Source: a virus (taxonomy: Duplodnaviria; Caudoviricetes). Taken from it: 64,000 nucleotides of DNA. Within the stretch, counting starts at the first letter, position 1; every line of letters begins with the position of its first letter. The stretch lies in IMG/VR virus record IMGVR_UViG_3300042975_000096; one strand, 5' to 3'. Under the pieces are notes generated by a model. That model worked only from the letters and a program-made list of their open reading frames with translations, was not told the DNA's origin and made no database searches. Positions 1 to 64,000 of this stretch are shown one piece after another. A program made the translations under genes and the position numbers.

Positions 1-336
1 TCATCGGAAGTGCTCGGTTGTATCAATGGTTTTTTTAATGAAATAAATCGTGTCAACTGCGTTAGAATCCATTCCGTGTGCAAAAACATACCATGTTGTA
101 TCGATAACAATAATTTTAGCATCATATAATGGATATGTATTAATTGGTAGATTTTCGTCTAACGTCCATGTTTCGCCATCATCAATTGAAAAATATAAAT
201 CCAACCACTCTGTTCCATCAGAGTTTTTCATGCTCATAACTGAATATAAAATATCATCTGAGTCTTTATATAAATATGGTCTTGTACCATTTAATGTAAT
301 CAAATTTTGATATACATACTTTGAAATATTTGCCAT
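1..336 (-). CDS. Probable virion protein with Asp-box/BNR motif, runs off the window start
   Basis: YFSIDDGETW Asp-box (SxDxGxTW); ATG at 336 preceded by AAGGGAG RBS; ORF open to the window edge. Confidence 0.5.
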   Translation of the reverse strand: MANISKYVYQNLITLNGTRPYLYKDSDDILYSVMSMKNSDGTEWLDLYFSIDDGETWTLDENLPINTYPLYDAKIIVIDTTWYVFAHGMDSNAVDTIYFIKKTIDTTEHFR

Positions 337-374
337 TATTTTCTCTCCCTTATATCGTTCTAACAATATAATAG

Positions 375-407
375 AAAAACCTGTTTGCAAAATATGCAAA
401 CAGGTTT
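375..407 (-). terminator. Rho-independent terminator after the radical SAM gene
   Basis: AAACCTGTTTGCA-loop-TGCAAACAGGTTT inverted repeat followed by a T tract on the minus strand. Confidence 0.7.
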
Positions 408-413
408 ATTTTT

Positions 414-1268
414 TTACTTACACAATTTAGAATTAAGATTAAATTTTTTCATAGTTAAACATTCATTTAATGTTTGTTTATGAATATTTCCCCACTCAGT
501 TCTATATTGTTTACAAACCTCACAAGGAACGATATATCCATCTGATGTAACAACAAATTTTTCTCTACCTGCGGTACAACAATTATTCAAACCAAGCATA
601 TATCTTAATGGATTCCCCAATCTAATGTTGATTTTTTTCTTATCAATAGAATTAATAAATTGAATTAAATCAGTATTTGTTGGCAATAAATCTTCAGTAC
701 ATCTTCCTTGTGCAACTGCTTTAAGAATAGATATTCTATTTACATTATGACTTAATGCAAAATTAATCACTTCAGAAAATCCAATCAAATTAACAACTAA
801 TGGCACAAAATGTAATTCAATATTAGTGTATTTTTCAACATTTTTTATACTTTGTTGAAAAATATCCCATCCGTTTTTGGTTTGCGATATATAATTATAA
901 TCATTTCCAACACCATGACAGCTAAAAATAATTTTATCAAACATTTTATTATCAATCACTTGTTTGATTTGTTGTTCTGATATTGGATTTCCATTAATAT
1001 TGCCACAAGTATAAATACTAAACTTTATGTTTTCTGATTGAAGTAAATTTAATATTTTAAAAATATCAGGATGTAGAAATGGTTCTCCACCAGATATTGA
1101 TATATGACAGTCTTTATCAATGTAAGATAAAGATTTTAATTGTTTAATTAAATCTTTTATTTGTTCAAATGATAATATCGTTGTATCTTTTGCAGAAGAA
1201 TTTGAAGAACAATGTATACAATGTTGCATACATCTATTTAATATTTCTAGTGTAATACTATTGAACAA
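414..1268 (-). CDS. Radical SAM protein with SPASM/twitch C-terminal domain
   Basis: CMQHCIHC (CxxxCxxC), SGGEPFLHPD, C-terminal CTAGREKFVVTSDGYIVPC...WGNI. Confidence 0.9.
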   Translation of the reverse strand: MFNSITLEILNRCMQHCIHCSSNSSAKDTTILSFEQIKDLIKQLKSLSYIDKDCHISISGGEPFLHPDIFKILNLLQSENIKFSIYTCGNINGNPISEQQIKQVIDNKMFDKIIFSCHGVGNDYNYISQTKNGWDIFQQSIKNVEKYTNIELHFVPLVVNLIGFSEVINFALSHNVNRISILKAVAQGRCTEDLLPTNTDLIQFINSIDKKKINIRLGNPLRYMLGLNNCCTAGREKFVVTSDGYIVPCEVCKQYRTEWGNIHKQTLNECLTMKKFNLNSKLCK

Positions 1269-1949
1269 TTAAACTTCACTTCTTACATTTTCTTTTGATA
1301 CAAACTTCTTATATAAATCCTCAAAAAATACAGGATAACGTTCATACATCATTTTTAATAGTGTTGTCATTGACATTCTAATGTCAAGTTGTGCATGGGA
1401 ATCACAACGCAACTCAAAAATATGTCTCCATTCTCTAATGTTCGCACCCATAACAATAGTCGTTGCTGTGCATTGTGGCAATACTGACCGTGCTTCTTCT
1501 GGCTTGCATCCCAATTCAATTAATTTAAAATAAGATTTTTCAGATTGTGAACAAGCATCAAACCATAAATCAAACTTATCTTTATCACAACTACCATTTT
1601 CTGTTAACATTCCTTGTGGAATAACAAAACCAACGCTATGATTAAATTTATCTTTACTATAATTTACATAACGCATAGATTCGATTGCAAAGCTTGACAA
1701 TCTCTGTCTTGTGATTTGCCCCATATAACTTCTATCTGCTACAATTTTAACAGTAATATTATTCATTTCAATTGGCGAACCATGACCAACTGCAATCAAT
1801 CGTCTTGCCAATTTTTCTGCATCTTCCATATTATTATTATTATCCGTAGCACTCTTATAACAATTCCTAGCTGCGGTATTAAATGTCATTAATACTGTTT
1901 CATAAGATGGTGGATAAACAAATTCCACACTCGGATTTACAATGTTCAT
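1269..1949 (-). CDS. thyX: FAD-dependent thymidylate synthase
   Basis: GHGSPIE, RQRLSSFAIESMRY (RHRx7SxR variant), EEARSVLP, NIREWRHIFELRCDSHAQ. Confidence 0.9.
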   Translation of the reverse strand: MNIVNPSVEFVYPPSYETVLMTFNTAARNCYKSATDNNNNMEDAEKLARRLIAVGHGSPIEMNNITVKIVADRSYMGQITRQRLSSFAIESMRYVNYSKDKFNHSVGFVIPQGMLTENGSCDKDKFDLWFDACSQSEKSYFKLIELGCKPEEARSVLPQCTATTIVMGANIREWRHIFELRCDSHAQLDIRMSMTTLLKMMYERYPVFFEDLYKKFVSKENVRSEV

Positions 1950-2241
1950 TTAACATTCTCCTTTTTTATTAATTCTTCTGCTTTTTTCAATTTATCTACT
2001 AATTGATTTATTGAGTTTGCAGTAATCATTACTTCATTAGAAATATTTTTATATATCATACCTGATATTAAATATTTCATTAAAACTTCTGATTGCATAT
2101 TACTAAATCTATCAATAGATTTTATTGTGCTCATGAATTTATTATATTCAATTTGATTATGATTTTCCCATTCAAATTCTCTCATTTTATTATCTACTGC
2201 TTCTCGCACTCGATTATCATAATATTGTTCAACTTCTTTTT
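1946..2241 (-). pseudogene. 3' part of the gene interrupted by the IS200/IS605 element (5' part at 4430-4904)
   Basis: Removing 2242-4429 gives the in-frame join ...KSCLQKEVEQYYDNR... Confidence 0.75.
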
Positions 2242-2413
2242 CTGACACTCCAACGGCTAAAGCACGTTGGGTTCTTAATTACATAGACTTCCAAAATAAC
2301 ACGAATGCTATTAAGACTAATCTGTTTCATTAAAACTTTTACTACCAAATTCTACAATAAGAATTTAACGATAGCATTAGGCTCATGTCGAAACCTATTA
2401 ATATTTTCTCTGT
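2242..2413 (-). ncRNA. Putative TnpB omega/reRNA scaffold region
   Basis: Non-coding stretch between the tnpB stop and the IS right end, the known position of TnpB reRNAs; boundaries inferred. Confidence 0.5.
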
Positions 2414-3877
2414 TTAAATTGCTATACTACTAAGATTTTTATATCCTTTTAATCTATTTACTTCTGTGTCATGCAGTTTCTTGAAATTATCAAATCTATT
2501 ATTGCATTTATCAATATCAAAACTTTCTAAATCATTACTTATATTCATTATCAGAAAAGCACTGTACATATCTCTTTGAATTTTGATACCGTTAAAATCA
2601 TTCCATCTTTGAGACAATGATTTCTTATTATAAGTGCCATCAAAATGATTAAACTGGCTTGCCTTTGCATTATAGGTATTTATTTCAAACAACATACTGT
2701 CGAAATATTTTAATTTTCTATCTATGATTGTCATCAACATAGCAGGTGCTCGATTAGCAAGTGATTTACCAAATCGTTTCTTCTTTTTATATTTTCCAGT
2801 CTTTTCGCTGATTTCTGTTTTGGTAGAACGCTTTTGAAGTCCTGAAAAATTCATATGTTCAACGAATATATTGTTCCCAAGTGATATGATATAGTTTGCT
2901 AAACACTCATGTTGATATTTTCTTACATCGGCTTGCTTTCTATATAATTCCTTTAACTGATTTTGATATTTAATATAATGATTTGATTTATCCCAAACTA
3001 CTTTTTTATTTCCTTGCTTTTTAATTGTCCCATCTTCATTAAAATTACATGGATTTGTAGCACGTTTACTTCTATCCATTTTTCTAAGAAGAAGTCTTTT
3101 CTGATTTTCTATATTCTGAACTTTATCTGCAAGTTCTAATATTTTTACATCTGATTCGCTTGAAATAGCGATAGTCGAAGTACCAATGTCAATCCCAACA
3201 TCACCATATCCAATAGTATGTTTTGTCTCACCAGTCTCAGTATTAACTTTTGTTGGTGGACTTCCTTTAAAAACAATTTGTATATAGTAGTGATTTTTAT
3301 TATGAACAAATTTTCTTAATATCCTACAATATGAAATATCGCATTGTATGGCTTGATATTCATAATAATTATCATAATCAATCAATACAGGGATATTTAA
3401 TCCTTTCCAAATTAAACAATCGTCTTTAAATCTTATCCCAGTATTATTAGATTTTCCTTCAAGAGAGTTTAACGAATCATATTTTTTATAATGTATTCTA
3501 TCCCCATTACCAAAAAATAATTTATCATATGATTTCCATAGTGTAGTTGCTATTTTTTGAGAAGTAAAAGAATCAATGTTATCTTTGAAATGTTTCTGCA
3601 TTTGTTTTGCATCTTCGTGAAATGAATATTCTGACATTCCGTATTGCTTACGCATTTCATTTATTTGTTTCCAAATATCTTTATCTTTTTTCTTGTCATT
3701 TGATAATGAAGATAAAAGAGTACGATATTGTTTCGTTTTAATCATTTCTTTATATCGTTTTTGTGTTGCATTAACTAAAGAATTGTATATCTTTCTTCCA
3801 ATTTCAAATCGTTTATCTAATATATCTTCTTGGTATTGTTCTGTTTTTAAAGGAAATTGAATTACAAAATTTGCCAT
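2414..3877 (-). CDS. tnpB: RNA-guided endonuclease TnpB
   Basis: RuvC I GIDIG, RuvC II IFVEHM, RuvC III QRDMYSAF; follows tnpA; no C-terminal Cys4 zinc finger. Confidence 0.9.
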   Translation of the reverse strand: MANFVIQFPLKTEQYQEDILDKRFEIGRKIYNSLVNATQKRYKEMIKTKQYRTLLSSLSNDKKKDKDIWKQINEMRKQYGMSEYSFHEDAKQMQKHFKDNIDSFTSQKIATTLWKSYDKLFFGNGDRIHYKKYDSLNSLEGKSNNTGIRFKDDCLIWKGLNIPVLIDYDNYYEYQAIQCDISYCRILRKFVHNKNHYYIQIVFKGSPPTKVNTETGETKHTIGYGDVGIDIGTSTIAISSESDVKILELADKVQNIENQKRLLLRKMDRSKRATNPCNFNEDGTIKKQGNKKVVWDKSNHYIKYQNQLKELYRKQADVRKYQHECLANYIISLGNNIFVEHMNFSGLQKRSTKTEISEKTGKYKKKKRFGKSLANRAPAMLMTIIDRKLKYFDSMLFEINTYNAKASQFNHFDGTYNKKSLSQRWNDFNGIKIQRDMYSAFLIMNISNDLESFDIDKCNNRFDNFKKLHDTEVNRLKGYKNLSSIAI

Positions 3878-3914
3878 AAATATTCACCTCACTTTCTATA
3901 ATATTATTCTCTTT

Positions 3915-4316
3915 TTAATATCTCTTTTTCTGATTTTCAACATATTGTTTAATTGTTTCACTACAAACATTACCAGCGGTTGAAACGAAATAACTTCTAG
4001 TCCAAAGACTAGGCATTTTAGATAACTGGCAAAATTCTTCTCTAAGAATTTTGCTTGTATATCCTTTTAGCTGTTGCATAATATCTGATGGACTCAATGT
4101 AGGCAAACAATTTAAGAACATATGAGAGTGGTCTTTATCACATTCTATTGCTATGATTTCAATTTCTAACTCCTGACATTTTAATTTGACCAGTTCTTTA
4201 AATCGTTGTTCTACTTTAGGAATCAGAAAAATTTTTCTTCTATATCTTGGACAAAAAACAAAATGATAATTTATCAAAGATACATTTGTATTTGTATGTC
4301 TATAATTATTTTCCAT
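3915..4316 (-). CDS. tnpA: IS200-type HUH (Y1) transposase
   Basis: YHFVFCPRYRR, DHSHM (HUH), LWTRSYFVSTAG, IKQYVENQ; likely start MENNY at 4316. Confidence 0.95.
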   Translation of the reverse strand: MENNYRHTNTNVSLINYHFVFCPRYRRKIFLIPKVEQRFKELVKLKCQELEIEIIAIECDKDHSHMFLNCLPTLSPSDIMQQLKGYTSKILREEFCQLSKMPSLWTRSYFVSTAGNVCSETIKQYVENQKKRY

Positions 4317-4429
4317 GATACTAACATAACACATTATGTGTATGTTTACAATAGTTTTATACACAGATATTATATTCATTTTGGGCTATCCATCCCACAC
4401 CTAAAGGAGTGGGATTTCCGCCTTTAATT

Positions 4430-4904
4430 GTAAACAGCTCTTTTCTTTTTCTAAAAACTGTTTATGCTTTCGTTCTAATGATTGTAACATACCTGCCACA
4501 AAACCCTCTGATAACGCGCACGATTCAATCTGAGAAGGTTTTTTAGTTTGGCGCAACTTACCATTAGCATATTCCATTATGCCCCAAGAAACCGGTATTT
4601 CTATATCTTCTGTAATTAATCCTTTAGGAACAACCAAATAAAACAAATCGCAATATTTAGCAATAGCATTTGATTTACTACCATTTTTTAACTCATGTTG
4701 CAAATCAGATTTTAATGTTTTTATTTCAAATGCTATTTTTTGATATTTTTTTGATGGATATAAATTATAAGCAAACCCGTCAATTTGTCTTCGAGATAAA
4801 GCCCCAGTTGCATTTGGAACTTCTGTTAAAAAAATCCATTCAGGAAATTTATATTTTTGATTTAAAGCTTCTTTTATATCTCTTGTTAACTGCCGATTAT
4901 CCAA
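4430..4904 (-). pseudogene. 5' part of an MmcB-like PD-(D/E)xK protein gene, interrupted by the IS
   Basis: IDGF...AFEIKTLKSD, YCDLFYLVVP, WGIM motifs; the ORF runs into the IS left end. Confidence 0.65.
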
Positions 4905-4921
4905 TATGATTACGCTCCTTT

Positions 4922-5503
4922 TTATTGAAATGCTGGCAATATTTCTGTCAAAAATAGTTTAATTGAAATCAAATCAATTTCATATAATTTTTTTTCTAAA
5001 TAATGATACCGTTCTTTGAATGGATTTACATTACCTAATTTTATTTCCTGCTGACATTCTAACATTGCATCAATCATGTCCGCTGCGGATAATATTTTAC
5101 CTTCTAATGTATCATCTTTATCTTCATTTATAATATTTTCAACTTCTTGTCGATAATCCACATTATCAATTTTTGACAAAATATATTCATTACTTAATTC
5201 AGTTTCTATTATATTTAATGCTTTATTTACTTCTTCTTTTTTATGTTTTGTGTTATGCAGAATATCACCAGTACACGATTCTTTAATATCATGATTAATT
5301 GCTTTTCTATATAATTTAGCCCAATCTATTTTTTTACCATGTTTTTGTTCAATAATCCCTATACATTGTGCTATTTGCGCAACAGAATATGAATGTTCGG
5401 CAACGCTTGCTTTATGGTATAAAAATTCAGTATTCCATCTTTGAATATTCGTTAGCTTTTTCGCATATGCTATAAAATTTGCTAGTCCTGTTGTTTCTTC
5501 CAT
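4922..5503 (-). CDS. HD-domain 5'-deoxynucleotidase (YfbR-like)
   Basis: IQRWN...SVAEHSY, NHDIKESCTGDI, ILSAADMID. Confidence 0.85.
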   Translation of the reverse strand: MEETTGLANFIAYAKKLTNIQRWNTEFLYHKASVAEHSYSVAQIAQCIGIIEQKHGKKIDWAKLYRKAINHDIKESCTGDILHNTKHKKEEVNKALNIIETELSNEYILSKIDNVDYRQEVENIINEDKDDTLEGKILSAADMIDAMLECQQEIKLGNVNPFKERYHYLEKKLYEIDLISIKLFLTEILPAFQ

Positions 5504-5529
5504 TACAATAACTTCCTTCCTCATTGTAT

Positions 5530-5562
5530 AAAAAAAGGATAGAGATTAAATTCTCTATCCTT
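5530..5562 (-). terminator. Terminator after the SSB gene
   Basis: AAGGATAGAGA/TCTCTATCCTT inverted repeat plus T tract. Confidence 0.7.
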
Positions 5563-5575
5563 CTGTTTTTATCTA

Positions 5576-6232
5576 TCAGTCAAAATTATCCCACTCGCCG
5601 TCTTCTTCTTTTGTGTCAGAATCGGATTCAGAACCTTCAACATCATCAGCCGTCATGTCGGAAAGAATATTAAGATTCAGTGCAACAATCTCGCTCTCTG
5701 TAAGCATCTTATTCAAATCCTTAAGAGTTGGTGAATTTTCCACAGCTTCTTTTTCTTCATCCGTAAGTGGAATGGTTTTTGGGCTAGGAACTACCGCATA
5801 ACGGGTTTCTTTACCTGAACCTTCCTTTTTGATTTTAATATCATAAGTGGTTGGGTCTCCGTACTCTGGGTCAGTTGCGTATGTCTTGATTTGTTTCATT
5901 ACAGAAATACCAGTTTCAAGAACCTTTACCTGTGGGCCATCTGAACCATATCCATCTTCTCTGCTCCAATTGGATTTATCAATTACCAAAAGCTGATAAC
6001 GATGGCGTGGCTTCGAACCATGCTCACAAAGAACGCATTTAGCACCAAGACAATTAATCTTATGCGCTTTCTTTGCACCATCCTCATAAGAATCCTCCCA
6101 ATGCACATCAATTACTGATGGCTTAGAAACAATTCGCATAAGGTTTCCTGCCTTACCTGATTCAAGGGTCAAGAAATTTACATTTCCATTACCAGTCTTT
6201 ACGTCATCCCATGTCATGTCAAAACTTGTCAT
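5576..6232 (-). CDS. Phage single-stranded DNA-binding protein (T4 gp32-like)
   Basis: HW, C-x4-C-x2-C motif, YGDPTTYDIKIKKEGSGKETRYAV, strongly acidic C-terminal tail. Confidence 0.75.
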   Translation of the reverse strand: MTSFDMTWDDVKTGNGNVNFLTLESGKAGNLMRIVSKPSVIDVHWEDSYEDGAKKAHKINCLGAKCVLCEHGSKPRHRYQLLVIDKSNWSREDGYGSDGPQVKVLETGISVMKQIKTYATDPEYGDPTTYDIKIKKEGSGKETRYAVVPSPKTIPLTDEEKEAVENSPTLKDLNKMLTESEIVALNLNILSDMTADDVEGSESDSDTKEEDGEWDNFD

Positions 6233-6408
6233 AATTAAATTACCTCACGTTTCCTTCTGTTGTACCTTGTTTGCGATATTGCTTTAGTAGCTACTCTTGC
6301 GATATGGCATCTAAAGGTCAACGATTGATATATTTATTTAGTCAACATATTCAGTTGTCTGTAAACTAAATATGTGTTAACTACGTTTTTATTATATTTA
6401 ATAAAAAA

Positions 6409-6960
6409 TTATTTTTTCAATTCTTTATTAGATATTTTTTCTGCCAAAAGATTTCTGATTATTTTGAAATATACCGTATCATCTTTTGTTTCTTCAAGTG
6501 CACTCAAATCATCTTCGGATTCGATAAACTTCCATCGCATATTTACACCATAAAACAATTTATTAAACTTCGGAATAAATACACACGGGTTTGGATAGAA
6601 TCTATTTGTTATGGAAGCATTTTTTCTATCATATAATGAAATGATTGATATTGGCAACATTCCCAAATACAACCCTAAATGTATATTCTCATCATATCCT
6701 TCTGCATTTAATGATACTATACACCATTTTCCAACGTCTGTCAAGCTATTTCCTCTATCATATGCTAAATCACTAGTAATTGACTCTACTAATATAGGAA
6801 ATTCAATAAACATTGCTTCATAATCATCACACAAATAATACATAGAAACTAAAATATCTGCATATTCGTTCGTTGCTTTATTTAATTCATGTTGATTATA
6901 CAACATTTTACATTCCATTCGCTTTTTACAAGAAGCACAACAATGTTGTTTTGGAATCAA
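6409..6960 (-). CDS. Hypothetical protein, Cys-rich N-terminus
   Basis: 183-aa ORF, RBS AAGGGA before TTG. Confidence 0.6.
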   Translation of the reverse strand: MIPKQHCCASCKKRMECKMLYNQHELNKATNEYADILVSMYYLCDDYEAMFIEFPILVESITSDLAYDRGNSLTDVGKWCIVSLNAEGYDENIHLGLYLGMLPISIISLYDRKNASITNRFYPNPCVFIPKFNKLFYGVNMRWKFIESEDDLSALEETKDDTVYFKIIRNLLAEKISNKELKK

Positions 6961-7023
6961 GCTTTCCCTTTTTCATCAAATTTTGGTTCGATTTTTTTTA
7001 TTTCAGCCATACAATATTAAACC

Positions 7024-7560
7024 TCATTCCTCATCATCAAACTTGTTAATTCCACATTTAGTACATAATTTATCTATATATTGCCAGCTTTTTCCACGTA
7101 TTTCATTAGCAGCCTTTTCAGCACTATATCCATCAATTAATACTCGATGTACACCAAGCTTTTTCACTTTCTTGTTTAATCTTGTATTTTCATATCTGTA
7201 TTCAGCTAACATTCCCATATATAATATGGAAAATGTTTTCTCCATAATCAATGCACGATTATTATATTTTTTGCACATATCATGAATTGCGCTAAACACA
7301 TTTTTATCCACTTGCCTATTATACAATGACCATTCATCTTTTGTCAAGTCGTAAATTAAACAAAAATCATTATATATTACTTCTGCTGAAAATTCTTTTT
7401 TTGCAGAAATTAAATTTTGAAAATAATGTTTGTCTAATGGCGCATAATGTTCTCCGTTTTTAGAATGAACATATACACACCATGAATCTTTTGTTCCAAA
7501 ATCAAAAGATAAATCTGTTCCATCTTCAAATACAACAACAGGAATAAACTGTTTCTCCAT
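7024..7560 (-). CDS. Hypothetical protein
   Basis: ORF in operon; likely start MEKQF with RBS AAGGGTGG. Confidence 0.6.
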   Translation of the reverse strand: MEKQFIPVVVFEDGTDLSFDFGTKDSWCVYVHSKNGEHYAPLDKHYFQNLISAKKEFSAEVIYNDFCLIYDLTKDEWSLYNRQVDKNVFSAIHDMCKKYNNRALIMEKTFSILYMGMLAEYRYENTRLNKKVKKLGVHRVLIDGYSAEKAANEIRGKSWQYIDKLCTKCGINKFDDEE

Positions 7561-7592
7561 AAAATACCACCCTTGTTGAAAAAGAGATGCAA

Positions 7593-8669
7593 TTACATCT
7601 CTTTTTCGCATTCGCCAACCATTTTATGATTTTTAAAAATTAAAGATTCTTCATATTTCAATTTCCGCTCATGTTCAAAAACAACATTCTTATCTTGAAT
7701 AATGTTATCTGATAATGCCTCTTTTTGTGCAGTCAAATCCTCTTTTTGTTTTAACAATTCTTCTATTTTTTTATTAACTAACTCAATATTAGTTAACAAA
7801 ATTTCCTTTTCTTGTTCTTTAGAAGAAATAACCTTATCATATTTTTTTCTTAATTTCTCTAGTTTGTTTTGGCAACCTTTAATATATTCCAATTGTAACA
7901 TGGTTGTAATATTATTGATTTTAGTATCACTGAATCCATATTCATTTTTCCATAAAGTTAAAATAATATTATCATCTGATACTGCATAAAAAATCATATT
8001 ATTTTTATCCAAATAAAAATTACTACCAATAGAATCACTCGTATATACAAACTTTGCATTTTTAAATGATTTCATTAATCGATTGACAATTTCAGCTCTT
8101 TTTTCATTTTGAAATCTGCCGTCACCTTTTTCAATTCGTTCATCCCATCTTTGAATACAATGGCTTGTAATTAAAAAAGTTTTCCCGTTTTTGTCTAAAT
8201 GGTCAGTACAATTAAAGAACTTATTTAATATTTCATCTTGTTTTCTAAAGACCTTGTTTTTATAATCATTCAACACTTCATGATTCATATTGTCTTTAAC
8301 AAATTGAGTATAGTCTTCTCTTGATTTGGCTTTATCAAAAGAAAAATCAACATATATCTCATTTATCCGTTCTTGATGTAATGGATAAACTATCATGGTT
8401 GGCTTTTTACCTGCCATACAAATTATTCCATACCAATCTTCATTGATTCTTATAATATTGGAAGATATACAAGAATCAATCATTTCCTGAGTACAATCTT
8501 TATAATCTTTTGCAATCTTTAATTTTTCAATAATTAATGGTTGGCAGTTTTCCTCTGTAAACCCTAAAGTTTTTGCTTTATTAATGGCTTTATTAATAGC
8601 ATCATGTAAAAACCTTGCTTCCCAATAATCATCTATTGTTTTTTTTGATATTTTTGCAAATGTACACAT
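7593..8669 (-). CDS. Hypothetical protein with C-terminal coiled coil
   Basis: Long ORF, ITSHCIQRWDER motif, heptad-rich C-terminus. Confidence 0.6.
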   Translation of the reverse strand: MCTFAKISKKTIDDYWEARFLHDAINKAINKAKTLGFTEENCQPLIIEKLKIAKDYKDCTQEMIDSCISSNIIRINEDWYGIICMAGKKPTMIVYPLHQERINEIYVDFSFDKAKSREDYTQFVKDNMNHEVLNDYKNKVFRKQDEILNKFFNCTDHLDKNGKTFLITSHCIQRWDERIEKGDGRFQNEKRAEIVNRLMKSFKNAKFVYTSDSIGSNFYLDKNNMIFYAVSDDNIILTLWKNEYGFSDTKINNITTMLQLEYIKGCQNKLEKLRKKYDKVISSKEQEKEILLTNIELVNKKIEELLKQKEDLTAQKEALSDNIIQDKNVVFEHERKLKYEESLIFKNHKMVGECEKEM

Positions 8670-8710
8670 TTTTTCACATCCCTTCAAATTCGTTATAGAT
8701 TTATTATATG

Positions 8711-8745
8711 AAAAAAGCACTTACTATTTAAGTAAGTGCTTTTTT
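8711..8745 (-). terminator. Rho-independent terminator
   Basis: AAAAAAGCACTTACT...AGTAAGTGCTTTTTT. Confidence 0.75.
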
Positions 8746-8749
8746 ATTT

Positions 8750-9460
8750 TTAATGCACGTCAGCCCATTCAAGTGATGGAACTCCACTCTTATAATCAAC
8801 CTTTTGTGTTGCTTCTCCGTTGTCCTGAAGCTCCACAGGGAGCTTTTTGCGGTACTCCCCTAGACTTATCTGCATGTTCAAAATAGAAGCCTGTCTGGAC
8901 ACCGTATCGCCAATAGAACGCATATTGTTCATAACATTAGTCACTTCCGTTCGGAAACTATTAATGTTCTCGAATTGCAACAACAACATAGGGTAACGAA
9001 TCGTTGCTTCTCCACGACGTTTATCTGCTGAACTTTGTTTTGATACTGCTTGATTTGCATCAAACAGCATATCGTTCACACGTTTTCTAACTAAATACTC
9101 ATGTTCCACGTCATTCATGATTTCTGAAAGTCTATTCTTAAATTCTTGCACTTTTGCCATAGCTTCAGCCAACTGAAAAGTTGTTGGATTTTCAAAAATT
9201 TCAACACTCATATTATTCATTTCAGAACGAAGTTTGTTCATGTTAATTGGTTTCAATGTAGAAATAATTGTTTTACCAATATCCTCAACGTCATTAAATG
9301 AACATTCTTTAGAACCATATTCAGAATCCAGTTCATTTAAGGTTGATTGATAATCCCCCTCAACTTTAGTTTCTGTTTTTTTTGGTTCAACTGTTTTTGA
9401 TGGTGTTTTTGATGGTTCGTCAAACTCGCTAAAATCATCTGCAACTTCTGTAATTTTCAT
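8750..9460 (-). CDS. Helical protein, possibly a UvsY-like recombination mediator
   Basis: Long amphipathic helices, directly after sbcC; function is inference only. Confidence 0.4.
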   Translation of the reverse strand: MKITEVADDFSEFDEPSKTPSKTVEPKKTETKVEGDYQSTLNELDSEYGSKECSFNDVEDIGKTIISTLKPINMNKLRSEMNNMSVEIFENPTTFQLAEAMAKVQEFKNRLSEIMNDVEHEYLVRKRVNDMLFDANQAVSKQSSADKRRGEATIRYPMLLLQFENINSFRTEVTNVMNNMRSIGDTVSRQASILNMQISLGEYRKKLPVELQDNGEATQKVDYKSGVPSLEWADVH

Positions 9461-9522
9461 ATATATAAGCATCTCCTTTTTATTTTAAATTATATTATAA
9501 TTAAGCAATTAATTCAACATGG

Positions 9523-11562
9523 CTACCAGTTAATTGGCTCTTTTTGAATCAATACTCGTTTCTCAAAGGCGTTTTGCAAATCTTGAATGTGCGTAATTAC
9601 CATAATTTGTTTAAATATTCCATTCAACAAATTAACGCTTTCTAAGAACTTCTGTTTTGCTCCATCATCTTGACTTCCCAATCCCTCATCAATAATTAAG
9701 AAATCAATTGTTGCACCACTACGTTTTGTAAGAAATTTAGCCAATCCAATATGACAAGCAAAATCGATTCTAAACTTCTCTCCACCAGAATATGTTTCAT
9801 AACTTCTAGAACCATTAGAATCATTGATGAGAATGTCTAATGTATCAATTGATTTTTTTCCTTTTGCAGATTCTTTCTCTGTTTCATATTTAACCGACAT
9901 TGCATTATCAGTTAACAATCCTAAAATCTTATTGGTTTCATTTTCGATTTCAGGAATATCATGACTAATAATATCTTTTGGAATACCTGACTTACCAAAA
10001 GCTGTTGCCAAACTATTATAATCACTATACAATTCTTTTAATGAAGTCAATTGATTCTTCAATCGTTTAATTTCTTTTTGATTCTTTTTAAATGTATTAA
10101 TTTTATCTTTAATCAATGCAATTTTAGTATTATTACTATTAAACAATTGCGTACAATTATCCAATTCGTGCTTATACTCTGCATCTTTCCAATCTTTTGC
10201 TTCAACTTCAACAATCTTCATTTTTAAATTTTCAGCATATTCTTCCTGTAATTTATCTAGATTTTCTTTTTGATTAGAAATCATAAGCTGAATGCGCTTG
10301 ATTTTGTTTTTGTTTTCCTCACAAGCTTTTTGTTCCTCAATCAATTTCTTTTTTTCAATTGTTGCTTCTTTTCCCTGATTTGCATATTTTTTTGCTTTAG
10401 TCTTTATTGATTCGATTTTAATTTGATTTGAATCAATATTTGATTGTAATTCATCCATTTGCGTTTTCATTTCAGTCAAATGCTTTTGTTTATGTTCAGA
10501 AGATATTTCTCCACCACAAAAATCACAAACCGATTTATTATATTTTTCAAATCCAATATATTTTTTATTGATTTTATTAAAATCCGTTTGATAAAAATCT
10601 ATTTGTGTATCCAACTTCGACATAATTTCTTTTGCATCAGATATTTTTTGTTTTGCTTCATCAATAATATTTTGTTGATTTTCAATTTTTGATTCATCAA
10701 AATCACTATCTTCCATGTTTAATTCATTTTCCATGGATTCATATCTATTCAGATTTTGTTTTGCAGAGTCAATATCCGATTCAATACGTACACGATTAGA
10801 TTTAATATATTGATTTTGTTTTGCCAATACATTATATTCATTTTTATTTTTAATCTCTAGATTTAACTTTTCTGTTAAATCATCCATTTTTGGTTTCAAA
10901 TCAAAATCATTTTGGTTTTCTAGTGATTCAATTTCTTTCGTTTCTGCTTCAATATCACATTCTGTTTTTTGAATAAAATCAATCTGATTTTCAATTTCTG
11001 TCATCTTTTGTTTAGTTTCTTTTTTATTCTCTTTTGCTTCTTTTTCATATTGTTCATATTTTTGAATATCTAAAATCTGAACAAATGTTTCTTTTCTTTC
11101 AGCAGGTTTCTTATTCATAAACCTATCTGATTGACCCTGACCCAAACAAACCGTATCGAGGAATGTATTATAATTCATCTTCAAAACAGAATTAATTTTT
11201 TCTTGTGTCTCTGTAACTTTTTCACTTTGATTTATACCATCAATATAGAATTCCAGTTCTTTACTCTCTCCACGAACTTTTTTTGTTATAATTAAATATT
11301 CCACATTATTCATAACAAAACAAAATTCCAATTGGAAATAATCACAATCCGTATTAATGCACTTATCCAATCCACTTCCTTTTGAATCGGTTGCATCATT
11401 TACTCCATACAAAGCTGTTGTAATCATTTGAATCAATGAACTTTTTCCTGCACCATTTTCACCAATTACTACGAATTTATTTCCAAAATCCTCAAAATTT
11501 ATTTCCGCATCAATGTAGCTTCTAAATCCGTGAATTTTTAAATATTTTGGTAACATATTCAT
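9523..11562 (-). CDS. sbcC: SbcC/Rad50 (gp46-like) SMC-family ATPase
   Basis: Walker A GENGAGKS, Q-loop LGQG, zinc hook CDFC, signature YSGGE, Walker B LIIDEG, ITH; extreme C-terminus probably frameshifted. Confidence 0.95.
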   Translation of the reverse strand: MNMLPKYLKIHGFRSYIDAEINFEDFGNKFVVIGENGAGKSSLIQMITTALYGVNDATDSKGSGLDKCINTDCDYFQLEFCFVMNNVEYLIITKKVRGESKELEFYIDGINQSEKVTETQEKINSVLKMNYNTFLDTVCLGQGQSDRFMNKKPAERKETFVQILDIQKYEQYEKEAKENKKETKQKMTEIENQIDFIQKTECDIEAETKEIESLENQNDFDLKPKMDDLTEKLNLEIKNKNEYNVLAKQNQYIKSNRVRIESDIDSAKQNLNRYESMENELNMEDSDFDESKIENQQNIIDEAKQKISDAKEIMSKLDTQIDFYQTDFNKINKKYIGFEKYNKSVCDFCGGEISSEHKQKHLTEMKTQMDELQSNIDSNQIKIESIKTKAKKYANQGKEATIEKKKLIEEQKACEENKNKIKRIQLMISNQKENLDKLQEEYAENLKMKIVEVEAKDWKDAEYKHELDNCTQLFNSNNTKIALIKDKINTFKKNQKEIKRLKNQLTSLKELYSDYNSLATAFGKSGIPKDIISHDIPEIENETNKILGLLTDNAMSVKYETEKESAKGKKSIDTLDILINDSNGSRSYETYSGGEKFRIDFACHIGLAKFLTKRSGATIDFLIIDEGLGSQDDGAKQKFLESVNLLNGIFKQIMVITHIQDLQNAFEKRVLIQKEPINW

Positions 11563-11574
11563 TCCCCCAATGTT

Positions 11575-12387
11575 TTAATAATTCATATATAATGATTCTT
11601 GCACAAATACATTCTTTTTACGCAACCGATTAAAGCTAGACATCCCACTATCAATAAGAATGTGTCGTTTATAAATATCATTTGGCAACTCTACTTCAAA
11701 TGATTCATCTCCACGTTTTCCATCATAAGAAAGCATAAAACGAATATTTCTATCATTCAAATCTCTAAGAAAATCTATAAACTTATTATAATCAATTGTT
11801 CCAAAATACATTCCTTTTGTATGAAAATAAGGAGGGTCTAAATAAACAAAATCTTTATCTGTTGCTGTTTTTACTAAATCTGCATAACTTTTATGATAAA
11901 ACTTTGCATTTTGAATATTGCTTGTCCAATCCTCAATAATATTTCTTAGCTTCTTTGGATTAATACCTGGGCGGTTCAAATGAAAAGAATTATTAAATTC
12001 TCCCTTTTGATTAAATCGAATCAAACCATTCGTGCACGTTCTTGACAAAAATAATAGTTGCTCCGGTTTTTGTTCTTTGTTAAATAAGTCTCTCGTTTCA
12101 TAATAAACGTCCTGACCATTTTTCTGCAACTCTTTCCATAAACGTTCATATTCATTCATAATATGAATTGGATTATCACGAATTTCTTTCCACAAATCAA
12201 TCAACGGTTCGCAAATATCACCACAAATTGATTTTTTGGGATGTAAATTATACAAAATAGCCCCACCGCCAATAAACGGTTCATAATACGTATCGAATTC
12301 TTTTGGTACATATTTCAAAATTTCATCTGCCTGACTACGTTTACTTCCACTCCATTTTATAATTGGTTGCATATTATTTTTCCTCAC
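11575..12387 (-). CDS. Dam-family (D12 class) DNA adenine methyltransferase
   Basis: IKWSGSKR, YYEPFIGGG, catalytic YLDPPY. Confidence 0.9.
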   Translation of the reverse strand: MRKNNMQPIIKWSGSKRSQADEILKYVPKEFDTYYEPFIGGGAILYNLHPKKSICGDICEPLIDLWKEIRDNPIHIMNEYERLWKELQKNGQDVYYETRDLFNKEQKPEQLLFLSRTCTNGLIRFNQKGEFNNSFHLNRPGINPKKLRNIIEDWTSNIQNAKFYHKSYADLVKTATDKDFVYLDPPYFHTKGMYFGTIDYNKFIDFLRDLNDRNIRFMLSYDGKRGDESFEVELPNDIYKRHILIDSGMSSFNRLRKKNVFVQESLYMNY

Positions 12388-12791
12388 TCAATTCTATTTG
12401 CTTTATAACTATGAATCATATAATATTGTAAATTGCTAAAAAATCCTAATTCAAAAATTTGTTTTTTCAAATCAACCTCTTCTTTTTCGGATAATTTTAT
12501 TTCTATTTTCTTTCCATCTAAATGTTGCATATACATGCCATTTTCGTCAAATTTCAATTTTACCGCTAAAAAATTGTGATAAAAATCTAATTTTTTACCA
12601 ATAACAAATTCATTTGCACGTTCATCATCGCCAACACGCATATATTCCAATCCGTGACTATAAATAAAAGAATACATATCTCCCTTATAATGAAATCTTT
12701 TCATTGCGGTTGATACTTCTCCGATACTGACAAAAATACCATAAAAAATAAATTCGTTACATTCTACTGGCTTGAAAAACATAATTATCAC
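12384..12791 (-). CDS. Hypothetical protein
   Basis: 135-aa ORF overlapping both neighbours by 4 nt. Confidence 0.55.
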   Translation of the reverse strand: MIIMFFKPVECNEFIFYGIFVSIGEVSTAMKRFHYKGDMYSFIYSHGLEYMRVGDDERANEFVIGKKLDFYHNFLAVKLKFDENGMYMQHLDGKKIEIKLSEKEEVDLKKQIFELGFFSNLQYYMIHSYKANRIE

Positions 12792-13921
12792 GCACCTTCT
12801 TCAACTTTTTCAACAATTTCTTTTCCCAATTTGATACGTTCACTTTCACGTTTCTGCCCTTTATAAAAATGTTCTAACGCTTCTGTCACAGTTAGGGTAT
12901 TATCAATTGTATCATTTGTTGCTACAACCTTTTTGGGAATGATTTTTTGTAATTTCAATACATATTGAACACCATTATCATATGCAAATTGAATAATACT
13001 TTTTTCATCAAAAATCATATTATCATCTAATTCAATTTGAATTCGTAAAAAAGCATCATTAATATCCATTTTTGAAATTTCTTTTTTTATTTTATCCTCA
13101 ATTATTTTTGTGTTTGTTTCATCTTTTCCATCAACTCGAATTGTAACAAATTTTTGTGCATGTTCTAACTCAACGAACTTATGTTTTACCATTGACCCAT
13201 TTACATCCAATAATACAAAACCTTTTGGTTGTTTTCCTTCTGAAAAATCAATTCGATTTGCAGAACCACAATAATATACAAATGGCTCTTTATTAATAAT
13301 CTGATACTTATGAAAATGACCTAAAATAACCGCTAATATATTTTTCTTATTAAACACTTCTGGCTCAATACAAGCTTCATTATCCATAATTGTCCAGTCA
13401 TTTAATTGCGCATTTTTTATTGCCAAATGACCAATAACGATTGTTTTCTTTGAAGTGTCTAACGTATCCATAATGTTTTCTATTTCTTCTTTGGTATGAT
13501 GCGTTGGAAGAAATACGAATTGATATTCTTCATTATCAACAGTATAATTATCAATCATAAAGAATCTAGTTTGAATAATATTCGGCACATTCAATGCGGT
13601 AAATTGTGATAATCCTGAATTGAATGTTTCCATTTTTGACACATCATGATTACCATCTAGTACATATGTACGAATATTATTTTTAGATAATCTAGCAAAA
13701 GCTTCATTAACTTTATCTACAATTGTTGTAGAAGGTGAAGAATTTTTGTACATATCACCAGGAAACACTACAACATCAACACTGTTAGAAACTGCATAGT
13801 CAACAATTTCATTCAAAATGTTAATAGAATCAACCTCTCTAGAGTTTAATCCTGATTCCTTATCAATATGACCATAGGATTTATTGCCAATATGCAAATC
13901 TGCAAATGATAAAATTTTCAT
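12788..13921 (-). CDS. sbcD: SbcD/Mre11 (gp47-like) nuclease
   Basis: ADLHIG, GD, GNHD, GH, LGHFH, YCGS metallophosphoesterase motifs. Confidence 0.95.
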   Translation of the reverse strand: MKILSFADLHIGNKSYGHIDKESGLNSREVDSINILNEIVDYAVSNSVDVVVFPGDMYKNSSPSTTIVDKVNEAFARLSKNNIRTYVLDGNHDVSKMETFNSGLSQFTALNVPNIIQTRFFMIDNYTVDNEEYQFVFLPTHHTKEEIENIMDTLDTSKKTIVIGHLAIKNAQLNDWTIMDNEACIEPEVFNKKNILAVILGHFHKYQIINKEPFVYYCGSANRIDFSEGKQPKGFVLLDVNGSMVKHKFVELEHAQKFVTIRVDGKDETNTKIIEDKIKKEISKMDINDAFLRIQIELDDNMIFDEKSIIQFAYDNGVQYVLKLQKIIPKKVVATNDTIDNTLTVTEALEHFYKGQKRESERIKLGKEIVEKVEEGA

Positions 13922-13962
13922 TACATTCTCTCCTTTTTATATATATATACTTTCATTATATC

Positions 13963-13998
13963 AAAAAAGAAGGAATCTGTAAATAGATTCCTTCTTTT
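13963..13998 (-). terminator. Terminator after ruvC
   Basis: AAAAAGAAGGAATCT...AGATTCCTTCTTTTT. Confidence 0.75.
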
Positions 13999-14561
13999 TA
14001 TTTTGCTTTTTTTCGCGTTTTCTTCTTCTTTTCGACTTCTTGCCCGTCCATTATAACGTATGTCATACAACAACTGATTGAATCTGACATATCATCATTT
14101 AATGGTTTTATAAAATTTTCTTTACCGAAAAAATCAACTACTTTAGCCTGAACTTCCATCTTCATTTGCTTCCCGTCTTTTTTTGTACCATCAGCATTTT
14201 TAGTTTTTATACCACCTAACACTTTTGATTTTAATGTCATAACAGAATAATAATTAAATGGTATTTTAAATTTTTCCAACGTCATCATCATAACACCGTG
14301 GAAATTTGCTAATTTTTGAATCGTGTTTCGATTACTACCTACAAACGGTGCTTCTGCTGATACAACATCAGGACGAAATTTTTCAATAATATTGATTAAT
14401 TCTTTCTCAAAATTGACCAATGCTTCTGGAACGCTCATTTTACATCGCTCGATACATCCGTAATCTATTAATTCCATTTTATCATTTTTATATTCAACAA
14501 TGCTCCATCCAGTTGATTTTGTTGATACGTCTAATCCTAATATTTTGCAATCTTGTAGCAT
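13998..14561 (-). CDS. ruvC: RuvC-like Holliday junction resolvase
   Basis: ILGLDVSTKSTGWS, PDVVSAEAPF, DDMSDSI. Confidence 0.85.
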   Translation of the reverse strand: MLQDCKILGLDVSTKSTGWSIVEYKNDKMELIDYGCIERCKMSVPEALVNFEKELINIIEKFRPDVVSAEAPFVGSNRNTIQKLANFHGVMMMTLEKFKIPFNYYSVMTLKSKVLGGIKTKNADGTKKDGKQMKMEVQAKVVDFFGKENFIKPLNDDMSDSISCCMTYVIMDGQEVEKKKKTRKKAK

Positions 14562-14584
14562 TTTATCACCCAATATTATTATAT

Positions 14585-14614
14585 AAAAAAAGGAGAAATT
14601 AATCTCCTTTTTTT
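14585..14614 (-). terminator. Terminator at the end of the fibre gene block
   Basis: AAAAAAAGGAGA...TCTCCTTTTTTT. Confidence 0.7.
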
Positions 14615-14615
14615 A

Positions 14616-15293
14616 TTAAATAACGCACTCATAAAAGACTCTAATTACATCTGTTGATTCTTTCAAATCGTCAAAACTAAAATCGTCATTGCTAGTGTCA
14701 AAATAAATAATTTTATTATCTCTATCAACAATAAAATCGTCATTTTCATAATATGACACGCCATTAATTTCCATTTGAACCGCTTTTGAATTCGGTTTAT
14801 ACTTCAATTCAATATGATGCTTTTTTGTAGCATCTGTTTCTGCCGTATCAGTAACAATATCAGCCACTTTTATTATATCAATATATGATTTTGGTTGATG
14901 CAACAAGTTATATGTTCTTGCACTTTCTGTTAATTCTGTTGTTATACCGATGGCAATGCCATTCGGTATATCATCAATATAATCTGTTGTTGAACAAGCA
15001 AATGCAGGTATAGTAGGAATATTATTATCGTCCGTTGTTGGATTTAATCGTTTTAATACTACTCCTTTTAATTTAGAAGCAGTATATTTAGCAATAGATA
15101 CTATTTCAAACACACCTAATGAATTTTGTTGATTTGTTTTTAAATTTAAACAAAACGCATATATTTTACATCCAACAATAATATCACCTTTGGTATATTT
15201 ACCTCGAATATCATTAACGCCCAATAATCCAACATTAACCGTTCCATCAGCATTGCTAACAACTGTATTTAAAGAGGCAATATTAATATTCAT
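14616..15293 (-). CDS. Putative virion structural protein
   Basis: C-terminal domain (LKYKPNSKAVQMEINGVSYYENDDFIVDR) resembles the C-terminus of the 38329 protein. Confidence 0.55.
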   Translation of the reverse strand: MNINIASLNTVVSNADGTVNVGLLGVNDIRGKYTKGDIIVGCKIYAFCLNLKTNQQNSLGVFEIVSIAKYTASKLKGVVLKRLNPTTDDNNIPTIPAFACSTTDYIDDIPNGIAIGITTELTESARTYNLLHQPKSYIDIIKVADIVTDTAETDATKKHHIELKYKPNSKAVQMEINGVSYYENDDFIVDRDNKIIYFDTSNDDFSFDDLKESTDVIRVFYECVI

Positions 15294-15307
15294 AATAATT
15301 CCTCCAA

Positions 15308-17545
15308 TTAGAATCTTATTGTCATAACATAAGTTTCCCTATTTGGCGTTAATGCACCCACCTGAAGAACGTTGTTACCCGTTATAGCAGTATTTCCTGC
15401 TCCATGGGTCAATGAATGGTCTCCTAAAGTATATGCTGTTACTGTTGGCATTGGAGATAATGCAACGTCTCCATCACCTTCAGCAGACTCAGTATACCAT
15501 GTCTTTGTGCTTGTAAATGCATGGTCTTTATCATATACAACTGTTATTATTGAAGATGTAACATAACTCATCGCAACCTTAAATGTTGCAGTTGTATATT
15601 CAACTCCAGCAGGAACAGTAATTACAACATTATTCGTAGTATAACTTACAGTTATACCATCACCATTACCATACCATATGATATTTCCATCTGCACTAGC
15701 ATACCATTTGTAAGCCCCACCACCAGTACTTTCAGAAGTACCTGCAATAACACGACCATATTTATCTGTTGTCACTTTTGTGTATGTACCTGCCACACCA
15801 ACAGAAGGTAAGAGATTATCATCTAATGTACCACTTGTATTTTTATAAACCAATGTAGTCGGAACGTTTCCAATGGAAGCCCAATCGGTTGTAATAATAG
15901 AAGGGTCATATTTACCAATCATATATGCAGTTTGTGTTCCGAACACCAACGTGGAATCTGCCGCTGCTTCTTCTGCTGTTACAGTAACAATATAGTAAAT
16001 TCTATAATTGTTCATAATTGTTTTTGTGTTATCGTTTTTCATTGAATCTGGAACCACAAAATACAATCTACTAGTCAAAGCATTTGCTGCTAATTTTTGT
16101 GCAAAATCACTCGTTGAAGTTAATGCAATTACCTGTCCATTAGGCAATGCCACTGATAAATATTTCGGGTCTATTTTTGCATCACCATTCAAAGGAACAT
16201 ATCCGCTTGCAGCGCCACGGTTTGCAACATTTTCAGGAACATATGAAAGTTTATCTTGTTTATTTGAATATGTTGTAATTTGGTCATCTGTAATAAATCT
16301 ATGATTTGCATCTGTAACCACATTAGCAGCTTTAATTGTTTGCATTAAAGAATCAACCTGAATTTGGGTATACACATCAGCAGAGTTGGCTTTTTTATCA
16401 ATCTCAGCCTGTAAAGCAGAAGTATCTGTTGCCGTACCAACTTTAGAATCAACATATGATTTAACATATGAAACCATATGACTTTCAGGAATCAACTGTG
16501 TATCATCAAAACTACCGCTTGTATCTGTTTGATACATTTTTGGAGCAGTAATATTTGAAGAAGCAGAAACAACACCATTTAATTTAATTGTTTTTGCAGT
16601 TAAATCAATCTCACCTTTATCGCCCACCGCAGTAGCAACAACTTTTGCACTAGTCGTTCCGTTTGAATTTAATTCAATATCTGTTGTTAATCCATTTGCA
16701 TTAACAATATAATCTGATTCTTCAGTGCCGTTTACTAATACCGTCGTAGAAGCTTTTTTTGTTGCAGTCATATTTACGTCATTAGTTACATTAACACCTG
16801 ACAAAGATTTTGTTTCTACAACATCATTAGAGCTAGAAGCTTTTACATCACTTGCCGTAATCTTGTTAGCTGAAGAAACATTTGACTTATATACAGGAGC
16901 ATCAGCTTTTACTGCAATATCAATACCATTTTCATCCAAAATATATTGATTACTTCCTGGAGTAATCGTTGTTTTTTTCAAAACAGTATTTCCGTCAACA
17001 GCAAAATTCCCTGTTATTTCACCACCGGCAATTGGTAGTTTATCAGAAGAACTTCCAATATTTGCAACAGCTTTTTTAATTTCACTTGATACATATGCCA
17101 AAAACTTTTCATCTCTAACATATAGGTCAATATTTCTAGCACCATCAACTATAGAACTAGAAAAACCATCCGATGTCGTTGGAAGTGATGTAAAACCATT
17201 TTCAGAAGTCAATCGTCCAACCATTCCAACTTGATGTTCCTCATCAACGTATGGCGCAAAAACAGCCGTTCCACTTGTATGTGTCTCCCCATAATTAACA
17301 ATCAAGTCTAATTGTTTTTTATCACTAGTAAATGCACATGTTGAAATAACATATCTACAAAGTTGCGATGTTGCATCATCAACGCAATAACCATTTAAAA
17401 AAATTATATCTCCCACTTTAACATCTGTTAAGTGAAAATCATTAACGCTAGTAAATTTTGCTTGTATACTCCATGAAGTAGCAGGGGAATCAACCCCTGC
17501 ATCTTTCACGGAAGTAAGTACAAGCTGTCCATTAAACAACTTCAT
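15308..17545 (-). CDS. Tail-fibre-like virion protein
   Basis: KLPIAGGEITG, HRFITD, PENVANRGAASGYVPLNGDAKI, GTYTKVTTDKYGRV fibre motifs. Confidence 0.75.
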   Translation of the reverse strand: MKLFNGQLVLTSVKDAGVDSPATSWSIQAKFTSVNDFHLTDVKVGDIIFLNGYCVDDATSQLCRYVISTCAFTSDKKQLDLIVNYGETHTSGTAVFAPYVDEEHQVGMVGRLTSENGFTSLPTTSDGFSSSIVDGARNIDLYVRDEKFLAYVSSEIKKAVANIGSSSDKLPIAGGEITGNFAVDGNTVLKKTTITPGSNQYILDENGIDIAVKADAPVYKSNVSSANKITASDVKASSSNDVVETKSLSGVNVTNDVNMTATKKASTTVLVNGTEESDYIVNANGLTTDIELNSNGTTSAKVVATAVGDKGEIDLTAKTIKLNGVVSASSNITAPKMYQTDTSGSFDDTQLIPESHMVSYVKSYVDSKVGTATDTSALQAEIDKKANSADVYTQIQVDSLMQTIKAANVVTDANHRFITDDQITTYSNKQDKLSYVPENVANRGAASGYVPLNGDAKIDPKYLSVALPNGQVIALTSTSDFAQKLAANALTSRLYFVVPDSMKNDNTKTIMNNYRIYYIVTVTAEEAAADSTLVFGTQTAYMIGKYDPSIITTDWASIGNVPTTLVYKNTSGTLDDNLLPSVGVAGTYTKVTTDKYGRVIAGTSESTGGGAYKWYASADGNIIWYGNGDGITVSYTTNNVVITVPAGVEYTTATFKVAMSYVTSSIITVVYDKDHAFTSTKTWYTESAEGDGDVALSPMPTVTAYTLGDHSLTHGAGNTAITGNNVLQVGALTPNRETYVMTIRF

Positions 17546-17562
17546 CTTATAAATCCCTCCTA

Positions 17563-20493
17563 TTAATATACCATTTTAACTCTCATACCATATCCCGTCT
17601 GAATTGCTCTGATTTCATAGGTCATTGGATTATCAATGTCATATTTAACACTTGTGGTTTTGAAGTTATAATTACCATCAATTGCATAATAGCCAACAAT
17701 AGGCATATGTCCTTTGAATGTATCCCACGTATATGTTGAACCGTCTGAATTAATCATATCAACGTGTAACAAAATTGCTTGTCCAATATCAGTTGCACTC
17801 AAATCAAATTGAATTGAATAGATTTGTGCCGTTGGGTCAATAGTCAATCTAACTTTGTTGCCATTCACTTCATATTTAACAGCATTTGCTTTATTTGCAC
17901 GAACAATACAGTTTTCTCCACCAGTTGCATCAGCATGATACTCTAAGATACCTGAACCACCAGAAGAACTAGTCATATCAACGTATTCTAATTTTCCGTT
18001 TCCGTTATATGCCAACACACGACCTTGTTTCTGATTTGTATTATCAATATCAATCAAATTCTGAGGTAATGCGCTATAAACCAATTTCGTTCCATTATAA
18101 GTTAATACTTTTCCTGTGCCAATTGAAGATTCATCAATCGTTACAGTACCAACTTTATCAGAACTTGCACTTGTAGCAGGTGCTTTATAAGTGAGTTTCT
18201 TGGAAGCAGAATCATACGTCAAAACATAACCATCTTTAATAGCTGTTGGCTCATCTACTTCAATTGAACCCAATTTATAATAATTTACTGGTTCTGTAGT
18301 ACCGCTAGAGCTAATGGTTTTATATTTTAATTGATTGTATGTCGCATCAAAATAAAGAACCATTCCATCTGCCATACCAGTTTCATTAACATTATAAGAA
18401 CCAACCTGTACGGCAGGATGCAATCTAGAATCAGTGTTATCTAATTTTGTTGCTAATTGTGTGGTTAATGTAGCTGGAGTTACATATTTATCATCATGAT
18501 TATGGTTAGTATCAGATTTATTAACCAACAAGTTATCTACTTCAGTCTTAGTATAAACGCTTCCCGTTGTGCCTGTTTTAGCATAATCAGTCAATTTAGT
18601 TAAATCAGGATTAAACGTAGTCGGTTTATTGGTTACATTAGCCCAATCCAAAACAACATCCAAACCTTCTTGTTCTGCCGTTTTTACCCATGATTTAGTA
18701 GCTGCTTCATACATATACTGCGCCCAACCACTCTTAACCGTAGTATCTGCTGTTGCATCTTTTACAAACACAACCTGTGCATCAGTTGCAGTTAAAGCCG
18801 TCATATCTGCATAAGTATTAACAATCTTGACACCTTGTGCGCCAACACTTCCCATAACAGGTAATTGACTGAGCGGAACTTTACCAGTTGAATCCAATGA
18901 AGCATATCCATTCGCAACTGCCTTGTTTGCAACATTTTCTGCCGTATATCCTAAAGCATTTGCCTTATTATTCCATGCAGTAATTTCATCATCCGTTACA
19001 AAACGATGAGTGGAATCCTGAGAAATATCACCAGCCGTATGTCCGTGATTTATATCAGCTTTATCCGTTAACAACAGATTAACGTCTGCTTTTGTATAAT
19101 ATTTCGTTGTATCTAATGCACTTCCGCTATTAATTGTAGCGATTTTAGTATCCATTTCTGTTTTACTATATACATTAGAAATATCTGCTTTCGTATCAAT
19201 CTTAGTAGATAAATTATCCGTAATAGTTTTTTCGTTTACAAATTTTGCATCAATTGCATCTTTCGTATATTCAGAATCAGCAAGTTTCTGAAGCAATGCA
19301 TCAACCTCTTTGGCAGTATAATAACCCGTCAAATCAGCACTTCCGCTACCGCCACCGCCACAATTACATTTATGGTCTGCAAACAGTTTATCAATTTCGG
19401 TCTTAGAGTAAATCTGTGACAATTTTTCTTCAATTTCAACTCTAGTATAAACCGCACTTGCATTGGCTTTCAAATTCAAAATTCTATTAAGCTGGTCTTT
19501 TGTATACCCACCTGACAAATCAAAATCTGCACGTGTAACGAAAATATTTTCAGCATCAGATTTAGAATACACATCATCTGCATTTGCTTTTGAAACAATT
19601 TTCTTATCTACGTCTTCACTAGTAACAAACTTTGCTAAATCAGCTTTATCTGCTTTTTGGTCAATTTTTGCCAATCTTGGGTCATTCGTTCCTACTGCGA
19701 TTGGTTCACTTGCATTTACAGGGTCTACAGATAATTTCGTTAAACCTGCCGTATAAGCCGTTGCCATATCGAATGTATCCGTATCCATTCCAAACGGATG
19801 CCACGTAGAACCATCATTTGTATATTCCCACTTATCGCCGTCTTCATTATAACGTAAGCCAACTTCTGGTAAAGAACCACGATTAACACGAATACCACAA
19901 TATTCAACAGGAACGCCTGAATCATCTTTATTTAACGTAAAGTTTGCTGCATTTGTTCCATCAGAATCAGCTTTTTCTGCTAAAAGGTTTTGTGCTTCTG
20001 AAACGTCTAATTTTTCAGTTAATTTATCATTCAATCCAGTGATTGATTGCATTGGATGACAATCAACAGCATCTCTTCCTTGAAGCTGATTGTGCTTTAA
20101 CGGATAACCACCAGCAGCAAATACTGGTCTTGCATCAAAAATCATATCATTTGTAATTAACTTCGTTGAAGATTTTACAAATACAAATGCAATAGGCAAT
20201 ACGTTTTTGTCAACTTCAGGTGGTTCAGGATTATTAGGCATAACAATACCATTAAATAAAACTGGAGTACCTAATTTATTAATAGCAATCAATACCCATT
20301 TTGCCCCACTTACAGGAGCTTCAATTTTTGGAGAAGCACCCCCAGCATATTCGACAAATGTTGTATTGTTAACCCAAAATGAACCTTGATTAATTTTTAC
20401 AGTCATATTTGGAGTATCTTGCGCTGACGGCTGGAACATTACATGTGCGTACTGTCCACGTCTAAACGCATCTCCCCTTGGTGGTCTATTCAC
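17563..20493 (-). CDS. Long tail-fibre-like protein with YTKxE(V/I)D repeats
   Basis: About 9 YxKxE/D(V/I)D repeats, HRFVTD, GYASLDSTGKVPLSQLP, repeated GxVLxY units; GTG start with RBS GAGGTGA. Confidence 0.8.
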   Translation of the reverse strand: MNRPPRGDAFRRGQYAHVMFQPSAQDTPNMTVKINQGSFWVNNTTFVEYAGGASPKIEAPVSGAKWVLIAINKLGTPVLFNGIVMPNNPEPPEVDKNVLPIAFVFVKSSTKLITNDMIFDARPVFAAGGYPLKHNQLQGRDAVDCHPMQSITGLNDKLTEKLDVSEAQNLLAEKADSDGTNAANFTLNKDDSGVPVEYCGIRVNRGSLPEVGLRYNEDGDKWEYTNDGSTWHPFGMDTDTFDMATAYTAGLTKLSVDPVNASEPIAVGTNDPRLAKIDQKADKADLAKFVTSEDVDKKIVSKANADDVYSKSDAENIFVTRADFDLSGGYTKDQLNRILNLKANASAVYTRVEIEEKLSQIYSKTEIDKLFADHKCNCGGGGSGSADLTGYYTAKEVDALLQKLADSEYTKDAIDAKFVNEKTITDNLSTKIDTKADISNVYSKTEMDTKIATINSGSALDTTKYYTKADVNLLLTDKADINHGHTAGDISQDSTHRFVTDDEITAWNNKANALGYTAENVANKAVANGYASLDSTGKVPLSQLPVMGSVGAQGVKIVNTYADMTALTATDAQVVFVKDATADTTVKSGWAQYMYEAATKSWVKTAEQEGLDVVLDWANVTNKPTTFNPDLTKLTDYAKTGTTGSVYTKTEVDNLLVNKSDTNHNHDDKYVTPATLTTQLATKLDNTDSRLHPAVQVGSYNVNETGMADGMVLYFDATYNQLKYKTISSSGTTEPVNYYKLGSIEVDEPTAIKDGYVLTYDSASKKLTYKAPATSASSDKVGTVTIDESSIGTGKVLTYNGTKLVYSALPQNLIDIDNTNQKQGRVLAYNGNGKLEYVDMTSSSGGSGILEYHADATGGENCIVRANKANAVKYEVNGNKVRLTIDPTAQIYSIQFDLSATDIGQAILLHVDMINSDGSTYTWDTFKGHMPIVGYYAIDGNYNFKTTSVKYDIDNPMTYEIRAIQTGYGMRVKMVY

Positions 20494-20643
20494 ATTTATC
20501 ACCTCAATCTTTATTAGTGTGAAAAACAAAAATATTATTATTTTTATCTATTTATGAAATAATTTAACTCAACCTTTATATATTCATTATGCTATCTAAC
20601 AATTTTATAATGAATGTATTTTTAAATATAAAAAAAACAGCAC

Positions 20644-23106
20644 TTAATTCGTGCTGTTTTTGTATGTTGATGCACACAAGTCAATGGTATCAACAGTAAT
20701 TCCACCAAAACCTTTTCTACCAGTAACTTTCACAATAGCATTAACAAAAATTTCTTTCTTATTTCTTTGATAAATATTATCCCAAACAGTTAATCGTATC
20801 GTTTCTCTAGGAGTTTGAATCACAACATTTTTGAAATCTTTTCCTTTTTTTGTCTGACGATTAATAATGTTTGTAATAATACCTGCTGTCCTTGTTATTT
20901 TTCCATCAGGTATGCTATCAAATGGAGGAAGATTCTTTAATTTATCCTCTAGCGGATGTGGAATAAATGTTAATGCAAATTTTTCCATTTCTTTCAGATA
21001 TTGGGATATTTTATTTTCTTTTAAATTAACAATATCATCATATGCTTTTTCAAAAGCTATTTCCTCTTTCGTTAATTTAATTTCTGCTTTTTCTTCTTTC
21101 AATATTCCTTTAGGTTTTTTTCTAGTCTTATAAGATAAAACCGCATCTTCCTTAAATCCGAATTGCTCTAGCATTGGTGATGGTATAACTAATGTACCAT
21201 CTTTTTCATAAATTAAATCATCACCGAATTCTTCTAAATATTTACCCTTAATCAAATCTTGGGGTATTGCATAATTCGGAACAGCTTTACTGCTCTTACA
21301 TTCTAAATATTGCTTATACCAAAGCTCTTGTTGCTCACGATTCATATAAACAGCAACCGTATTTTCATCGTGTTGTTTAATCGTTAATGTTCCAATATCC
21401 TCATAATCAATAAGATTTTGGTTCACAATTAATGCAATGTTTTCAAATGCACCAATATCAATTCCAGCTTCAACGACAGCTTTTCCACCGCCTTTTCCAC
21501 CTTTATTCTTTAAGAAAAATTCTTGAAAATTAGCGAATGGTTGATTTGGCACTAAATCTTCAACTGCCTTTTCTCCAATTCCTTTTACGCATTTCAAGCC
21601 CATACGAATGACATTATTATCTATATCTTCAATTATAGATTCATACTTTGATTTTGAAATATCAGGTGGAGCAATTACAATGCCGTGTCGTTTTGCTTCT
21701 TTCATACATTCTTGTAAACTATCAACTGATTCTGTATTGAATAATGATACATAAAATACCAATGGATAGTTAGCTTTTACCCATGCTGTCCAATATGAAA
21801 TGAATGAATATGCGATAGAATGTGATTTATTGAATAGATATGCACAATTATCTAAGATTGCTTTACGAATATCTTCACAAGCTTTTCTGTCAATTCCACG
21901 TTTTACGCCTTCAGTAACAGATTTTTCCTCAAATTCTTTTACTAATTCAACATTTCCCTTTTTATTTGGCTTTTCCAACGCTCTACGATAAATATCAGCC
22001 TTACCAAAAGAAACCCCTAACAGCTCACTTATCAAAGACATAATTTGTTCCTGGTAAACGATTCCTCCCATAGTAACTGCCAAATGTTTATCCAAAATTG
22101 GATGGAATTTTCTTATTTTACTTGGGTCTTTCTTTGCAGCACAGTATTCATCCAATCCACTAGTTCCTGGGCGCACAAATGCGTTAACTGCTGAAAGTTC
22201 CTCTATGTTTCTTGGTTTTATTTTTCTAATAATATCTTTACCAATTGGAGAAGACATCTGAAAAATTCCCATGGTATCACATGAACAAATTAAATCCCAT
22301 GATTTTTTATCATCCATGGGAATATCTTCCAATTTCATATCAACCTTATAAACTTTTTTCAATACTTCCATTTGGTTATACAATGCACTAATATTTTTTA
22401 ATCGAAGTATATCTAGTTTTACTGCTCCTGCTGTTTCAACATTTTCTTTTTCAAATTGTGCCATTAATCCAACAAAACCATTAGGCGTTGGAGTAGCTTC
22501 CTCAACAGGCATTAAATCGGTTATAGGCATTGGCGTTACGCAAATACCTGCTGGATGCTGAGAATGATGTCTAGGTGCACCATATAGCTTTTCACAATGT
22601 TGAAAAACACCTTGATGTTTTGCAAAAAAAGCCTTTAATTCTTTTATTTCTAAAAGCTCTTTGAATTCCTTAAAATCTTTTCCATCCTTTGGAACAAATT
22701 TAGTAATTGCATTAACTTCTGAAATTGGGACTTCAAATGCTCGACTAACGTCTTTAATTATTGCTCTTGCTTGCAAATTAGAAAATGTAATGATATTACA
22801 ACAATGGTCTTTACCATATAATTTATTTAAATGTTCAAAAACCTGTGAACCTTTAAAAATGCAAAAATCCGAATCAATATCAGGCAAATGTCCTCTATCT
22901 GCATTTAGAAAACGGTCAAAAATCAAATCATACTTCATAGGATTAACCTGCGTAATATTCAAAGCATAATTAACTAATGACCCTGCACCACTATTATGAA
23001 CAATTAGTCCATCAATATTATACGAATGCGCATCTTCAACAGTTAAATCATATACTTTTCCTTTATATGAGGAAATTTCTTTTTTCGTTATTTGTTTAAA
23101 TTTCAA
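20644..23106 (-). CDS. dnaE: DNA polymerase III alpha, C-terminal half, with N-terminal split-intein C fragment
   Basis: First 38 aa end VYDLTVEDAHSYNIDGLIVHN, then SGAGSLV; catalytic PDIDSDF, HPAG, KLDIL, YQEQIM, FNKSHS, OB-fold C-terminus. Confidence 0.95.
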   Translation of the reverse strand: MKFKQITKKEISSYKGKVYDLTVEDAHSYNIDGLIVHNSGAGSLVNYALNITQVNPMKYDLIFDRFLNADRGHLPDIDSDFCIFKGSQVFEHLNKLYGKDHCCNIITFSNLQARAIIKDVSRAFEVPISEVNAITKFVPKDGKDFKEFKELLEIKELKAFFAKHQGVFQHCEKLYGAPRHHSQHPAGICVTPMPITDLMPVEEATPTPNGFVGLMAQFEKENVETAGAVKLDILRLKNISALYNQMEVLKKVYKVDMKLEDIPMDDKKSWDLICSCDTMGIFQMSSPIGKDIIRKIKPRNIEELSAVNAFVRPGTSGLDEYCAAKKDPSKIRKFHPILDKHLAVTMGGIVYQEQIMSLISELLGVSFGKADIYRRALEKPNKKGNVELVKEFEEKSVTEGVKRGIDRKACEDIRKAILDNCAYLFNKSHSIAYSFISYWTAWVKANYPLVFYVSLFNTESVDSLQECMKEAKRHGIVIAPPDISKSKYESIIEDIDNNVIRMGLKCVKGIGEKAVEDLVPNQPFANFQEFFLKNKGGKGGGKAVVEAGIDIGAFENIALIVNQNLIDYEDIGTLTIKQHDENTVAVYMNREQQELWYKQYLECKSSKAVPNYAIPQDLIKGKYLEEFGDDLIYEKDGTLVIPSPMLEQFGFKEDAVLSYKTRKKPKGILKEEKAEIKLTKEEIAFEKAYDDIVNLKENKISQYLKEMEKFALTFIPHPLEDKLKNLPPFDSIPDGKITRTAGIITNIINRQTKKGKDFKNVVIQTPRETIRLTVWDNIYQRNKKEIFVNAIVKVTGRKGFGGITVDTIDLCASTYKNSTN
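22993..23106 (-). other. Split intein C fragment (IntC, 38 aa)
   Basis: Block F VYDLTV and block G terminal HN followed by a Ser +1 nucleophile; basic N-terminal part. Confidence 0.9.
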
Positions 23107-23129
23107 TAATCTTCCCCCTTTATATATTT

Positions 23130-23159
23130 AGTATATTGCATTTTCTGTTTTTTTGTCTA
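23130..23159 (-). promoter_or_regulatory. Sigma-A-like promoter for dnaE-C
   Basis: TAGACA-18 nt-TATACT upstream of the GGGGA RBS and TTG start. Confidence 0.55.
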
Positions 23160-23161
23160 GT

Positions 23162-23458
23162 TATTGGATTCACGCACCCGTACAGGGTGCGACGAGATGG
23201 TACAACTGAAGAAGTTAGTACCTTATGTGTTTCAATTCACGCACCTCTGCGAGGTGCGACTCTGACATGATTAAAAAATCTAAAGCATTGCAAATTTCAA
23301 TTCACGCACCTCTGCGAGGTGCGACTGACGGAGACAAAATAAATTATAGCCGTTGGTCAATTTCAATTCACGCACCTCTGCGAGGTGCGACGTTGGATAT
23401 CCTGCCCTGTCTTACCCTCTGCCACTATTTCAATTCACGCACCTCTGCGAGGTGCGAC
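23162..23458 (-). CRISPR. Type I-C-like CRISPR mini-array 1 (5 repeats, 4 spacers of 35/33/34/35 nt)
   Basis: 32-nt repeat GTCGCACCTCGCAGAGGTGCGTGAATTGAAAT (minus strand) at 23229, 23294, 23360, 23427, plus a degenerate trailer repeat at 23162. Confidence 0.95.
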
Positions 23459-23658
23459 AACACACATGCCAAAGCCTTGCTACGCAAGGGCTGAAATGGC
23501 ACTTTGTGCGAACCCCTAACTATTTTACAAAATTCGTTTACATTTCCCCATGTAAACCTCAATGAACCCTGTAAAACAAAGAGGTGCGAAGCACCTAGTG
23601 TTTTTCTGTTCACTTATGCTTCGCACTTATTATAACATTTTATCCATTCATTTGTCAA
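23459..23658 (-). promoter_or_regulatory. CRISPR leader 1 with sigma-A promoter
   Basis: Near-identical to 25274-25473 and 33450-33649; TTGACA-18-TATAAT with TG extension at 23629-23658. Confidence 0.9.
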
Positions 23659-23748
23659 GCTGATTATCTCAAAATAACCATAGCATCAATAAAAATTATG
23701 ATTATTCAACTCTGTTAATTCTTTTTTTCTTAATATATTACATATCCA

Positions 23749-23985
23749 TTAACAATCCCCTCCGCAATCTCCACCGTCGAATCCACCATATCCACCGTCA
23801 AAGCCACCGCCATTAAGTCCAACATCACCAGTTGGATAATCTGTACCTTGACCTTGATTAGGATTATCTAAGTTAAAATCTACGTTATTAATATTATTAT
23901 CTCCATAGCCCCAATACCATGGCAAACCATAATATGCATGATAAGGCGAACCTGGAAATTTAACCAATCTTTTTTTTGTTGCCAT
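23749..23985 (-). CDS. Small aromatic/Gly-rich low-complexity protein
   Basis: 78 aa, RBS AGGTGG, N-terminal KKRL, GGFDGG repeats. Confidence 0.6.
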   Translation of the reverse strand: MATKKRLVKFPGSPYHAYYGLPWYWGYGDNNINNVDFNLDNPNQGQGTDYPTGDVGLNGGGFDGGYGGFDGGDCGGDC

Positions 23986-23989
23986 TTTA

Positions 23990-24280
23990 TTACCACCTAA
24001 TATTTAATTTGTTCTTATTTCTTGTTACTTCATATAACGAATCCTTCAATGCACGTACAATTGAATTTACATTTTTTTCATCTTCCACAAAATAAAATAT
24101 CTGATGTTTACTTTTGTTATTTAAAATAGCCAATGTGATTTCATTCAATTCTTTAGTGAACGAATCAGTTGAATTTACTTGTTCAGCAGAAATAATATAT
24201 ATTGGCACTTGTGTTTCCCATTGCATATTATTTTTACCTATATCATAGCCAACATTTTCAAAATTAAAATCAAACATCAT
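23990..24280 (-). CDS. Hypothetical protein
   Basis: 96-aa ORF with RBS AAAGGA. Confidence 0.55.
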   Translation of the reverse strand: MMFDFNFENVGYDIGKNNMQWETQVPIYIISAEQVNSTDSFTKELNEITLAILNNKSKHQIFYFVEDEKNVNSIVRALKDSLYEVTRNKNKLNIRW

Positions 24281-24319
24281 TTTGGGTTTTCCTTTCTTTT
24301 TATATAGTATATTAAAATT

Positions 24320-24982
24320 TTATATACTATTTCTTTTGCCATAAATATCTTTTACTTTATATTTTCGCAATTCTTCATCTAATTCAGCAGAACCCTGAAA
24401 AAATGGATATGCATACTTATCAGGAATATATAAATTTTTCTTAAACCAATCCACGCACATAAACGTATCTGATTTAATAAATTCTTCATATTGTGTATAA
24501 TTTCGATTACACAACATTCCATTAAGAATATCCATACCTGGTACTGCTAATTTTGATTGAATTGCATACATTTTATTTAATATTTTCATTTTATTTATAT
24601 CTTTTGATATTTTATACATTCTCCATAATCTATTCTCATCATTCTTGCCATTAACATAAACAAAATCATGAAAATACGAATGCATACCTAATTCAAATCC
24701 ATGATTATTTAATAAATCTTCTATTTCATATATATTTAAAAATTGATTATTACCATTTATTCGATAATCCCATTGATAATACACCTCTGACGGCTCTTCT
24801 TTTCTTTTAGTAAAAGAAACATATGTTGGAACAATAAATATTATTTTTTTACAATCAATTTTATCCAATTCATATCTATATTTAAAAACATTATAGTGAG
24901 CATCATCAAACGTCAATACATCATTTTTTTCTATTTTTCTATTAAATATTTTAGCCACATCATCATGAATACAAAAAATCAT
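24320..24982 (-). CDS. Polysaccharide deacetylase (NodB/CE4)-like protein
   Basis: LTFDD, ELGMHSYFH, YAYPF motifs. Confidence 0.75.
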   Translation of the reverse strand: MIFCIHDDVAKIFNRKIEKNDVLTFDDAHYNVFKYRYELDKIDCKKIIFIVPTYVSFTKRKEEPSEVYYQWDYRINGNNQFLNIYEIEDLLNNHGFELGMHSYFHDFVYVNGKNDENRLWRMYKISKDINKMKILNKMYAIQSKLAVPGMDILNGMLCNRNYTQYEEFIKSDTFMCVDWFKKNLYIPDKYAYPFFQGSAELDEELRKYKVKDIYGKRNSI

Positions 24983-25047
24983 ATCACCACAACTCCTTCT
25001 ACTAGTATAATATGATTTTTACAATTAATTTATTCATTTTCTTTATT

Positions 25048-25273
25048 TATTTTATTCACGCACCCGTATGGGTGCGACCGAAATGGATGCAGACCATGTA
25101 ACGGCATGGAGTATTTCAATTCACGCACCTCGCAGAGGTGCGACATTATGATTTTTCGCATCAAGTCAAGGTGTATATTTCAATTCACGCACCTCTGCGA
25201 GGTGCGACACGCCCTATAAAAAATCAAAAATGTGTTATGACATTTCAATTCACGCACCTCTGCGAGGTGCGAC
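25048..25273 (-). CRISPR. Type I-C-like CRISPR mini-array 2 (4 repeats, 3 spacers of 34/32/33 nt)
   Basis: Repeats at 25113, 25177, 25242 plus a degenerate trailer ending at 25078. Confidence 0.95.
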
Positions 25274-25473
25274 AGCACACATGCCAAAGCCTTGCTACGC
25301 AAGGGCTGAAATGGCATTTTGTGCGAACCCCTAACTATTTTACAAAATTCATTGACATTTCCCCATGTAAACCTCAATGAACCCTGTAAAACAAAGGGGT
25401 GCGAAGCACCTAGTGTTTTTCTGTTCACTTATGCTTCGCACTTATTATATCATTTAATTTATTATTTTGTCAA
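25274..25473 (-). promoter_or_regulatory. CRISPR leader 2 with sigma-A promoter
   Basis: Copy of leader 1; TTGACA-18-TATAAT at 25444-25473. Confidence 0.9.
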
Positions 25474-25481
25474 GTGGTTTT

Positions 25482-25733
25482 TTATTCAAATGAAAATCCT
25501 TTAACATTATTTTCTTCATCACAAATAGCATTTATAATTTCTTTAATGTTTTCTTTTTGTTCTGTATATACGCTACTTTTCATTTTGGAAGCACCATCAC
25601 CATCAACAAAAACAGGAAATTTTGCAGAATGACCCACTCTACCTAAATGTTCCATATATAACAACATTAAATCAATTTGTTCTAGCTGTTCTTTTGTTCC
25701 AACAACTTCATAAGTTTTCTTATATTGTTGCAT
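25482..25733 (-). CDS. Hypothetical protein
   Basis: Likely start MQQYKK with RBS AAGGA; GRVGHS...VDGDG motif. Confidence 0.55.
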   Translation of the reverse strand: MQQYKKTYEVVGTKEQLEQIDLMLLYMEHLGRVGHSAKFPVFVDGDGASKMKSSVYTEQKENIKEIINAICDEENNVKGFSFE

Positions 25734-25749
25734 AACTGTATTTCCTTTC

Positions 25750-26526
25750 TTACCAACCACCAGAAGCTCCACCGCCACCAGAGCTTCCTCCACCAAATCC
25801 GTCTCCGTCATCTCCATCTCCAATGCAAGATAGAAGAACGTTAAATATTACTTCTAGCAATCCAGTCTTTGCTAAGAAAATAATTGCAATAATTACTAAA
25901 ACGCCTATTCCACATTGTTCAATTAAAGTTAAAGATAATATAAATAAAACCAAATCGCCTAGAAATCCACCACTTATCGGAACACTTTCTTGAAACGTTT
26001 CTCTTTCCGGTTGCACCTCGCCATATTCTTCATATGTCATTCCAACCAAATCTTGATAAACTGTAAAGACTCCTTCGGAAAATTTATTATCTTTAAAATA
26101 CGGGGCTAATTTTTGAAGTTCTTCTCCTGCCATACCATCAGTTATTTTACCTTCCATTCCATAACCAATTTCTATGCGGAATTTTTTATCATTTTTAGAG
26201 ATAAGCAATAATATTCCATTATTCTTATCTTTGCTACCTATTCCCCATTGTCTAAATAATTCATTTGAATATGATTCAATATCAGAACCATTTAATGAAT
26301 CTACCGTTACAACAACAATTTGCGCATGATGCTTATTGTCTAATTCTTTTCCCATTGCCAATATTTTCTTCTTGCATTCATCATTTAACATATGTGCATT
26401 GTCTTGAACATAAATATCACTTTTTGGTTTATCAGGATATTTTATTGTACCATTATTATTCCCACAGCCAACCAATATAGCCATAATCATTGCGCACAAC
26501 AATACACAATATACAAATTTTCTCAA
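25750..26526 (-). CDS. TPM-domain (YgcG-like) membrane lipoprotein
   Basis: Lipobox LVGC, VQDNAHML, WGIGSKDKNNGILLLI, RIEIGYGMEG, TM helix, FGGGSSGGGGASGGW tail. Confidence 0.9.
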   Translation of the reverse strand: MRKFVYCVLLCAMIMAILVGCGNNNGTIKYPDKPKSDIYVQDNAHMLNDECKKKILAMGKELDNKHHAQIVVVTVDSLNGSDIESYSNELFRQWGIGSKDKNNGILLLISKNDKKFRIEIGYGMEGKITDGMAGEELQKLAPYFKDNKFSEGVFTVYQDLVGMTYEEYGEVQPERETFQESVPISGGFLGDLVLFILSLTLIEQCGIGVLVIIAIIFLAKTGLLEVIFNVLLSCIGDGDDGDGFGGGSSGGGGASGGW

Positions 26527-26595
26527 ATTTATTCACCTTTGCTTATAAATATAGCTATTGCACACATGTACAATAGCTATATTTGTTTTATTTAA

Positions 26596-27153
26596 TTAGA
26601 ATTCAACCTTTGGTGCGGATTTTGCATTATCATCTGCTTTAAATTGTTCCATCGTCTGGAATCCAAATACATTAGCAAACATATTCCCCGGGAATGTAGT
26701 AACCTTCAGGTTATAATTTCTAACAGCCCCAACATAATCCTTACGTGCCACAGCAATACGGTTTTCTGTACCTGCAAGCTCATTCATAAGCTGAGTATAC
26801 TGTTTATCAGCCTTCAAGTTTGGATAGTTTTCCACAACCATCATGAGTCTAGACAATGCGCCATTCAGTTCTGTATTTGCTTCATCCTTCTGAACAGGTG
26901 TTTGTGCAGAACCCATTTTGGCTCTTGCATCTGCAACTGCCTGAATTGCCTTTTCCTCATGAACTGAATATCCCTTAACAGTGTTTACCAAATTAGGAAT
27001 CAAGTCATAACGGCGTTGCATTTGATTTTCTACCTGTGACCATTGTGTGTCCACATTGACTTTAGAACTTTGCATTCCGTTATACTCTCCCACACAAAAC
27101 AATGCAAGAACTACAAATACTCCTGCAATAATCCATTTCATTTGTTTGCTCAT
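26596..27153 (-). CDS. lemA: LemA family protein
   Basis: QRRYDLIPNLV, ENYPNLKA, ELAGTENRIAVAR, FPGNMFA. Confidence 0.95.
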   Translation of the reverse strand: MSKQMKWIIAGVFVVLALFCVGEYNGMQSSKVNVDTQWSQVENQMQRRYDLIPNLVNTVKGYSVHEEKAIQAVADARAKMGSAQTPVQKDEANTELNGALSRLMMVVENYPNLKADKQYTQLMNELAGTENRIAVARKDYVGAVRNYNLKVTTFPGNMFANVFGFQTMEQFKADDNAKSAPKVEF

Positions 27154-27515
27154 TTTTTCAAATCTCCTTCAAAACTTTTTTTATCTTTAGTTTCACGAAT
27201 GCCATTAATAATTTGCTGTGAAACACGAGTCATTTTATCCACAATTTCAAGCAACTCATCTTCATTATCAGAACAATAAAAATTATTCTGTTTCATTTGA
27301 TATTCATTATGTTTCATATATGTTTCTAAAGTCAATAATTCACGTTTAAATGATTGAATATTATAATTTAATCCCAAAAGAGATTTGTTATAAACCTGTC
27401 CAACTTCCCGTGCAAGTCCTTTACACAACGTTTCAGACATTTGCTTATTAACAAACTCATCGTTTTCTTTTTCAACGTCAATTCCTTCTGGTGGTAAAAC
27501 AATTTTCATATCCAT
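27150..27515 (-). CDS. Hypothetical protein
   Basis: 121-aa ORF with RBS AAGGAG. Confidence 0.6.
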   Translation of the reverse strand: MDMKIVLPPEGIDVEKENDEFVNKQMSETLCKGLAREVGQVYNKSLLGLNYNIQSFKRELLTLETYMKHNEYQMKQNNFYCSDNEDELLEIVDKMTRVSQQIINGIRETKDKKSFEGDLKK

Positions 27516-27608
27516 GTTAAACTCTCCTTTTTTTATATTAATTATTATATTAAAATTGAAAAAACAATTTTAATTTCCTTTTTATTATATGATATATTTT
27601 CAATTTTA

Positions 27609-28025
27609 TCAATCAAAAATATTACCAATAACATTAATAGCATGGTTTGCAACATAACATTTCAAATAATCTCTACTACCATCTTCAAATTCAATATCAA
27701 AGCACCCATCATTGAATTTTACAATCCCATTATATTTTTTCAAATAACAGCTAACAATATCATTTTCATAAATAAGTTTATGATTATTATCAGCCATATC
27801 TGAACACATACATACTGTATCACCATCAACTTCTGCACGAAGATGCTGATTGGGTAAATTCCAATCAGTCATTGAATCGTAAACAATATAATGTTTTTTA
27901 TTGTTTTTTCTTTCTTCTTCTGAAATTTCATCCTCAAAACAAAATGTTGTTTCCTCTAAACAAATATAATATCCAGTTACAAAATGTTCGGAATCTATCA
28001 ACTTAGCTCTCGCTTTTAACACCAT
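27609..28025 (-). CDS. YopX-family phage protein
   Basis: LKARAK...V.GYY, DNNHKLIYENDIV, C-terminal VIGNIFD; likely start at 28025. Confidence 0.8.
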   Translation of the reverse strand: MVLKARAKLIDSEHFVTGYYICLEETTFCFEDEISEEERKNNKKHYIVYDSMTDWNLPNQHLRAEVDGDTVCMCSDMADNNHKLIYENDIVSCYLKKYNGIVKFNDGCFDIEFEDGSRDYLKCYVANHAINVIGNIFD

Positions 28026-29085
28026 ACTCGCCACCTTTTTTAAGAATAGCATTTTGCAATGATACAGGTGATATTGGTAATGGTAAATCTTCCAATACGG
28101 AATAATCACAATCATAAGCATTACACATTTTTTTCGCCAAATCAATATCTAAATATGACATTTCAAATGTATAATCAAATCTTCCAGGGCGCACTAATGC
28201 TTTATCTAATTCATCAAATCGATTTGTAGTTGCAACAAAAATGCAATTAGTTGGTGATAATGCACCATCTAAAACATTTAATAACGTTTGCATAATATCG
28301 TTCTTATCATTATCTCTATCCGTTACCAAACAATCAATATCCTCAATCAAATAAACCGTTTTGTCACTAACCAAAGAAGAATATGATAATTTCTTATCTT
28401 TTACAGATATATATTCAATATTCCAATTCAGATAAGAAGCAATTGCTCGTGCCATAGATGATTTTCCAGTACCAGGTTTACCATAAAACAAAAATCCCAA
28501 CTTATATGTGATTCCATGTTGAACATAAAAACTTTTTTTGTTTTTCCACTCATCCAAAATATTTTTTATTTCGTCTGTGTGCTGTGTAAACACATCATTT
28601 ATATTACGTTTCAATGCCCAAATCCATCCAATATCACTTTTTATAATGATACTATTTTCTTTCCCTGGAAGTTTATCGCTTAAATATTCTTTATAACCAG
28701 CTAAATATTTGTTTTTATTTTTTCCTATGATTTGGAGTTTTATCGAATATATTACTGAATATGCACTAGCTTTATCTAAGATTGTACTGTCAACAATAGC
28801 AAACGTTAAACCATCCAATTTCATATAATATGTACCTGTTGCTAAAACTACACCAGCCAAACAATTTCTAGAATATCGCACATGTCGTTTTAAGCTATTT
28901 GAGCCATTTACAGAAAAAACCCAATCCATTGAATTACTGTATATTTCCCCTTCTTCTGAACAAAACTGTATAGTAGAAGAGTTTAATTGAACTAAAACAC
29001 TGAATAATTTAGATGGAATATCTTTTAAAATAAATCCAAAGTAACCAAACAATGCAACAATTACACCTTGACTTAAAAAATCCAT
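28003..29085 (-). CDS. BCS1-like membrane-anchored AAA+ ATPase
   Basis: N-terminal TM segment, GFLFYGKPGTGKSS, LIEDID, LLNVLDG, LDKALVRPGRFD. Confidence 0.85.
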   Translation of the reverse strand: MDFLSQGVIVALFGYFGFILKDIPSKLFSVLVQLNSSTIQFCSEEGEIYSNSMDWVFSVNGSNSLKRHVRYSRNCLAGVVLATGTYYMKLDGLTFAIVDSTILDKASAYSVIYSIKLQIIGKNKNKYLAGYKEYLSDKLPGKENSIIIKSDIGWIWALKRNINDVFTQHTDEIKNILDEWKNKKSFYVQHGITYKLGFLFYGKPGTGKSSMARAIASYLNWNIEYISVKDKKLSYSSLVSDKTVYLIEDIDCLVTDRDNDKNDIMQTLLNVLDGALSPTNCIFVATTNRFDELDKALVRPGRFDYTFEMSYLDIDLAKKMCNAYDCDYSVLEDLPLPISPVSLQNAILKKGGEYGVKSES

Positions 29086-29099
29086 TTAATTTTCCCCTT

Positions 29100-29597
29100 C
29101 TACTCATTCTTATTTTTGATGAAATTTATAATTCTATCGACATCTTCTCTTTTCTTACCGAAAGAATACAAAATATTTTTTAACGTATTAATCTTTACTT
29201 CTGGATTCTTTTTATCCGAATCAATCCCAACATCAACGAATTGAATATTTATGTTTGTTAGAATTGACTTGTCAACGTTTTTAAAAAATAAATTTTTATC
29301 ATTAAATTCAATGGGGAATTCATTTTTCAAAAAACAAAAAATCGTATCCAATCTTTTGTTTCCATCTAAAATGATAAATTTATTATGTTTATCTTTATGG
29401 TAAAAAATAGGAACGTTAGGAAATCCTAAAAATAATGATTGAATATATGATTTTTTATTTTCTAAATCAAAAAATGTATCAGAATAAATTACAGAATTGT
29501 AATTATTTATCATTGATTTCAATTTAATCAAATTCATTTCTTCCGTATTATTAATGATTTTTCCCATTTTGGTTTTATAATCAATATCCGAAAACAT
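29100..29597 (-). CDS. Stand-alone DUF262 (ParB-like) domain protein
   Basis: YIQSLFLGFP.PIF and ILDGNKRL.TI..F (DGQQR variant). Confidence 0.7.
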   Translation of the reverse strand: MFSDIDYKTKMGKIINNTEEMNLIKLKSMINNYNSVIYSDTFFDLENKKSYIQSLFLGFPNVPIFYHKDKHNKFIILDGNKRLDTIFCFLKNEFPIEFNDKNLFFKNVDKSILTNINIQFVDVGIDSDKKNPEVKINTLKNILYSFGKKREDVDRIINFIKNKNE

Positions 29598-29625
29598 AAT
29601 ACATTTCCCCCATTTTCATAAATGT

Positions 29626-31299
29626 TTAACTTTCACCTTCACAAATATAATCGCCACAATCTAATTCTTCAGCACGATACCATTTTGGCTCTCGAATACC
29701 ATTATCAAAATCATGTTTTTTAATTGCCAATATTTTATGGTCTAAAGTAACATTTTTAATCACTTTTTCATCACAAGCAATTGAAGCAACCTTTTCTTCA
29801 ATATCATATTCATGTTTTGCAATCACCGGATGTTTCAATTCATCATGACAATAAACGACATCTCCAATAGAAACATTCTTTAATGGTTTAATCCCGTTTG
29901 TTGTTTTAACAACGTTATCTCCATCAAAGCAACCTCTACCTGGACCCAATGGCACATTATTTGTATGGCAAAAATCAGCAATATCATAATAAATCAAAAA
30001 ATAATCTGGGAAATCCATCTTATCAATAATTCCCAATTCATATTTAAGTCTATCACGATATTCTTTTGAAGTCAACTTCTTTTCCCTAAGACCCTTAATG
30101 CAAAGATATTTTAAATAATCCTCATTTGGTTTTTCAGGGTGACTAAGTTTGCTTCTCCATTTTTTAAATCCAGGCTCTTCAACAGGAATATTGATTTTTG
30201 GAAGATAATGTTTATCAAAACCAAAATGTACATTACATTGTTTTGCGATTTCTTCTGATTCATCAATTGCTTTTTCAATTGCAACCTGGTCTAAATCATT
30301 ATAATCAATTGTTCCTTCTTCTAGAACATCAATAAATCTATCATGAAACTTTTCGCTATCTTTTTCTACATATTTCATGCCATCATAAATTTTATCAGGC
30401 GATTCATATCTAGCACCATCATAATCATAAACATAAAATTCTTTATCAACATTACGCTTTTCATTATGAACTAAGATTTTTTTATATTTCATTTTTTTCT
30501 TAAATGAAGCAACAATTTCATCCCTAGACATAACATAATAAGAATTCCCCTGAAATCTCCATCTACTAGGGTCACTCATTAAACTTCCACTCTGCAAACA
30601 CAAAAGTACATCATGTGTGCTTTTATCTTCTTTATTGAGATAATGCGCATCTGTTGTAGCAACCAAAGGAATGCTCAAATCTTTGCTAAGTTCAATCAAT
30701 CCCTTATTTACCTTAAACTGCTCTACCATTTCTGTAGGTTGAATTTCCAACCAAAAATTACCATTAAATAATTTTTGATAATATAATGCCTGTTCTTTTG
30801 CAGATTCATAATCATCATGCAATAAACTTTGAGAAATAATTCCTGCCAAACAAGCGGATGTGCCAATTAAATCATTTTCTTTTTCGTCCATAAACATTTT
30901 TAAAACATTGTTATCAATTCTAGGACGATAATACTTTCCTGTAATGAATCCTTCAGAACAAATCTTACATAATTTTTTATAACCATTATTATTTTTAGCT
31001 AAAAGCAAAAAGTGATTTCTATTTGTAGTTGATTCATCTTCTGATTCAGACTTGCCCTTAATCAGTCTATCTTTAACCATATATGCTTCAAAACCAGCTA
31101 TTGGTTTTTGCCCCATTTTTTCTGCTCGTTTAAAGTGGTCAATAATAGTATACATGTTTCCATGGTCTGTAATACAAGATGCAATCTGATTCATTGCTAA
31201 TGTTTTATCAACCAAATCATTTACTTTTATCATTCCATCCAACAAACTACGTTCTGAATGTAAATGTAGATTAACAAAATTATTACTCAAAATATGCAC
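29626..31299 (-). CDS. dnaE: DNA polymerase III alpha, N-terminal half (PHP domain), with C-terminal split-intein N fragment
   Basis: FVNLHLHSERSLLDG, ITDHG, ATTDAHY, FPDYFLI, GPGRG followed by intein CFDGD... Confidence 0.95.
   Translation of the reverse strand: MHILSNNFVNLHLHSERSLLDGMIKVNDLVDKTLAMNQIASCITDHGNMYTIIDHFKRAEKMGQKPIAGFEAYMVKDRLIKGKSESEDESTTNRNHFLLLAKNNNGYKKLCKICSEGFITGKYYRPRIDNNVLKMFMDEKENDLIGTSACLAGIISQSLLHDDYESAKEQALYYQKLFNGNFWLEIQPTEMVEQFKVNKGLIELSKDLSIPLVATTDAHYLNKEDKSTHDVLLCLQSGSLMSDPSRWRFQGNSYYVMSRDEIVASFKKKMKYKKILVHNEKRNVDKEFYVYDYDGARYESPDKIYDGMKYVEKDSEKFHDRFIDVLEEGTIDYNDLDQVAIEKAIDESEEIAKQCNVHFGFDKHYLPKINIPVEEPGFKKWRSKLSHPEKPNEDYLKYLCIKGLREKKLTSKEYRDRLKYELGIIDKMDFPDYFLIYYDIADFCHTNNVPLGPGRGCFDGDNVVKTTNGIKPLKNVSIGDVVYCHDELKHPVIAKHEYDIEEKVASIACDEKVIKNVTLDHKILAIKKHDFDNGIREPKWYRAEELDCGDYICEGES
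29629..29931 (-). other. Split intein N fragment (IntN, 101 aa)
   Basis: Block A CFDGDNVVKT..G.K....V.IGD.V, block B VTLDHKI (TxxH), W..AEEL..GD, then stop. Confidence 0.9.
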
Positions 31300-31412
31300 T
31301 CCCCTTCGTAAATTTATTATATGTATTATTTTAAATTTTTATGATTTTAGCCAAAATGGATGGATGAAAAAGAGCAAAACAATTTTACGTTGTTTTGCTC
31401 TTTTTTTATTTT

Positions 31413-32183
31413 TTAGCAATCAATTGCTTTTCTTTCAATGGTACGCATAATTGAGTATACATTGTTTTTCCAATTTCCATCTGTTGCATAAACCGTATTA
31501 ATTGCCGCAATTGTTCCACCACGGTAATAAGAACCTGATTCATCACAATAATGCTCAGACAAAAACTGTGCTACATATGCGATACATTCAGCTTTTGAAG
31601 AAAAACTTCTTGCTGAACGTGTTGGGTCATTATCATATGCTTGAAAACCAAACAAATTATTTTTCGCATTTGCTAAATACGAACGACCCCATGAAGATTC
31701 ATTTGCTGCAAGTCCTGCCAAAAATACCGCATTAACTCCCGTATTCAGCTCTGCACTAACAAATGCCTCTCCCAAACCTTCAAGACCTGTACCTTCAAAC
31801 GCCTGATTAAGTTCATATGCCGTTACTGTAGATTGTGATTTTACAATAAACGAATATGGACTTGCTCCACTTCCACGATTGGTAATTTCGTGCTCGTTCG
31901 TCATGTGTTTTTCAGTAAGTCTTCCTGTGGTTTTTTCAATCTCGGATTGTTGAACTTGAACCTCCTTGGATATTTGGTTCATTTCTGTATGCATGTCTTC
32001 CATTTGTTGATTGAATTTTTCCATTTGTTCTTGCTGTTGCTGAAACATTAGTTTCTGCTCTTGATAATGTTGATAATCCATGTAGCTATTATATCCAATG
32101 TATGAAGCCATCAATGCTCCAATCAAAATAGCTACCCCTGTCTGTTTATTGTTTTTGATTGTATTAATAATTTTTCCTGTCAT
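31413..32183 (-). CDS. Membrane-anchored glucosaminidase (GH73) cell-wall hydrolase
   Basis: N-terminal TM helix, coiled coil, AANESSWGRS, KNNLFG, YATDGNW. Confidence 0.9.
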   Translation of the reverse strand: MTGKIINTIKNNKQTGVAILIGALMASYIGYNSYMDYQHYQEQKLMFQQQQEQMEKFNQQMEDMHTEMNQISKEVQVQQSEIEKTTGRLTEKHMTNEHEITNRGSGASPYSFIVKSQSTVTAYELNQAFEGTGLEGLGEAFVSAELNTGVNAVFLAGLAANESSWGRSYLANAKNNLFGFQAYDNDPTRSARSFSSKAECIAYVAQFLSEHYCDESGSYYRGGTIAAINTVYATDGNWKNNVYSIMRTIERKAIDC

Positions 32184-32317
32184 TCTCGCTCGTATGCAAC
32201 ACCTGTTTTCAAAACAAGCTACGTTTTTTATTACACACGATTTTCACATCCTTCCTTTTCATTTATTTTTATTTTTTAACCAACACGTTTTTGTGGTTAA
32301 TTTCATTTGATAATCAT

Positions 32318-32346
32318 ATTATAGCATACCGTATTCCATTTGTCAA
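32318..32346 (-). promoter_or_regulatory. Consensus sigma-A promoter for the GH73 gene
   Basis: TTGACA-17 nt-TATAAT with TG extension. Confidence 0.8.
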
Positions 32347-32407
32347 CAATATGCAAAAAAGTGGTCACAAAAACCATGACCACTTTTGAAAAACTAACTT
32401 GATTTAA

Positions 32408-33100
32408 TTAGCCTAACATTGATAAAGCGTCTTGCTTCTCGTTTACAAAGCGATTATGTAGACCTTCCTTTACTACTGTATAAGAACCATTCGCCCAATC
32501 CTGTGGACTATGATACAAACCATTTGAATTTTCGGTTGCATTATCACATTCCTCAATCAAGAAGTCATAAATGTTTGCAATCATATCATAATCAAATTTT
32601 GCATCATCAACATATGATAAATTATCATATCCCATACGATTACATGCAATCGTATATAATTCAACCATATTACCTGAACCATATTGTGTAGCACGACTCA
32701 TCAAAACAGCTTGCATAGCTTCAGATTTTGTCGTAATATCATAATAATTATTCTTTAGTTTTTCAGCAGAACTATCAAAATACACACTTTGAGCATATGC
32801 ATCTTGCAATTCGCCAAATCCTTCAGGGTCATTTGCCCCAATTTCACGCCACGTATCAATAAATTCTTGGGAATTTACTTCATACTGACTTAATGTACGA
32901 CCATAATTAGCTAATGCATCATTTTCATAATTACATGCAAAATTCAAAAACGTTGTGAGTGCGCCCATATTGGAAGCCAATTGATAAATACCATATGAAA
33001 TTCCACCTAAGTCACCCTCACCCGTAGAAACCGCTCCCGGGTCTCCACTAGCTTCATACTTACGTACTAAACAAGAAATATTTGACATTGTTAAATTCAC
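32408..33100 (-). CDS. Lysozyme-like peptidoglycan hydrolase (VgrG3 C-terminal-like), candidate lysin
   Basis: KYEASGDPGAVSTG.GD.GGISYGIYQL, SRATQYG, NRFVNEKQDAL. Confidence 0.65.
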   Translation of the reverse strand: MNLTMSNISCLVRKYEASGDPGAVSTGEGDLGGISYGIYQLASNMGALTTFLNFACNYENDALANYGRTLSQYEVNSQEFIDTWREIGANDPEGFGELQDAYAQSVYFDSSAEKLKNNYYDITTKSEAMQAVLMSRATQYGSGNMVELYTIACNRMGYDNLSYVDDAKFDYDMIANIYDFLIEECDNATENSNGLYHSPQDWANGSYTVVKEGLHNRFVNEKQDALSMLG

Positions 33101-33158
33101 CTACCTTTTTTATTTTTTGTAGTATTCCTACATTAATGTAATATGTTGAGATACAAAA

Positions 33159-33234
33159 AATATAACCACTACATGTAGTGGTTATATTGATTAGAATTAC
33201 TCTATATAGTGTTTTTGCCACTATATAGAGTAAT
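33159..33234. repeat. Two adjacent perfect inverted repeats downstream of array 3
   Basis: 30-bp perfect palindrome AATATAACCACTACATGTAGTGGTTATATT (33159-33188) and a 16-bp stem hairpin (33196-33234). Confidence 0.85.
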
Positions 33235-33449
33235 ATTTCGATTCACGCACCTCGTAGAGGTGCGACGTTAGCAAGGTAGCAGATAACAAGCGATTAGCGG
33301 ACATTTCAATTCACGCACCCATACAGGGTGCGACTATCAGGATTGCACAAATTTCAATTCACGCACCTCTGCGAGGTGCGACGTTATATTTCTTTTCCGT
33401 TTCTCTATTTTATCTATATTTCAATTCACGCACCTCTGCGAGGTGCGAC
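33235..33449 (-). CRISPR. Type I-C-like CRISPR mini-array 3 (4 repeats; spacers of 36/16/35 nt)
   Basis: Repeats at 33235, 33303, 33351, 33418. Confidence 0.95.
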
Positions 33450-33649
33450 AGCACACATGCCAAAGCCTTGCTACGCAAGGGCTGAAATGGCACTTTGTGC
33501 GAACCCCTTAATGTTTTACAAAATTCATTGACATATCTACATGCAAATACGTATGAACCCTGTAAAACAAAGAGGTGCGAAGCACCTAGTGTTTTTCTGT
33601 TCACTTATGCTTCGCACTTATTATAACATTCTATTTATCATTTTGTCAA
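33450..33649 (-). promoter_or_regulatory. CRISPR leader 3 with sigma-A promoter
   Basis: Copy of leader 1 with a few substitutions; TTGACA-18-TATAAT at 33620-33649. Confidence 0.9.
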
Positions 33650-33653
33650 GTAA

Positions 33654-35750
33654 TTATTTTATTTTTATTTTCAATCTACGTTTTTCCGTTAAATCATCCG
33701 ATTCAACTAAATAACCCAATACAGAATCGCAACAATCTTTAGTGCTATCATAAAGTCTAGCGCAACCATTATCGGTTGCAACAACCTTTGCACCTTTTTC
33801 TGATTTTCCCACAAAATTAACACGAACACGTCCTGATAATGCAACAGGAATAAAATCGCTATTTGCTTCTTCTATGGTCTGTCCGTCTGTTGCTAATACA
33901 CCACCAACAATATGTCCATAAGAATCAGAATGAACCCCAATTACACATTTAGCGTTTTCAGTTGCCTTAATATATTGTTCTTTATCTGAATTCAAATCTA
34001 ACATAACTACATCACCAGGCAATGTTTCCTCTCCACGTGGGAAAAATTCTGCATAGTCATTATAGATTGCGTTATGTACTTTAGGAGCAGTAAACTCACT
34101 ATAACTATGTAGATACGTTCCATCATAAGCCAATCTTGCTTGATTAATATTACCAAAATAAACTGGATTACCCTCCATTACAATTCTTGCGCCTGAACCA
34201 CCATAACGTGTTGTAACATTCAAGTGGCAAATATTTGTTTCAGCCATTGCATTTAAATTTTTAGAAACATTAAGGGTTTCCACATCCTCTGAATTTACAT
34301 TAATATAGTCCGCATGAAAACCTCCAGGTCTATCCATTAAATATACACTATCATCATAAAACGGAGTAGTTCTTGAACTTCCATCAGAACCTAATACATA
34401 ACCTTTTTTCGTTGCATTGTGATTTATTTTAATTTCTGTAGAATAATCAGATTCACTTGAAGTATCTGCATTACCTTGTAGATGTCCAACAAATGTATTT
34501 GCGGTAATAGACCCCTTATTTTTATCTAACATTACCGCTGAATCACAAATTAAAGTATTATATGCTCCATATTGAGGTGTTGCGGTAATATATCCTTGTG
34601 AGTAATCCTCATTATTAACCATAACCTTATCTGCATTCATTGCATGATTAGCTTCATTTGAAAGCCCTGTCAAATTACCATCAATATTTTTCCCATTAAT
34701 CTTAACACAATCTCTACTAAGTCTCCAATATTCTATAGAAGAAGGAGATAAAGCTTCCATTACATTATTAATTTCAACCTGTGCAGAACCATAGATACAT
34801 AATTTCATATCATCTGCCCAGCCATTTTTTAATGTTTTCAAATATATCTTTAGCTTTCCATCAATGGTATTATATGCAACAATATCACAGTCTCTTAATG
34901 TACCAATAACCAATCCATTTAAGAACGCACCCTCACGATTTGAAGCACAAACAGTTATATGTGCTTTTCCTTCATCTTTTGCCCATCCTCCAATATGACC
35001 TTCAATCAATACATAATCATATGTAGTGGTATTACTAGAAGGTAAAGTACATAACAAACGGTATGTATCAAACGCAGGATGGTCTGCATTTAAACGAATA
35101 TTTAATGGCATGATTTTTTCAGACGTTACATCAATTTTAACATCTTCACTACCATCAAACATAGTTGAACCTGAAATCAAATTTGTTAACTCTATCTTTC
35201 TAGGATATTTTAATTTATGTGCAACATTTGCTTCTTCCGCAACAATTTTAATACCATCTTTATCATGTGGATTGTCACCTGGGTCTTCATCCTCTGTATC
35301 AGTGATGTTTTTTCCATTATCATCTTTAATCGGATTTCCATCTTCATCTTTTCCACCAGTTAATTCATACAAATAAACAAAGCGTTTCCATCCTGACCAT
35401 TCATTACTTGAAGCCTTACTATAGCGATAATACCATTTACCGTTTTTAACTGGATGTAATTCATCTTGTTGAACGACCATAATTTGATATTTATATCTTC
35501 CCATACCAACATTAAGCAACGTTCCAACCGTACAGAAGTTCTCTGCCAAATTATATTCTGATAAAATAGCATATACATTCATTCCTGTATCTGGCCATAG
35601 ACCTGGAGCATCATTTGAATTCGTCACTCCTGTAGGAAACTTTAATGTTCCGCTAAATATATCATAAACTCTATCTAATTTTTCTCCATATATGGCTTGC
35701 TGTTCCGCAAGCTTTTTATACAATTCTAATAGCGATAATTCTTGCGCCAT
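33654..35750 (-). CDS. Tail fibre/spike protein with probable C-terminal autocleaving chaperone (peptidase G2-like) domain
   Basis: WSGWKR, A.KL.YPRKI.L...SGSTMFDGS.D, NDYAEFF...PGDVV...IGVHS...PVALSGRVRV. Confidence 0.75.
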   Translation of the reverse strand: MAQELSLLELYKKLAEQQAIYGEKLDRVYDIFSGTLKFPTGVTNSNDAPGLWPDTGMNVYAILSEYNLAENFCTVGTLLNVGMGRYKYQIMVVQQDELHPVKNGKWYYRYSKASSNEWSGWKRFVYLYELTGGKDEDGNPIKDDNGKNITDTEDEDPGDNPHDKDGIKIVAEEANVAHKLKYPRKIELTNLISGSTMFDGSEDVKIDVTSEKIMPLNIRLNADHPAFDTYRLLCTLPSSNTTTYDYVLIEGHIGGWAKDEGKAHITVCASNREGAFLNGLVIGTLRDCDIVAYNTIDGKLKIYLKTLKNGWADDMKLCIYGSAQVEINNVMEALSPSSIEYWRLSRDCVKINGKNIDGNLTGLSNEANHAMNADKVMVNNEDYSQGYITATPQYGAYNTLICDSAVMLDKNKGSITANTFVGHLQGNADTSSESDYSTEIKINHNATKKGYVLGSDGSSRTTPFYDDSVYLMDRPGGFHADYINVNSEDVETLNVSKNLNAMAETNICHLNVTTRYGGSGARIVMEGNPVYFGNINQARLAYDGTYLHSYSEFTAPKVHNAIYNDYAEFFPRGEETLPGDVVMLDLNSDKEQYIKATENAKCVIGVHSDSYGHIVGGVLATDGQTIEEANSDFIPVALSGRVRVNFVGKSEKGAKVVATDNGCARLYDSTKDCCDSVLGYLVESDDLTEKRRLKIKIK

Positions 35751-35823
35751 TTAAAAATCACCAACTTTTTATTATTTATACTCTTTTTATTATCTATAAC
35801 AAAATATACATAGTTTATATACC

Positions 35824-36363
35824 TTACCGGTATACCCATTGCCGTTGAGCGTAGCTACGTATACGTACTGGGGCTGGATTACTCTTAATTGCCTTACCAT
35901 GTGGACGTAAAGCTTTTTTCAAGTTTTGTTTTTGTGTTTGATATGCAGATAACAATGAAGATGCAATTGATTGATAACCAGCTGCTGCATTAATATTTAA
36001 TGAAATACCATTATCTGAATAACTAAAGCTTTCTCCTGTCTGCACAATGGCTTCACCCATTAAAGCACTAATCAATGCTCCTGCTAATATACAACCATGC
36101 CAACTAATTGGTACATCACCTAGCATATATACAGTAAACGGCGGTTCTGCATTTATATCTGCCATTGCAATTTGTAAATATATTAACAATAATTCATCTG
36201 ACCATCTATATCCTCTTTGTTTTTCAACTAAGGTATTCAAACTTCTAAATTGTTCATCTGGCATATCTTTCAACATAGCCCTTAATTTGTGAACCAAATC
36301 TCTTTCTTCATCTGTTAATGGAGAAATCGAACTATCTTGCGAAGATTGCAAAATAATTGGCAT
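35824..36363 (-). CDS. Putative head-tail connector/neck protein
   Basis: LR..LKD, WSDELL..YL..A, FSYSDNGISL pattern resembling phage head-completion proteins. Confidence 0.5.
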   Translation of the reverse strand: MPIILQSSQDSSISPLTDEERDLVHKLRAMLKDMPDEQFRSLNTLVEKQRGYRWSDELLLIYLQIAMADINAEPPFTVYMLGDVPISWHGCILAGALISALMGEAIVQTGESFSYSDNGISLNINAAAGYQSIASSLLSAYQTQKQNLKKALRPHGKAIKSNPAPVRIRSYAQRQWVYR

Positions 36364-36433
36364 ATTTATCACCACTTTTATAAAAAATTAAAACCTTACT
36401 AATAGATAAATACATCCATAGTAAGGTTTTAAT

Positions 36434-37324
36434 TTAATAGTTAGTAACCAACACTTCAACTGTTTTACTAACTCTATCCTTTTTATGATAGCTTGCATTA
36501 CCATAATCATAATTCAAATAATGCACATTATATTTTTTAGACCAACCAATTAATAAATCATTGCTTTTCCCATTAACCTCAAATACATTTGATAATGCAA
36601 ATTTACATTTTAATGAATTTAGCAAATCAAACAAATCTTGTTCTTCTTTTTCCGTCCATAATTTATTATAAACCGAATCCGTTATTAAATACGGAACATC
36701 ACAATAAATTAATGTATTCTTATCTATATTATTAAAATCAATTTTTCTAAAATCTTTATTCATAAAAGCAATATTCTTTTGTTTCATTAAATTAGAAAAA
36801 TCAACTACTTTTTTTCTTAGTCTTTTATTGAAATCGGATTTGCCAACAGGCATATTATAATATCCATCTTTATTAAACCGAATTTGATTGTTAAATGAAA
36901 ACATAATTATTGCAAAAAACAATTCAATATCAATAATCCCTTGAGTTTTTAAATCATTAAAATCTTCTCTTAATGCAAGATAATTTTCCTTATTATAATG
37001 ACTCAATCCCCAATTATTATGTCCATTATTATAATATTTAATGCCATTTAAATGTGATTCCGATAAATGATAGTCATTAACAATATTTTCAATATTATGA
37101 ATAATCACATTAGATTCTGTTTCGTTCAAATATTTCAACAATCGAATTACATATGAATCAATATCATTCATAATTACATTTTTTGATTTAACGTTAATAC
37201 CTACATTACCGCCACCACAAAACAAATCAATAAAACTATCTGTATCATAAAACAACGGAATTATTTGTGGCAATAATTTATATTTTCCCCCTGTATAATT
37301 TAACGGACTTTGTACGAAATCCAT
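36434..37324 (-). CDS. Second Dam-family DNA adenine methyltransferase (DVPY variant)
   Basis: SPLNYTGGKYKLL, FIDLFCGGGNV, IRFNKDG.YN.P.G, YCDVPY, EVLVTNY. Confidence 0.85.
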   Translation of the reverse strand: MDFVQSPLNYTGGKYKLLPQIIPLFYDTDSFIDLFCGGGNVGINVKSKNVIMNDIDSYVIRLLKYLNETESNVIIHNIENIVNDYHLSESHLNGIKYYNNGHNNWGLSHYNKENYLALREDFNDLKTQGIIDIELFFAIIMFSFNNQIRFNKDGYYNMPVGKSDFNKRLRKKVVDFSNLMKQKNIAFMNKDFRKIDFNNIDKNTLIYCDVPYLITDSVYNKLWTEKEEQDLFDLLNSLKCKFALSNVFEVNGKSNDLLIGWSKKYNVHYLNYDYGNASYHKKDRVSKTVEVLVTNY

Positions 37325-37380
37325 CCCATATTTCTCTCCCCATCTAAATAATGGGATGCTATTGCACATCCCATCTCATA

Positions 37381-37767
37381 TTAATAATCGTATTCATCGC
37401 TATAATCGTAATATTGTTCTGCCTCATCATAAATATATTCGGCAATATTTTTCAAAAAAGTATGATTGTGAACCAAATCTGAAATAGTTTCGCTTTTATC
37501 ATCATTCGAAATAGTAACATCATTATCGTATTCATAATCTTCCATTGCAATTTCAATCAATGCAAATAAAAATTCTTTATCGTCTTCTAAAGAATCTTCT
37601 AAACAAGCCATTTCTTCATCCGTTCTATTTTCATAGTTAATCATATCTTTGGCATCTGTTTTGCAAAAATTATCTAATTCTGTTTTTAATCTTCCTGTTG
37701 GTTCTTTTGTAAAATCAATGATTTCATTGTCATAACTTTTTGAGGCAATTAATCGTTTTTTTCTCAA
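37381..37767 (-). CDS. Acidic hypothetical protein
   Basis: 128 aa, N-terminal KKRLIA. Confidence 0.6.
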   Translation of the reverse strand: MRKKRLIASKSYDNEIIDFTKEPTGRLKTELDNFCKTDAKDMINYENRTDEEMACLEDSLEDDKEFLFALIEIAMEDYEYDNDVTISNDDKSETISDLVHNHTFLKNIAEYIYDEAEQYYDYSDEYDY

Positions 37768-38156
37768 TTTTCCTTAAACTCCTTTTCTACTGTTGATTCA
37801 CTAGAAGATGTATCTTTATTATCGTGATTAAGATTTTCTTCTTCAACCTCTCTATCTTCCATATGTTCGCAATCATCTTTAATTATCTTATCCAAATGAC
37901 CTTCTAATTCTAAGCGGTCATCGTCTTCATTCTGAACAATATTATTATCATACAGAAAATATTGTAAAATGGTTTCATCCCAATCTGAAAATTTATCTCT
38001 CATCCATGCTTTAAATATTTTGCCAATACGTTGTGCTTCATCGTTATCGTCTTCGTGAATATCCAAAACATATTTCATAGTTAAAATAATTGATTTTCTT
38101 TTTCTACGTGGTTTTGCTGTGGTCATCTTTGTTAAACGTTTTTTCAACAAACTCAC
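37764..38156 (-). CDS. Acidic hypothetical protein
   Basis: 130 aa, N-terminal KKRLTK. Confidence 0.6.
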   Translation of the reverse strand: MSLLKKRLTKMTTAKPRRKRKSIILTMKYVLDIHEDDNDEAQRIGKIFKAWMRDKFSDWDETILQYFLYDNNIVQNEDDDRLELEGHLDKIIKDDCEHMEDREVEEENLNHDNKDTSSSESTVEKEFKEN

Positions 38157-38328
38157 CTACCTTATCTTTTATATCTATTATTAAAATATTTTTTATACAC
38201 AAAAAAATATTAGTTTACAGATAAAACCCCTAGTTTTATTCTATTCAAGCAAGGCGATAAAAGTTAAGATAAACCCATATTTATTAAATGAACCCTATAT
38301 AAATGAAAAGAATCGAGGTGGATTATTT

Positions 38329-39819
38329 ATGGCTCAAAAACTTATAAATCTGTTACAGATTAGCGGTGGTAAAAAATTGCAAGAAACCGTTCAAGCAATT
38401 GAAAAAAGCTATCCTGCTGATAAAGTAACAACAACAACTGCAAAAAAAGTTGCTGAAGGTCAAGACCCTGCTACATACACAGCACAAGAATTATTAACAG
38501 AATTGAAAAATTCTATGGATAAATTGACGGATGGTAGCAATGGCTCTATTTCTGACCAAATAAAAACAGCAAAAGAAGAAGTCGTTAAAATGGTTGATGA
38601 CATCAATAATAGAGAAATATTAGATAATGTAAGAATCTTTATTGATGAATATTCTTCAAAAGATGATGTAACTGTTGGTTCTTTAACTCAATCTGAATAC
38701 AACACGTTAAACGTTGAAGGAGCAGGTACAGTTGCAACAAAAGATGGAAAATTAATCACTTTATCACAAGAAGATTTGCAGAAATTCCAATTAGATACTC
38801 CTTATATTGTTTATTCTTTCCGCAATACTCCAATTTTAAATGAGTTCAAAAAGAATATAACTGCCACGTTTACAAAAGATGCAACTAGTGGAAAAATAAC
38901 CATTAAATTTAATGATGTTCCTGTAACATTTTCCACGACTAAAACAACTAAATCTATTGAGGGAGAAGAATCAACATTAGAGTCTGATTTAAGAACAATT
39001 TCTCTAACGCAACAATATTGGGATGATTCTGCATCTATTATTGTTAAAGATTCTACAGGTAAAATTATTGATGCTTCTGAATATTATGTTAAGTCATTGT
39101 CAGGAAAAATCATGTTTAAAAAAGAACAAGTAGCAGGTTCTAAATATACTGTTTCTTATTCTTATTTTGAATATTCTGAAACTGTTACAAAACAACCTTC
39201 ATTTACTGCTGAATTAGTCAAAGATGCCAGCGGAAATGTAACTAGTGCAAAACCATTATTATGGAAAATTTTTCCTGTTAAATCTATGAAATTCAGCGAG
39301 TTATCTTCTGATTACTTATTGGATAATAGTGAATTAAACCAAATTTCCATGCAAAATTCAATCAATGAATTAAGCGAAAAATTGACTAATGAAACGGATA
39401 TTGTTGAACAGATTGTAGCTAAAGTGGGTGAAGCTTCTATTCAGAATGCATTAACCACTATTACTAATGAATTATCAAAAAGATTAGACCAGGCTGAAAA
39501 AGCAATTAACGATTTAAAAAGTTATTTCTCAGAAACATTTAATCCAACAGATAAACAAACATTATTTAATTTATCTCACGTTCCTGCAAGTAAATTAGTT
39601 GACTGCTACATCAATGGAATAAAATACTTCGAGAACACGTATTTTACTATTGATAGAACAACTGTTGGTACTGATGGAAATAAAGGTTATAAACCTTCTC
39701 TTACATGGTTATTCACTTCTGATAAAGAAGGATTTGATTTGGGTCCAGATTTTGAAGTTGTGTTGGAATATCTTATTGATAATGACAAAGCTATGTATTC
39801 AGCCACAGCTAACTCTTAA
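38329..39819 (+). CDS. Putative virion structural protein
   Basis: RBS GAGGTG; baseplate/tail-type Y.V....GKI.F and FNLSHVP...INGI.Y modules; first gene of the plus-strand structural block. Confidence 0.65.
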   Translation: MAQKLINLLQISGGKKLQETVQAIEKSYPADKVTTTTAKKVAEGQDPATYTAQELLTELKNSMDKLTDGSNGSISDQIKTAKEEVVKMVDDINNREILDNVRIFIDEYSSKDDVTVGSLTQSEYNTLNVEGAGTVATKDGKLITLSQEDLQKFQLDTPYIVYSFRNTPILNEFKKNITATFTKDATSGKITIKFNDVPVTFSTTKTTKSIEGEESTLESDLRTISLTQQYWDDSASIIVKDSTGKIIDASEYYVKSLSGKIMFKKEQVAGSKYTVSYSYFEYSETVTKQPSFTAELVKDASGNVTSAKPLLWKIFPVKSMKFSELSSDYLLDNSELNQISMQNSINELSEKLTNETDIVEQIVAKVGEASIQNALTTITNELSKRLDQAEKAINDLKSYFSETFNPTDKQTLFNLSHVPASKLVDCYINGIKYFENTYFTIDRTTVGTDGNKGYKPSLTWLFTSDKEGFDLGPDFEVVLEYLIDNDKAMYSATANS

Positions 39820-39842
39820 TCAAAAAACGGATGTGATATATT

Positions 39843-40433
39843 ATGCCAAAACTGGTTAATGTAAACCAATTAGATAAAAACAGCATAGAGTACGCTTTCA
39901 ATTTGAATCAACGTACAGAAAAAATAGTCACATTCATATTTCCTTCACTTATTGAAGGTGCATTTGGGCCTTTATGTAAATTTCCTATTGGTGGAAAAAT
40001 AAAAAAAATAGAAGCATACTGTCAAGACGTTGCTTCTGTTGATACAATATTCACAATAGAAAAATCTACACAAGAACAAATAACAAAATTCACTTCTGAC
40101 GAACAACAATTAGTAGCTGATTTAACCAAATTAACAAATTCTCATACAGAACTTGTTGATGCAACTGATTCTAAAAAAACCAATTGTAAAGATAATTTAG
40201 TTACTAGTATGTTAGTTACTCCATGGAAAAAAATATTATCTTCTAATATTGTTATACCAAAAAATCAGAATTTTCAAAACAATACTTATGTGTTATCAGA
40301 TGATGTAGTTGCTGAAAATACAATATTTAGAATTAATTTTTTAGAAGTTGGATTTAAAAGTTCTAAAACGGCTCAAACAATTGCAAGCAATTTAACAATA
40401 CAAATAATTATCGAAACAAACGATAATTACTAA
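39843..40433 (+). CDS. Putative structural protein
   Basis: 196-aa ORF in the structural operon. Confidence 0.55.
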   Translation: MPKLVNVNQLDKNSIEYAFNLNQRTEKIVTFIFPSLIEGAFGPLCKFPIGGKIKKIEAYCQDVASVDTIFTIEKSTQEQITKFTSDEQQLVADLTKLTNSHTELVDATDSKKTNCKDNLVTSMLVTPWKKILSSNIVIPKNQNFQNNTYVLSDDVVAENTIFRINFLEVGFKSSKTAQTIASNLTIQIIIETNDNY

Positions 40434-40453
40434 TAAATGGATGGTGATATGTA

Positions 40454-40932
40454 ATGGCGGCTCCTATAGTAACATGGACAGACGCATCAGATGATGGAAC
40501 AGTCATTTCCGCTTGGAATATGGGTAAAGTAAACGCTGGCGAACATGCTGGTGAAAAAAATATTCATATTTGGAACAATAAGGGAAATAAAGATTCTGCA
40601 TTATCTGATATGCAAGACGTACAGGTAACAACAACCTCTCCTGATGATGGTGATACAACTGACGTTGTAAAAGACCATTGGATTCAAGTTCGTTGTAACT
40701 CTGTCGCAAAAGACGGCAAAGCAGATACTACGTTTTACGAAATCGGCGCAGACCAAACACATACCTTAACTGCTGAAGGATGTGCTGAAGGTGTAATTAG
40801 TGGTGCAGTAAATAACGGATTGGCAACAGATTTAACGAACTTTGCTTCAATTACATTGATTGTAAAGTTCCTGCAAACGCTCCTGCTGGTCCTCGTAAAT
40901 TGAATACTCGTATAATTTATTATTACACCTAA
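40454..40932 (+). CDS. Putative structural protein; C-terminus probably frameshifted near 40857
   Basis: WNMGKVNAG...IHIWNNKG; the -1 frame continues CKVPANAPAGPRKLNTRIIYYYT* to 40932. Confidence 0.55.
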
Positions 40933-40983
40933 TTTTCAAAAGATAATATTAATTTTAACCAATACAATGGGAAGGAATAAACT

Positions 40984-41595
40984 ATGGAAAAACAAATAAC
41001 ATTTGATAATGTCAGTCTGTTTTCTCCTATTACTACTCAACCATTCATTTGGATGGTTGAGTATTTTTCTAATATGGGATTAACAGAATTTGACTTAGAC
41101 ACAAAAGAAGAAAACAATTTTAATGACATTGATAAAACTAGAATTAATCGTTTTGGATTAATTGGTCGTGGAGCTAAATTATATTTTGACCACTTTGGGG
41201 GAACATTCCTTTTGTCAGGACAAAAATACGCAATTAAATTAAGAAGTAATGGCGTTGAATATGATTTAAATCCATACAACAATAATGTAAATGATATTAT
41301 TACCTATAAAAAGGCTACGGCAAATTTAATTGAAGGTGTTCGTGAAGCACAATCAATTATTTTAGGATATTTTTTTGGTTATAAAACTAAGTTGTGTATC
41401 AACGAAGTAAATTTTACACTCAAACCAATTATTTCATTATTGGCAGATAAACCTTTATTCTTAGATTTATCATTATCCGCTGATAAAGATATTGAAGGAC
41501 AAATTGTTTTTGTAAAAAATAATACAGAAGAATTTGTTTATAATATCTCATTAAAGAAAGGTGTTACCAATCGAAGTCATTGGGATATCGTATAA
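40984..41595 (+). CDS. Hypothetical protein of the structural block
   Basis: 203-aa ORF with RBS AAGGA. Confidence 0.6.
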   Translation: MEKQITFDNVSLFSPITTQPFIWMVEYFSNMGLTEFDLDTKEENNFNDIDKTRINRFGLIGRGAKLYFDHFGGTFLLSGQKYAIKLRSNGVEYDLNPYNNNVNDIITYKKATANLIEGVREAQSIILGYFFGYKTKLCINEVNFTLKPIISLLADKPLFLDLSLSADKDIEGQIVFVKNNTEEFVYNISLKKGVTNRSHWDIV

Positions 41596-41612
41596 AAAAG
41601 AGGTGAATCACA

Positions 41613-42338
41613 TTGGCAGATATAACCGCTTATCATTCTATTGATAATGTAGATTTTTCCGCTTCTAATTTATGGTACAAAAGTTTAGCAGATGTTCAAA
41701 TTTCAGTTTCATTACATCTTCAAGTAGACAAAAAAGTAACAATGAAAACTGAATTTAAATCAGCTAATGCTGTTGCAACAAAAAACGCAGATGGAAGTAT
41801 TTTATCGGATGGATTTGAAACCATTTCTACAGATACAACCAGCTTCAATACAAACAGAACAGCAACGATTCCATACACAAAATTACAAGTGGGAACAAAT
41901 ACTGTAAGAATTACAATTACAGACGAAGTTCCTCCTAGCGGACAAACTGGTGTTTCTGTTTTTACACATGATGTTGTTGTGGAAAACAGAGATTCTTTTA
42001 AAATTAATAGAAGTTATGATTTCGCAAAAGAATATTTAATTTCAGGCTCAGGCACAATCACTAATGCAAATGGATTTTCAGTTACAACGTCAAACGGTGT
42101 AAGAAAATCATTAGTCATTCCACGCAAATCAATTGAAATGGATGGTCGTGCCAAAATAAAAAGCATTAGCGTTATTGGTGATAAAGATACCATTGGCAAG
42201 TGTGAAAAAGATGTTACTGTTAATAAACAAGAAGATATGGGTGATTGCTATATGCAAACCATTCCATTCACTGATATATTAACATTTCAAAAAATCGATA
42301 AAGTACAAGCAATCAATGCAATTGATGCAACTAGATAA
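41613..42338 (+). CDS. Putative structural protein (Ig-like)
   Basis: TTG start with RBS GAGGTG; beta-rich, GTNTVRITITD. Confidence 0.55.
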   Translation: MADITAYHSIDNVDFSASNLWYKSLADVQISVSLHLQVDKKVTMKTEFKSANAVATKNADGSILSDGFETISTDTTSFNTNRTATIPYTKLQVGTNTVRITITDEVPPSGQTGVSVFTHDVVVENRDSFKINRSYDFAKEYLISGSGTITNANGFSVTTSNGVRKSLVIPRKSIEMDGRAKIKSISVIGDKDTIGKCEKDVTVNKQEDMGDCYMQTIPFTDILTFQKIDKVQAINAIDATR

Positions 42339-42353
42339 AGGTGGTGAATATTA

Positions 42354-43649
42354 ATGGCAGGTGGAGTTTTTGGTGGCGGTGATGGTTCTCAAAAATCACC
42401 ATTCTTAATAGAAGACGGTGCAGATTTATATCAAATGAGAAATCATCCTACCTCCTATTTTAAATTAATCTCAAACATTAATTTAGGTGAACCACCATAT
42501 AATGAAAAACGTGGCTGGGAACCAATTAATAGTTTCCGTGGGAGATTAGATGGAAATTATAAAAAAATATTTAATTTAACAATTACTAGACAGGATGAAG
42601 ATGATATTGGTCTTTTTAGTGTAATTGATGCAAATGCATGTGGAACATCAACACCATGTTATAATGTTTGTTTTGAAGAAACAAATATTATTGGTGGTAA
42701 TAATGTCGGTGCACTTTGCGGTAGATTTATTCATAATAATGACACATGGATTGGAAAAATTGATTTTTCAATCATTCAAAATTGTTATGTAGATGGAAAC
42801 ATTGAAGGTAAAAATAACGTTGGTGGATTTATTGGTAAAATCGATTCTTCAGCAAGTGCAACACAAAATAGACAATTGCCAATCGCAAGAGATTCTATTT
42901 CAAACTGTTCTTTAGCATTATCAAATGCAGATTCTACATTTATTGGTCAATTCGTTGGAATTATATCTGATAAATGGAACAATAGTTGCCAATACACACA
43001 TCCAAATTTTTACAACACATTGGCAACGGGCAGTATTTCTCCAAATTCAAAAACGCCAACAAAACCAGGTAATTACTTCTATGATTTGTATAATCAAGGC
43101 GTTTATACGAATTCTTATATGGATAATGCTCTTTGGGGATTTACAAATTTTGGAGATACTACACTTAAATGTATGGATACGTCTGAATTGAAATCAATCG
43201 CAAATCAAGCTGATTTTGCAACAATATTGAATGACGATAAGATTTCTCATAAATTCAGTTTATACGATGGGAGATATGTACAATTAGCATATCAAAGCCC
43301 TGATTATTTCTTCATTAAGGCTGACGATAATTTCTATACTTATGATTTTACAACTTCAAAATGGATTTTAAAATACAATCTAACTCCTTCTAGACAACAA
43401 GCAATTATCAACGGAATGCGAGCTTTACAGGATGTTCCACAAACAGCATGGGATTATTTCAAAACATTCCAAAATGTAAGTATAATTGATATTCTAGACA
43501 AAAAAGATAGTACACTTCAAACAACACAAGAAACAGAATTAGATATAGATGCTACACATACTAGTGACGATAATAAAAAAATGATTGTAAAACAAAAATT
43601 TTATTTTAACACTAGAATCGGTAATCTATCTAAATTGACAGGATGGTGA
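42354..43649 (+). CDS. GLUG-motif beta-helix adhesin/fibre paralogue 1
   Basis: FGGGDGSQKSPFLIEDGADL, F.G.LDGN.K.I.NL.I, IGLFS, NVGGFIG. Confidence 0.8.
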   Translation: MAGGVFGGGDGSQKSPFLIEDGADLYQMRNHPTSYFKLISNINLGEPPYNEKRGWEPINSFRGRLDGNYKKIFNLTITRQDEDDIGLFSVIDANACGTSTPCYNVCFEETNIIGGNNVGALCGRFIHNNDTWIGKIDFSIIQNCYVDGNIEGKNNVGGFIGKIDSSASATQNRQLPIARDSISNCSLALSNADSTFIGQFVGIISDKWNNSCQYTHPNFYNTLATGSISPNSKTPTKPGNYFYDLYNQGVYTNSYMDNALWGFTNFGDTTLKCMDTSELKSIANQADFATILNDDKISHKFSLYDGRYVQLAYQSPDYFFIKADDNFYTYDFTTSKWILKYNLTPSRQQAIINGMRALQDVPQTAWDYFKTFQNVSIIDILDKKDSTLQTTQETELDIDATHTSDDNKKMIVKQKFYFNTRIGNLSKLTGW

Positions 43650-43656
43650 TTCTATA

Positions 43657-44937
43657 ATGGCTAATGGTTACTTTGGTGGGGGAGATGGAACTCCTGCTAA
43701 TCCATTTTTAATTGAAGATGCTGATGATTTAAATTCAATCAGAAAACATTTAGGTAGTAGTTATAAAATAATAAATGATATAAATTTAGCTGATGGTAAA
43801 TACAATGTAGAACAAGGATGGAATCCTATTGATAATTTTACAGGAACGTTAGATGGACAAAATCATAAATTAATTAATTTATATATTAATCGTCCTGCAC
43901 AAGATAATGTAGGATTATTTGGTCATGTACATGCCAACAATACAATCACAGTCAATAATTTACAAATAATTGATTGTGATATAACAGGGCATAATCAAGT
44001 TGGTTCGCTATTGGGATATAATGAAAATCCTTCTTGGGAATTTAATAGCTCATATACAGTTAATAATGTTTATGTTAAAGGAAAAATAACTGGTAATGCA
44101 AATGTAAGTGGTTTGATTGGTTATATAGGCATTATTGGTATTAATGGGGAATATCTTGATAAAGAAATTCGCACTTCCTTTACAATTAATTTAAATAATA
44201 TTTTTTGCAATGTTAATATTTCAAGCAATGACAACATTGCTTATGGTATAACTAAAATTATCGCAAATCGAATATCTGGTAGCAATTGCAATAGTCAATG
44301 GAATTGTAATTGTGTAACACAAGCATCTATTACTTTTACTAACTGTTTTACTATTATGCATAAAAACGATAAGATTTTAACTTATTATGCAATTTGCAAT
44401 CCTGAAAACAATAACAACACATACGCTTGTTATACAGATAACACGGAAATTTCTCCTATTATTTATTCAGGAACAGATTATGCTAATCTTCAAAATATAA
44501 AATTTCAAAATGGTTGGCTTCCAAAAATAGACCCAACTTATTATAATAAACAAATTGCCAAACAACCTGAACCTGTATTGTTGAATTTAAATAACATCTA
44601 TGTATTCTTTAATAATGGATATTACACTTATGATTTATCAACAAAAACGTGGACAAGAAAATATACCACTTTAGATAACAACAATTCAAAGAAAATAATT
44701 CAAAATGGAATGAATAAATTGGATTTCAATCACATTCCACAAGAAGTTTGGGTTACATTGAGCAAACAATATTCAGAAATTAAAGTGGTTAATTGTATTA
44801 ATGCACATGATAAAATATTGTATCATGAAAGCAGAGTTACATTGCCAACATATACAACTTCTGAAAGCAAAAATATTGTAAAGAAAAAAATAAAATTCGA
44901 AGACTTTAATAATAATATTACGAAAATTATAAAATAA
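43657..44937 (+). CDS. GLUG-motif adhesin/fibre paralogue 2
   Basis: FGGGDGTPANPFLIEDADDL, FTGTLDGQNH, NVGLFG. Confidence 0.8.
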   Translation: MANGYFGGGDGTPANPFLIEDADDLNSIRKHLGSSYKIINDINLADGKYNVEQGWNPIDNFTGTLDGQNHKLINLYINRPAQDNVGLFGHVHANNTITVNNLQIIDCDITGHNQVGSLLGYNENPSWEFNSSYTVNNVYVKGKITGNANVSGLIGYIGIIGINGEYLDKEIRTSFTINLNNIFCNVNISSNDNIAYGITKIIANRISGSNCNSQWNCNCVTQASITFTNCFTIMHKNDKILTYYAICNPENNNNTYACYTDNTEISPIIYSGTDYANLQNIKFQNGWLPKIDPTYYNKQIAKQPEPVLLNLNNIYVFFNNGYYTYDLSTKTWTRKYTTLDNNNSKKIIQNGMNKLDFNHIPQEVWVTLSKQYSEIKVVNCINAHDKILYHESRVTLPTYTTSESKNIVKKKIKFEDFNNNITKIIK

Positions 44938-44952
44938 GGCAGGTGATTAGAT

Positions 44953-46245
44953 TTGAACGGTCACTTTGGTGGAGGAAAAGGAACGTTAGCAAACCCATAT
45001 CTTATTGAAGATATTTGGGATTTTGATAATATTCGCCATTTCCCTAATAAAAGTTTTAAATTAACAAAAAATATCAATTTCGCCACGCCCCCATTTAATG
45101 ATGGTTTTTTACCAATTGCTCATTTTGAGGGTCAATTAGATGGTGATGGACATAAATTAATGAATGTTTATATCAACAAATCTAATATGGATAATGTTGG
45201 CATATTCTCTCTCGTTGATTTTGCATTAACCAATTATCAAGATGTATCCATCAGACCACATATTTGCAATCTCGTTATTGAAAATGCAAATGTAATTGGA
45301 GGTAAAAGTTCCGCAGGAATTCTAATTGGAGCTATGAATTATCATTATAATTGGGGTGTTGCCAATTATGGAGAATATTTAAATAATATTTATGTTAGTG
45401 GTACAGTTAGTGGTTATAACTATAACGGAGCATTGATTGGATATTTATATTTTGAACATGACAATTGGCAAAACACTTTTGCTAAAAACATTCAATGCAA
45501 CGTTGTATTAAAACCACAATTAAATTTAACATATAATTCTCCGTTATTTGGTTACATTAAATCTAATGAACAATCATATATCAACACTATTGAATTAATA
45601 AAAGATTCATTTATTGAAGCTTCTATCGATGATTCATTAGTTACATTATCTATGAATAATTGTAGTTCTCACGTTAATTCAAATGCAGGACAAAATGATA
45701 CATATCATTATAGATGCAACAATGTTATTCTAAATCAGGATAAATGGAATGGAAAACATTCTACTTATATTAATGAAATGACTTATGCTGATATTTGTTT
45801 GGCTTATAAAATGAGTGGTTTTAAATCCAATATAACTGATATAAATAAATGGTATTTACGTTATAATATTGCCCCACAATTGTTAGAATTGAATAATAAT
45901 TTATATTTTGTATCTGCAAATAATAAATTTTATACTTATGATTCTGACAAAGATTTATTTAATCAGGTTTATATTTTCGATTATGAACAAGCCGTTGCTA
46001 ATAAAGGGATTACTAATTTATCTGATTTATCAGTTAATTTCTTTAAATCTGCACATAAAACATTCGGTGATTCATATAAGATTGTAAATATAATTGATAA
46101 AAATAATGGTGTTATATTAAATAATGATACTGAAATTGTTTTAACTAGAGATGCAACAAAAGATTATGATTCAAAATATGTTTATAGAAAAAAAGTAAGC
46201 TTTTCTACTATAACAGGTGATATTGATTCTATTGTCGATGAATAA
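44953..46245 (+). CDS. GLUG-motif adhesin/fibre paralogue 3
   Basis: FGGGKGTLANPYLIEDIWDF, FEGQLDGDGH. Confidence 0.8.
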   Translation: MNGHFGGGKGTLANPYLIEDIWDFDNIRHFPNKSFKLTKNINFATPPFNDGFLPIAHFEGQLDGDGHKLMNVYINKSNMDNVGIFSLVDFALTNYQDVSIRPHICNLVIENANVIGGKSSAGILIGAMNYHYNWGVANYGEYLNNIYVSGTVSGYNYNGALIGYLYFEHDNWQNTFAKNIQCNVVLKPQLNLTYNSPLFGYIKSNEQSYINTIELIKDSFIEASIDDSLVTLSMNNCSSHVNSNAGQNDTYHYRCNNVILNQDKWNGKHSTYINEMTYADICLAYKMSGFKSNITDINKWYLRYNIAPQLLELNNNLYFVSANNKFYTYDSDKDLFNQVYIFDYEQAVANKGITNLSDLSVNFFKSAHKTFGDSYKIVNIIDKNNGVILNNDTEIVLTRDATKDYDSKYVYRKKVSFSTITGDIDSIVDE

Positions 46246-46263
46246 TAATGGACGGTGATAATT

Positions 46264-47555
46264 TTGGCAAGTGGAAAATTTGGTGGCGGTAATGGTTCAG
46301 CTAGTACCCCATACTTAATAGAAGATGTAAAAGACTTAAATGCAATTCGTTTCTTCCCTGATAAATGTTTCAAATTAACGCAGAGCATTAATCTTAGCGT
46401 TTATCCTTATAATACAAATTCAGGTTGGCTTCCAATTGCAAACTTTTGTGGTCAATTAGATGGCGATGGTCACAAAATAATTAATTTGTACATTAATAGA
46501 CCTAATATTGATAACGTTGGATTTTTCTCTGTTATTTTCAAAAAAACGAACATTGATTTGGTTGTAAAGAATTTATACTTTGACAACGCTACAGTTTATG
46601 GAAATAATAATGTCGGCGTTGTGGCAGGAGCAATCAATATTCAAGAAACAGTTGCCCCACAAACGAACTATTTCTTTGAAAAATTAAAAATTACAGGCAC
46701 AATTAATGGTAGCAATCAAGTCGGTGCAGTATTAGGAAGAATTTATTGGGATGGAACTTTTGCATGGACTCCTAATTTCATTCTTAATTCAAGAACAACA
46801 GTTAAAGTTACTGTTAAGTCTTCTGGCGTTGACTATTCAGGATTGGTTGGATATGGTGCATTATCTAGAGGAACAATAAAAGTTTCTCACTTCATATCCG
46901 ATTGTAGTTTCAGTAACATTGTTGCTGGTGCTACCACAACCTTAAATCCAAATCATTGGACAAGAACTGATACAAATGGAATTACTTATGATAATTCGTT
47001 CTACAGTTCTGATACATGGACTTATGGAACAAAAACAAATAACAAAACAAATCAAGAATTATCCGTTGTTACTTTGGGTGATTTTGATAAACAAATAAAC
47101 CCTGACGGACTTTGGTTTGGAGTTTTAAAAAGAATGATAGAGTTGTAGACTTGAATCTCTTCTTATTCAAAAAGCATTTTATAAAAACTTCTAAGGGATA
47201 TTATATATATGACTTTGATAAATCACAATGGGTAAAGAAGTTTGATAAACCTTATACTCGTGAACAATTGATTGCTAACGCAATGGACAATGTAGATAAT
47301 ATTCCATTTAAAGGATGGGATGCATTAAAAGCATTACTTCCTTCAGGAGAAACTACTTTTGATTTGATTGACATAATTGAAGATTCTAATGGAACTACGT
47401 ATACAGAATCTATATTAAACATGGATTTGGATTCTACACATACGGCAGGTACAGATAAAAAATTATTCTCAAAAAAAATCACATTCGTTGATTCTAATGG
47501 CAAAAAATTATATGGCGATACAATTGTTCAAATTGATAAAGGAATTATAAAATAA
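46264..47555 (+). CDS. GLUG-motif adhesin/fibre paralogue 4, split by a -1 frameshift at about 47106-47130
   Basis: ORF 46255-47148 has the family N-terminus and ORF 47112-47555 the family C-terminus (YYIYDF....W, IP..GW..L, YGDTIVQI); joined length about 430 aa like its neighbours. Confidence 0.75.
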
Positions 47556-47569
47556 GAGGTGTTTTACTA

Positions 47570-48778
47570 ATGGCTAATGGAAAATTTGGTACTCCTACGG
47601 GAACAGGTACAGTTGGTACAGATGCAAATCCATACATTATTGAAGATGGATATGATTTAGCAGCAATCAAAAATGATTTGTCTGCATACTATAAATTGTC
47701 TAAATCTGTTGATTTAACAAAAATTTGTAACGAATCTGACGGAACAGGTTGGACTCCAATTGAAGGATTCAACGGGGTTCTTGATGGTAGTGGATTCATG
47801 ATTAAAAATCTTTTCATTAATCGCGTTGCTGATAATCAGGCTTTATTCTCCACTACTCGCGGAGCAACAATTATGAATATCGGTTTGATTGATGCAAATG
47901 TTACAGGTGGAACGAATAATACTTCATTATTCGTCGGAAATATGACTTCTTACGATGACGTTTTGAAGAACTGTTTCTCTACAGGCGTTGTTACTTCTGA
48001 TTCTAATGTAAGCGGATTGGTAGGTACGCTTAATGGCGGTACAATCAGAAATTGCTATTCTTTAGCTTCTGTTGTCTGCACGAATACATCTTCTTCTAAC
48101 GGTGCAGGATTGGTTGGTATTATGGCACTTTCACAATCCTCAATCATTAAAAGTTATTATAATGGCAAAATTACAGGCGCAACCAACTTTCAACCCTACG
48201 TTGCAACTAACACGGCTGGTGGTTCAATTAATGATTGCCATTACAACTCTGATAATGTCGCTCTTGCTGCCAAAGCTTCAGGCGCATTATCTCAATCTGA
48301 CATGCAAAATCCAGACAATTTCAAATCATGGACAGACGAATATTATAACTATGATAAAGCTGTTTGGGTGCTTCGTAATGGTTCTGTTCCTCAGTTATTT
48401 TATACAGAAGCTACTAAGTATTTCATCTCTATTGTTAAGGATACAAAAACAGTTTTCTTAACATTCAAAGATAATACTTGGACTACATTAATGAATGATG
48501 ATGGTTCTGCCGTTACATTCCCAACTGCTGAACAGTTTACACAGCATGGTATTACCGATAATGAATTATCTGCCATTTCTCGTTTCAAATGGAATGAATT
48601 AAGACAGTATAATGAATTCGAACTTATTGCTTCTACAGATAAATATATCATTGATAGACAGATTGAAACTAAGAAAATGGAGTTAACACAAGAATTAACT
48701 GATGCTTTAGTTTTGTCAACGACTATTGATTTTAGTAAATATGGAGATTCAATTAATCAGATTAAAATCACTCAATAA
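47570..48778 (+). CDS. GLUG-motif adhesin/fibre paralogue 5
   Basis: GTDANPYIIEDGYDL, FNGVLDGSG, VSGLVG. Confidence 0.8.
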   Translation: MANGKFGTPTGTGTVGTDANPYIIEDGYDLAAIKNDLSAYYKLSKSVDLTKICNESDGTGWTPIEGFNGVLDGSGFMIKNLFINRVADNQALFSTTRGATIMNIGLIDANVTGGTNNTSLFVGNMTSYDDVLKNCFSTGVVTSDSNVSGLVGTLNGGTIRNCYSLASVVCTNTSSSNGAGLVGIMALSQSSIIKSYYNGKITGATNFQPYVATNTAGGSINDCHYNSDNVALAAKASGALSQSDMQNPDNFKSWTDEYYNYDKAVWVLRNGSVPQLFYTEATKYFISIVKDTKTVFLTFKDNTWTTLMNDDGSAVTFPTAEQFTQHGITDNELSAISRFKWNELRQYNEFELIASTDKYIIDRQIETKKMELTQELTDALVLSTTIDFSKYGDSINQIKITQ

Positions 48779-48794
48779 AGGAAGGTGAATATTA

Positions 48795-51700
48795 ATGGCA
48801 AATGGTACATTTGGTGGTGGCAATGGAACACAAACAACACCATTTTTAATAGAAGATATTGCAGATTTAAATGCCATTAGAACAAAACCAACCCTTTATT
48901 ACAAACTAGTTAACAATTTAGATATGAAAGGTTCATCCTTTAACGATGCAGTTAAAGGATGGACTCCTATATCTTCATTTTCTGGATATTTTGATGGTAA
49001 TTATCATAATATTAGAAATTTAACTATAAATGATACTACTTTAAAGGGTGCAGGATTATTTGCTGATATTACCACTAAAGGAGAGTTACACAATTTAGGA
49101 TTAATTGATGTATCTATTAAAGGTGGAAGTCAGACAGGTTCTTTTGCTGGAAGTTTTAGCGGAAATAATGTAACAATAGACCGTTGTTATGTTAACGGAA
49201 AAGTTGAAGGTACTCGTGATGTTGGTGGCGTTGTTGGTCAATCTCGTTCTAGAAATAATAATACTATATCCAATGTCGTATGTGATTGTCAAGTAATCGG
49301 AACTTCTGATAATGTTGGTGGTATTTGTGGCGAATTTACTTCTATAACTGATGATGATAAAACACGTTCTATTATGAATGCGGTTATGTTTTATAATACA
49401 GTTTCAGGAAACAACTTCATTACCACAAATGCAATGATTGGTCTTGCCGATGCAATTACTTCTTATAGCGATTGTTTTTACGATTCTTCAAAAGTTTCTG
49501 AAAATTATCCTGATGAACACGCTTCAGGACAAAAAACAGCATATTTTTATGGGAATGATAATTTCAAAAAGTTGATTACGCTAACTTATATTGATAATGA
49601 TAATAAAATAAATTCATTATGGAATTTTTCTAGTGAAGATTATCCTAGACTTGGATTCGCAAATAAAAAATATACATTATTTAAAATTGATAATGTATAT
49701 AATTATTACGATTTCACAACTAATGCATTTGTTCCTATTGATGGTTCTATTTCAACTTCTATATTCTTTGCAAAAGGAATCAATCCTAATTTGGTTGAAA
49801 CAATACCTCAAACTATTTTACATGATACAATGAAAAACCATGCATTTCAAGTATTTATGTTATTTGATACAAATAATAAAAATGTATTGTATCCATATTT
49901 CAAAACATTATCCGATAAAGTTAGTGATACGAAAAAGTTGAGATTAACTACAATTAACAGAAAAGACCTTATTACGACTGATTTTAATCCAGTTTCTTCT
50001 AATGCTCAAATTACAACAATAAACGAGGTTGAAGCAACTTCTGTTCCTGTTGCAATTCGAACTGAATCAAACTCTGATTTTGATGAATCAACATTAAAAG
50101 AAATCGATGCTAGAATTTTTTATGATAAATCTTCCGTTGATTCTAATCCATTTAATGTTTCTGTCCAATCTAATACTAGTGATAGCGAATCATCAGACAG
50201 TGCATTAAATGATAATCGTACCATTTCTATTATGAGTTCTAAAGCAAATGAATATTCAGGTATCAACTTGAAGGTTGCTTCTGATACAAATAATAAAAAT
50301 ACCGATTATAACGACATTTATTCTAAAATTATTTTTGATAAATCAACTGAAAAACAAAATATTAAAGGGAATGTTTTCTACACACTGTATAATACTATTA
50401 CTACTCAAAATCGTGGTATTCACGTTAATGCAGAAGGAGAAAATAAATCTAAATATTTATTGTCTGTATCTAATGGTAAATCATGGTTGAAATACGATAC
50501 AACCACAAACAATTGGGTTACTGCTGATTTAGCAAATATCTACGAAGAAGGAATTTCTGCTGAACAATTAGCTTCTCGCGCAATCATGAATTCTTTGCCA
50601 ACTGATTATAAATCGAAAATTAAATATGCTGCTTGTATTTCTTCTGAAGCATTTAATACGGTTTTCAGTATCAAAGATATTAATATTGAATTCGAACCAA
50701 ATTCAGGCCCAACTGTCTTAGAAGCTTCTTCTACAGAAACGGATGATAATGTAACTATTTCTGGTACTGTTTTCGATAATGAAAATGATGATATTCAATA
50801 TCGTATATTGACTAAGCATCAGATTGAAACTGAATGGAAACAGTTATTACCTACTTCTGTTGACGGTTGGTTTACTCAGAAAAACAACTACTCTTTCAAA
50901 CATTCGTTCCCATTATCTTCTTTCAAGAATGGAACAAATGCTATAAAGATTCAAACAAAAGATTCTCGTGGAACTTCCTATGAAAAAATAATTTCATTTA
51001 CATTGATTGGTGGTAATCCTGAAATTAAAATTAATTCAAATAACCAATTCTATGCAAATGCTACTATTACTCATTCTCAAAATAAAAAGGTTCATTATAA
51101 GATTTTCATCAATGGTGAACAAAAAGCTCCACTCACAGGATGGACTGAATATCGTCAAACTCCATTCACTTTCGATTATACATGGCAGACTTCTGATGTA
51201 CTGAATGGTCTTCCAAATGAAATCGAAATTGTAGTAGAAGACGAAATGCAATCTCAAGCATTTACTAAATTTAATATCGTCGGTGAATATAAATCACTCT
51301 TGTTCAAAGATGAAAATAATTTCTATTATTCTACTGATACAGGCGAGATTCTTCAGCAACTCGATTTCGGTACTGTCGTTGGTGGCGTATTATCTAATAT
51401 TTATCCTGTTTGGCTCGAAAATAAAACGGGTCTTCCAATGGAAAATATTACCATTTTCGCTGACTCAACTACACAAGAAGATTTGTCTAAGATAAAGGTT
51501 TCCTTTACCACTGATGATTCAACGTTAGGTACTTCATTCGTTCCTGCTGAATCTATCGTTTATGATAAGATTATTGATAATAATGACGTTATCAAATTCT
51601 ATGTTCGTATCGATTCTGACGATGCCGTTAAATCCTTGAAGAATAAGGTATTCCGTGTCCTTGCAAAAGGAGACCCAATTGATTCATCTATTGACAATCC

Positions 51701-52166
51701 GCAAGTGACAAAAGATACTTATACTTCTTTAAGCAAAAACTATGATGTTTTAAAAGATGGTTTAGGTCTTTATAATATTAAATTGGCTAACCTTAATGAT
51801 ACAAAACAAATCAATGGCAAGAATATATTCATTGCTTATGATAAGGTTTATGTATCAGACCCGAACAAGGTTTCTAAGAACGATTTCTTAAAATCTCCTG
51901 TAAAAGATTCTGTTCGTCAACAAGATTATACGAATTATTTAGCAGACAATGCTTCTTATCAGGTTTATTCTATTGATTGGCTCAATGATTTCTGTAAAGA
52001 TACATTCAATGATACATTCAATAATCTTACTAAATCTGGTAAATTGTCTTATGAAGCTAAATTGGAATATAATGCGTTCTATGACGGTCATTATGCTTGG
52101 CTTAAAGCTGATTCCACAAATGCTTCTAAAACATTTACTCACAAATGGACACTTATGAATAGTTAA
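48795..52166 (+). CDS. Large GLUG-motif virion protein (paralogue 6) with Ig-like C-terminal extension
   Basis: FGGGNGTQTTPFLIEDIADL, VGGVVG/VGGICG, then a long beta-rich region. Confidence 0.8.
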   Translation: MANGTFGGGNGTQTTPFLIEDIADLNAIRTKPTLYYKLVNNLDMKGSSFNDAVKGWTPISSFSGYFDGNYHNIRNLTINDTTLKGAGLFADITTKGELHNLGLIDVSIKGGSQTGSFAGSFSGNNVTIDRCYVNGKVEGTRDVGGVVGQSRSRNNNTISNVVCDCQVIGTSDNVGGICGEFTSITDDDKTRSIMNAVMFYNTVSGNNFITTNAMIGLADAITSYSDCFYDSSKVSENYPDEHASGQKTAYFYGNDNFKKLITLTYIDNDNKINSLWNFSSEDYPRLGFANKKYTLFKIDNVYNYYDFTTNAFVPIDGSISTSIFFAKGINPNLVETIPQTILHDTMKNHAFQVFMLFDTNNKNVLYPYFKTLSDKVSDTKKLRLTTINRKDLITTDFNPVSSNAQITTINEVEATSVPVAIRTESNSDFDESTLKEIDARIFYDKSSVDSNPFNVSVQSNTSDSESSDSALNDNRTISIMSSKANEYSGINLKVASDTNNKNTDYNDIYSKIIFDKSTEKQNIKGNVFYTLYNTITTQNRGIHVNAEGENKSKYLLSVSNGKSWLKYDTTTNNWVTADLANIYEEGISAEQLASRAIMNSLPTDYKSKIKYAACISSEAFNTVFSIKDINIEFEPNSGPTVLEASSTETDDNVTISGTVFDNENDDIQYRILTKHQIETEWKQLLPTSVDGWFTQKNNYSFKHSFPLSSFKNGTNAIKIQTKDSRGTSYEKIISFTLIGGNPEIKINSNNQFYANATITHSQNKKVHYKIFINGEQKAPLTGWTEYRQTPFTFDYTWQTSDVLNGLPNEIEIVVEDEMQSQAFTKFNIVGEYKSLLFKDENNFYYSTDTGEILQQLDFGTVVGGVLSNIYPVWLENKTGLPMENITIFADSTTQEDLSKIKVSFTTDDSTLGTSFVPAESIVYDKIIDNNDVIKFYVRIDSDDAVKSLKNKVFRVLAKGDPIDSSIDNPQVTKDTYTSLSKNYDVLKDGLGLYNIKLANLNDTKQINGKNIFIAYDKVYVSDPNKVSKNDFLKSPVKDSVRQQDYTNYLADNASYQVYSIDWLNDFCKDTFNDTFNNLTKSGKLSYEAKLEYNAFYDGHYAWLKADSTNASKTFTHKWTLMNS

Positions 52167-52280
52167 AATTTCAATGCAATGAAGTTTTTATAATATGCTT
52201 TCGACTTCATCAATACAATGATGAAGTCGAAAAATTCTTATTTTTCACTAATTTCAATACAATGGGAGTGTGATTTAAAA

Positions 52281-53912
52281 ATGGCAAGTACATTTACAGT
52301 TCAAAAGCAGAATGGTGTTTTTATTCTAAATTCCTCTGCTAATCAAATTATCTTTAATGAGGTTTTCAATGGTCTTGGTGCTAATAAGGAAATTACCTAC
52401 ATTACATTAAAAGATTCTACGGGAAAAGAAGTAAACTTTAATTCCGTGTTCTCTAAATTTAATGTTAATGTTTCTAATTCTGCCGACTCTACGGTTTTTA
52501 ATGCTAATAAGGTCGGTGCTGTTAACAAAATAGACGTTTATGACGGTACTGCTCAAACTCGTGCCGATGGAACAACCGATACCGTTACAATCGATTTTGA
52601 CGTGCTTTCTAGCGCAACTGAGGGTAGTTATACCCTTAATGTTGAAACGGTTGATAACCAGAAGACACCGGCTTCTCAGGGTACTCAGGTTATTAATGTT
52701 AAGGTCGTTTCCGTTGAAACTGCTTTGACTGATTATGAAAATCTTGTTAGCGATATTGCAACGGCTGATTTGGCAGATATTGAATCTAAAAAAACTGCTG
52801 TTATTTCTGCTCAACAAACTGCTCAAACTGCCATTAGCGCATTAGATGATGGCGATACTAAAACTTCTTTACAGACTAGATTTAATAAGGCTCTCGATAA
52901 CCAAAATCAAGGTCTTAAAGAATTGTACCTCTATTATTCTAAAAACAATCATTTAACTTTATTTAAGGTTAATAATGTTGGTGGTAATGTTCCTTTCTCT
53001 ATTATCTTTAAGGATAATGTCTTGGTCGGTTCTGCTTCAGAAGCTTTCTATTATGCTCCTGATAGCAATGTTAGCGTTCCTGTTACTGGTCTTACGCCTA
53101 CTCAGAAAAACATCGTTTTCGGTGCTGATGGTACAAAAAGTGGACAGTATTTGTATATATTCAAGATAGGAGATAAATACTACAGAACAACGATTGATTG
53201 CACTGTAGACGCTTCTACAAAAGCCGTTAACATCACTAAAATTGATAGTATAGAAATTCCTGCTGGTTCTGTTGATAACACAGGTGAATCATATACTGTT
53301 CCTAGTGAATCAGTTAGCAAAACGGCATTGAATGATGCAATCTCTGCTGCAAATGCAGATTATACTGCACATGTAGTCGGTACTGAACCTGGTAATGTTC
53401 CTGAAAATCAAAGAACAACATTTAAAGCTGCAATTGATAAAGCACAAGCTGTTTATGACAATGCAGATGCACAGGCAGATGAAGTTGATTCTGCAACGAA
53501 AGAACTTAATGCTGCAAAAACTGTATTTGACGGATTCATTATAAAATATTATATTAATGAAGAAGCATTGCAGACTGCCGTTACGAAAGCTAACGATACA
53601 GTAAAAGCTGCAACTGTTGGTGAAAATGTTGGTCAAACTACTCAGGAAAACATTGACACATACAAAACAGCAATTGCGGTTGCACAAAAAGTTTTGGATG
53701 ATACCCCATCTAACGTTGACTATTCTGATAAAACAGCATATGATAAATATGTGAAAGACGTAGCAGATGCAATTACTGCATTAGCTACTGCAACGGATGC
53801 ATATAATTCAAATGTTGTAACAAACGCTAAATATGCAGAAGCAAAAGTTGCATTATATGAAACTGCAGCAGAAGCATTCTTAAATAGTATCAGAAAAAAA
53901 ATTCGTATCTAA
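52281..53912 (+). CDS. FIVAR-repeat surface/virion protein; probably continuous with the next ORF via a -1 shift
   Basis: SKTALNDAISAA...VGTEPGNVP...FKAAIDKAQAV and a second copy; RBS GGGAG before ATG 52281. Confidence 0.7.
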   Translation: MASTFTVQKQNGVFILNSSANQIIFNEVFNGLGANKEITYITLKDSTGKEVNFNSVFSKFNVNVSNSADSTVFNANKVGAVNKIDVYDGTAQTRADGTTDTVTIDFDVLSSATEGSYTLNVETVDNQKTPASQGTQVINVKVVSVETALTDYENLVSDIATADLADIESKKTAVISAQQTAQTAISALDDGDTKTSLQTRFNKALDNQNQGLKELYLYYSKNNHLTLFKVNNVGGNVPFSIIFKDNVLVGSASEAFYYAPDSNVSVPVTGLTPTQKNIVFGADGTKSGQYLYIFKIGDKYYRTTIDCTVDASTKAVNITKIDSIEIPAGSVDNTGESYTVPSESVSKTALNDAISAANADYTAHVVGTEPGNVPENQRTTFKAAIDKAQAVYDNADAQADEVDSATKELNAAKTVFDGFIIKYYINEEALQTAVTKANDTVKAATVGENVGQTTQENIDTYKTAIAVAQKVLDDTPSNVDYSDKTAYDKYVKDVADAITALATATDAYNSNVVTNAKYAEAKVALYETAAEAFLNSIRKKIRI

Positions 53913-54001
53913 TCCTCGAACAACAACGTTCTGATGCTTATATTGCATTAACTAAGGTTAATAAAGAAAGCGCAGAGTATAATGATTTAAATAAACGTTA
54001 T

Positions 54002-56938
54002 ATGTCTGCGCTTTCTATGCAATATAAAGGTTTTCGGTTATTATTAGAGGAAGATACAAAAAAGGAAATGTTTATAGACCATGTTAAAATACATGAATCT
54101 ATAAATTCTACCACTTTATATTTAGATAACATTAGACCTTATGAAGCAACAGAAGCGTATATGTTCGCTCCGCTAGGATATTGGAAAGCCGTTTATCAAG
54201 ATGAATTATATCCTGATGATTATCCATATGACTTGATGCCGGGGATTAATAGTAGTACGGTAACAATAGAAGTCAAAACGGATGTTATGGACGGCGAATA
54301 TGATTATTTTTATTATTGTTCTAATGAATGGAGAAAAATATCCATTCTAATTAAAAATCATAAAATAATAAAAATAAACAATACTGATACTTCAGCATTT
54401 ATTAATGAAACATTATATAACATACAAGTAACGAGTGGGTTAAGTGTAAATCTTAATGTAAATTCTCAATTTATTTCTGATATTCCAACAGAAATAGCTG
54501 TTAGACAGGTTGATGCACAAGAATTACCAACTTCAATTACAGTTAAACGTTGGGACAAATCTAATTTAAATTCAGATTTCATTGTTACTTATATTAATGA
54601 AATTCCCACCACATTATTCGTTAATGGTCATTCAGACCTGCCAACAAATATAATAGTTAAAATTACACGTGATAGTAGTATTCCAACAGATTTAACTGTT
54701 GTGCAACATGATGGTTCTTCTTTGCCTACTAATATTACGGTTAAATATACAATAGCACAAGATATTCCAACTGAAATGATGGTCTATCAAACAAGTAATC
54801 TTCCCACTGAAATTCTTATTCAAAGAAAGGATTTCAATGATTTACCGTCGAATATTAATATTCAACGTGTAGATAGAAGCAACTTACCAACTACTATTAG
54901 TGTCAAACAATGGGGCGTTGATACTCCATATATTCATGCAACATTGATTGTTGTTCGTCATGATAAATCAGATATTCCTATTACAGTATATATTATACAA
55001 CATGCAAAAGATGATTTATTGACAACGATGGATGTTGTAACAAACAATTGTTCTAATGATTTGACAACTAATATTACTGTTAAAAATGTTTTACATAATG
55101 AAATACCATGTTATTTAATTGTTAGCAAAAATGTTAATGCTATATTAAGCACGACAATTTCATTAGATAACACATATATTCACAGATATCAAGATTTACC
55201 AACAACCATTAATGTTCAAAAAAATAAACGTTATGATTTAACTACGTTTATATATGTATACCAAAATGCGCCACTTGAAACAATCGTTCATGGATTGTTA
55301 AAGAGCCATTCGGATTTACCTACAACAATTGATATTATTGGATGTCATAATGAGGAAATAATCACATATCTAGTCATTAACAAACAGAGTGGATTTGAAT
55401 CAATAATCAACTTTAACGCTAAAGAAAAATCAGAAATTCCAACCACTTTGACCGTTAAGAATAATATTAGTTCTAGCATTAATACTTCTCTTATTGTCAA
55501 TAGAAAAGGTATGATTAATGCAATAGGTAATATTACAACAAAACATTATAATGATTATAGTGAAATCCCAATTACTTTACAAGTTATTCATGGAAAGACA
55601 TTAATTATTCCAACAACCATCATGGTATTATCAAAACAGGTTGTGTTGGAAGCTTCTGTTTCTAAATTTACACAATTAGGGAAATCACAAATTGGAACAA
55701 TAATTGAAGTTAAAAATAATGAAACAAATTATATTAACACTACAATTAATGTTGTTTGTAATACAATAAAACTAGATGCAATTACAAACTTTGTTAATAG
55801 CAACCATAGTGATTTACCAACGAATGTAAATGTTATATATGAAAGGCATTCAGACTTGCCAATAACAATGCGTGTAAATCCATTAGGAATGATGGAAAAT
55901 GTTATAAACGTTATTTATCCAACTCATAGTGATTTGTTAACAACGTTACATATAATGAACACGAACGACATTGATACTACATTGGTTGTAATTAAGTCTG
56001 CGATATTAGAAGCGAAAGCTAAATTAGTACCACATCAATTAACCAAACGAAACGTTCCATGTGTAAAAGATTCTTATGTTTATAATTTCACTAGATTAAC
56101 AAATTATGGTAAATATAAATATACCAATATTGCTTATACAAATAAAAATGATATTTTAAGAAGTATTTTTGGTTTTGATTTTGCATGTTTAGACATTCCA
56201 AATAATAAATCTGCACAATATTTCGATTATCAAACAGTTCAAAAAGCATTATTGCATTTATATAAAGTGTCATCTTTACCTGAATCAGCAACAATTGAAG
56301 TATATTCAATTGACGATAAATGGTTTGAAACGACTATAAATCATGTTAAGTGTGAAGAACTAAATAAATCTTATATAACCTCAATCCCTACAACTACTAA
56401 AAATGGATGGGTAACAATAGATATTACAAAAGATTTGAATAATTTTGAAGAATTACCGTCAACAAAACGTAGTTATTTCTTAGTTATCAAACAAAAACAA
56501 AAAACAAATTCAATTATATCTATTGCAAGCATACAAAATGATAATCCTAAATTAGCCCCTTATGTGAGCGTTGAATATTATCATACCCCACCATATGCAA
56601 ATTGGTTGGATACACCAACAGAAGTTTTTGTTAAACCATATGTAGATTTACCAACAACCATTGATATTCCTGAAAGGACTGTTAGTGAAATACCTACAGA
56701 AATGACGGTTAAGGCACAAACAGCATATGACTTGACGTTCTCAATTACTGTTGATGTTGTTACAAACATATATACTGTTGATTTACCAACTACATTAGAT
56801 ATTATTGGTTATCCATGTGACGAAAAAGGATTTGAAATTAATGTTTACATTAATGCAACGCCTAAAAAGTCAAACATTGAAACCACTCTTATTGTTGTTA
56901 GAAATCCACAAAAAGAAGCATATGTATATATTACGTAA
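54002..56938 (+). CDS. Repeat-rich structural protein with many (S/D)(D/E)(L/I)PTx(I/L)xV repeats and a DNRLRE/CBM96-like domain
   Basis: Dozens of roughly 14-15-aa repeats; KDSYV...TNYG...RSIFGFD...KALLHLY...W.E.TI...GWVTIDIT...PY..VEY; frame open upstream to 53888. Confidence 0.7.
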   Translation: MSALSMQYKGFRLLLEEDTKKEMFIDHVKIHESINSTTLYLDNIRPYEATEAYMFAPLGYWKAVYQDELYPDDYPYDLMPGINSSTVTIEVKTDVMDGEYDYFYYCSNEWRKISILIKNHKIIKINNTDTSAFINETLYNIQVTSGLSVNLNVNSQFISDIPTEIAVRQVDAQELPTSITVKRWDKSNLNSDFIVTYINEIPTTLFVNGHSDLPTNIIVKITRDSSIPTDLTVVQHDGSSLPTNITVKYTIAQDIPTEMMVYQTSNLPTEILIQRKDFNDLPSNINIQRVDRSNLPTTISVKQWGVDTPYIHATLIVVRHDKSDIPITVYIIQHAKDDLLTTMDVVTNNCSNDLTTNITVKNVLHNEIPCYLIVSKNVNAILSTTISLDNTYIHRYQDLPTTINVQKNKRYDLTTFIYVYQNAPLETIVHGLLKSHSDLPTTIDIIGCHNEEIITYLVINKQSGFESIINFNAKEKSEIPTTLTVKNNISSSINTSLIVNRKGMINAIGNITTKHYNDYSEIPITLQVIHGKTLIIPTTIMVLSKQVVLEASVSKFTQLGKSQIGTIIEVKNNETNYINTTINVVCNTIKLDAITNFVNSNHSDLPTNVNVIYERHSDLPITMRVNPLGMMENVINVIYPTHSDLLTTLHIMNTNDIDTTLVVIKSAILEAKAKLVPHQLTKRNVPCVKDSYVYNFTRLTNYGKYKYTNIAYTNKNDILRSIFGFDFACLDIPNNKSAQYFDYQTVQKALLHLYKVSSLPESATIEVYSIDDKWFETTINHVKCEELNKSYITSIPTTTKNGWVTIDITKDLNNFEELPSTKRSYFLVIKQKQKTNSIISIASIQNDNPKLAPYVSVEYYHTPPYANWLDTPTEVFVKPYVDLPTTIDIPERTVSEIPTEMTVKAQTAYDLTFSITVDVVTNIYTVDLPTTLDIIGYPCDEKGFEINVYINATPKKSNIETTLIVVRNPQKEAYVYIT

Positions 56939-56941
56939 CAT

Positions 56942-56974
56942 AAAAAGCACTACTCTTAAAGAGTAGTGCTTTTT
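56942..56974. terminator. Bidirectional terminator between convergent genes
   Basis: AAAAAGCACTACTCTT-A-AAGAGTAGTGCTTTTT. Confidence 0.85.
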
Positions 56975-56976
56975 TA

Positions 56977-57789
56977 TTATATTAATTGAGCCAATTCCGT
57001 TAATGGTTTTTGTAGCGCAACATTATTTTTCATTTTCTTTATTCTTAAATAAATACCTGCTTTTGTCATATTCAGGAGTTTGCTTATCTCTCCAATTTCA
57101 ATTCCTTTAATACACAATTTCAAGATATTTACATCTTTTTCTTCTAATAATGGATAAATGGATTGTTCTAATGTTTGATTAAATAAGACTTTATTATAGC
57201 TGTCTGCTGACCTATCGTCAACAATGGTATCTCCCAATTCCGTTTTTTGTTCGCTATCAGCTTTAATGGATAATGATACTTCACCGAATTTATTAATACG
57301 CTTTTGTGCATTTAATTTAGTAAAGTACATTCCAACTGTATTTTGTGCGCATCGCCAAAAAAACGTATTAAATTTAACCCCACCAAATTTATATGTTTTC
57401 ATGCACTTAATTAACTGCATATTAATTTCCCCGATTAATTCTTCAGCTTTTGACAATGATTTAGATTTTGCCATATATTCAATTTTAGGCTTAAAATATC
57501 TATATACATAATCAAATGCTTCATTGCATCCTGCACGAAAATCACAAACAGCATCTTCAATTGTCGGAATACTTTCATAAAAGTTGCTTTTTTCGGCAAT
57601 TTCACCGTCTTTAAGCTTAATTGGTGCTTCATCATAAATAATGCAATCTGATAAATCAGACACACAAATCGGTGACTCATCATAAAATTCGCAATCAGAC
57701 GTATCAGTAACGCATATTGCCATTTCATCATAAAGAATGCAGTCTTTATTTTCTAACATATATTTATCAAAATCACTCAATTTATCCAC
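56977..57789 (-). CDS. Sigma-70-family RNA polymerase sigma factor (SigH/ECF-like) with N-terminal repeats
   Basis: EAFDYVYRYFKPKI (region 2.1), KFNTFFWRC (2.3), region 4 HTH GIEIGEISKLLNMTKAGIYLRI. Confidence 0.8.
   Translation of the reverse strand: MDKLSDFDKYMLENKDCILYDEMAICVTDTSDCEFYDESPICVSDLSDCIIYDEAPIKLKDGEIAEKSNFYESIPTIEDAVCDFRAGCNEAFDYVYRYFKPKIEYMAKSKSLSKAEELIGEINMQLIKCMKTYKFGGVKFNTFFWRCAQNTVGMYFTKLNAQKRINKFGEVSLSIKADSEQKTELGDTIVDDRSADSYNKVLFNQTLEQSIYPLLEEKDVNILKLCIKGIEIGEISKLLNMTKAGIYLRIKKMKNNVALQKPLTELAQLI
57598..57741 (-). repeat. Three 48-nt (16-aa) tandem repeats in the sigma factor N-terminus
   Basis: CILYDEMAICVTDTSD / CEFYDESPICVSDLSD / CIIYDEAPIKLKD. Confidence 0.85.
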
Positions 57790-57838
57790 TATCTATTTCC
57801 CCTTTTTTCTTATAAATATGTTTTTATCACCATATATG

Positions 57839-57866
57839 ATTATAGCATATATCAATCAAAAGTCAA
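57839..57866 (-). promoter_or_regulatory. Sigma-A-like promoter for the sigma factor gene
   Basis: TTGACT-16-TATAAT with TG extension. Confidence 0.6.
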
Positions 57867-57920
57867 TCACTTTTTTGGGATAAAAAAACAGCTACTTTTT
57901 AGCAACTGTTTTTTTATTTT

Positions 57921-58130
57921 TTAAGGCCACAAACCTTTAAATTTATTTGGATTAATGTGTTCTTTCCTTTTTGTAATCACGTCGTTCATCCAATCAGGAA
58001 TAACATTCTTTTCTTCATTCTTTTTATTAAATCCATAATGTTCATAAGCATTAGATACTTCCACAGGATTATTCGTTGGATTTGCTCTTTTTTTCTTCAT
58101 CTTCTGAACTACCTTCTTCTTCATTTTCAT
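57921..58130 (-). CDS. Small hypothetical protein (start uncertain)
   Basis: Short ORF followed by a terminator-like hairpin; overlaps the upstream gene. Confidence 0.35.
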   Translation of the reverse strand: MKMKKKVVQKMKKKRANPTNNPVEVSNAYEHYGFNKKNEEKNVIPDWMNDVITKRKEHINPNKFKGLWP

Positions 58131-58695
58131 TATTTAATTCATTATCATTATCTAAATTAAAATCAACATCATCATTTAATTCATTCTCATCTTTTTGTTT
58201 ATCATTAATTTTATCTTTTAATTCTTCTTCATGTTCTGCAACATAATTAGTTTCATCATCTAATCCATCACTTAACGTTTCAACAGCTTCATTAAACGGG
58301 TCATCTTCTCCTTCTTCACTTTCAGATAACTCTAAAATTTCTTCCGTCTCTGGTAAATAAGGAATAATATAATCTTCAGGATTGCTCTTATTATCTTCAT
58401 TTAATTCTTGCAAATCGTTTCCTGTTTCAGGATTCATTAAAGAATCATCAATGAATAATTGGATTATTCTATCCCATCGATATGAACGCACTGAACCATC
58501 TTGCTTATAACACATGATTAAAAGATTGTTGTCTTTACTGTTATTCCATCCGTATGGCTGAACAGTTCTCCATCCACTATTCTCATATTCAATTTTTATT
58601 AACATTGAATTAGCCATAGAATCAGTAATATACTGTATCGCATCATCATCTAAATTTACTTTAGATAAATCTGCCAATCTAATTAAATATTTCAT
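58069..58695 (-). CDS. WYL-like domain protein with acidic tail
   Basis: I.IEY....WRTVQPY.....L..CY......RSYRWDRI. Confidence 0.65.
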   Translation of the reverse strand: MKYLIRLADLSKVNLDDDAIQYITDSMANSMLIKIEYENSGWRTVQPYGWNNSKDNNLLIMCYKQDGSVRSYRWDRIIQLFIDDSLMNPETGNDLQELNEDNKSNPEDYIIPYLPETEEILELSESEEGEDDPFNEAVETLSDGLDDETNYVAEHEEELKDKINDKQKDENELNDDVDFNLDNDNELNNENEEEGSSEDEEKKSKSNE

Positions 58696-58928
58696 AACTT
58701 TATCAGTCCATTTATTATATTAAGAAAGGTCTAAAATAATAAAAAATACTATACAACTTTTCGTCTAATTATATAGTAAATACATTGATTGAAATAATGA
58801 TTCACGTTATACATTACACAATATATATTTCATCAAAAAATCCTTCATTGCCCTTCTTTTTTATTTTTTAGCCTTTCTACTGTAATAATATAAATCCAGC
58901 CATAGAATTATATCTATGGCTGGATAAT

Positions 58929-59912
58929 TTACAAACTTTTTTCAAAATCCATTTCATTTTTTATTTTTTGAACAACGGAATTCATTAATGAATAAGCCGA
59001 GTCGGTATAACAATGTGCTCCTGCTGCATTGATATGACCTCCACCACCTATTTCCTCCATTACTTTTGCAATGTTTACATTCGTGTTGCTTCTAGCTTTA
59101 ATATAAACATTTTTACCGTTCGCTAAAAACAATATTGCAACATCAACATCCTTTACTAATTTCATAATATCAACGATATATGAAGCTTCTTTGTATGAGG
59201 ATTTATTATCTTCAATTTGATGCCTAGTTATTAATACATACATAATTTTATAAACAGAATCATACATCATATTATTCCAAACATCCTGTTGTAATTTAAA
59301 CAAACTTCGTTGATAACGTTCTATTTCATTAACCGTTTCTACGTTTGCTCCTTGCTCTAGTAATTTAGCAACGACGAAATGTGTATTTGCATCTACCCCT
59401 GGATTTCTAAAGTTAAATGTATCTCCACGTATTGCCATATATAATGCTGTGGCAATTTTTTCATTAAATTTAATATTATATCCTTTTTCTATCATATAAG
59501 AAATCAATCGATAAATCAACATTGCTGTTGCAACAACGTCTTCACACCAATATATATTACCATATTGATTAAATCCTGTATGATGGTCAATTACGATACA
59601 ATATTGACTTAAATCGTGATAATCAACATTTATTCTTCCCTGCTCTGAACAATCTAGTACAAACACTATGTCAAATTTATTTGATGGTACGTTAATTTTA
59701 TTAACTCTTCCTTTCCCTAATACTACTGCATAGGTTTTATTTATTTTATTCTGAGTTATAATTGTTACCTTTTTCTGTAATTGTTTTAAAACATTTTCTA
59801 AAGCAATTGCAGACCCAATCGCATCTGAATCTGGATTGTCATGCATTATAATTCCCACATTACACATTTCATCTTCGTTAACTTTTGCTACAATCTTTTC
59901 AATAGTGTCCAT
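58929..59912 (-). CDS. DHH/DHHA1 phosphoesterase (NrnA-like)
   Basis: HDNPDSDAIGS, VLDC, IDHH, GDTFNF, GGGGHINAAG. Confidence 0.9.
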   Translation of the reverse strand: MDTIEKIVAKVNEDEMCNVGIIMHDNPDSDAIGSAIALENVLKQLQKKVTIITQNKINKTYAVVLGKGRVNKINVPSNKFDIVFVLDCSEQGRINVDYHDLSQYCIVIDHHTGFNQYGNIYWCEDVVATAMLIYRLISYMIEKGYNIKFNEKIATALYMAIRGDTFNFRNPGVDANTHFVVAKLLEQGANVETVNEIERYQRSLFKLQQDVWNNMMYDSVYKIMYVLITRHQIEDNKSSYKEASYIVDIMKLVKDVDVAILFLANGKNVYIKARSNTNVNIAKVMEEIGGGGHINAAGAHCYTDSAYSLMNSVVQKIKNEMDFEKSL

Positions 59913-60043
59913 GGTATTTTATCTCCATTAATCATTTTGTGCATTCAATCTTTTACATTTATAAAATATAAATGATTAATGGTCTATATACGCTTACTGC
60001 TCCACTAAATATATATTAATAAAGTCATATATTATTATTTTTT

Positions 60044-61699
60044 TTAATTATTTTTTATATCAACTAACATTAATTGAATTTTTCTTCTACCAGCCCAAAA
60101 ATTATAAGATAATTTATAAGCAATATCAACAGTTTTAGGTTCTTTCAATTCTTCCACATATTTATCCTTTAAGTCGTTAAAACATATACCTTCAACTATT
60201 GCATTGCCTTTTTTAAATTCAAACTTTATTGTATTTTGAGTCTTACCCAGGACTTTTGAACTAATTACTGAAACATTTTTTGTGCAAAATTGTGGCTCTG
60301 GATTTGATTCTCCAAATGGACTCATAATGCTTAATTTATGCATTAAAGTATCGTCTATTAAACTCAAATCAATTTCTGCCAATAGATATATGGTTGGCTC
60401 TGTTTCAACACCTGTAGCTGATTCTAACCACTTAGAATAATTCGCACAACATCTTTTTTTGAATTCTTCTAGGTTATTTACTGGTAATGAAACACCACAC
60501 GCTGCCGTATGTCCACCACCACTTACTAAGTCAAAATTATCTGAAACACATTTACTAATATCATAATCCATGACGTTACGCCCAGAACCTACAAATTTAC
60601 CGTTATGTTCATGTAATGCGAAACAAGGCTTTTGATATTTGCTTGCAAATCTACCTGCTAAAATCCCTAGAATTCCAGCTGGTATTTTCTTATCATCAAA
60701 TGTTTGTATAATAAACGAATCCGATTCGTTTACTACCGTTTCTTTTATTACCTTACTTTGAATATATTTTCTTTTATTGTTTAACGAAACTGCCTTTTGT
60801 GCTAATTGATTGGCTGTTGCTTCATCATCTGCCAAAAATAACTGTACTGCATAATCAGCGGTTTCTATTCTTCCTACCGCATTAACACACGGCGCAATAT
60901 AAAATGCAATGTCCGATGAAGAAATATTTCCCTTAGACATCTTTAATTCTTTAATAAGTGCATCTACTCCAAATCCAATATGCTCAACTTTATTAATAAC
61001 ATCTAAGCCCAATGCAACAAATTTTCTATTTTCATCAATTAATGGCATTACATCCGCGATTGTAGCAAAAGTAGTTAATGCAATTAATTCATTATGAATA
61101 TCTCGTTTTGTTAAGTCAGGAATAAGCATTCTTAAAAATTTATATGCAATCATGCATCCACATATTTCTTTGAATTCATAATCTGGTTGAATAAATGGGT
61201 CTACTACTATTTCACAAGGTAATGTTTCAGACAAAAATTGGTGATGGTCTGTAACAATAACATCAATATTGTTATTCTCTGCTAACGTAATTGCTTCATG
61301 AGCAGCAATTCCATTATCAACTGTAATAATCAAATTCACTTTATCATCTATAGCTTCTTGAATCATATTTAGATTCAATCCGTATCCATCTGAACGTTTT
61401 GGAACAACCCAATCAACATTTGCGCCAACACTTGATAGACCCATAACCATAATTGAAGTTGCTGTTACACCATCGCAATCATAGTCACCTGCAATCATTA
61501 TTTTTTCTTTATTTTTTATTGCCATCTTTGTTCTATTAATTGCAGATTCAATATTAGGCAATTTATTTGGATTGTGAAATTTATTGCTTTTTATATTAAT
61601 AAAACTATTTAATTGTTCTTCATTAAAGCCTTTATCTCTTTTTATTAAATCCCAAAAATCATTATCAAATTTATTTTTTATATTCCATTTATATTCCAA
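60044..61699 (-). CDS. recJ: Single-stranded DNA exonuclease RecJ
   Basis: GDYDCDG, R.DGYGL, TVDNGI, TDHH, TIADVMPL..ENR, NAVGRI, GGGHTAACG, PFG..NPEP. Confidence 0.95.
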   Translation of the reverse strand: MEYKWNIKNKFDNDFWDLIKRDKGFNEEQLNSFINIKSNKFHNPNKLPNIESAINRTKMAIKNKEKIMIAGDYDCDGVTATSIMVMGLSSVGANVDWVVPKRSDGYGLNLNMIQEAIDDKVNLIITVDNGIAAHEAITLAENNNIDVIVTDHHQFLSETLPCEIVVDPFIQPDYEFKEICGCMIAYKFLRMLIPDLTKRDIHNELIALTTFATIADVMPLIDENRKFVALGLDVINKVEHIGFGVDALIKELKMSKGNISSSDIAFYIAPCVNAVGRIETADYAVQLFLADDEATANQLAQKAVSLNNKRKYIQSKVIKETVVNESDSFIIQTFDDKKIPAGILGILAGRFASKYQKPCFALHEHNGKFVGSGRNVMDYDISKCVSDNFDLVSGGGHTAACGVSLPVNNLEEFKKRCCANYSKWLESATGVETEPTIYLLAEIDLSLIDDTLMHKLSIMSPFGESNPEPQFCTKNVSVISSKVLGKTQNTIKFEFKKGNAIVEGICFNDLKDKYVEELKEPKTVDIAYKLSYNFWAGRRKIQLMLVDIKNN

Positions 61700-61736
61700 A
61701 ATTACACCCCATCTTTTTTATAATATTTATTATATT

Positions 61737-61768
61737 AAAAGGACGTACAATTAAGCACGTCCTTTTTT
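61737..61768 (-). terminator. Terminator after clpX
   Basis: AAAAGGACGT...ACGTCCTTTT. Confidence 0.7.
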
Positions 61769-61769
61769 A

Positions 61770-62972
61770 TTAAGCTTCTTCTTTAATGTCATTTTCTGTA
61801 ATAACGATTTCTTTATTTTTTTCAACTGGTGCTTTATACATAATGTCTAACATGCTGTTTTCCAAAATGCTTTTCAAGCTTCTTGCTCCAGTTTTATTTT
61901 TTAATGCTAAATTAGCAATCTTTTTAATTGCCTTTGTATCAAATTTTAACTCTACACCATCAACTGCTAACAAGTCATGATATTGTTTTGTAATAGAATT
62001 TTTTGGTTCGGTTAAGATTTTCATTAATGAATCTTCATCTAATTTATGCAATGCGGTTACTACAGGGAATCGTCCAACAAATTCAGGTATTAATCCATAT
62101 TGAATGATTTCATCTGTTCTAACTTCATTAAGAAAATATTCTTTTTCTTTTTCTGTTACTTTGTGACTTGTGTTTCCAAATCCCATCACATGTTTTTCTT
62201 TTTTATCTGCAATGAAATTTTCAATCCCTGGAAATGCTCCACTTGCAATAAACAAAATATTATCTGTATTGATAGTCTTAGGCTCTCCCTCGCCCCCTAA
62301 CAGGCCATCTTTTTTTGAAGGTAGTGCAACCTCACAACCCTCCAAAATCTTCAACAGGGCTTGTTGTACGCCCTCTCCACCGACATCCTTTGCATTGTCT
62401 GTACTAGTTTTTGCCAATTTGTCGATTTCATCAAGAAATACAATTCCATATTCAGCTCTTTTAATATCTCCATCTGCTTTTCTTACTAAATCGCCTAAAC
62501 AATCTTCAACATTTTTACCGACATATCCTGCTGAAGTAATTGAATTTACATCAATAATTGTCATTGGTAAATCTAAAAGTTTGGAAATTGTTTGAGCAAT
62601 TAATGTTTTTCCACTACCCGTAGAACCAATCAGCATAATATTTGATTTCTGAATATCTTTCCCTTTAAGTTTAAATACTCTCTTATAATGGTTATAAACA
62701 GCAACCGACATAATCTTTTTTGCTCTATCTTGACCAATAATATATTCGTCCAATTTTTTCTTTAATTCAGTTGGTTTCAATATTCCTTCTAAATTAATAA
62801 TTTCATGATTCTTTTTATCTTTGAAAATATGAGAACAAATATCTAAACAATCTTCACAAATAGTGATTGATTGTGTCTTGCCATAAATAAGTTTATCTTC
62901 GTCAACCATCTTTCCGCAAAATTTACATTTTACCTGTTTTGGTTCATTCGTTTCTTCTGTGCGTTTTGCCAT
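61770..62972 (-). CDS. clpX: ATP-dependent Clp protease ATP-binding subunit ClpX
   Basis: C4 zinc domain CKFC..ICEDC, AVYNHYKR, GSTGSGKT, DEIDK, DVGGEGVQQALLK, MGF loop, TGARSL. Confidence 0.95.
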   Translation of the reverse strand: MAKRTEETNEPKQVKCKFCGKMVDEDKLIYGKTQSITICEDCLDICSHIFKDKKNHEIINLEGILKPTELKKKLDEYIIGQDRAKKIMSVAVYNHYKRVFKLKGKDIQKSNIMLIGSTGSGKTLIAQTISKLLDLPMTIIDVNSITSAGYVGKNVEDCLGDLVRKADGDIKRAEYGIVFLDEIDKLAKTSTDNAKDVGGEGVQQALLKILEGCEVALPSKKDGLLGGEGEPKTINTDNILFIASGAFPGIENFIADKKEKHVMGFGNTSHKVTEKEKEYFLNEVRTDEIIQYGLIPEFVGRFPVVTALHKLDEDSLMKILTEPKNSITKQYHDLLAVDGVELKFDTKAIKKIANLALKNKTGARSLKSILENSMLDIMYKAPVEKNKEIVITENDIKEEA

Positions 62973-63107
62973 TTATAGCCACCCCTTCTAAGAAAACTTT
63001 TTAATTTCTCATCAGTATTGTATTAAAATTATTTCAAAAAATAACTCTCATAATAAACATAAACAAAAAGATGCGCAATATTACGCATCATTTTTGCCTA
63101 GTGCAAG

Positions 63108-64000
63108 TTATACAATTAAATCATTTTGACCAATATTGATTTTAAATGTGTCTTTTGTTTCATTACATTTATCACTACGTTTAGAAATTTTATATTTATT
63201 GAAAACGACCTCTTTGTTTTTATCATTCAGCATTATAAAATCATCCTTACTAATATAAATTCTTGAAAGTTGCTTAAACTTTTTACCTGCAACACAACTT
63301 AATGCTCTAGCACTCCGACCTTTTACTAACAAATCGCTAATATTCATCGTTTTGTAACCATAAGTATCATTTTCAAAAAGATAAATCATCAACAATTTAT
63401 TATCTGAGTCATCTTGTTCACTAGAAATCTTACAATCAACAATGAAATCCCCATCATCTAATTTTGATGTAGTCATTGCTTTTGCTCCACTTGCTGTTGC
63501 CACAAACGAATTACAACTAAACCTACCAATAAACCCATTGTTAGAAGCAATCGTAATAATCTCATCTTTCGTATCATTTACTAGCTTATTTACAACTATT
63601 TCTGAATTCATATCCTTAATCAATTGGGTTGGTTTGTTTTGTTTGAATTTCATCTTATTAACAAACGTCTTTTTAATATTACCATTTTTCAATACAGAAA
63701 TCAAGGTCTTTTTTGATTCCACATCAAATTTAATAAAGTTTATTGCATTATCAAACTTGATATTATTATATTGAAGCTCTGAAATTGGCACTCTTTCACA
63801 AGTTCCATCACGATTAATAATAATCAATTCTTCTGACCGTTTGCAGTTCATATATTGAATGAATACATTGCTTTTTTCTTTATACGTTTTTGATTCAATA
63901 AATTTATTGAATTCTTCTTCTTCATAAATCATAAGCAAACCATTCTTGTTTAATACACAAACTACGTCCTCTGATACATTCGCTTCTGCTACAGTATCAT
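63108..64000 (-). CDS. Type II topoisomerase subunit A (GyrA/ParC) C-terminal beta-pinwheel, partial
   Basis: Blade motifs (S.NG.I.RF....F....SGAKA...KL.DGD.IV; GRSARA); frame open to the window end. Confidence 0.65.
   Translation of the reverse strand, partial: DTVAEANVSEDVVCVLNKNGLLMIYEEEEFNKFIESKTYKEKSNVFIQYMNCKRSEELIIINRDGTCERVPISELQYNNIKFDNAINFIKFDVESKKTLISVLKNGNIKKTFVNKMKFKQNKPTQLIKDMNSEIVVNKLVNDTKDEIITIASNNGFIGRFSCNSFVATASGAKAMTTSKLDDGDFIVDCKISSEQDDSDNKLLMIYLFENDTYGYKTMNISDLLVKGRSARALSCVAGKKFKQLSRIYISKDDFIMLNDKNKEVVFNKYKISKRSDKCNETKDTFKINIGQNDLIV

What the first reader, a model, noticed from the sequence alone, without database searches (positions are those of the whole stretch)
20644..31299. 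Phage DNA polymerase III alpha split by a natural trans-splicing intein at a non-cyanobacterial site, halves 6.5 kb apart
Seen: the N gene ends GPGRG|CFDGD...(101-aa IntN with TxxH); the C gene starts with a 38-aa IntC ending HN|SGAGS. Ligation restores the conserved DnaE GPGRGSxAGS motif. The region matching the cyanobacterial split site (EY|CFNKSH) is uninterrupted here (AYLFNKSH), so this is an independent split. Known phage split-intein genes usually have a free-standing homing endonuclease between the halves; here about ten unrelated genes and two CRISPR mini-arrays lie between them, and the C half has its own promoter. Inference: replication depends on protein trans-splicing that could be regulated, and the Cys1/Ser+1 pair is a candidate new orthogonal split intein.
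Basis: partly seen in the sequence, partly recalled or inferred. Interest (0 to 1): 0.85.

Follow-up and report, generated by a model that had tools for sequence, protein, structure and literature searches.

The report
Jumbo-phage DNA polymerase with split intein
A giant bacterial virus encodes its DNA-copying enzyme as two genes 6.5 kb apart whose protein products most likely stitch themselves together. This kind of gene is already known, but here it belongs to a large family that shows how the two halves drift apart.

Summary
Observation confirmed. dnaE-N (29626-31299, minus strand) ends GPGRG|C plus a 101-aa IntN. dnaE-C (20644-23106) starts with a 38-aa IntC ending HN|SGAGS. Ten genes and two type I-C-like mini-arrays fill the 6,519-nt gap.

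It is not a mis-assembly: an independent assembly of a sister strain has the same split with an 8.9-kb gap. All splicing residues are intact in 31 distinct split loci, and the intein is under purifying selection (dN/dS 0.045). Ser+1 equals E. coli S364 of the nucleotide pocket. Trans-splicing is therefore very likely (about 0.87) but untested.

The site holds cis inteins in Bacillus phage G and virus PhiF1, and Dassa 2009 already reported phage-like DnaE split inteins at non-cyanobacterial sites. I did not find the family series described: cis mini-intein, then about 1-kb gaps with an endonuclease, then endonuclease remnants, then cargo-filled gaps of 2.4-22.7 kb. That series fills the gap between steps III and IV of Dassa's model. 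Regulation has no support and orthogonality is untested. This scan found the same family before on other DNA (e1-5641666, e1-5641654, e1-5468299).

The parts
29626..31299 (-). dnaE-N gene: PHP domain and start of the palm, ending at GPGRG, fused to IntN
29629..29931 (-). IntN, 101 aa: Cys1, block B T62/H65, net charge -7; four further Cys (28, 53, 92, 97)
20644..23106 (-). dnaE-C gene: IntC, then Ser+1, catalytic PDIDSD and KLDIL motifs, fingers, HhH and C-terminal region
22993..23106 (-). IntC, 38 aa: basic N-terminal strand, block F Asp20, His37-Asn38
23130..23159 (-). sigma70-like promoter candidate for dnaE-C (10/12), followed by a Shine-Dalgarno-like run
   Evidence: consensus match only
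20633..20661 (-). intrinsic-terminator-like hairpin after dnaE-C
23162..23659 (-). type I-C-like CRISPR mini-array (5 repeats, last degenerate, 4 spacers) with 233-nt leader and 12/12 promoter, directly upstream of dnaE-C and co-oriented
   Evidence: type assigned from repeat sequence by own knowledge
25047..25474 (-). second mini-array (3 repeats plus a degenerate terminal one) with a 95% identical leader and 12/12 promoter
29100..29597 (-). cargo gene, GmrSD N-terminal (DUF262-like) domain, below Pfam cut-off; not a recognised homing endonuclease
28003..29085 (-). cargo gene, AAA ATPase
27609..28145 (-). cargo gene, YopX family (probable start further in; 138 aa in sister strain)
27150..27515 (-). 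cargo gene, 121 aa, no family
26596..27153 (-). cargo gene, LemA
25750..26526 (-). cargo gene, TPM domain
25482..25823 (-). cargo gene, about 110 aa, unknown
24320..24982 (-). conserved gap-core gene, polysaccharide-deacetylase-like (lead only)
23990..24280 (-). conserved gap-core gene, 96 aa, unknown
23749..23985 (-). conserved gap-core gene, 78-aa Gly/Tyr/Asp-rich peptide

Best explanation
The phage makes its DnaE as two precursors. SHOWN in sequence: intact class 1 intein halves at the GPGRG|SGAGS junction, conserved and under selection. INFERRED from established intein chemistry: acidic IntN and the basic first strand of IntC associate into a HINT fold; Cys1 makes the N-S shift, Ser+1 takes over the N-extein, Asn38 cyclises, and a 1,235-aa DnaE results with its Gly-Ser nucleotide pocket (E. 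coli G363-S364) restored. INFERRED history: a cis mini-intein at this site was fractured by a free-standing PD-(D/E)xK endonuclease gene. In this lineage the endonuclease was lost, the C half gained its own expression signals, and the gap became a tolerant landing site for genes and CRISPR cassettes. Splicing is most likely constitutive; the arrangement is a fixed relic of selfish elements rather than a switch.
For: C1, TxxH, block F Asp, HN and Ser+1 are kept in all 31 distinct split loci and are invariant in alignments at 32-80% identity. dN/dS over the intein is 0.045 against the sister strain (10 synonymous, 2 non-synonymous changes) and 0.06-0.11 in other close pairs. The joined exteins align in one piece with intein-free DnaE (1,015 columns, E 2e-167). 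Ser+1 aligns to E. coli S364, which forms the incoming-nucleotide pocket with G363 (PMC4374717). Model of IntN with IntC: score 0.74, best of 3 controls 0.00; the mark was reached by 58 of 80 solved complexes and 2 of 110 mismatched pairs; runs agree in at least 94% of contacts; partner pLDDT at least 74. The counts hold only roughly with my own alignments, and the pass may be from memory of solved inteins. Three complete relatives with this split show one DnaE and no family A or B polymerase. The window sits in a starred 13-row clade with a 138-aa cis mini-intein (52% identity), an endonuclease-split locus (L028) and a locus with an endonuclease remnant (L013). Relatives have terminators after IntN or before the C gene and promoter-like sites before the C gene.
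Against: The window's own whole genome was not available, so sole-polymerase status is inferred from relatives. No strong terminator separates the two genes in this strain, so separate transcripts are not shown here. The tree rests on 134 columns with a midpoint root, so the order of events is not proven; the cis mini-intein could be a re-fusion.
Confidence: 0.87

Rival explanations
1. The intein halves only clamp the two chains together, and the polymerase works unspliced.
For: Intein-free two-chain DnaE enzymes exist in other jumbo phages (PMC7824862). An unchecked scan note describes dead intein halves in another phage (e1-1965151).
Against: Every catalytic residue is invariant here. The break lies between the two residues of the Gly-Ser nucleotide pocket, where an attached intein would be expected to obstruct the active site (inference).
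Confidence: 0.05
2. Splicing is a regulated step (redox, temperature, or timing through separate promoters) that gates phage replication. This is compatible with trans-splicing.
For: The C half probably has its own promoter and lies downstream of a strong CRISPR-leader promoter. IntN has five Cys.
Against: There is no extein Cys near Cys1. The extra Cys are not invariant. The array upstream of dnaE-C is absent in relatives. Gap size and content vary freely from 14 nt to 22.7 kb. Any two-gene enzyme has two expression units, so that is not evidence of control.
Confidence: 0.1
3. The gap is a giant intron, and RNA splicing fuses the halves into a cis mini-intein.
For: DnaE genes of relatives are interrupted elsewhere by large intron-like inserts (phage G, L009, L015). 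Both genes are co-oriented.
Against: IntN ends in a stop codon at 99-103 aa and IntC has its own start and ribosome site at 38 aa across the clade. The gap edges are not conserved, and four relatives have a terminator right after the IntN stop. Group I-like motifs sit at the edges of most of the intron-like inserts in relatives but not at these gap edges (crude patterns). Rfam finds nothing, but it also missed the relatives' inserts, so that negative is weak.
Confidence: 0.02
4. The split is an assembly artefact or a dead gene.
For: No reads could be laid on the region.
Against: Five independent contigs carry the same IntN-terminated gene with the same downstream neighbour, and L002 holds both halves 8.9 kb apart. 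Dozens of diverged phages share the split. Purifying selection acts on extein and intein.
Confidence: 0.01

Closest known systems
Fractured genes with split inteins, including loci DnaE-1 to -3 (Dassa et al. 2009, PMC2677866)
   Same: Phage-type DnaE split by a natural intein at a non-cyanobacterial point. IntN 88-105 aa and IntC 33-54 aa fit 101 and 38. Eleven relatives at this very site have the published layout, with an endonuclease-motif ORF running into the C-gene start.
   Different: There is no endonuclease or remnant in this gap; it holds 6.5 kb of cargo and CRISPR arrays. Whether the site equals one of the three 2009 DnaE points could not be checked (no supplement held).
Cyanobacterial split DnaE intein (Ssp/Npu DnaE; Wu 1998 and Caspi 2003, as cited in PMC2677866)
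   Same: Replicative DnaE from two genes joined by trans-splicing; typical split position; no endonuclease.
   Different: The site differs (the FNKSH region is intact here). The +1 residue is Ser rather than Cys (Cys from own knowledge). The intein is distant in sequence (IntC profile E 0.17-0.22 to 4lx3_B and 4qfq_B, which I know as Npu chains). The cyanobacterial split is described as one event, while one clade of split forms is rejected here (p-AU 6e-6).
Bacillus phage G gp329 and Methanobacterium virus PhiF1 DnaE cis inteins
   Same: Same insertion site, GPGRG|C...HN|S. Phage G is the best isolate match to the polymerase.
   Different: These are contiguous inteins of 245 and 357 aa; the phage G intein is 32% identical to this one.
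Split minimal Pol III alpha of group 2.2 jumbo phages (Iyer et al. 2021, PMC7824862)
   Same: DnaE-type enzyme from distant genes in jumbo phages.
   Different: No intein is described there, it is a minimal core, and it accompanies a family B polymerase. Here the enzyme is full length with PHP, as in group 3.2.
Pseudomonas phage MIJ3 split PolB intein (PMC6892783)
   Same: Jumbo-phage polymerase with a split intein and a cis mini-intein relative.
   Different: Family B polymerase, with an HNH gene still between the halves.

Membership tests
Naturally split class 1 intein | Cys/Ser1 at the start of IntN and block B TxxH | tested here: met
   C1, T62, H65 invariant in 28 sequences
Naturally split class 1 intein | Block F Asp, terminal His-Asn, and Cys/Ser/Thr at +1 | tested here: met
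   D20, H37, N38, S39 invariant; TIGR01443 above cut-off
Naturally split class 1 intein | Halves in separate ORFs whose exteins join to a colinear host protein | tested here: met
Naturally split class 1 intein | Halves assemble into one HINT domain | tested here: inconclusive
   Model 0.74 vs best control 0.00 (58 of 80 solved, 2 of 110 mismatched reach the mark); may be from memory of solved inteins; not a measurement
Naturally split class 1 intein | Protein trans-splicing activity | not testable with these tools
   needs a bench assay or proteomics
Dassa-type fractured gene | Split intein in a phage DNA-metabolism gene, halves in order on one strand | tested here: met
Dassa-type fractured gene | Free-standing homing endonuclease between the halves | tested here: not met
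   No endonuclease family among the ten ORFs and no remnant by tblastn with 11 relatives' endonucleases; met in relatives at the same site
Dassa-type fractured gene | Same integration point as DnaE-1, -2 or -3 | not testable with these tools
   sequences not held
Cyanobacterial split DnaE intein allele | Insertion just before the FNKSH motif | tested here: not met
   motif uninterrupted; the cyanobacterial DnaE-C model matches from C-half residue 420
DnaE-type Pol III alpha | PHP, palm with three catalytic Asp, fingers, HhH | tested here: met
Group I/II intron-interrupted gene | Intron core RNA at the gap edges | tested here: inconclusive
   none found, but Rfam also missed inserts in relatives

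The most novel reading that the evidence does not exclude
The GPGRG|S site of phage DnaE is a recurrent fracture point that yields a large untapped family of Cys1/Ser+1 split inteins, mutually divergent and orthogonal to Npu and gp41-1. In phage G-like jumbo phages the two halves have become separately expressed units, so splicing through the nucleotide pocket acts as a real two-input gate on the start of phage DNA replication.
Probability: 0.15. Interest if true: 0.7.

Novelty: new variant of a known kind. Interest (0 to 1): 0.45.

Why it matters
The 2009 gene-breaking model predicted that, after loss of the invading endonuclease, the halves of a split-intein gene drift apart, but it showed only the end points. 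This family supplies the series at one site, with gaps from 14 nt to 22.7 kb, and one clade of split forms is rejected. That makes the model testable by comparative genomics. The 31 distinct intact pairs, 27-99% identical to this one, are also a pool of candidate protein-ligation tools with Ser+1. This particular IntN has four extra cysteines, so it is not a cysteine-free tool. The single locus is not a new kind of biology.

Tried and rejected
- The whole genome was not held, and the nearest virus record lacks the locus.
- The exact window protein is not on record. A single-protein scan of IMG/VR found nothing; alignments worked.
- No relative was found in GTDB genomes, and the repeat has no exact match there, so the host is not identified.
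- IntN alone has no PDB hit.
- Idea that gap spacers target intein-free dnaE alleles, replacing the lost endonuclease: no match among fetched loci. The search space was small, so this is unsupported rather than excluded.
- Idea that the CRISPR array is part of dnaE-C control: relatives lack arrays there.
- Single origin of all split forms: rejected.
- Rfam as an intron test had no working positive control.
- Literature searches found no paper on this site or on this clade's split. The library lacks most subscription journals and InBase.
- Charge segregation: split IntNs are more acidic on average than cis ones (-8.8 vs -3.1), but rows are related and this IntN is only -3 over residues 1-90, so I give it little weight.
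Full report
OBSERVATION. Two minus-strand ORFs carry the pieces. The first, 29626-31299, has a PHP domain and the first 69 positions of the Pol III alpha NTPase model. It ends GPGRG followed by Cys and 100 more residues with a TLDH motif. The second, 20644-23106, opens with 38 residues ending HN, followed by SGAGS and the rest of the enzyme. The 38-mer passes the curated TIGR01443 cut-off. Joined exteins give 1,235 aa that align in one piece to intein-free DnaE. The cyanobacterial split region is intact. The gap is 6,519 nt with ten genes (GmrSD-N-like, AAA, YopX, LemA, TPM, a deacetylase-like lead, four unknown) and two mini-arrays with duplicated 233-nt leaders.

IS IT REAL? Five contigs from other samples encode the 99% identical N gene with the same neighbours. 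L002 holds both halves 8,898 nt apart, with extra genes and different spacers. Against it the intein has 10 synonymous and 2 non-synonymous changes, dN/dS 0.045; the N extein gives 0.026. Mis-assembly and decay are excluded for practical purposes, although no reads could be examined.

THE FAMILY. About 30 database proteins end in a 98-109-aa IntN at the same junction, on contigs up to 500 kb. More than 20 begin with a matching IntC. Scans of viral and metagenome contigs gave 31 distinct split loci and 38 cis loci at this site. All split ones keep C1, TxxH, the block F Asp, HN and Ser+1. Intein-free alleles also occur. Two isolated viruses carry cis inteins here: Bacillus phage G (245 aa) and Methanobacterium virus PhiF1 (357 aa). 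Phage G is the best isolate match to the polymerase, consistent with a group 3.2 jumbo phage in the sense of PMC7824862. The site is therefore a common one, not a new one.

THE SERIES OF GAPS. Eleven loci, mostly with gaps of 0.8-1.1 kb, hold a 277-353-aa ORF with a PD-(D/E)xK motif whose end runs into the approximate IntC start. Three such ORFs gave sub-threshold hits to TnsA-like endonucleases. This is the fractured-gene layout of PMC2677866. L013, L086 and L101 retain only remnants. L090 and L040 have gaps of 14 and 115 nt. Jumbo-phage relatives have cargo-filled gaps of 2.4, 4.8, 5.5, 6.4, 7.3 and 9.0 kb, and 13.7 and 22.7 kb in complete records. The window's gap has no endonuclease or remnant. 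On an intein tree the window falls in a starred 13-row clade with a 138-aa cis mini-intein (L015, 52% identity), the endonuclease-split L028 and the remnant L013. Holding all split forms together is rejected (p-AU 6e-6), so splitting or re-fusion happened more than once. The tree has only 134 columns and no true root, so the order is inferred from the published model rather than shown.

MECHANISM. Ser+1 aligns with E. coli alpha S364. G363 and S364 form the pocket for the incoming nucleotide (PMC4374717). The break thus runs between these two residues, and the catalytic aspartates lie in the C half. An active enzyme most likely needs the peptide bond restored (inference). A model of IntN with IntC scored 0.74 against a best control of 0.00. 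The mark was reached by 58 of 80 solved and 2 of 110 mismatched pairs, the runs agreed in at least 94% of contacts, and partner pLDDT was at least 74. Since split inteins have been solved, this shows likeness rather than binding. Three complete relatives with this split show one DnaE and no family A or B polymerase. Whether a host polymerase could substitute is unknown.

EXPRESSION. Terminators follow the IntN stop in L017, L018, L104 and L062, and precede the C gene in L017, L009, L110, L112 and L062. Promoter-like sites with local shuffle p of 0.04 or less lie before the C gene in six large-gap loci including this one, and in none of the endonuclease-containing loci. This fits the idea that the C half acquired its own signals as the gap grew. 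In the window itself, dnaE-C could also be read from the strong leader promoter of the adjacent array, whose last repeat still folds. That is not conserved in relatives and I treat it as incidental.

RIVALS. A non-splicing clamp is unlikely given the invariant catalytic residues. RNA-level joining is unlikely given conserved stop and start positions and terminators, although relatives do have intron-like breaks elsewhere in dnaE and my Rfam test had no working control. Regulated splicing has no positive evidence.

COMPARISON AND VERDICT. The locus is by sequence a natural split class 1 intein. It works like cyanobacterial split DnaE but is not that allele. It descends from, but no longer meets, the endonuclease-containing fractured-gene definition. 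I could not check whether the site equals one of the three DnaE points of 2009. I found no paper on cargo-expanded gaps in phages, within a library that is incomplete. Earlier scan notes describe the same family in the 416-kb and 504-kb relatives; I measured those gaps myself, and the notes are not independent support. Class: new variant of a known kind. Interest 0.45.

Noticed in passing
window 23749-24982; L002 12309-15587; L018, L104, L017, L009: A conserved core inside the gap of eight relatives: deacetylase-like gene, about 100-aa gene, and a Gly/Tyr/Asp-rich 70-85-aa peptide. A radical SAM gene follows in L002, L018 and L104; this resembles a peptide-modification cassette. The window lacks a 2-kb block with the radical SAM gene at about 23743 relative to its sister strain.
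   Followed up: partly
window 23162-23458, 25047-25273, 33235-33449 vs L002-L004: Sister strains with 99% identical dnaE share almost no spacers in these cas-less arrays, which points to fast spacer turnover. The third array has a truncated 16-nt spacer.
   Followed up: partly
L001 5998-16761 (Bacillus phage G); L009 15132-20613; L015; L062: Relatives break the DnaE C part into 3-4 more ORFs with intron-like inserts. In phage G one break spans 5 kb with seven genes, and L009 breaks at the same residue.
   Followed up: partly
L096/L097 and L085/L095: Closely related cis mini-intein and endonuclease-split alleles sit side by side on the tree: candidates for recent fracture or re-fusion.
   Followed up: no
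L011 6799-9913; GCA_024712465.1: Relatives with halves more than 10 kb apart still have NUMOD3 or faint LAGLIDADG genes directly upstream of dnaE-C.
   Followed up: no
P0007, P0009, P0010, P0012-14, P0018: Several relatives carry a further cis intein inside the PHP domain of the N half.
   Followed up: no
L016 1057-2229: In one relative a beta-clamp-like gene lies in the gap right after dnaE-N.
   Followed up: no
window 27150-27515 and about 27615: The 121-aa ORF is called as two 60-aa ORFs in sister strains, which also carry an extra 164-aa gene just upstream.
   Followed up: no
window 9523-14573, 60044-62972: SbcC-like ATPase, metallophosphoesterase, RuvC, RecJ and a ClpX-like ATPase: a replication and recombination region. 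Strand and GC skew switch near 38.2 kb.
   Followed up: no
L030, L036, L046, L050: IntC-like segments followed by Cys (CGGSL) instead of Ser at the equivalent junction.
   Followed up: no

What the first reader, a model, noticed from the sequence alone, without database searches (positions are those of the whole stretch)
23162..33649. Three dispersed, cas-less type I-C CRISPR mini-array cassettes with duplicated leaders
Seen: three arrays (4, 3 and 3 spacers, none shared) with the same 32-nt repeat ending ATTGAAAT, each with its own copy of a roughly 200-nt leader and promoter, all on the minus strand. No cas gene is recognisable in 64 kb. Established: this repeat family belongs to type I-C (Cas5d processing), and viral mini-arrays can co-opt host Cascade. 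Inference: the phage has multiplied a leader-promoter-array module that borrows host Cascade and possibly Cas1-2-4, each copy acquiring spacers separately, to attack competing elements or host genes, or to titrate Cascade.
Basis: partly seen in the sequence, partly recalled or inferred. Interest (0 to 1): 0.8.

Follow-up and report, generated by a model that had tools for sequence, protein, structure and literature searches.

The report
Jumbo phage guides target a satellite
A giant bacterial virus carries three small CRISPR guide cassettes with no Cas genes nearby, and several guides match a small tail-less parasite virus that carries a restriction enzyme, so the giant probably borrows its host's CRISPR proteins to destroy rival elements and the defences they bring.

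Summary
Confirmed: three promoter-leader-array cassettes (4, 3, 3 spacers; one spacer only 16 nt) lie on the minus strand of a ~430-kb phage-G-like phage. Two sit between the halves of a split-intein dnaE. Sibling phages hold all three at the same sites with different spacers and leader-end additions; a ~70%-identical relative lacks the two between the dnaE halves. No Cas gene was found in ~110 kb; the rest is not held. New: real targets. Spacer 25079-25112 matches 34/34 (PAM TTT) the restriction-endonuclease gene of a circular ~14-kb tail-less, capsid-forming satellite (cf-PICI-like), found in the same metagenome as a sibling carrying that spacer. Spacer 23261-23293 matches its terL (30/33, PAM TTC); a sibling spacer matches its primase end (35/35). 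Another sibling spacer hits an accessory gene that it lacks but our window carries. Best reading: host type I-C Cas is borrowed to acquire spacers and attack satellites, temperate phages and siblings. Host, transcription and interference are unproven. The scan noted like cassettes elsewhere on this genome, none on other genomes, and no satellite target.

The parts
23629..23658 (-). A1 sigma-70 promoter, perfect -35/-10 with 18-nt spacing and extended -10
23459..23628 (-). A1 type I-C leader (~170 nt)
23162..23458 (-). Array A1: 5 repeats, 4 spacers; ends 56 nt before the dnaE-C start codon
23261..23293 (-). Spacer matching satellite terL, 30/33, PAM TTC (L222 1551-1583)
23194..23228 (-). Terminal A1 spacer; homologous to the 5' end of the ParB-like/DNA-methylase gene of temperate-phage packaging modules (family level only, 8-9 mismatches); a same-length allele with 8 differences sits at the same position in sibling L089
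25444..25473 (-). A2 promoter
25274..25443 (-). A2 leader
25048..25273 (-). Array A2: 4 repeats, 3 spacers
25079..25112 (-). Terminal A2 spacer; 34/34 match, PAM TTT, to the HNH-site region of the satellite's DUF262-HNH restriction endonuclease gene
33620..33649 (-). A3 promoter
33450..33619 (-). A3 leader
33235..33449 (-). Array A3: 4 repeats, 3 spacers
33335..33350 (-). 16-nt spacer: the 3' remnant of a 38-nt spacer that is intact in siblings L094/L105/L106
33267..33302 (-). Terminal A3 spacer; three same-length alleles among siblings (6 differences; one mosaic); target not found
33159..33234 (-). Two strong hairpins after A3, the second terminator-like
28403..28437 (+). Protospacer (3 mismatches here, 2 in other siblings; upstream TTT) inside the accessory AAA-ATPase gene 28003-29085, matched by an A2 spacer of sibling L088, which lacks the gene
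29626..31299 (-). Context: dnaE N-half ending in a 101-aa N-intein
20644..23106 (-). Context: dnaE C-half starting with a 38-aa C-intein

Best explanation
The three units are working, virus-borne type I-C mini-arrays that borrow the host's Cas proteins. (1) Shown in sequence: each cassette is a consensus sigma-70 promoter fused to a full I-C leader and 3-4 spacers. (2) Inferred: host RNA polymerase transcribes them early and host Cas5d cuts at the conserved stems. (3) Strongly indicated: a Cas1-Cas2-Cas4 integrase adds spacers at each leader, because siblings differ at the leader end and loop variants of the first repeat are copied into the newest units; old spacers are lost by repeat-repeat deletion and leaders exchange segments. 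(4) Shown as sequence matches: guides point at other mobile DNA of the same community, namely a tail-less capsid-forming satellite (its restriction endonuclease, terL and primase end), temperate-phage packaging genes (family level) and an accessory gene of sibling jumbo phages. (5) Inferred: host Cascade-Cas3 degrades those targets, removing competitors and the restriction system that the satellite brings; cutting an integrated satellite damages the host chromosome, which costs a lytic phage little. Many leaders give many parallel acquisition sites, all next to a strong promoter.
For: Perfect promoters and I-C leader motifs. Same-site arrays with different spacers and leader-end additions in siblings 96-99.7% identical to the window. 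34/34 and 35/35 matches with TTT, 30/33 with TTC (chance of the imperfect matches 4e-6 and 7e-8). TTC and TTT are the two best I-C PAMs (PMC5602111). Target L213 comes from JGI sample 3300045594, which also holds sibling L089 carrying that spacer. The two perfectly matching anti-satellite spacers sit in the oldest array position in several strains. The carrier of the anti-AAA spacer lacks the gene. No Cas among 101 ORFs.
Against: Only about 110 of 430 kb were tested for cas genes. No host genome with this repeat or leader was found, so a matching host Cas is assumed. No RNA data. Six of nine full-length window spacers and most sibling spacers have no target in what could be searched. The satellite and the phage are linked to one host only through the spacers and weak homologue names. 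The satellite still carries intact protospacers and PAMs, so no escape from targeting is visible.
Confidence: 0.66

Rival explanations
1. Passive record: host Cas1-Cas2 writes fragments of whatever replicates in co-infected cells (induced satellites, prophages) into any available leader; the guides give little benefit.
For: Satellite hits are spread over three genes; protospacers and PAMs in the satellite are intact; turnover is fast and some spacers decay by deletion.
Against: Perfect promoter boxes are kept while the bases between them drift; repeat stems are kept by paired changes; anti-satellite spacers persist in the oldest position; the anti-AAA spacer occurs in a strain that lacks the gene.
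Confidence: 0.12
2. Decoy function: strongly expressed crRNAs mainly titrate host Cascade away from anti-phage guides (Racr-like), whatever they match.
For: Several strong promoters on a replicating genome; short or degenerate units exist (16-nt spacer; lone repeats noted elsewhere on the genome, untested here).
Against: Units are full repeat-spacer-repeat arrays with leaders and PAM-flanked real targets; the 16-nt spacer is a deletion remnant. A side effect of titration is not excluded.
Confidence: 0.09
3. The phage encodes its own (possibly variant) I-C effector elsewhere, as some huge phages do, and the arrays are satellites of that locus.
For: About 320 kb unseen; huge phages with a variant I-C system lacking Cas1/Cas2 are described (PMC7162821); no host with this repeat was found.
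Against: None in ~110 kb; earlier readers of other windows of this genome report none (unchecked); the only Cas12-like protein seen is an IS605 TnpB beside tnpA in a sibling.
Confidence: 0.09
4. Regulatory guides that silence host cas or other host genes (Cracr/crlRNA type).
For: One 16-nt spacer; one sibling spacer reads as a RecJ DHH motif and could be chromosomal.
Against: The short spacer is a remnant of a normal 38-nt spacer; matched targets are perfect or near-perfect and lie in mobile elements.
Confidence: 0.04

Closest known systems
Leader-bearing, cas-less mini-CRISPR arrays of archaeal viruses SPV1/SPV2 (Medvedeva et al. 2019, PMC6858448)
   Same: Virus-borne, promoter-containing leader, no cas genes seen, same position with different spacers in relatives, spacers against related viruses (carrier lacks the target) and against another mobile element.
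   Different: Bacterial type I-C, lytic-type jumbo phage, 3-5 spacers, at least three leader cassettes here and more noted elsewhere on the genome; best-supported target is a satellite and its restriction enzyme. That paper states that the bacterial phage mini-arrays known then lacked leaders.
ICP1 phage-encoded type I-F CRISPR-Cas against the PLE satellite of Vibrio cholerae (as described in PMC5481146)
   Same: A large phage aims CRISPR spacers at a phage satellite that can defend the host.
   Different: ICP1 carries its own cas genes and PLE parasitises ICP1. Here no cas gene was seen, the satellite is cf-PICI-like with its own capsid and a type II R-M cargo, and nothing shows that it uses this phage as helper.
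Compact CRISPR arrays of huge phages (Al-Shayeb et al. 2020, PMC7162821)
   Same: Huge phage, short arrays, no acquisition genes, spacers against other phages.
   Different: Here one promoter-leader module is copied to many sites, its turnover is traced across sibling strains, and specific PAM-flanked targets are found.
cfPICI satellites (de Sousa et al. 2023, PMC10085698), for the target element
   Same: About 14 kb; integrase, primase, HNH, terminase, portal, protease, capsid, head-tail connector and adaptor; no tail gene; defence cargo.
   Different: Regulator not recognised; seen only as a circular form and fragments; host probably Negativicutes (unproven).
Racr solitary repeat units (PMC10651486) and Cracr regulatory RNAs (10.1101/2024.10.29.618823)
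   Same: Phage RNAs that load host Cas proteins without phage cas genes.
   Different: These cassettes have leaders, full-length changing spacers and external targets.

Membership tests
Type I-C CRISPR array | 32-nt repeat with a short stem-loop and the conserved I-C 3' end, like bacterial I-C repeats | tested here: met
   2-3 mismatches to long bacterial arrays; one variant identical to a Ruminococcaceae MAG repeat
Type I-C CRISPR array | Leader with the inverted-repeat motifs of bacterial I-C leaders | tested here: met
   (83-88% over the 25-48 nt motif block)
Type I-C CRISPR array | Spacers of about 33-37 nt and a 5' TTC (or TTT) PAM at targets | tested here: met
   PAM ranking from PMC5602111
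Type I-C CRISPR array | Adjacent cas3-cas5d-cas8c-cas7-cas4-cas1-cas2 operon | tested here: not met
Type I-C CRISPR array | Processing by Cas5d into crRNAs | not testable with these tools
SPV1/SPV2-type viral mini-array | Virus-borne, with promoter-containing leader | tested here: met
SPV1/SPV2-type viral mini-array | No cas genes in the virus genome | tested here: inconclusive
   about 110 of 430 kb tested
SPV1/SPV2-type viral mini-array | Only 1-2 spacers | tested here: not met
   3-4 in the window, 1-5 in siblings
SPV1/SPV2-type viral mini-array | Same site, different spacers in related viruses | tested here: met
SPV1/SPV2-type viral mini-array | Spacers target close relatives while the carrier lacks the target | tested here: met
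   one case, in sibling L088; none of the window's own spacers hit the sibling DNA at hand
SPV1/SPV2-type viral mini-array | Repeat and leader match those of the host | tested here: inconclusive
   host not found
ICP1-type anti-satellite CRISPR-Cas | Spacers against a satellite | tested here: met
ICP1-type anti-satellite CRISPR-Cas | Phage-encoded cas genes beside the arrays | tested here: not met
ICP1-type anti-satellite CRISPR-Cas | The satellite is induced by and inhibits this phage | not testable with these tools
   needs host and infection assays
cfPICI (target element) | Integrase, primase, HNH, terL, portal, protease, capsid, head-tail connector and adaptor | tested here: met
   terS assigned by position only
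cfPICI (target element) | About 14 kb, no tail genes | tested here: met
   L220 and L222 close a circle of about 14.3 kb; all long ORFs are accounted for
cfPICI (target element) | AlpA/MerR/Stl regulator present, holin absent | tested here: inconclusive
   76-aa and 84-aa genes have no confident family
cfPICI (target element) | Chromosomal integration and tail hijacking | not testable with these tools
   no host flanks recovered
Racr / Cracr | Solitary repeat, or short spacer complementary to a cas promoter | tested here: not met
   multi-repeat arrays with leaders; the 16-nt spacer is a deletion remnant; cas promoters could not be checked without the host

The most novel reading that the evidence does not exclude
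A jumbo phage with no cas genes of its own runs a distributed, continually updated set of type I-C leader cassettes and uses host Cascade-Cas3 as counter-defence against a resident capsid-forming satellite whose restriction enzyme protects the host; in addition, long-lived spacers are refreshed against the same site of a drifting target (re-acquisition at the same PAM or in-place conversion), as suggested by two same-position, same-length spacer pairs that differ in codon-like fashion.
Probability: 0.35. Interest if true: 0.82.

Novelty: new variant of a known kind. Interest (0 to 1): 0.66.

Why it matters
Cas-less viral arrays are known, but their targets in bacteria are mostly inferred and were taken to be sibling phages. 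Here targets are found with PAMs, and the best ones lie on a defence-carrying satellite: an ICP1-versus-PLE-like conflict apparently fought with borrowed Cas. If true, host CRISPR-Cas can be turned against the host's own island-borne immunity by about 450 bases of phage DNA. Multiple leader copies with traceable turnover in wastewater strains also make in-trans spacer acquisition by a phage, TTT PAM use and same-site spacer renewal directly testable.

Tried and rejected
No whole genome held; the 430-kb sibling record could not be searched by handle. 997 bacterial I-C spacers gave no real match to the phage. Rfam and tRNA scans empty. Patterns for the terminal A1 and A3 spacers found no true target. 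INPHARED and plasmid searches gave only family-level or repeat hits. RecJ walk in IMG/VR found nothing. Satellite not found in 401 sampled genomes beyond 63-80% R-M homologues. Short 18-29 nt spacers and a 38-nt variant in L087 and L238 (sample 3300051660, contigs with frameshifted genes; one spacer contains repeat-like letters) were treated as likely long-read consensus artefacts and not used. The 16-nt spacer as a designed repressive guide was rejected (remnant). An EcoRI-site avoidance signal was not seen (0.87 of expected).
Full report
Observation. The three arrays are real and lie on the minus strand: A1 23162-23458 (5 repeats, 4 spacers), A2 25048-25273 (4 repeats, 3 spacers) and A3 33235-33449 (4 repeats, 3 spacers). 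Seven of 13 repeats are the exact 32-nt consensus; the variants folded keep a 7-8 bp hairpin. One spacer is only 16 nt. Each array is preceded by a ~170-nt leader (233-nt block, 91-100% identical) that begins directly at the -10 box of a perfect sigma-70 promoter; three of the four perfect promoters in the 11-kb region are these. The repeat is 2-3 changes from long bacterial I-C arrays and the leader shares the inverted-repeat motif block of bacterial I-C leaders.

The carrier. The window is 30.6% GC and encodes DnaE, RecJ, ClpX, SbcCD, a sigma factor and methylases; the best INPHARED hit of DnaE is Bacillus phage G at 41.5%. A sibling contig is 430,772 nt. A1 and A2 lie between the two halves of a dnaE split by an intein (101-aa N part, 38-aa C part), a known fractured-gene arrangement (PMC2677866). 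A relative at about 70% nucleotide identity has the same split gene and orthologues of two of the genes between the halves but no array or leader there, so the cassettes are lineage-specific. No Cas family appears among 101 ORFs of the window plus about 45 kb further left (only the top 25 families are printed). About 320 kb remain untested by me. The host is unknown: the best named homologues of the phage lemA (about 60%, Sporomusaceae/Selenomonadales; same lemA-TPM order in Thermosinus) and of the target's terminase (51%, Pectinatus) point to Negativicutes, which is a lead only.

The arrays are alive. Sibling contigs from JGI, ENA and Logan assemblies, mostly 96-99.7% identical to the window outside the arrays, carry all three cassettes at the same sites with 1-5 spacers; 46 distinct spacers were collected, 31 of them 33-35 nt, and five more later. 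Strains that share old spacers differ at the leader end (A3 of L094, L105, L106). Loop variants of the first repeat are copied through the newest units (L088 A2, L089 A1, L119 A3), as expected when Cas1-Cas2 duplicates the leader-proximal repeat (established knowledge). The 16-nt spacer is the 3' end of a 38-nt spacer intact in L094/L105/L106. Leader middle segments are shared across sites rather than within a site, which suggests conversion between copies (inference).

Targets. (a) Spacer 25079-25112 first hit a DUF262-HNH gene of a Flavobacterium phage at 30/34. A codon-degenerate scan then found L213 (IMGVR_UViG_3300045594_000395), a 34/34 match with TTT upstream, from the same JGI sample as sibling L089, which carries the spacer. 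The gene is a type II restriction endonuclease by PADLOC (E 1.5e-88) beside its methylase. Relatives of L213 show the whole element: HNH, small terminase by position, terL, portal, protease, capsid, head-tail connector, head closure, one small gene, the R-M pair, integrase and primase; L220 and L222 close a circle of about 14.3 kb with no tail gene. This fits the cfPICI definition (median 14 kb; PMC10085698) except for an unrecognised regulator and unseen integration. The protospacer is identical in endonuclease alleles from elements about 85% identical. (b) Spacer 23261-23293 matches terL of L222 at 30/33 with TTC (chance 4e-6). (c) The terminal A3 spacer of siblings L119 and L242 matches the primase end of L220/L221/L223 at 35/35 with TTT. 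(d) An A2 spacer of L088 matches the accessory AAA-ATPase gene of siblings (2 mismatches; 3 in the window at 28403-28437; TTT), and L088 lacks that gene. (e) Family-level only: the terminal A1 spacer reads as the start of the ParB-like/methylase gene of temperate-phage packaging modules (8-9 mismatches) and a sibling spacer as a terminase large subunit. TTC and TTT are the first and second PAMs of a type I-C system for acquisition and interference (PMC5602111). Six of nine full-length window spacers remain unassigned.

An unexplained pattern. The terminal spacers of A1 (window versus L089, 8 differences) and A3 (window versus L088/L118/L239, 6 differences, plus a mosaic allele in L125) are same-position, same-length homologues; read in the coding frame, about half of the changed codons are silent. 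Other shared spacers are identical between strains and flanks differ by about 1%, so drift is unlikely. Re-acquisition at the same PAM of a drifted target followed by deletion of older units, or conversion of the spacer by target DNA, would explain it. Neither allele was found as a natural gene, so this is inference.

How it most likely works. Host polymerase reads the cassettes early, host Cas5d matures the RNA, host Cascade-Cas3 cuts matching DNA and host Cas1-Cas2-Cas4 adds spacers at each leader. The sequence anatomy, turnover and PAM-flanked targets are shown; use of host proteins, expression and interference are inferred. The satellite is worth attacking either as a competitor or, more likely, for its restriction enzyme; the phage avoids GATC completely (0 seen, about 650 expected counting both strands), so restriction pressure on it is real, though the satellite enzyme's site is unknown. 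Rivals are a passive record (0.12), Cascade titration (0.09), phage-encoded Cas elsewhere (0.09) and host-gene silencing (0.04).

Comparison and verdict. It works like the leader-bearing mini-arrays of SPV1/SPV2 (PMC6858448) but exceeds their 1-2 spacer definition, and like ICP1's anti-PLE CRISPR (PMC5481146) but without cas genes beside the arrays; compact arrays without acquisition genes are common in huge phages (PMC7162821). My paper searches found no report of cas-less phage arrays aimed at a cfPICI or its R-M cargo (the library is incomplete). Earlier scan notes describe like cassettes elsewhere on this genome and guessed the HNH reading of spacer 25079-25112; none on other genomes and none names a satellite target. 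Verdict: new variant of a known kind, interest 0.66.

Noticed in passing
window 20644-23106 and 29626-31299: Naturally split intein in phage DnaE; the 6.5 kb between the halves holds two CRISPR cassettes and variable cargo instead of a homing endonuclease. The split is conserved in a 70%-identical relative (L085).
   Followed up: partly
L085:6806-7166: A 360-nt insertion in the relative's dnaE C-half that looks like a self-splicing intron.
   Followed up: no
window 1-64000 plus L110-L112: GATC is entirely absent from about 110 kb (about 650 expected, both strands) although the phage encodes two Dam-family methylases; GGCC is also depleted.
   Followed up: no
window 23743 (upstream of the A1 promoter): About 2 kb with 5-6 genes, including a radical SAM gene, present in L089/L094 is deleted in the window; L088/L090 have an IS605 (tnpA plus TnpB-like) there.
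   Followed up: partly
window 23573-23596 and equivalents: Each leader holds a terminator-like hairpin plus U-tract about 40 nt after the promoter; possible attenuator.
   Followed up: no
window 23130-23159: A1 ends just upstream of dnaE-C, which has its own promoter-like site (10/12); read-through and Cas5d cutting could affect its mRNA.
   Followed up: no
L101:350-480: A2 leader and first repeats are missing and the upstream gene is joined directly to a spacer; real deletion or misassembly.
   Followed up: no
L089:4718-4749: Sibling spacer reads as a RecJ DHH motif; 16 of its first 17 nt match this phage's own recJ, so the target may be a host or rival-phage recJ.
   Followed up: partly
window 25750-27153: lemA-TPM pair in the same order as in Thermosinus, probably captured from a Negativicutes host.
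   Followed up: partly
window 29100-29597: The phage encodes a stand-alone DUF262 (GmrSD N-terminal) protein, the same domain family as the targeted satellite endonuclease but without HNH.
   Followed up: no
window 42354-52166: Tandem paralogous genes sharing a conserved 5' block.
   Followed up: no

Follow-up and report, generated by a model that had tools for sequence, protein, structure and literature searches.

Three mini-arrays in the genome of a jumbo phage

The window, that is, the whole 64,000-nt stretch of viral DNA analysed here, contains three CRISPR mini-arrays with ten spacers in total, which have the repeat and a leader of ~200 nt in common. Mini-array 1 (23162-23458, minus strand) has four spacers. 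Mini-array 2 (25048-25273, minus strand), which is type I-C-like, consists of three 32-nt repeats and a degenerate trailer repeat, with three spacers. Mini-array 3 (33235-33449, minus strand) also has three, one of them of 16 nt; the full-length spacers of the arrays measure 32-37 nt. Consecutive short spacers, of 18, 22, and 23 nt, were seen in array 3 of a sibling phage (L009:6105-6363). The leader and promoter of array 2 (25274-25474, minus strand) have 91-95% identity to the corresponding leaders of the other two arrays, and the promoter, read from 25473 to 25444 on the minus strand, matches the sigma-70 consensus at 12 of 12 positions and has an extended -10 element. Since leader and promoter lie to the right of the array, the arrays are transcribed from the minus strand.

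The 32-nt repeat forms an 8-bp hairpin at its 5′ end and has a 3′ end of the ATTGAAAT type, a combination that we assign to type I-C. Besides this repeat form and the leader, the arrays show the 5′ TTC or TTT PAM of a type I-C system at the sites matched by spacers S7 (TTT) and S9 (TTC) and by the sibling spacer S22 (TTT), all described below. In the type I-C system of Legionella, TTT ranks second among the PAMs for both acquisition and interference (10.1101/137067).

Proteins of the window also occur on a contig of 431,886 bp, and a sibling contig of 430,772 bp is >99% identical to the window over the array region, indicating a jumbo phage of ~432 kb. No cas family appeared among the matches listed for the 59 proteins of the window, which covers 64 of the ~432 kb; the remainder may contain cas genes. 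The array repeat was absent from the viral contigs searched, no host array with the same repeat was found among 401 Negativicutes genomes, and the nearest virus record, G001, has neither the arrays nor a DUF262 gene. Searches of phage and plasmid collections with the arrays returned distant repeats, 85-91% matches to other DUF262-HNH genes, and nothing else.

The same three spacers of array 2 recur in the siblings L009/L074 and L076, and most sibling strains carry neither S7 nor S9. At the array positions of four window spacers (33267-33302, 23194-23228, 23326-23359, and 33335-33350), the siblings L033/L035, L076, L009, and L023 have homologous but different spacers. Two of the pairs are identical at 30/36 and 27/35 positions, a third differs by an indel, and in translation the members of each pair are two alleles of a single protein segment. 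This pattern suggests either in-place updating by recombination with changed targets or repeated acquisition from one hotspot. The sense translation of the spacer at 23194-23228, for which no target was found, appears to resemble the N-terminus of phage ParB-like/methylase proteins.

Spacer S7 matches the HNH motif of a restriction nuclease gene

Spacer S7 (25079-25112, minus strand, 34 nt) is bordered by the degenerate trailer repeat at 25048-25078 and by a complete 32-nt repeat at 25113-25144. Its place at the trailer end of a minus-strand array makes it the oldest spacer of array 2. On the plus strand, with the first base skipped, it reads EMDADHVTAWS, in which the first-pass annotation had recognised an HNH motif. 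This reading was correct: S7 matches, in frame and at 34/34 positions, the HNH motif (His358) of a 387-aa nuclease with GmrSD_N(DUF262) and HNH domains, encoded on the viral contig L001. The best of 1000 shuffled versions of S7 had nine mismatches to the satellite set introduced below, compared with zero observed. Because array 2 is read from the minus strand, the crRNA of S7 runs antisense to the mRNA of the nuclease, and its PAM is the TTT that encodes the lysine after the motif.

Exact matches were found in this one viral contig and in the genomes of two species, one Acinetobacter parvus and the other a rumen Prevotellaceae, and two further metagenome contigs with an exact match are of the same two kinds as these loci. 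The matches in the latter four (L002-L005) are flanked by TTT in Acinetobacter and CTT in Prevotellaceae. In every case S7 falls on the HNH motif of a protein with the GmrSD_N(DUF262)+HNH architecture, encoded downstream of an EcoRI-family adenine methylase. Inspection of the protospacer gene with PADLOC, a check named in the annotation, filed the methylase and nuclease pair as type II R-M (E 1.5e-88, 8.5e-72), the models being REase_II (PDLC03418) and MTase_II (PDLC03297). The GmrSD-like description holds for the domains of the target; a modification-dependent type IV GmrSD identity was rejected, as an EcoRI-family methylase is coupled to the nuclease in the full-length loci examined and REase_II is the best PADLOC model. 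We found no solved structure for the nuclease. In gene pair and domains, the target cassette is like the type II R-M pairs of an EcoRI-family methylase and a DUF262-HNH nuclease, of which BanLI is presumably a possible studied member. BanLI confers about tenfold phage protection, and no more (PMC3990576).

A peptide search with EMDADHVTAWS, also proposed in the annotation, did retrieve the motif in homologues. Because it is common to 100 of 123 close homologues, however, the peptide identifies no source. The DUF262-HNH nuclease family comprises at least 8000 clusters, and the wide conservation of the motif within it accounts for exact S7 matches in unrelated phyla.

The target is cargo of a capsid-forming satellite

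By following the head genes of L001, we retrieved contigs of up to 14.2 kb. Their genes include one in the terS position, terL, portal, protease, capsid, head-tail connector, head closure, and an 84-aa gene whose product is a probable membrane protein. The R-M pair on the opposite strand, an att site, an integrase (PF00589), a primase-polymerase-like gene (phrog_2478 match, E 1.6e-12), and a packaging HNH gene complete the element. One contig, L016, spans both ends of L014 across 48 nt, giving a circle of ~14.27 kb without tail genes; in this complete element, no convincing tail or holin match was found, the one weak adhesin match having an E value of 0.007. The 113-aa gene preceding terL has a profile match solely to a PHROG of unknown function and is terS by position, and no profile match to an AlpA/MerR-type regulator was found in the satellite. 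Compared with the cfPICI core, nine genes were recovered by profile and a tenth by position. Types B and C of cfPICI, as described in the sections of PMC10085698 used here, lack one or two of the 11 core genes. The carrier of the S7 target is thus a ~14.3-kb, tail-less, capsid-forming satellite of the cfPICI-like kind. The head-tail connector (L014:5287-6249) has an N-terminal extension of ~220 aa without a family match, possibly a capsid decoration or adhesion domain.

The suggestion that the protospacer would be a restriction nuclease gene borne by a mobile element was thereby borne out, with a type I-C PAM (TTT). The match is in the R-M nuclease gene and not in the satellite's packaging HNH gene, which was ruled out as the S7 target; a packaging or homing HNH gene of a competing phage was among the refuting cases named beforehand.

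Over its 21 nt, the att core is identical to part of a tRNA-Pro(GGG) present in Negativicutes genomes. In L001 and L007 the core continues into the 3′ end of the tRNA (attR-like), which would be expected of an integrated junction or of a longer attP; in L014 it is the integrase side that follows. The attP-like junction there (L014:9560-9600) has the 21-nt core alone, with the tRNA 3′ end missing, so that integration of this variant could disrupt the tRNA-Pro(GGG).

The backbones of L001 and L014 are ~93% identical, and their methylase and nuclease alleles are swapped, being 69-78% identical. The two nuclease alleles, of 387 aa and 396 aa, are 69% identical overall and have the 3′ end in common. 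That the alleles were swapped while the HNH-encoding 3′ end was kept points to recombination inside the nuclease gene. S7 still matches both alleles because the HNH codons are conserved, and ten contigs of the satellite family contain its exact match with TTT as the PAM. This breadth may help S7 to persist.

A second spacer matches the terminase gene of the same satellite

Spacer S9 (23261-23293, minus strand), in array 1, matches terL of the same satellite family at 32/33 positions in the 2-kb contig L046 and at 30/33 in L016, with a TTC PAM in both. None of 1000 shuffled versions of S9 came below eight mismatches, and the S9 peptide, among 122 homologues, is present in satellite TerL only. 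The L014/L018 allele of terL differs from S9 by eight mismatches and is flanked by TTG; S9 is therefore escaped in one satellite lineage. Neither S9 nor the spacers S6 and S5 had a match in the viral contigs, and the other eight window spacers, including all of array 3, yielded no target.

The annotation had suggested host anti-phage defence as a possible aim of the array. With the nuclease gene being satellite cargo and S9 hitting terL of the same element, this aim is unsupported. S9 in terL besides S7 in the R-M cargo most likely means that the aim is the whole parasite, and the landing of S7 in a defence gene is probably incidental: ~10% of the satellite's TTC- or TTT-flanked sites fall within the nuclease gene, so that one of two random hits there is unremarkable (~0.19).

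It is nevertheless conceivable, though we consider it unlikely, that S7 is kept because loss or silencing of the restriction nuclease gene aids the phage, with the satellite as a mere carrier of R-M. The target is an intact methylase and nuclease pair, S7 covers both nuclease alleles and is carried by three phage genomes, and a satellite integrated as the attR-like junction of L001 and L007 may indicate would be part of the host's defence. If the jumbo phage has no helper role, the R-M cargo is also the clearest route by which the satellite could harm it. Against this, S9 hits terL, which is no defence gene, and for two random hits one in the nuclease gene is expected ~19% of the time. Cas3 degrades processively, so which gene is hit hardly matters, and a restriction enzyme already present cuts incoming DNA ahead of any phage crRNA. 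Moreover, the R-M homologues retrieved from chromosomes of the candidate host family stand at 4-11 mismatches from S7.

Phage, satellite, and host

Phage and satellite were found together: JGI sample 3300045594 contains both the satellite contig L001 and the contig L076 of a sibling phage, whose array 2 has S7. They also share a compositional trait. GATC is absent from the window (0 observed, 197 expected) and occurs once in the satellite (59 expected), and it is also scarce in two stretches of Negativicutes DNA that contain the exact att tRNA. The window shows no avoidance of GAATTC (22 observed, 26 expected). Sporomusaceae or Selenomonadales account for most named relatives of the phage LemA protein and Bacilli for some; for the satellite TerL, the closest named relative is from a Pectinatus prophage. 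Together with the tRNA-Pro(GGG) att site, LemA and TerL make a Negativicutes host plausible. Neither the satellite backbone nor its integrase was found in 251 genomes of one Negativicutes family.

These links bear on the origin of S7. An unrelated chromosomal DUF262-HNH gene, such as that of Acinetobacter parvus or the rumen Prevotellaceae, could have supplied the spacer, as exact 34-mers occur in L002-L005 and the Acinetobacter site is flanked by TTT. We regard such a source as highly improbable. With the motif in 100 of 123 homologues, a few exact DNA matches are expected among 185,579 genomes, and beyond the motif these loci have diverged, identity in the flanks being ~60%. The Acinetobacter and Prevotellaceae loci lack the GATC avoidance of the phage (28 observed against 33 expected, and 19 against 34, respectively), and the phage LemA indicates Bacillota. 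A chromosomal source would also leave S9 without explanation; S9 and the same-sample satellite largely refute it.

As the nearest TerL relatives examined belong to sheath-tailed prophages, the jumbo phage is unlikely to supply the tails of the satellite, and any harm that it suffers from the satellite is putative.

Probable guides against a satellite

The reading that we favour, with a probability of about 0.62, is that the phage arrays guide an attack on the satellite as a whole, probably through a host Cascade-Cas3. During infection, the strong array promoters would yield pre-crRNA, which Cas5d would cut, and a Cascade-Cas3 that is most likely host-encoded would be loaded with the guides. 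This complex would bind the satellite, whether excised or integrated at tRNA-Pro, and degrade it processively, so that the resident parasite would be neither replicated nor packaged in the infected cell. If the satellite were integrated, the host chromosome would be damaged, and this would be dispensable for a lytic phage.

The spacers might instead be a record of abundant satellite DNA encountered in infected cells, or an inheritance from a host array, that brings the phage no benefit. S7 is the oldest spacer in array 2, siblings without S7 and S9 persist, and ~25 other full-length sibling spacers gave no further satellite match; it is because most siblings are without both spacers that this account carries weight. 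We nonetheless judge it improbable, since each array retains a consensus promoter and a full leader and S7 is still a perfect match with a PAM. In addition, different strains have different spacer sets, and a gene of this phage is the target of one sibling spacer, indicating that spacers are acquired on the phage itself.

That spacer, S22 of the siblings L033/L034, matches the window at 28403-28437 with two to three mismatches and a TTT PAM. The matched part lies in an AAA ATPase gene (28003-29085) that is missing in L033/L034 and split in L009. S22 against the AAA ATPase gene is a case of sibling competition.

An extension of the anti-satellite reading can be offered only tentatively and is rather doubtful: a phage without Cas proteins of its own would turn the type I-C Cascade-Cas3 of its host on a capsid-forming satellite to which it is not even a helper, and would keep a guide to the near-invariant HNH motif for coverage of the swapped nuclease alleles, a borrowed and allele-proof counter-defence.

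Comparison with known systems

The closest parallel is the Vibrio phage ICP1, whose type I-F CRISPR-Cas acts against the satellite PLE (Seed et al. 2013, in the account given in PMC8263062). As there, a lytic phage carries several spacers against one element, and the target is an integrated satellite that also defends its host. However, by that account ICP1 encodes its own cas genes, whereas none were recognised here in 64 kb and the arrays are type I-C. ICP1 is moreover the helper of PLE, whereas the jumbo phage is unlikely to provide tails to its target, which builds its own capsid. The present system is known from its sequence alone.

Arrays without cas genes have been described in huge phages (Al-Shayeb et al. 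2020, PMC7162821) and, as viral mini-arrays, in a review (PMC11656645). In the portions of these sources used here, they are compact, lack interference and adaptation genes, and are proposed to use host Cas proteins against other phages or host genes. The arrays of the window group with them by anatomy, and a spacer against a sibling phage occurs here as well. The targets reported in those portions are other phages and host genes, with no capsid-forming satellite or R-M cargo among them. Within our incomplete coverage of the literature, no published account was found in which phage arrays without cas genes target a cfPICI or the R-M genes that it carries.

In comparison with the cfPICI described in the sections of PMC10085698 used here, the satellite, known from its genes, has the integrase, primase-like gene, HNH, terL, portal, protease, capsid, connector, and adaptor, and is likewise tail-less, with a tRNA att site and defence cargo. 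It differs in that an AlpA/MerR-type regulator was not found, terS is assigned by position, and the connector is extended by 220 aa at its N-terminus. Its probable Negativicutes host also lies outside the host families listed in those sections.

In VIPR, an infecting coliphage silences a satellite by RNA guidance (bioRxiv 10.64898/2026.10.15.759431). Both systems direct RNA guides of the incoming phage against a resident satellite and a conserved gene that limits escape. Unlike the standard CRISPR spacers with PAMs seen here, VIPR is phage-encoded, non-CRISPR, and non-cutting.

The targets of phage orphan arrays are mostly unidentified, and here two spacers meet on one same-sample satellite; both matches have proper PAMs, and one satellite lineage shows an escape allele. 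If our reading holds, it would extend the ICP1/PLE type of CRISPR conflict to cas-less arrays, jumbo phages, capsid-forming satellites, and probably Negativicutes. Phage, R-M-bearing satellite, and host Cascade would form a three-party system in which one could ask if phages are able to direct the adaptive immunity of the host against elements that protect it. The case also advises caution, as a spacer may translate into the motif of a defence enzyme without being aimed at defence.

Other genes of the window

The first-pass annotation had pointed to a lone DUF262 gene ~4 kb from the array. The gene is present (29100-29597, minus strand, 165 aa, DUF262/GmrSD_N), and it is weak and degenerate: its profile score of 30.1 bits is below the Pfam cut-off of 33.2, DGNKR replaces DGQQR, no QR motif was seen, and it is 28% identical to the satellite nuclease over 69 aa. 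It occurs in siblings both with and without S7, and owing to this lack of co-variation no link to the spacer is shown. A decoy role for the gene is conceivable, with nothing here in its support.

DNA polymerase III alpha is encoded in two genes (29626-31299 and 20644-23106, minus strand), whose inner ends look like split intein halves. The DUF262, AAA ATPase, LemA, and TPM genes and arrays 1 and 2 lie between the two halves. The window, devoid of GATC, encodes two D12/Dam-family adenine methylases (11575-12387 and 36434-37369). Finally, the region 42354-52166 contains five to six paralogous genes with a common N-terminal repeat of ~30 residues, which are probably tail-fibre or receptor-binding variants.
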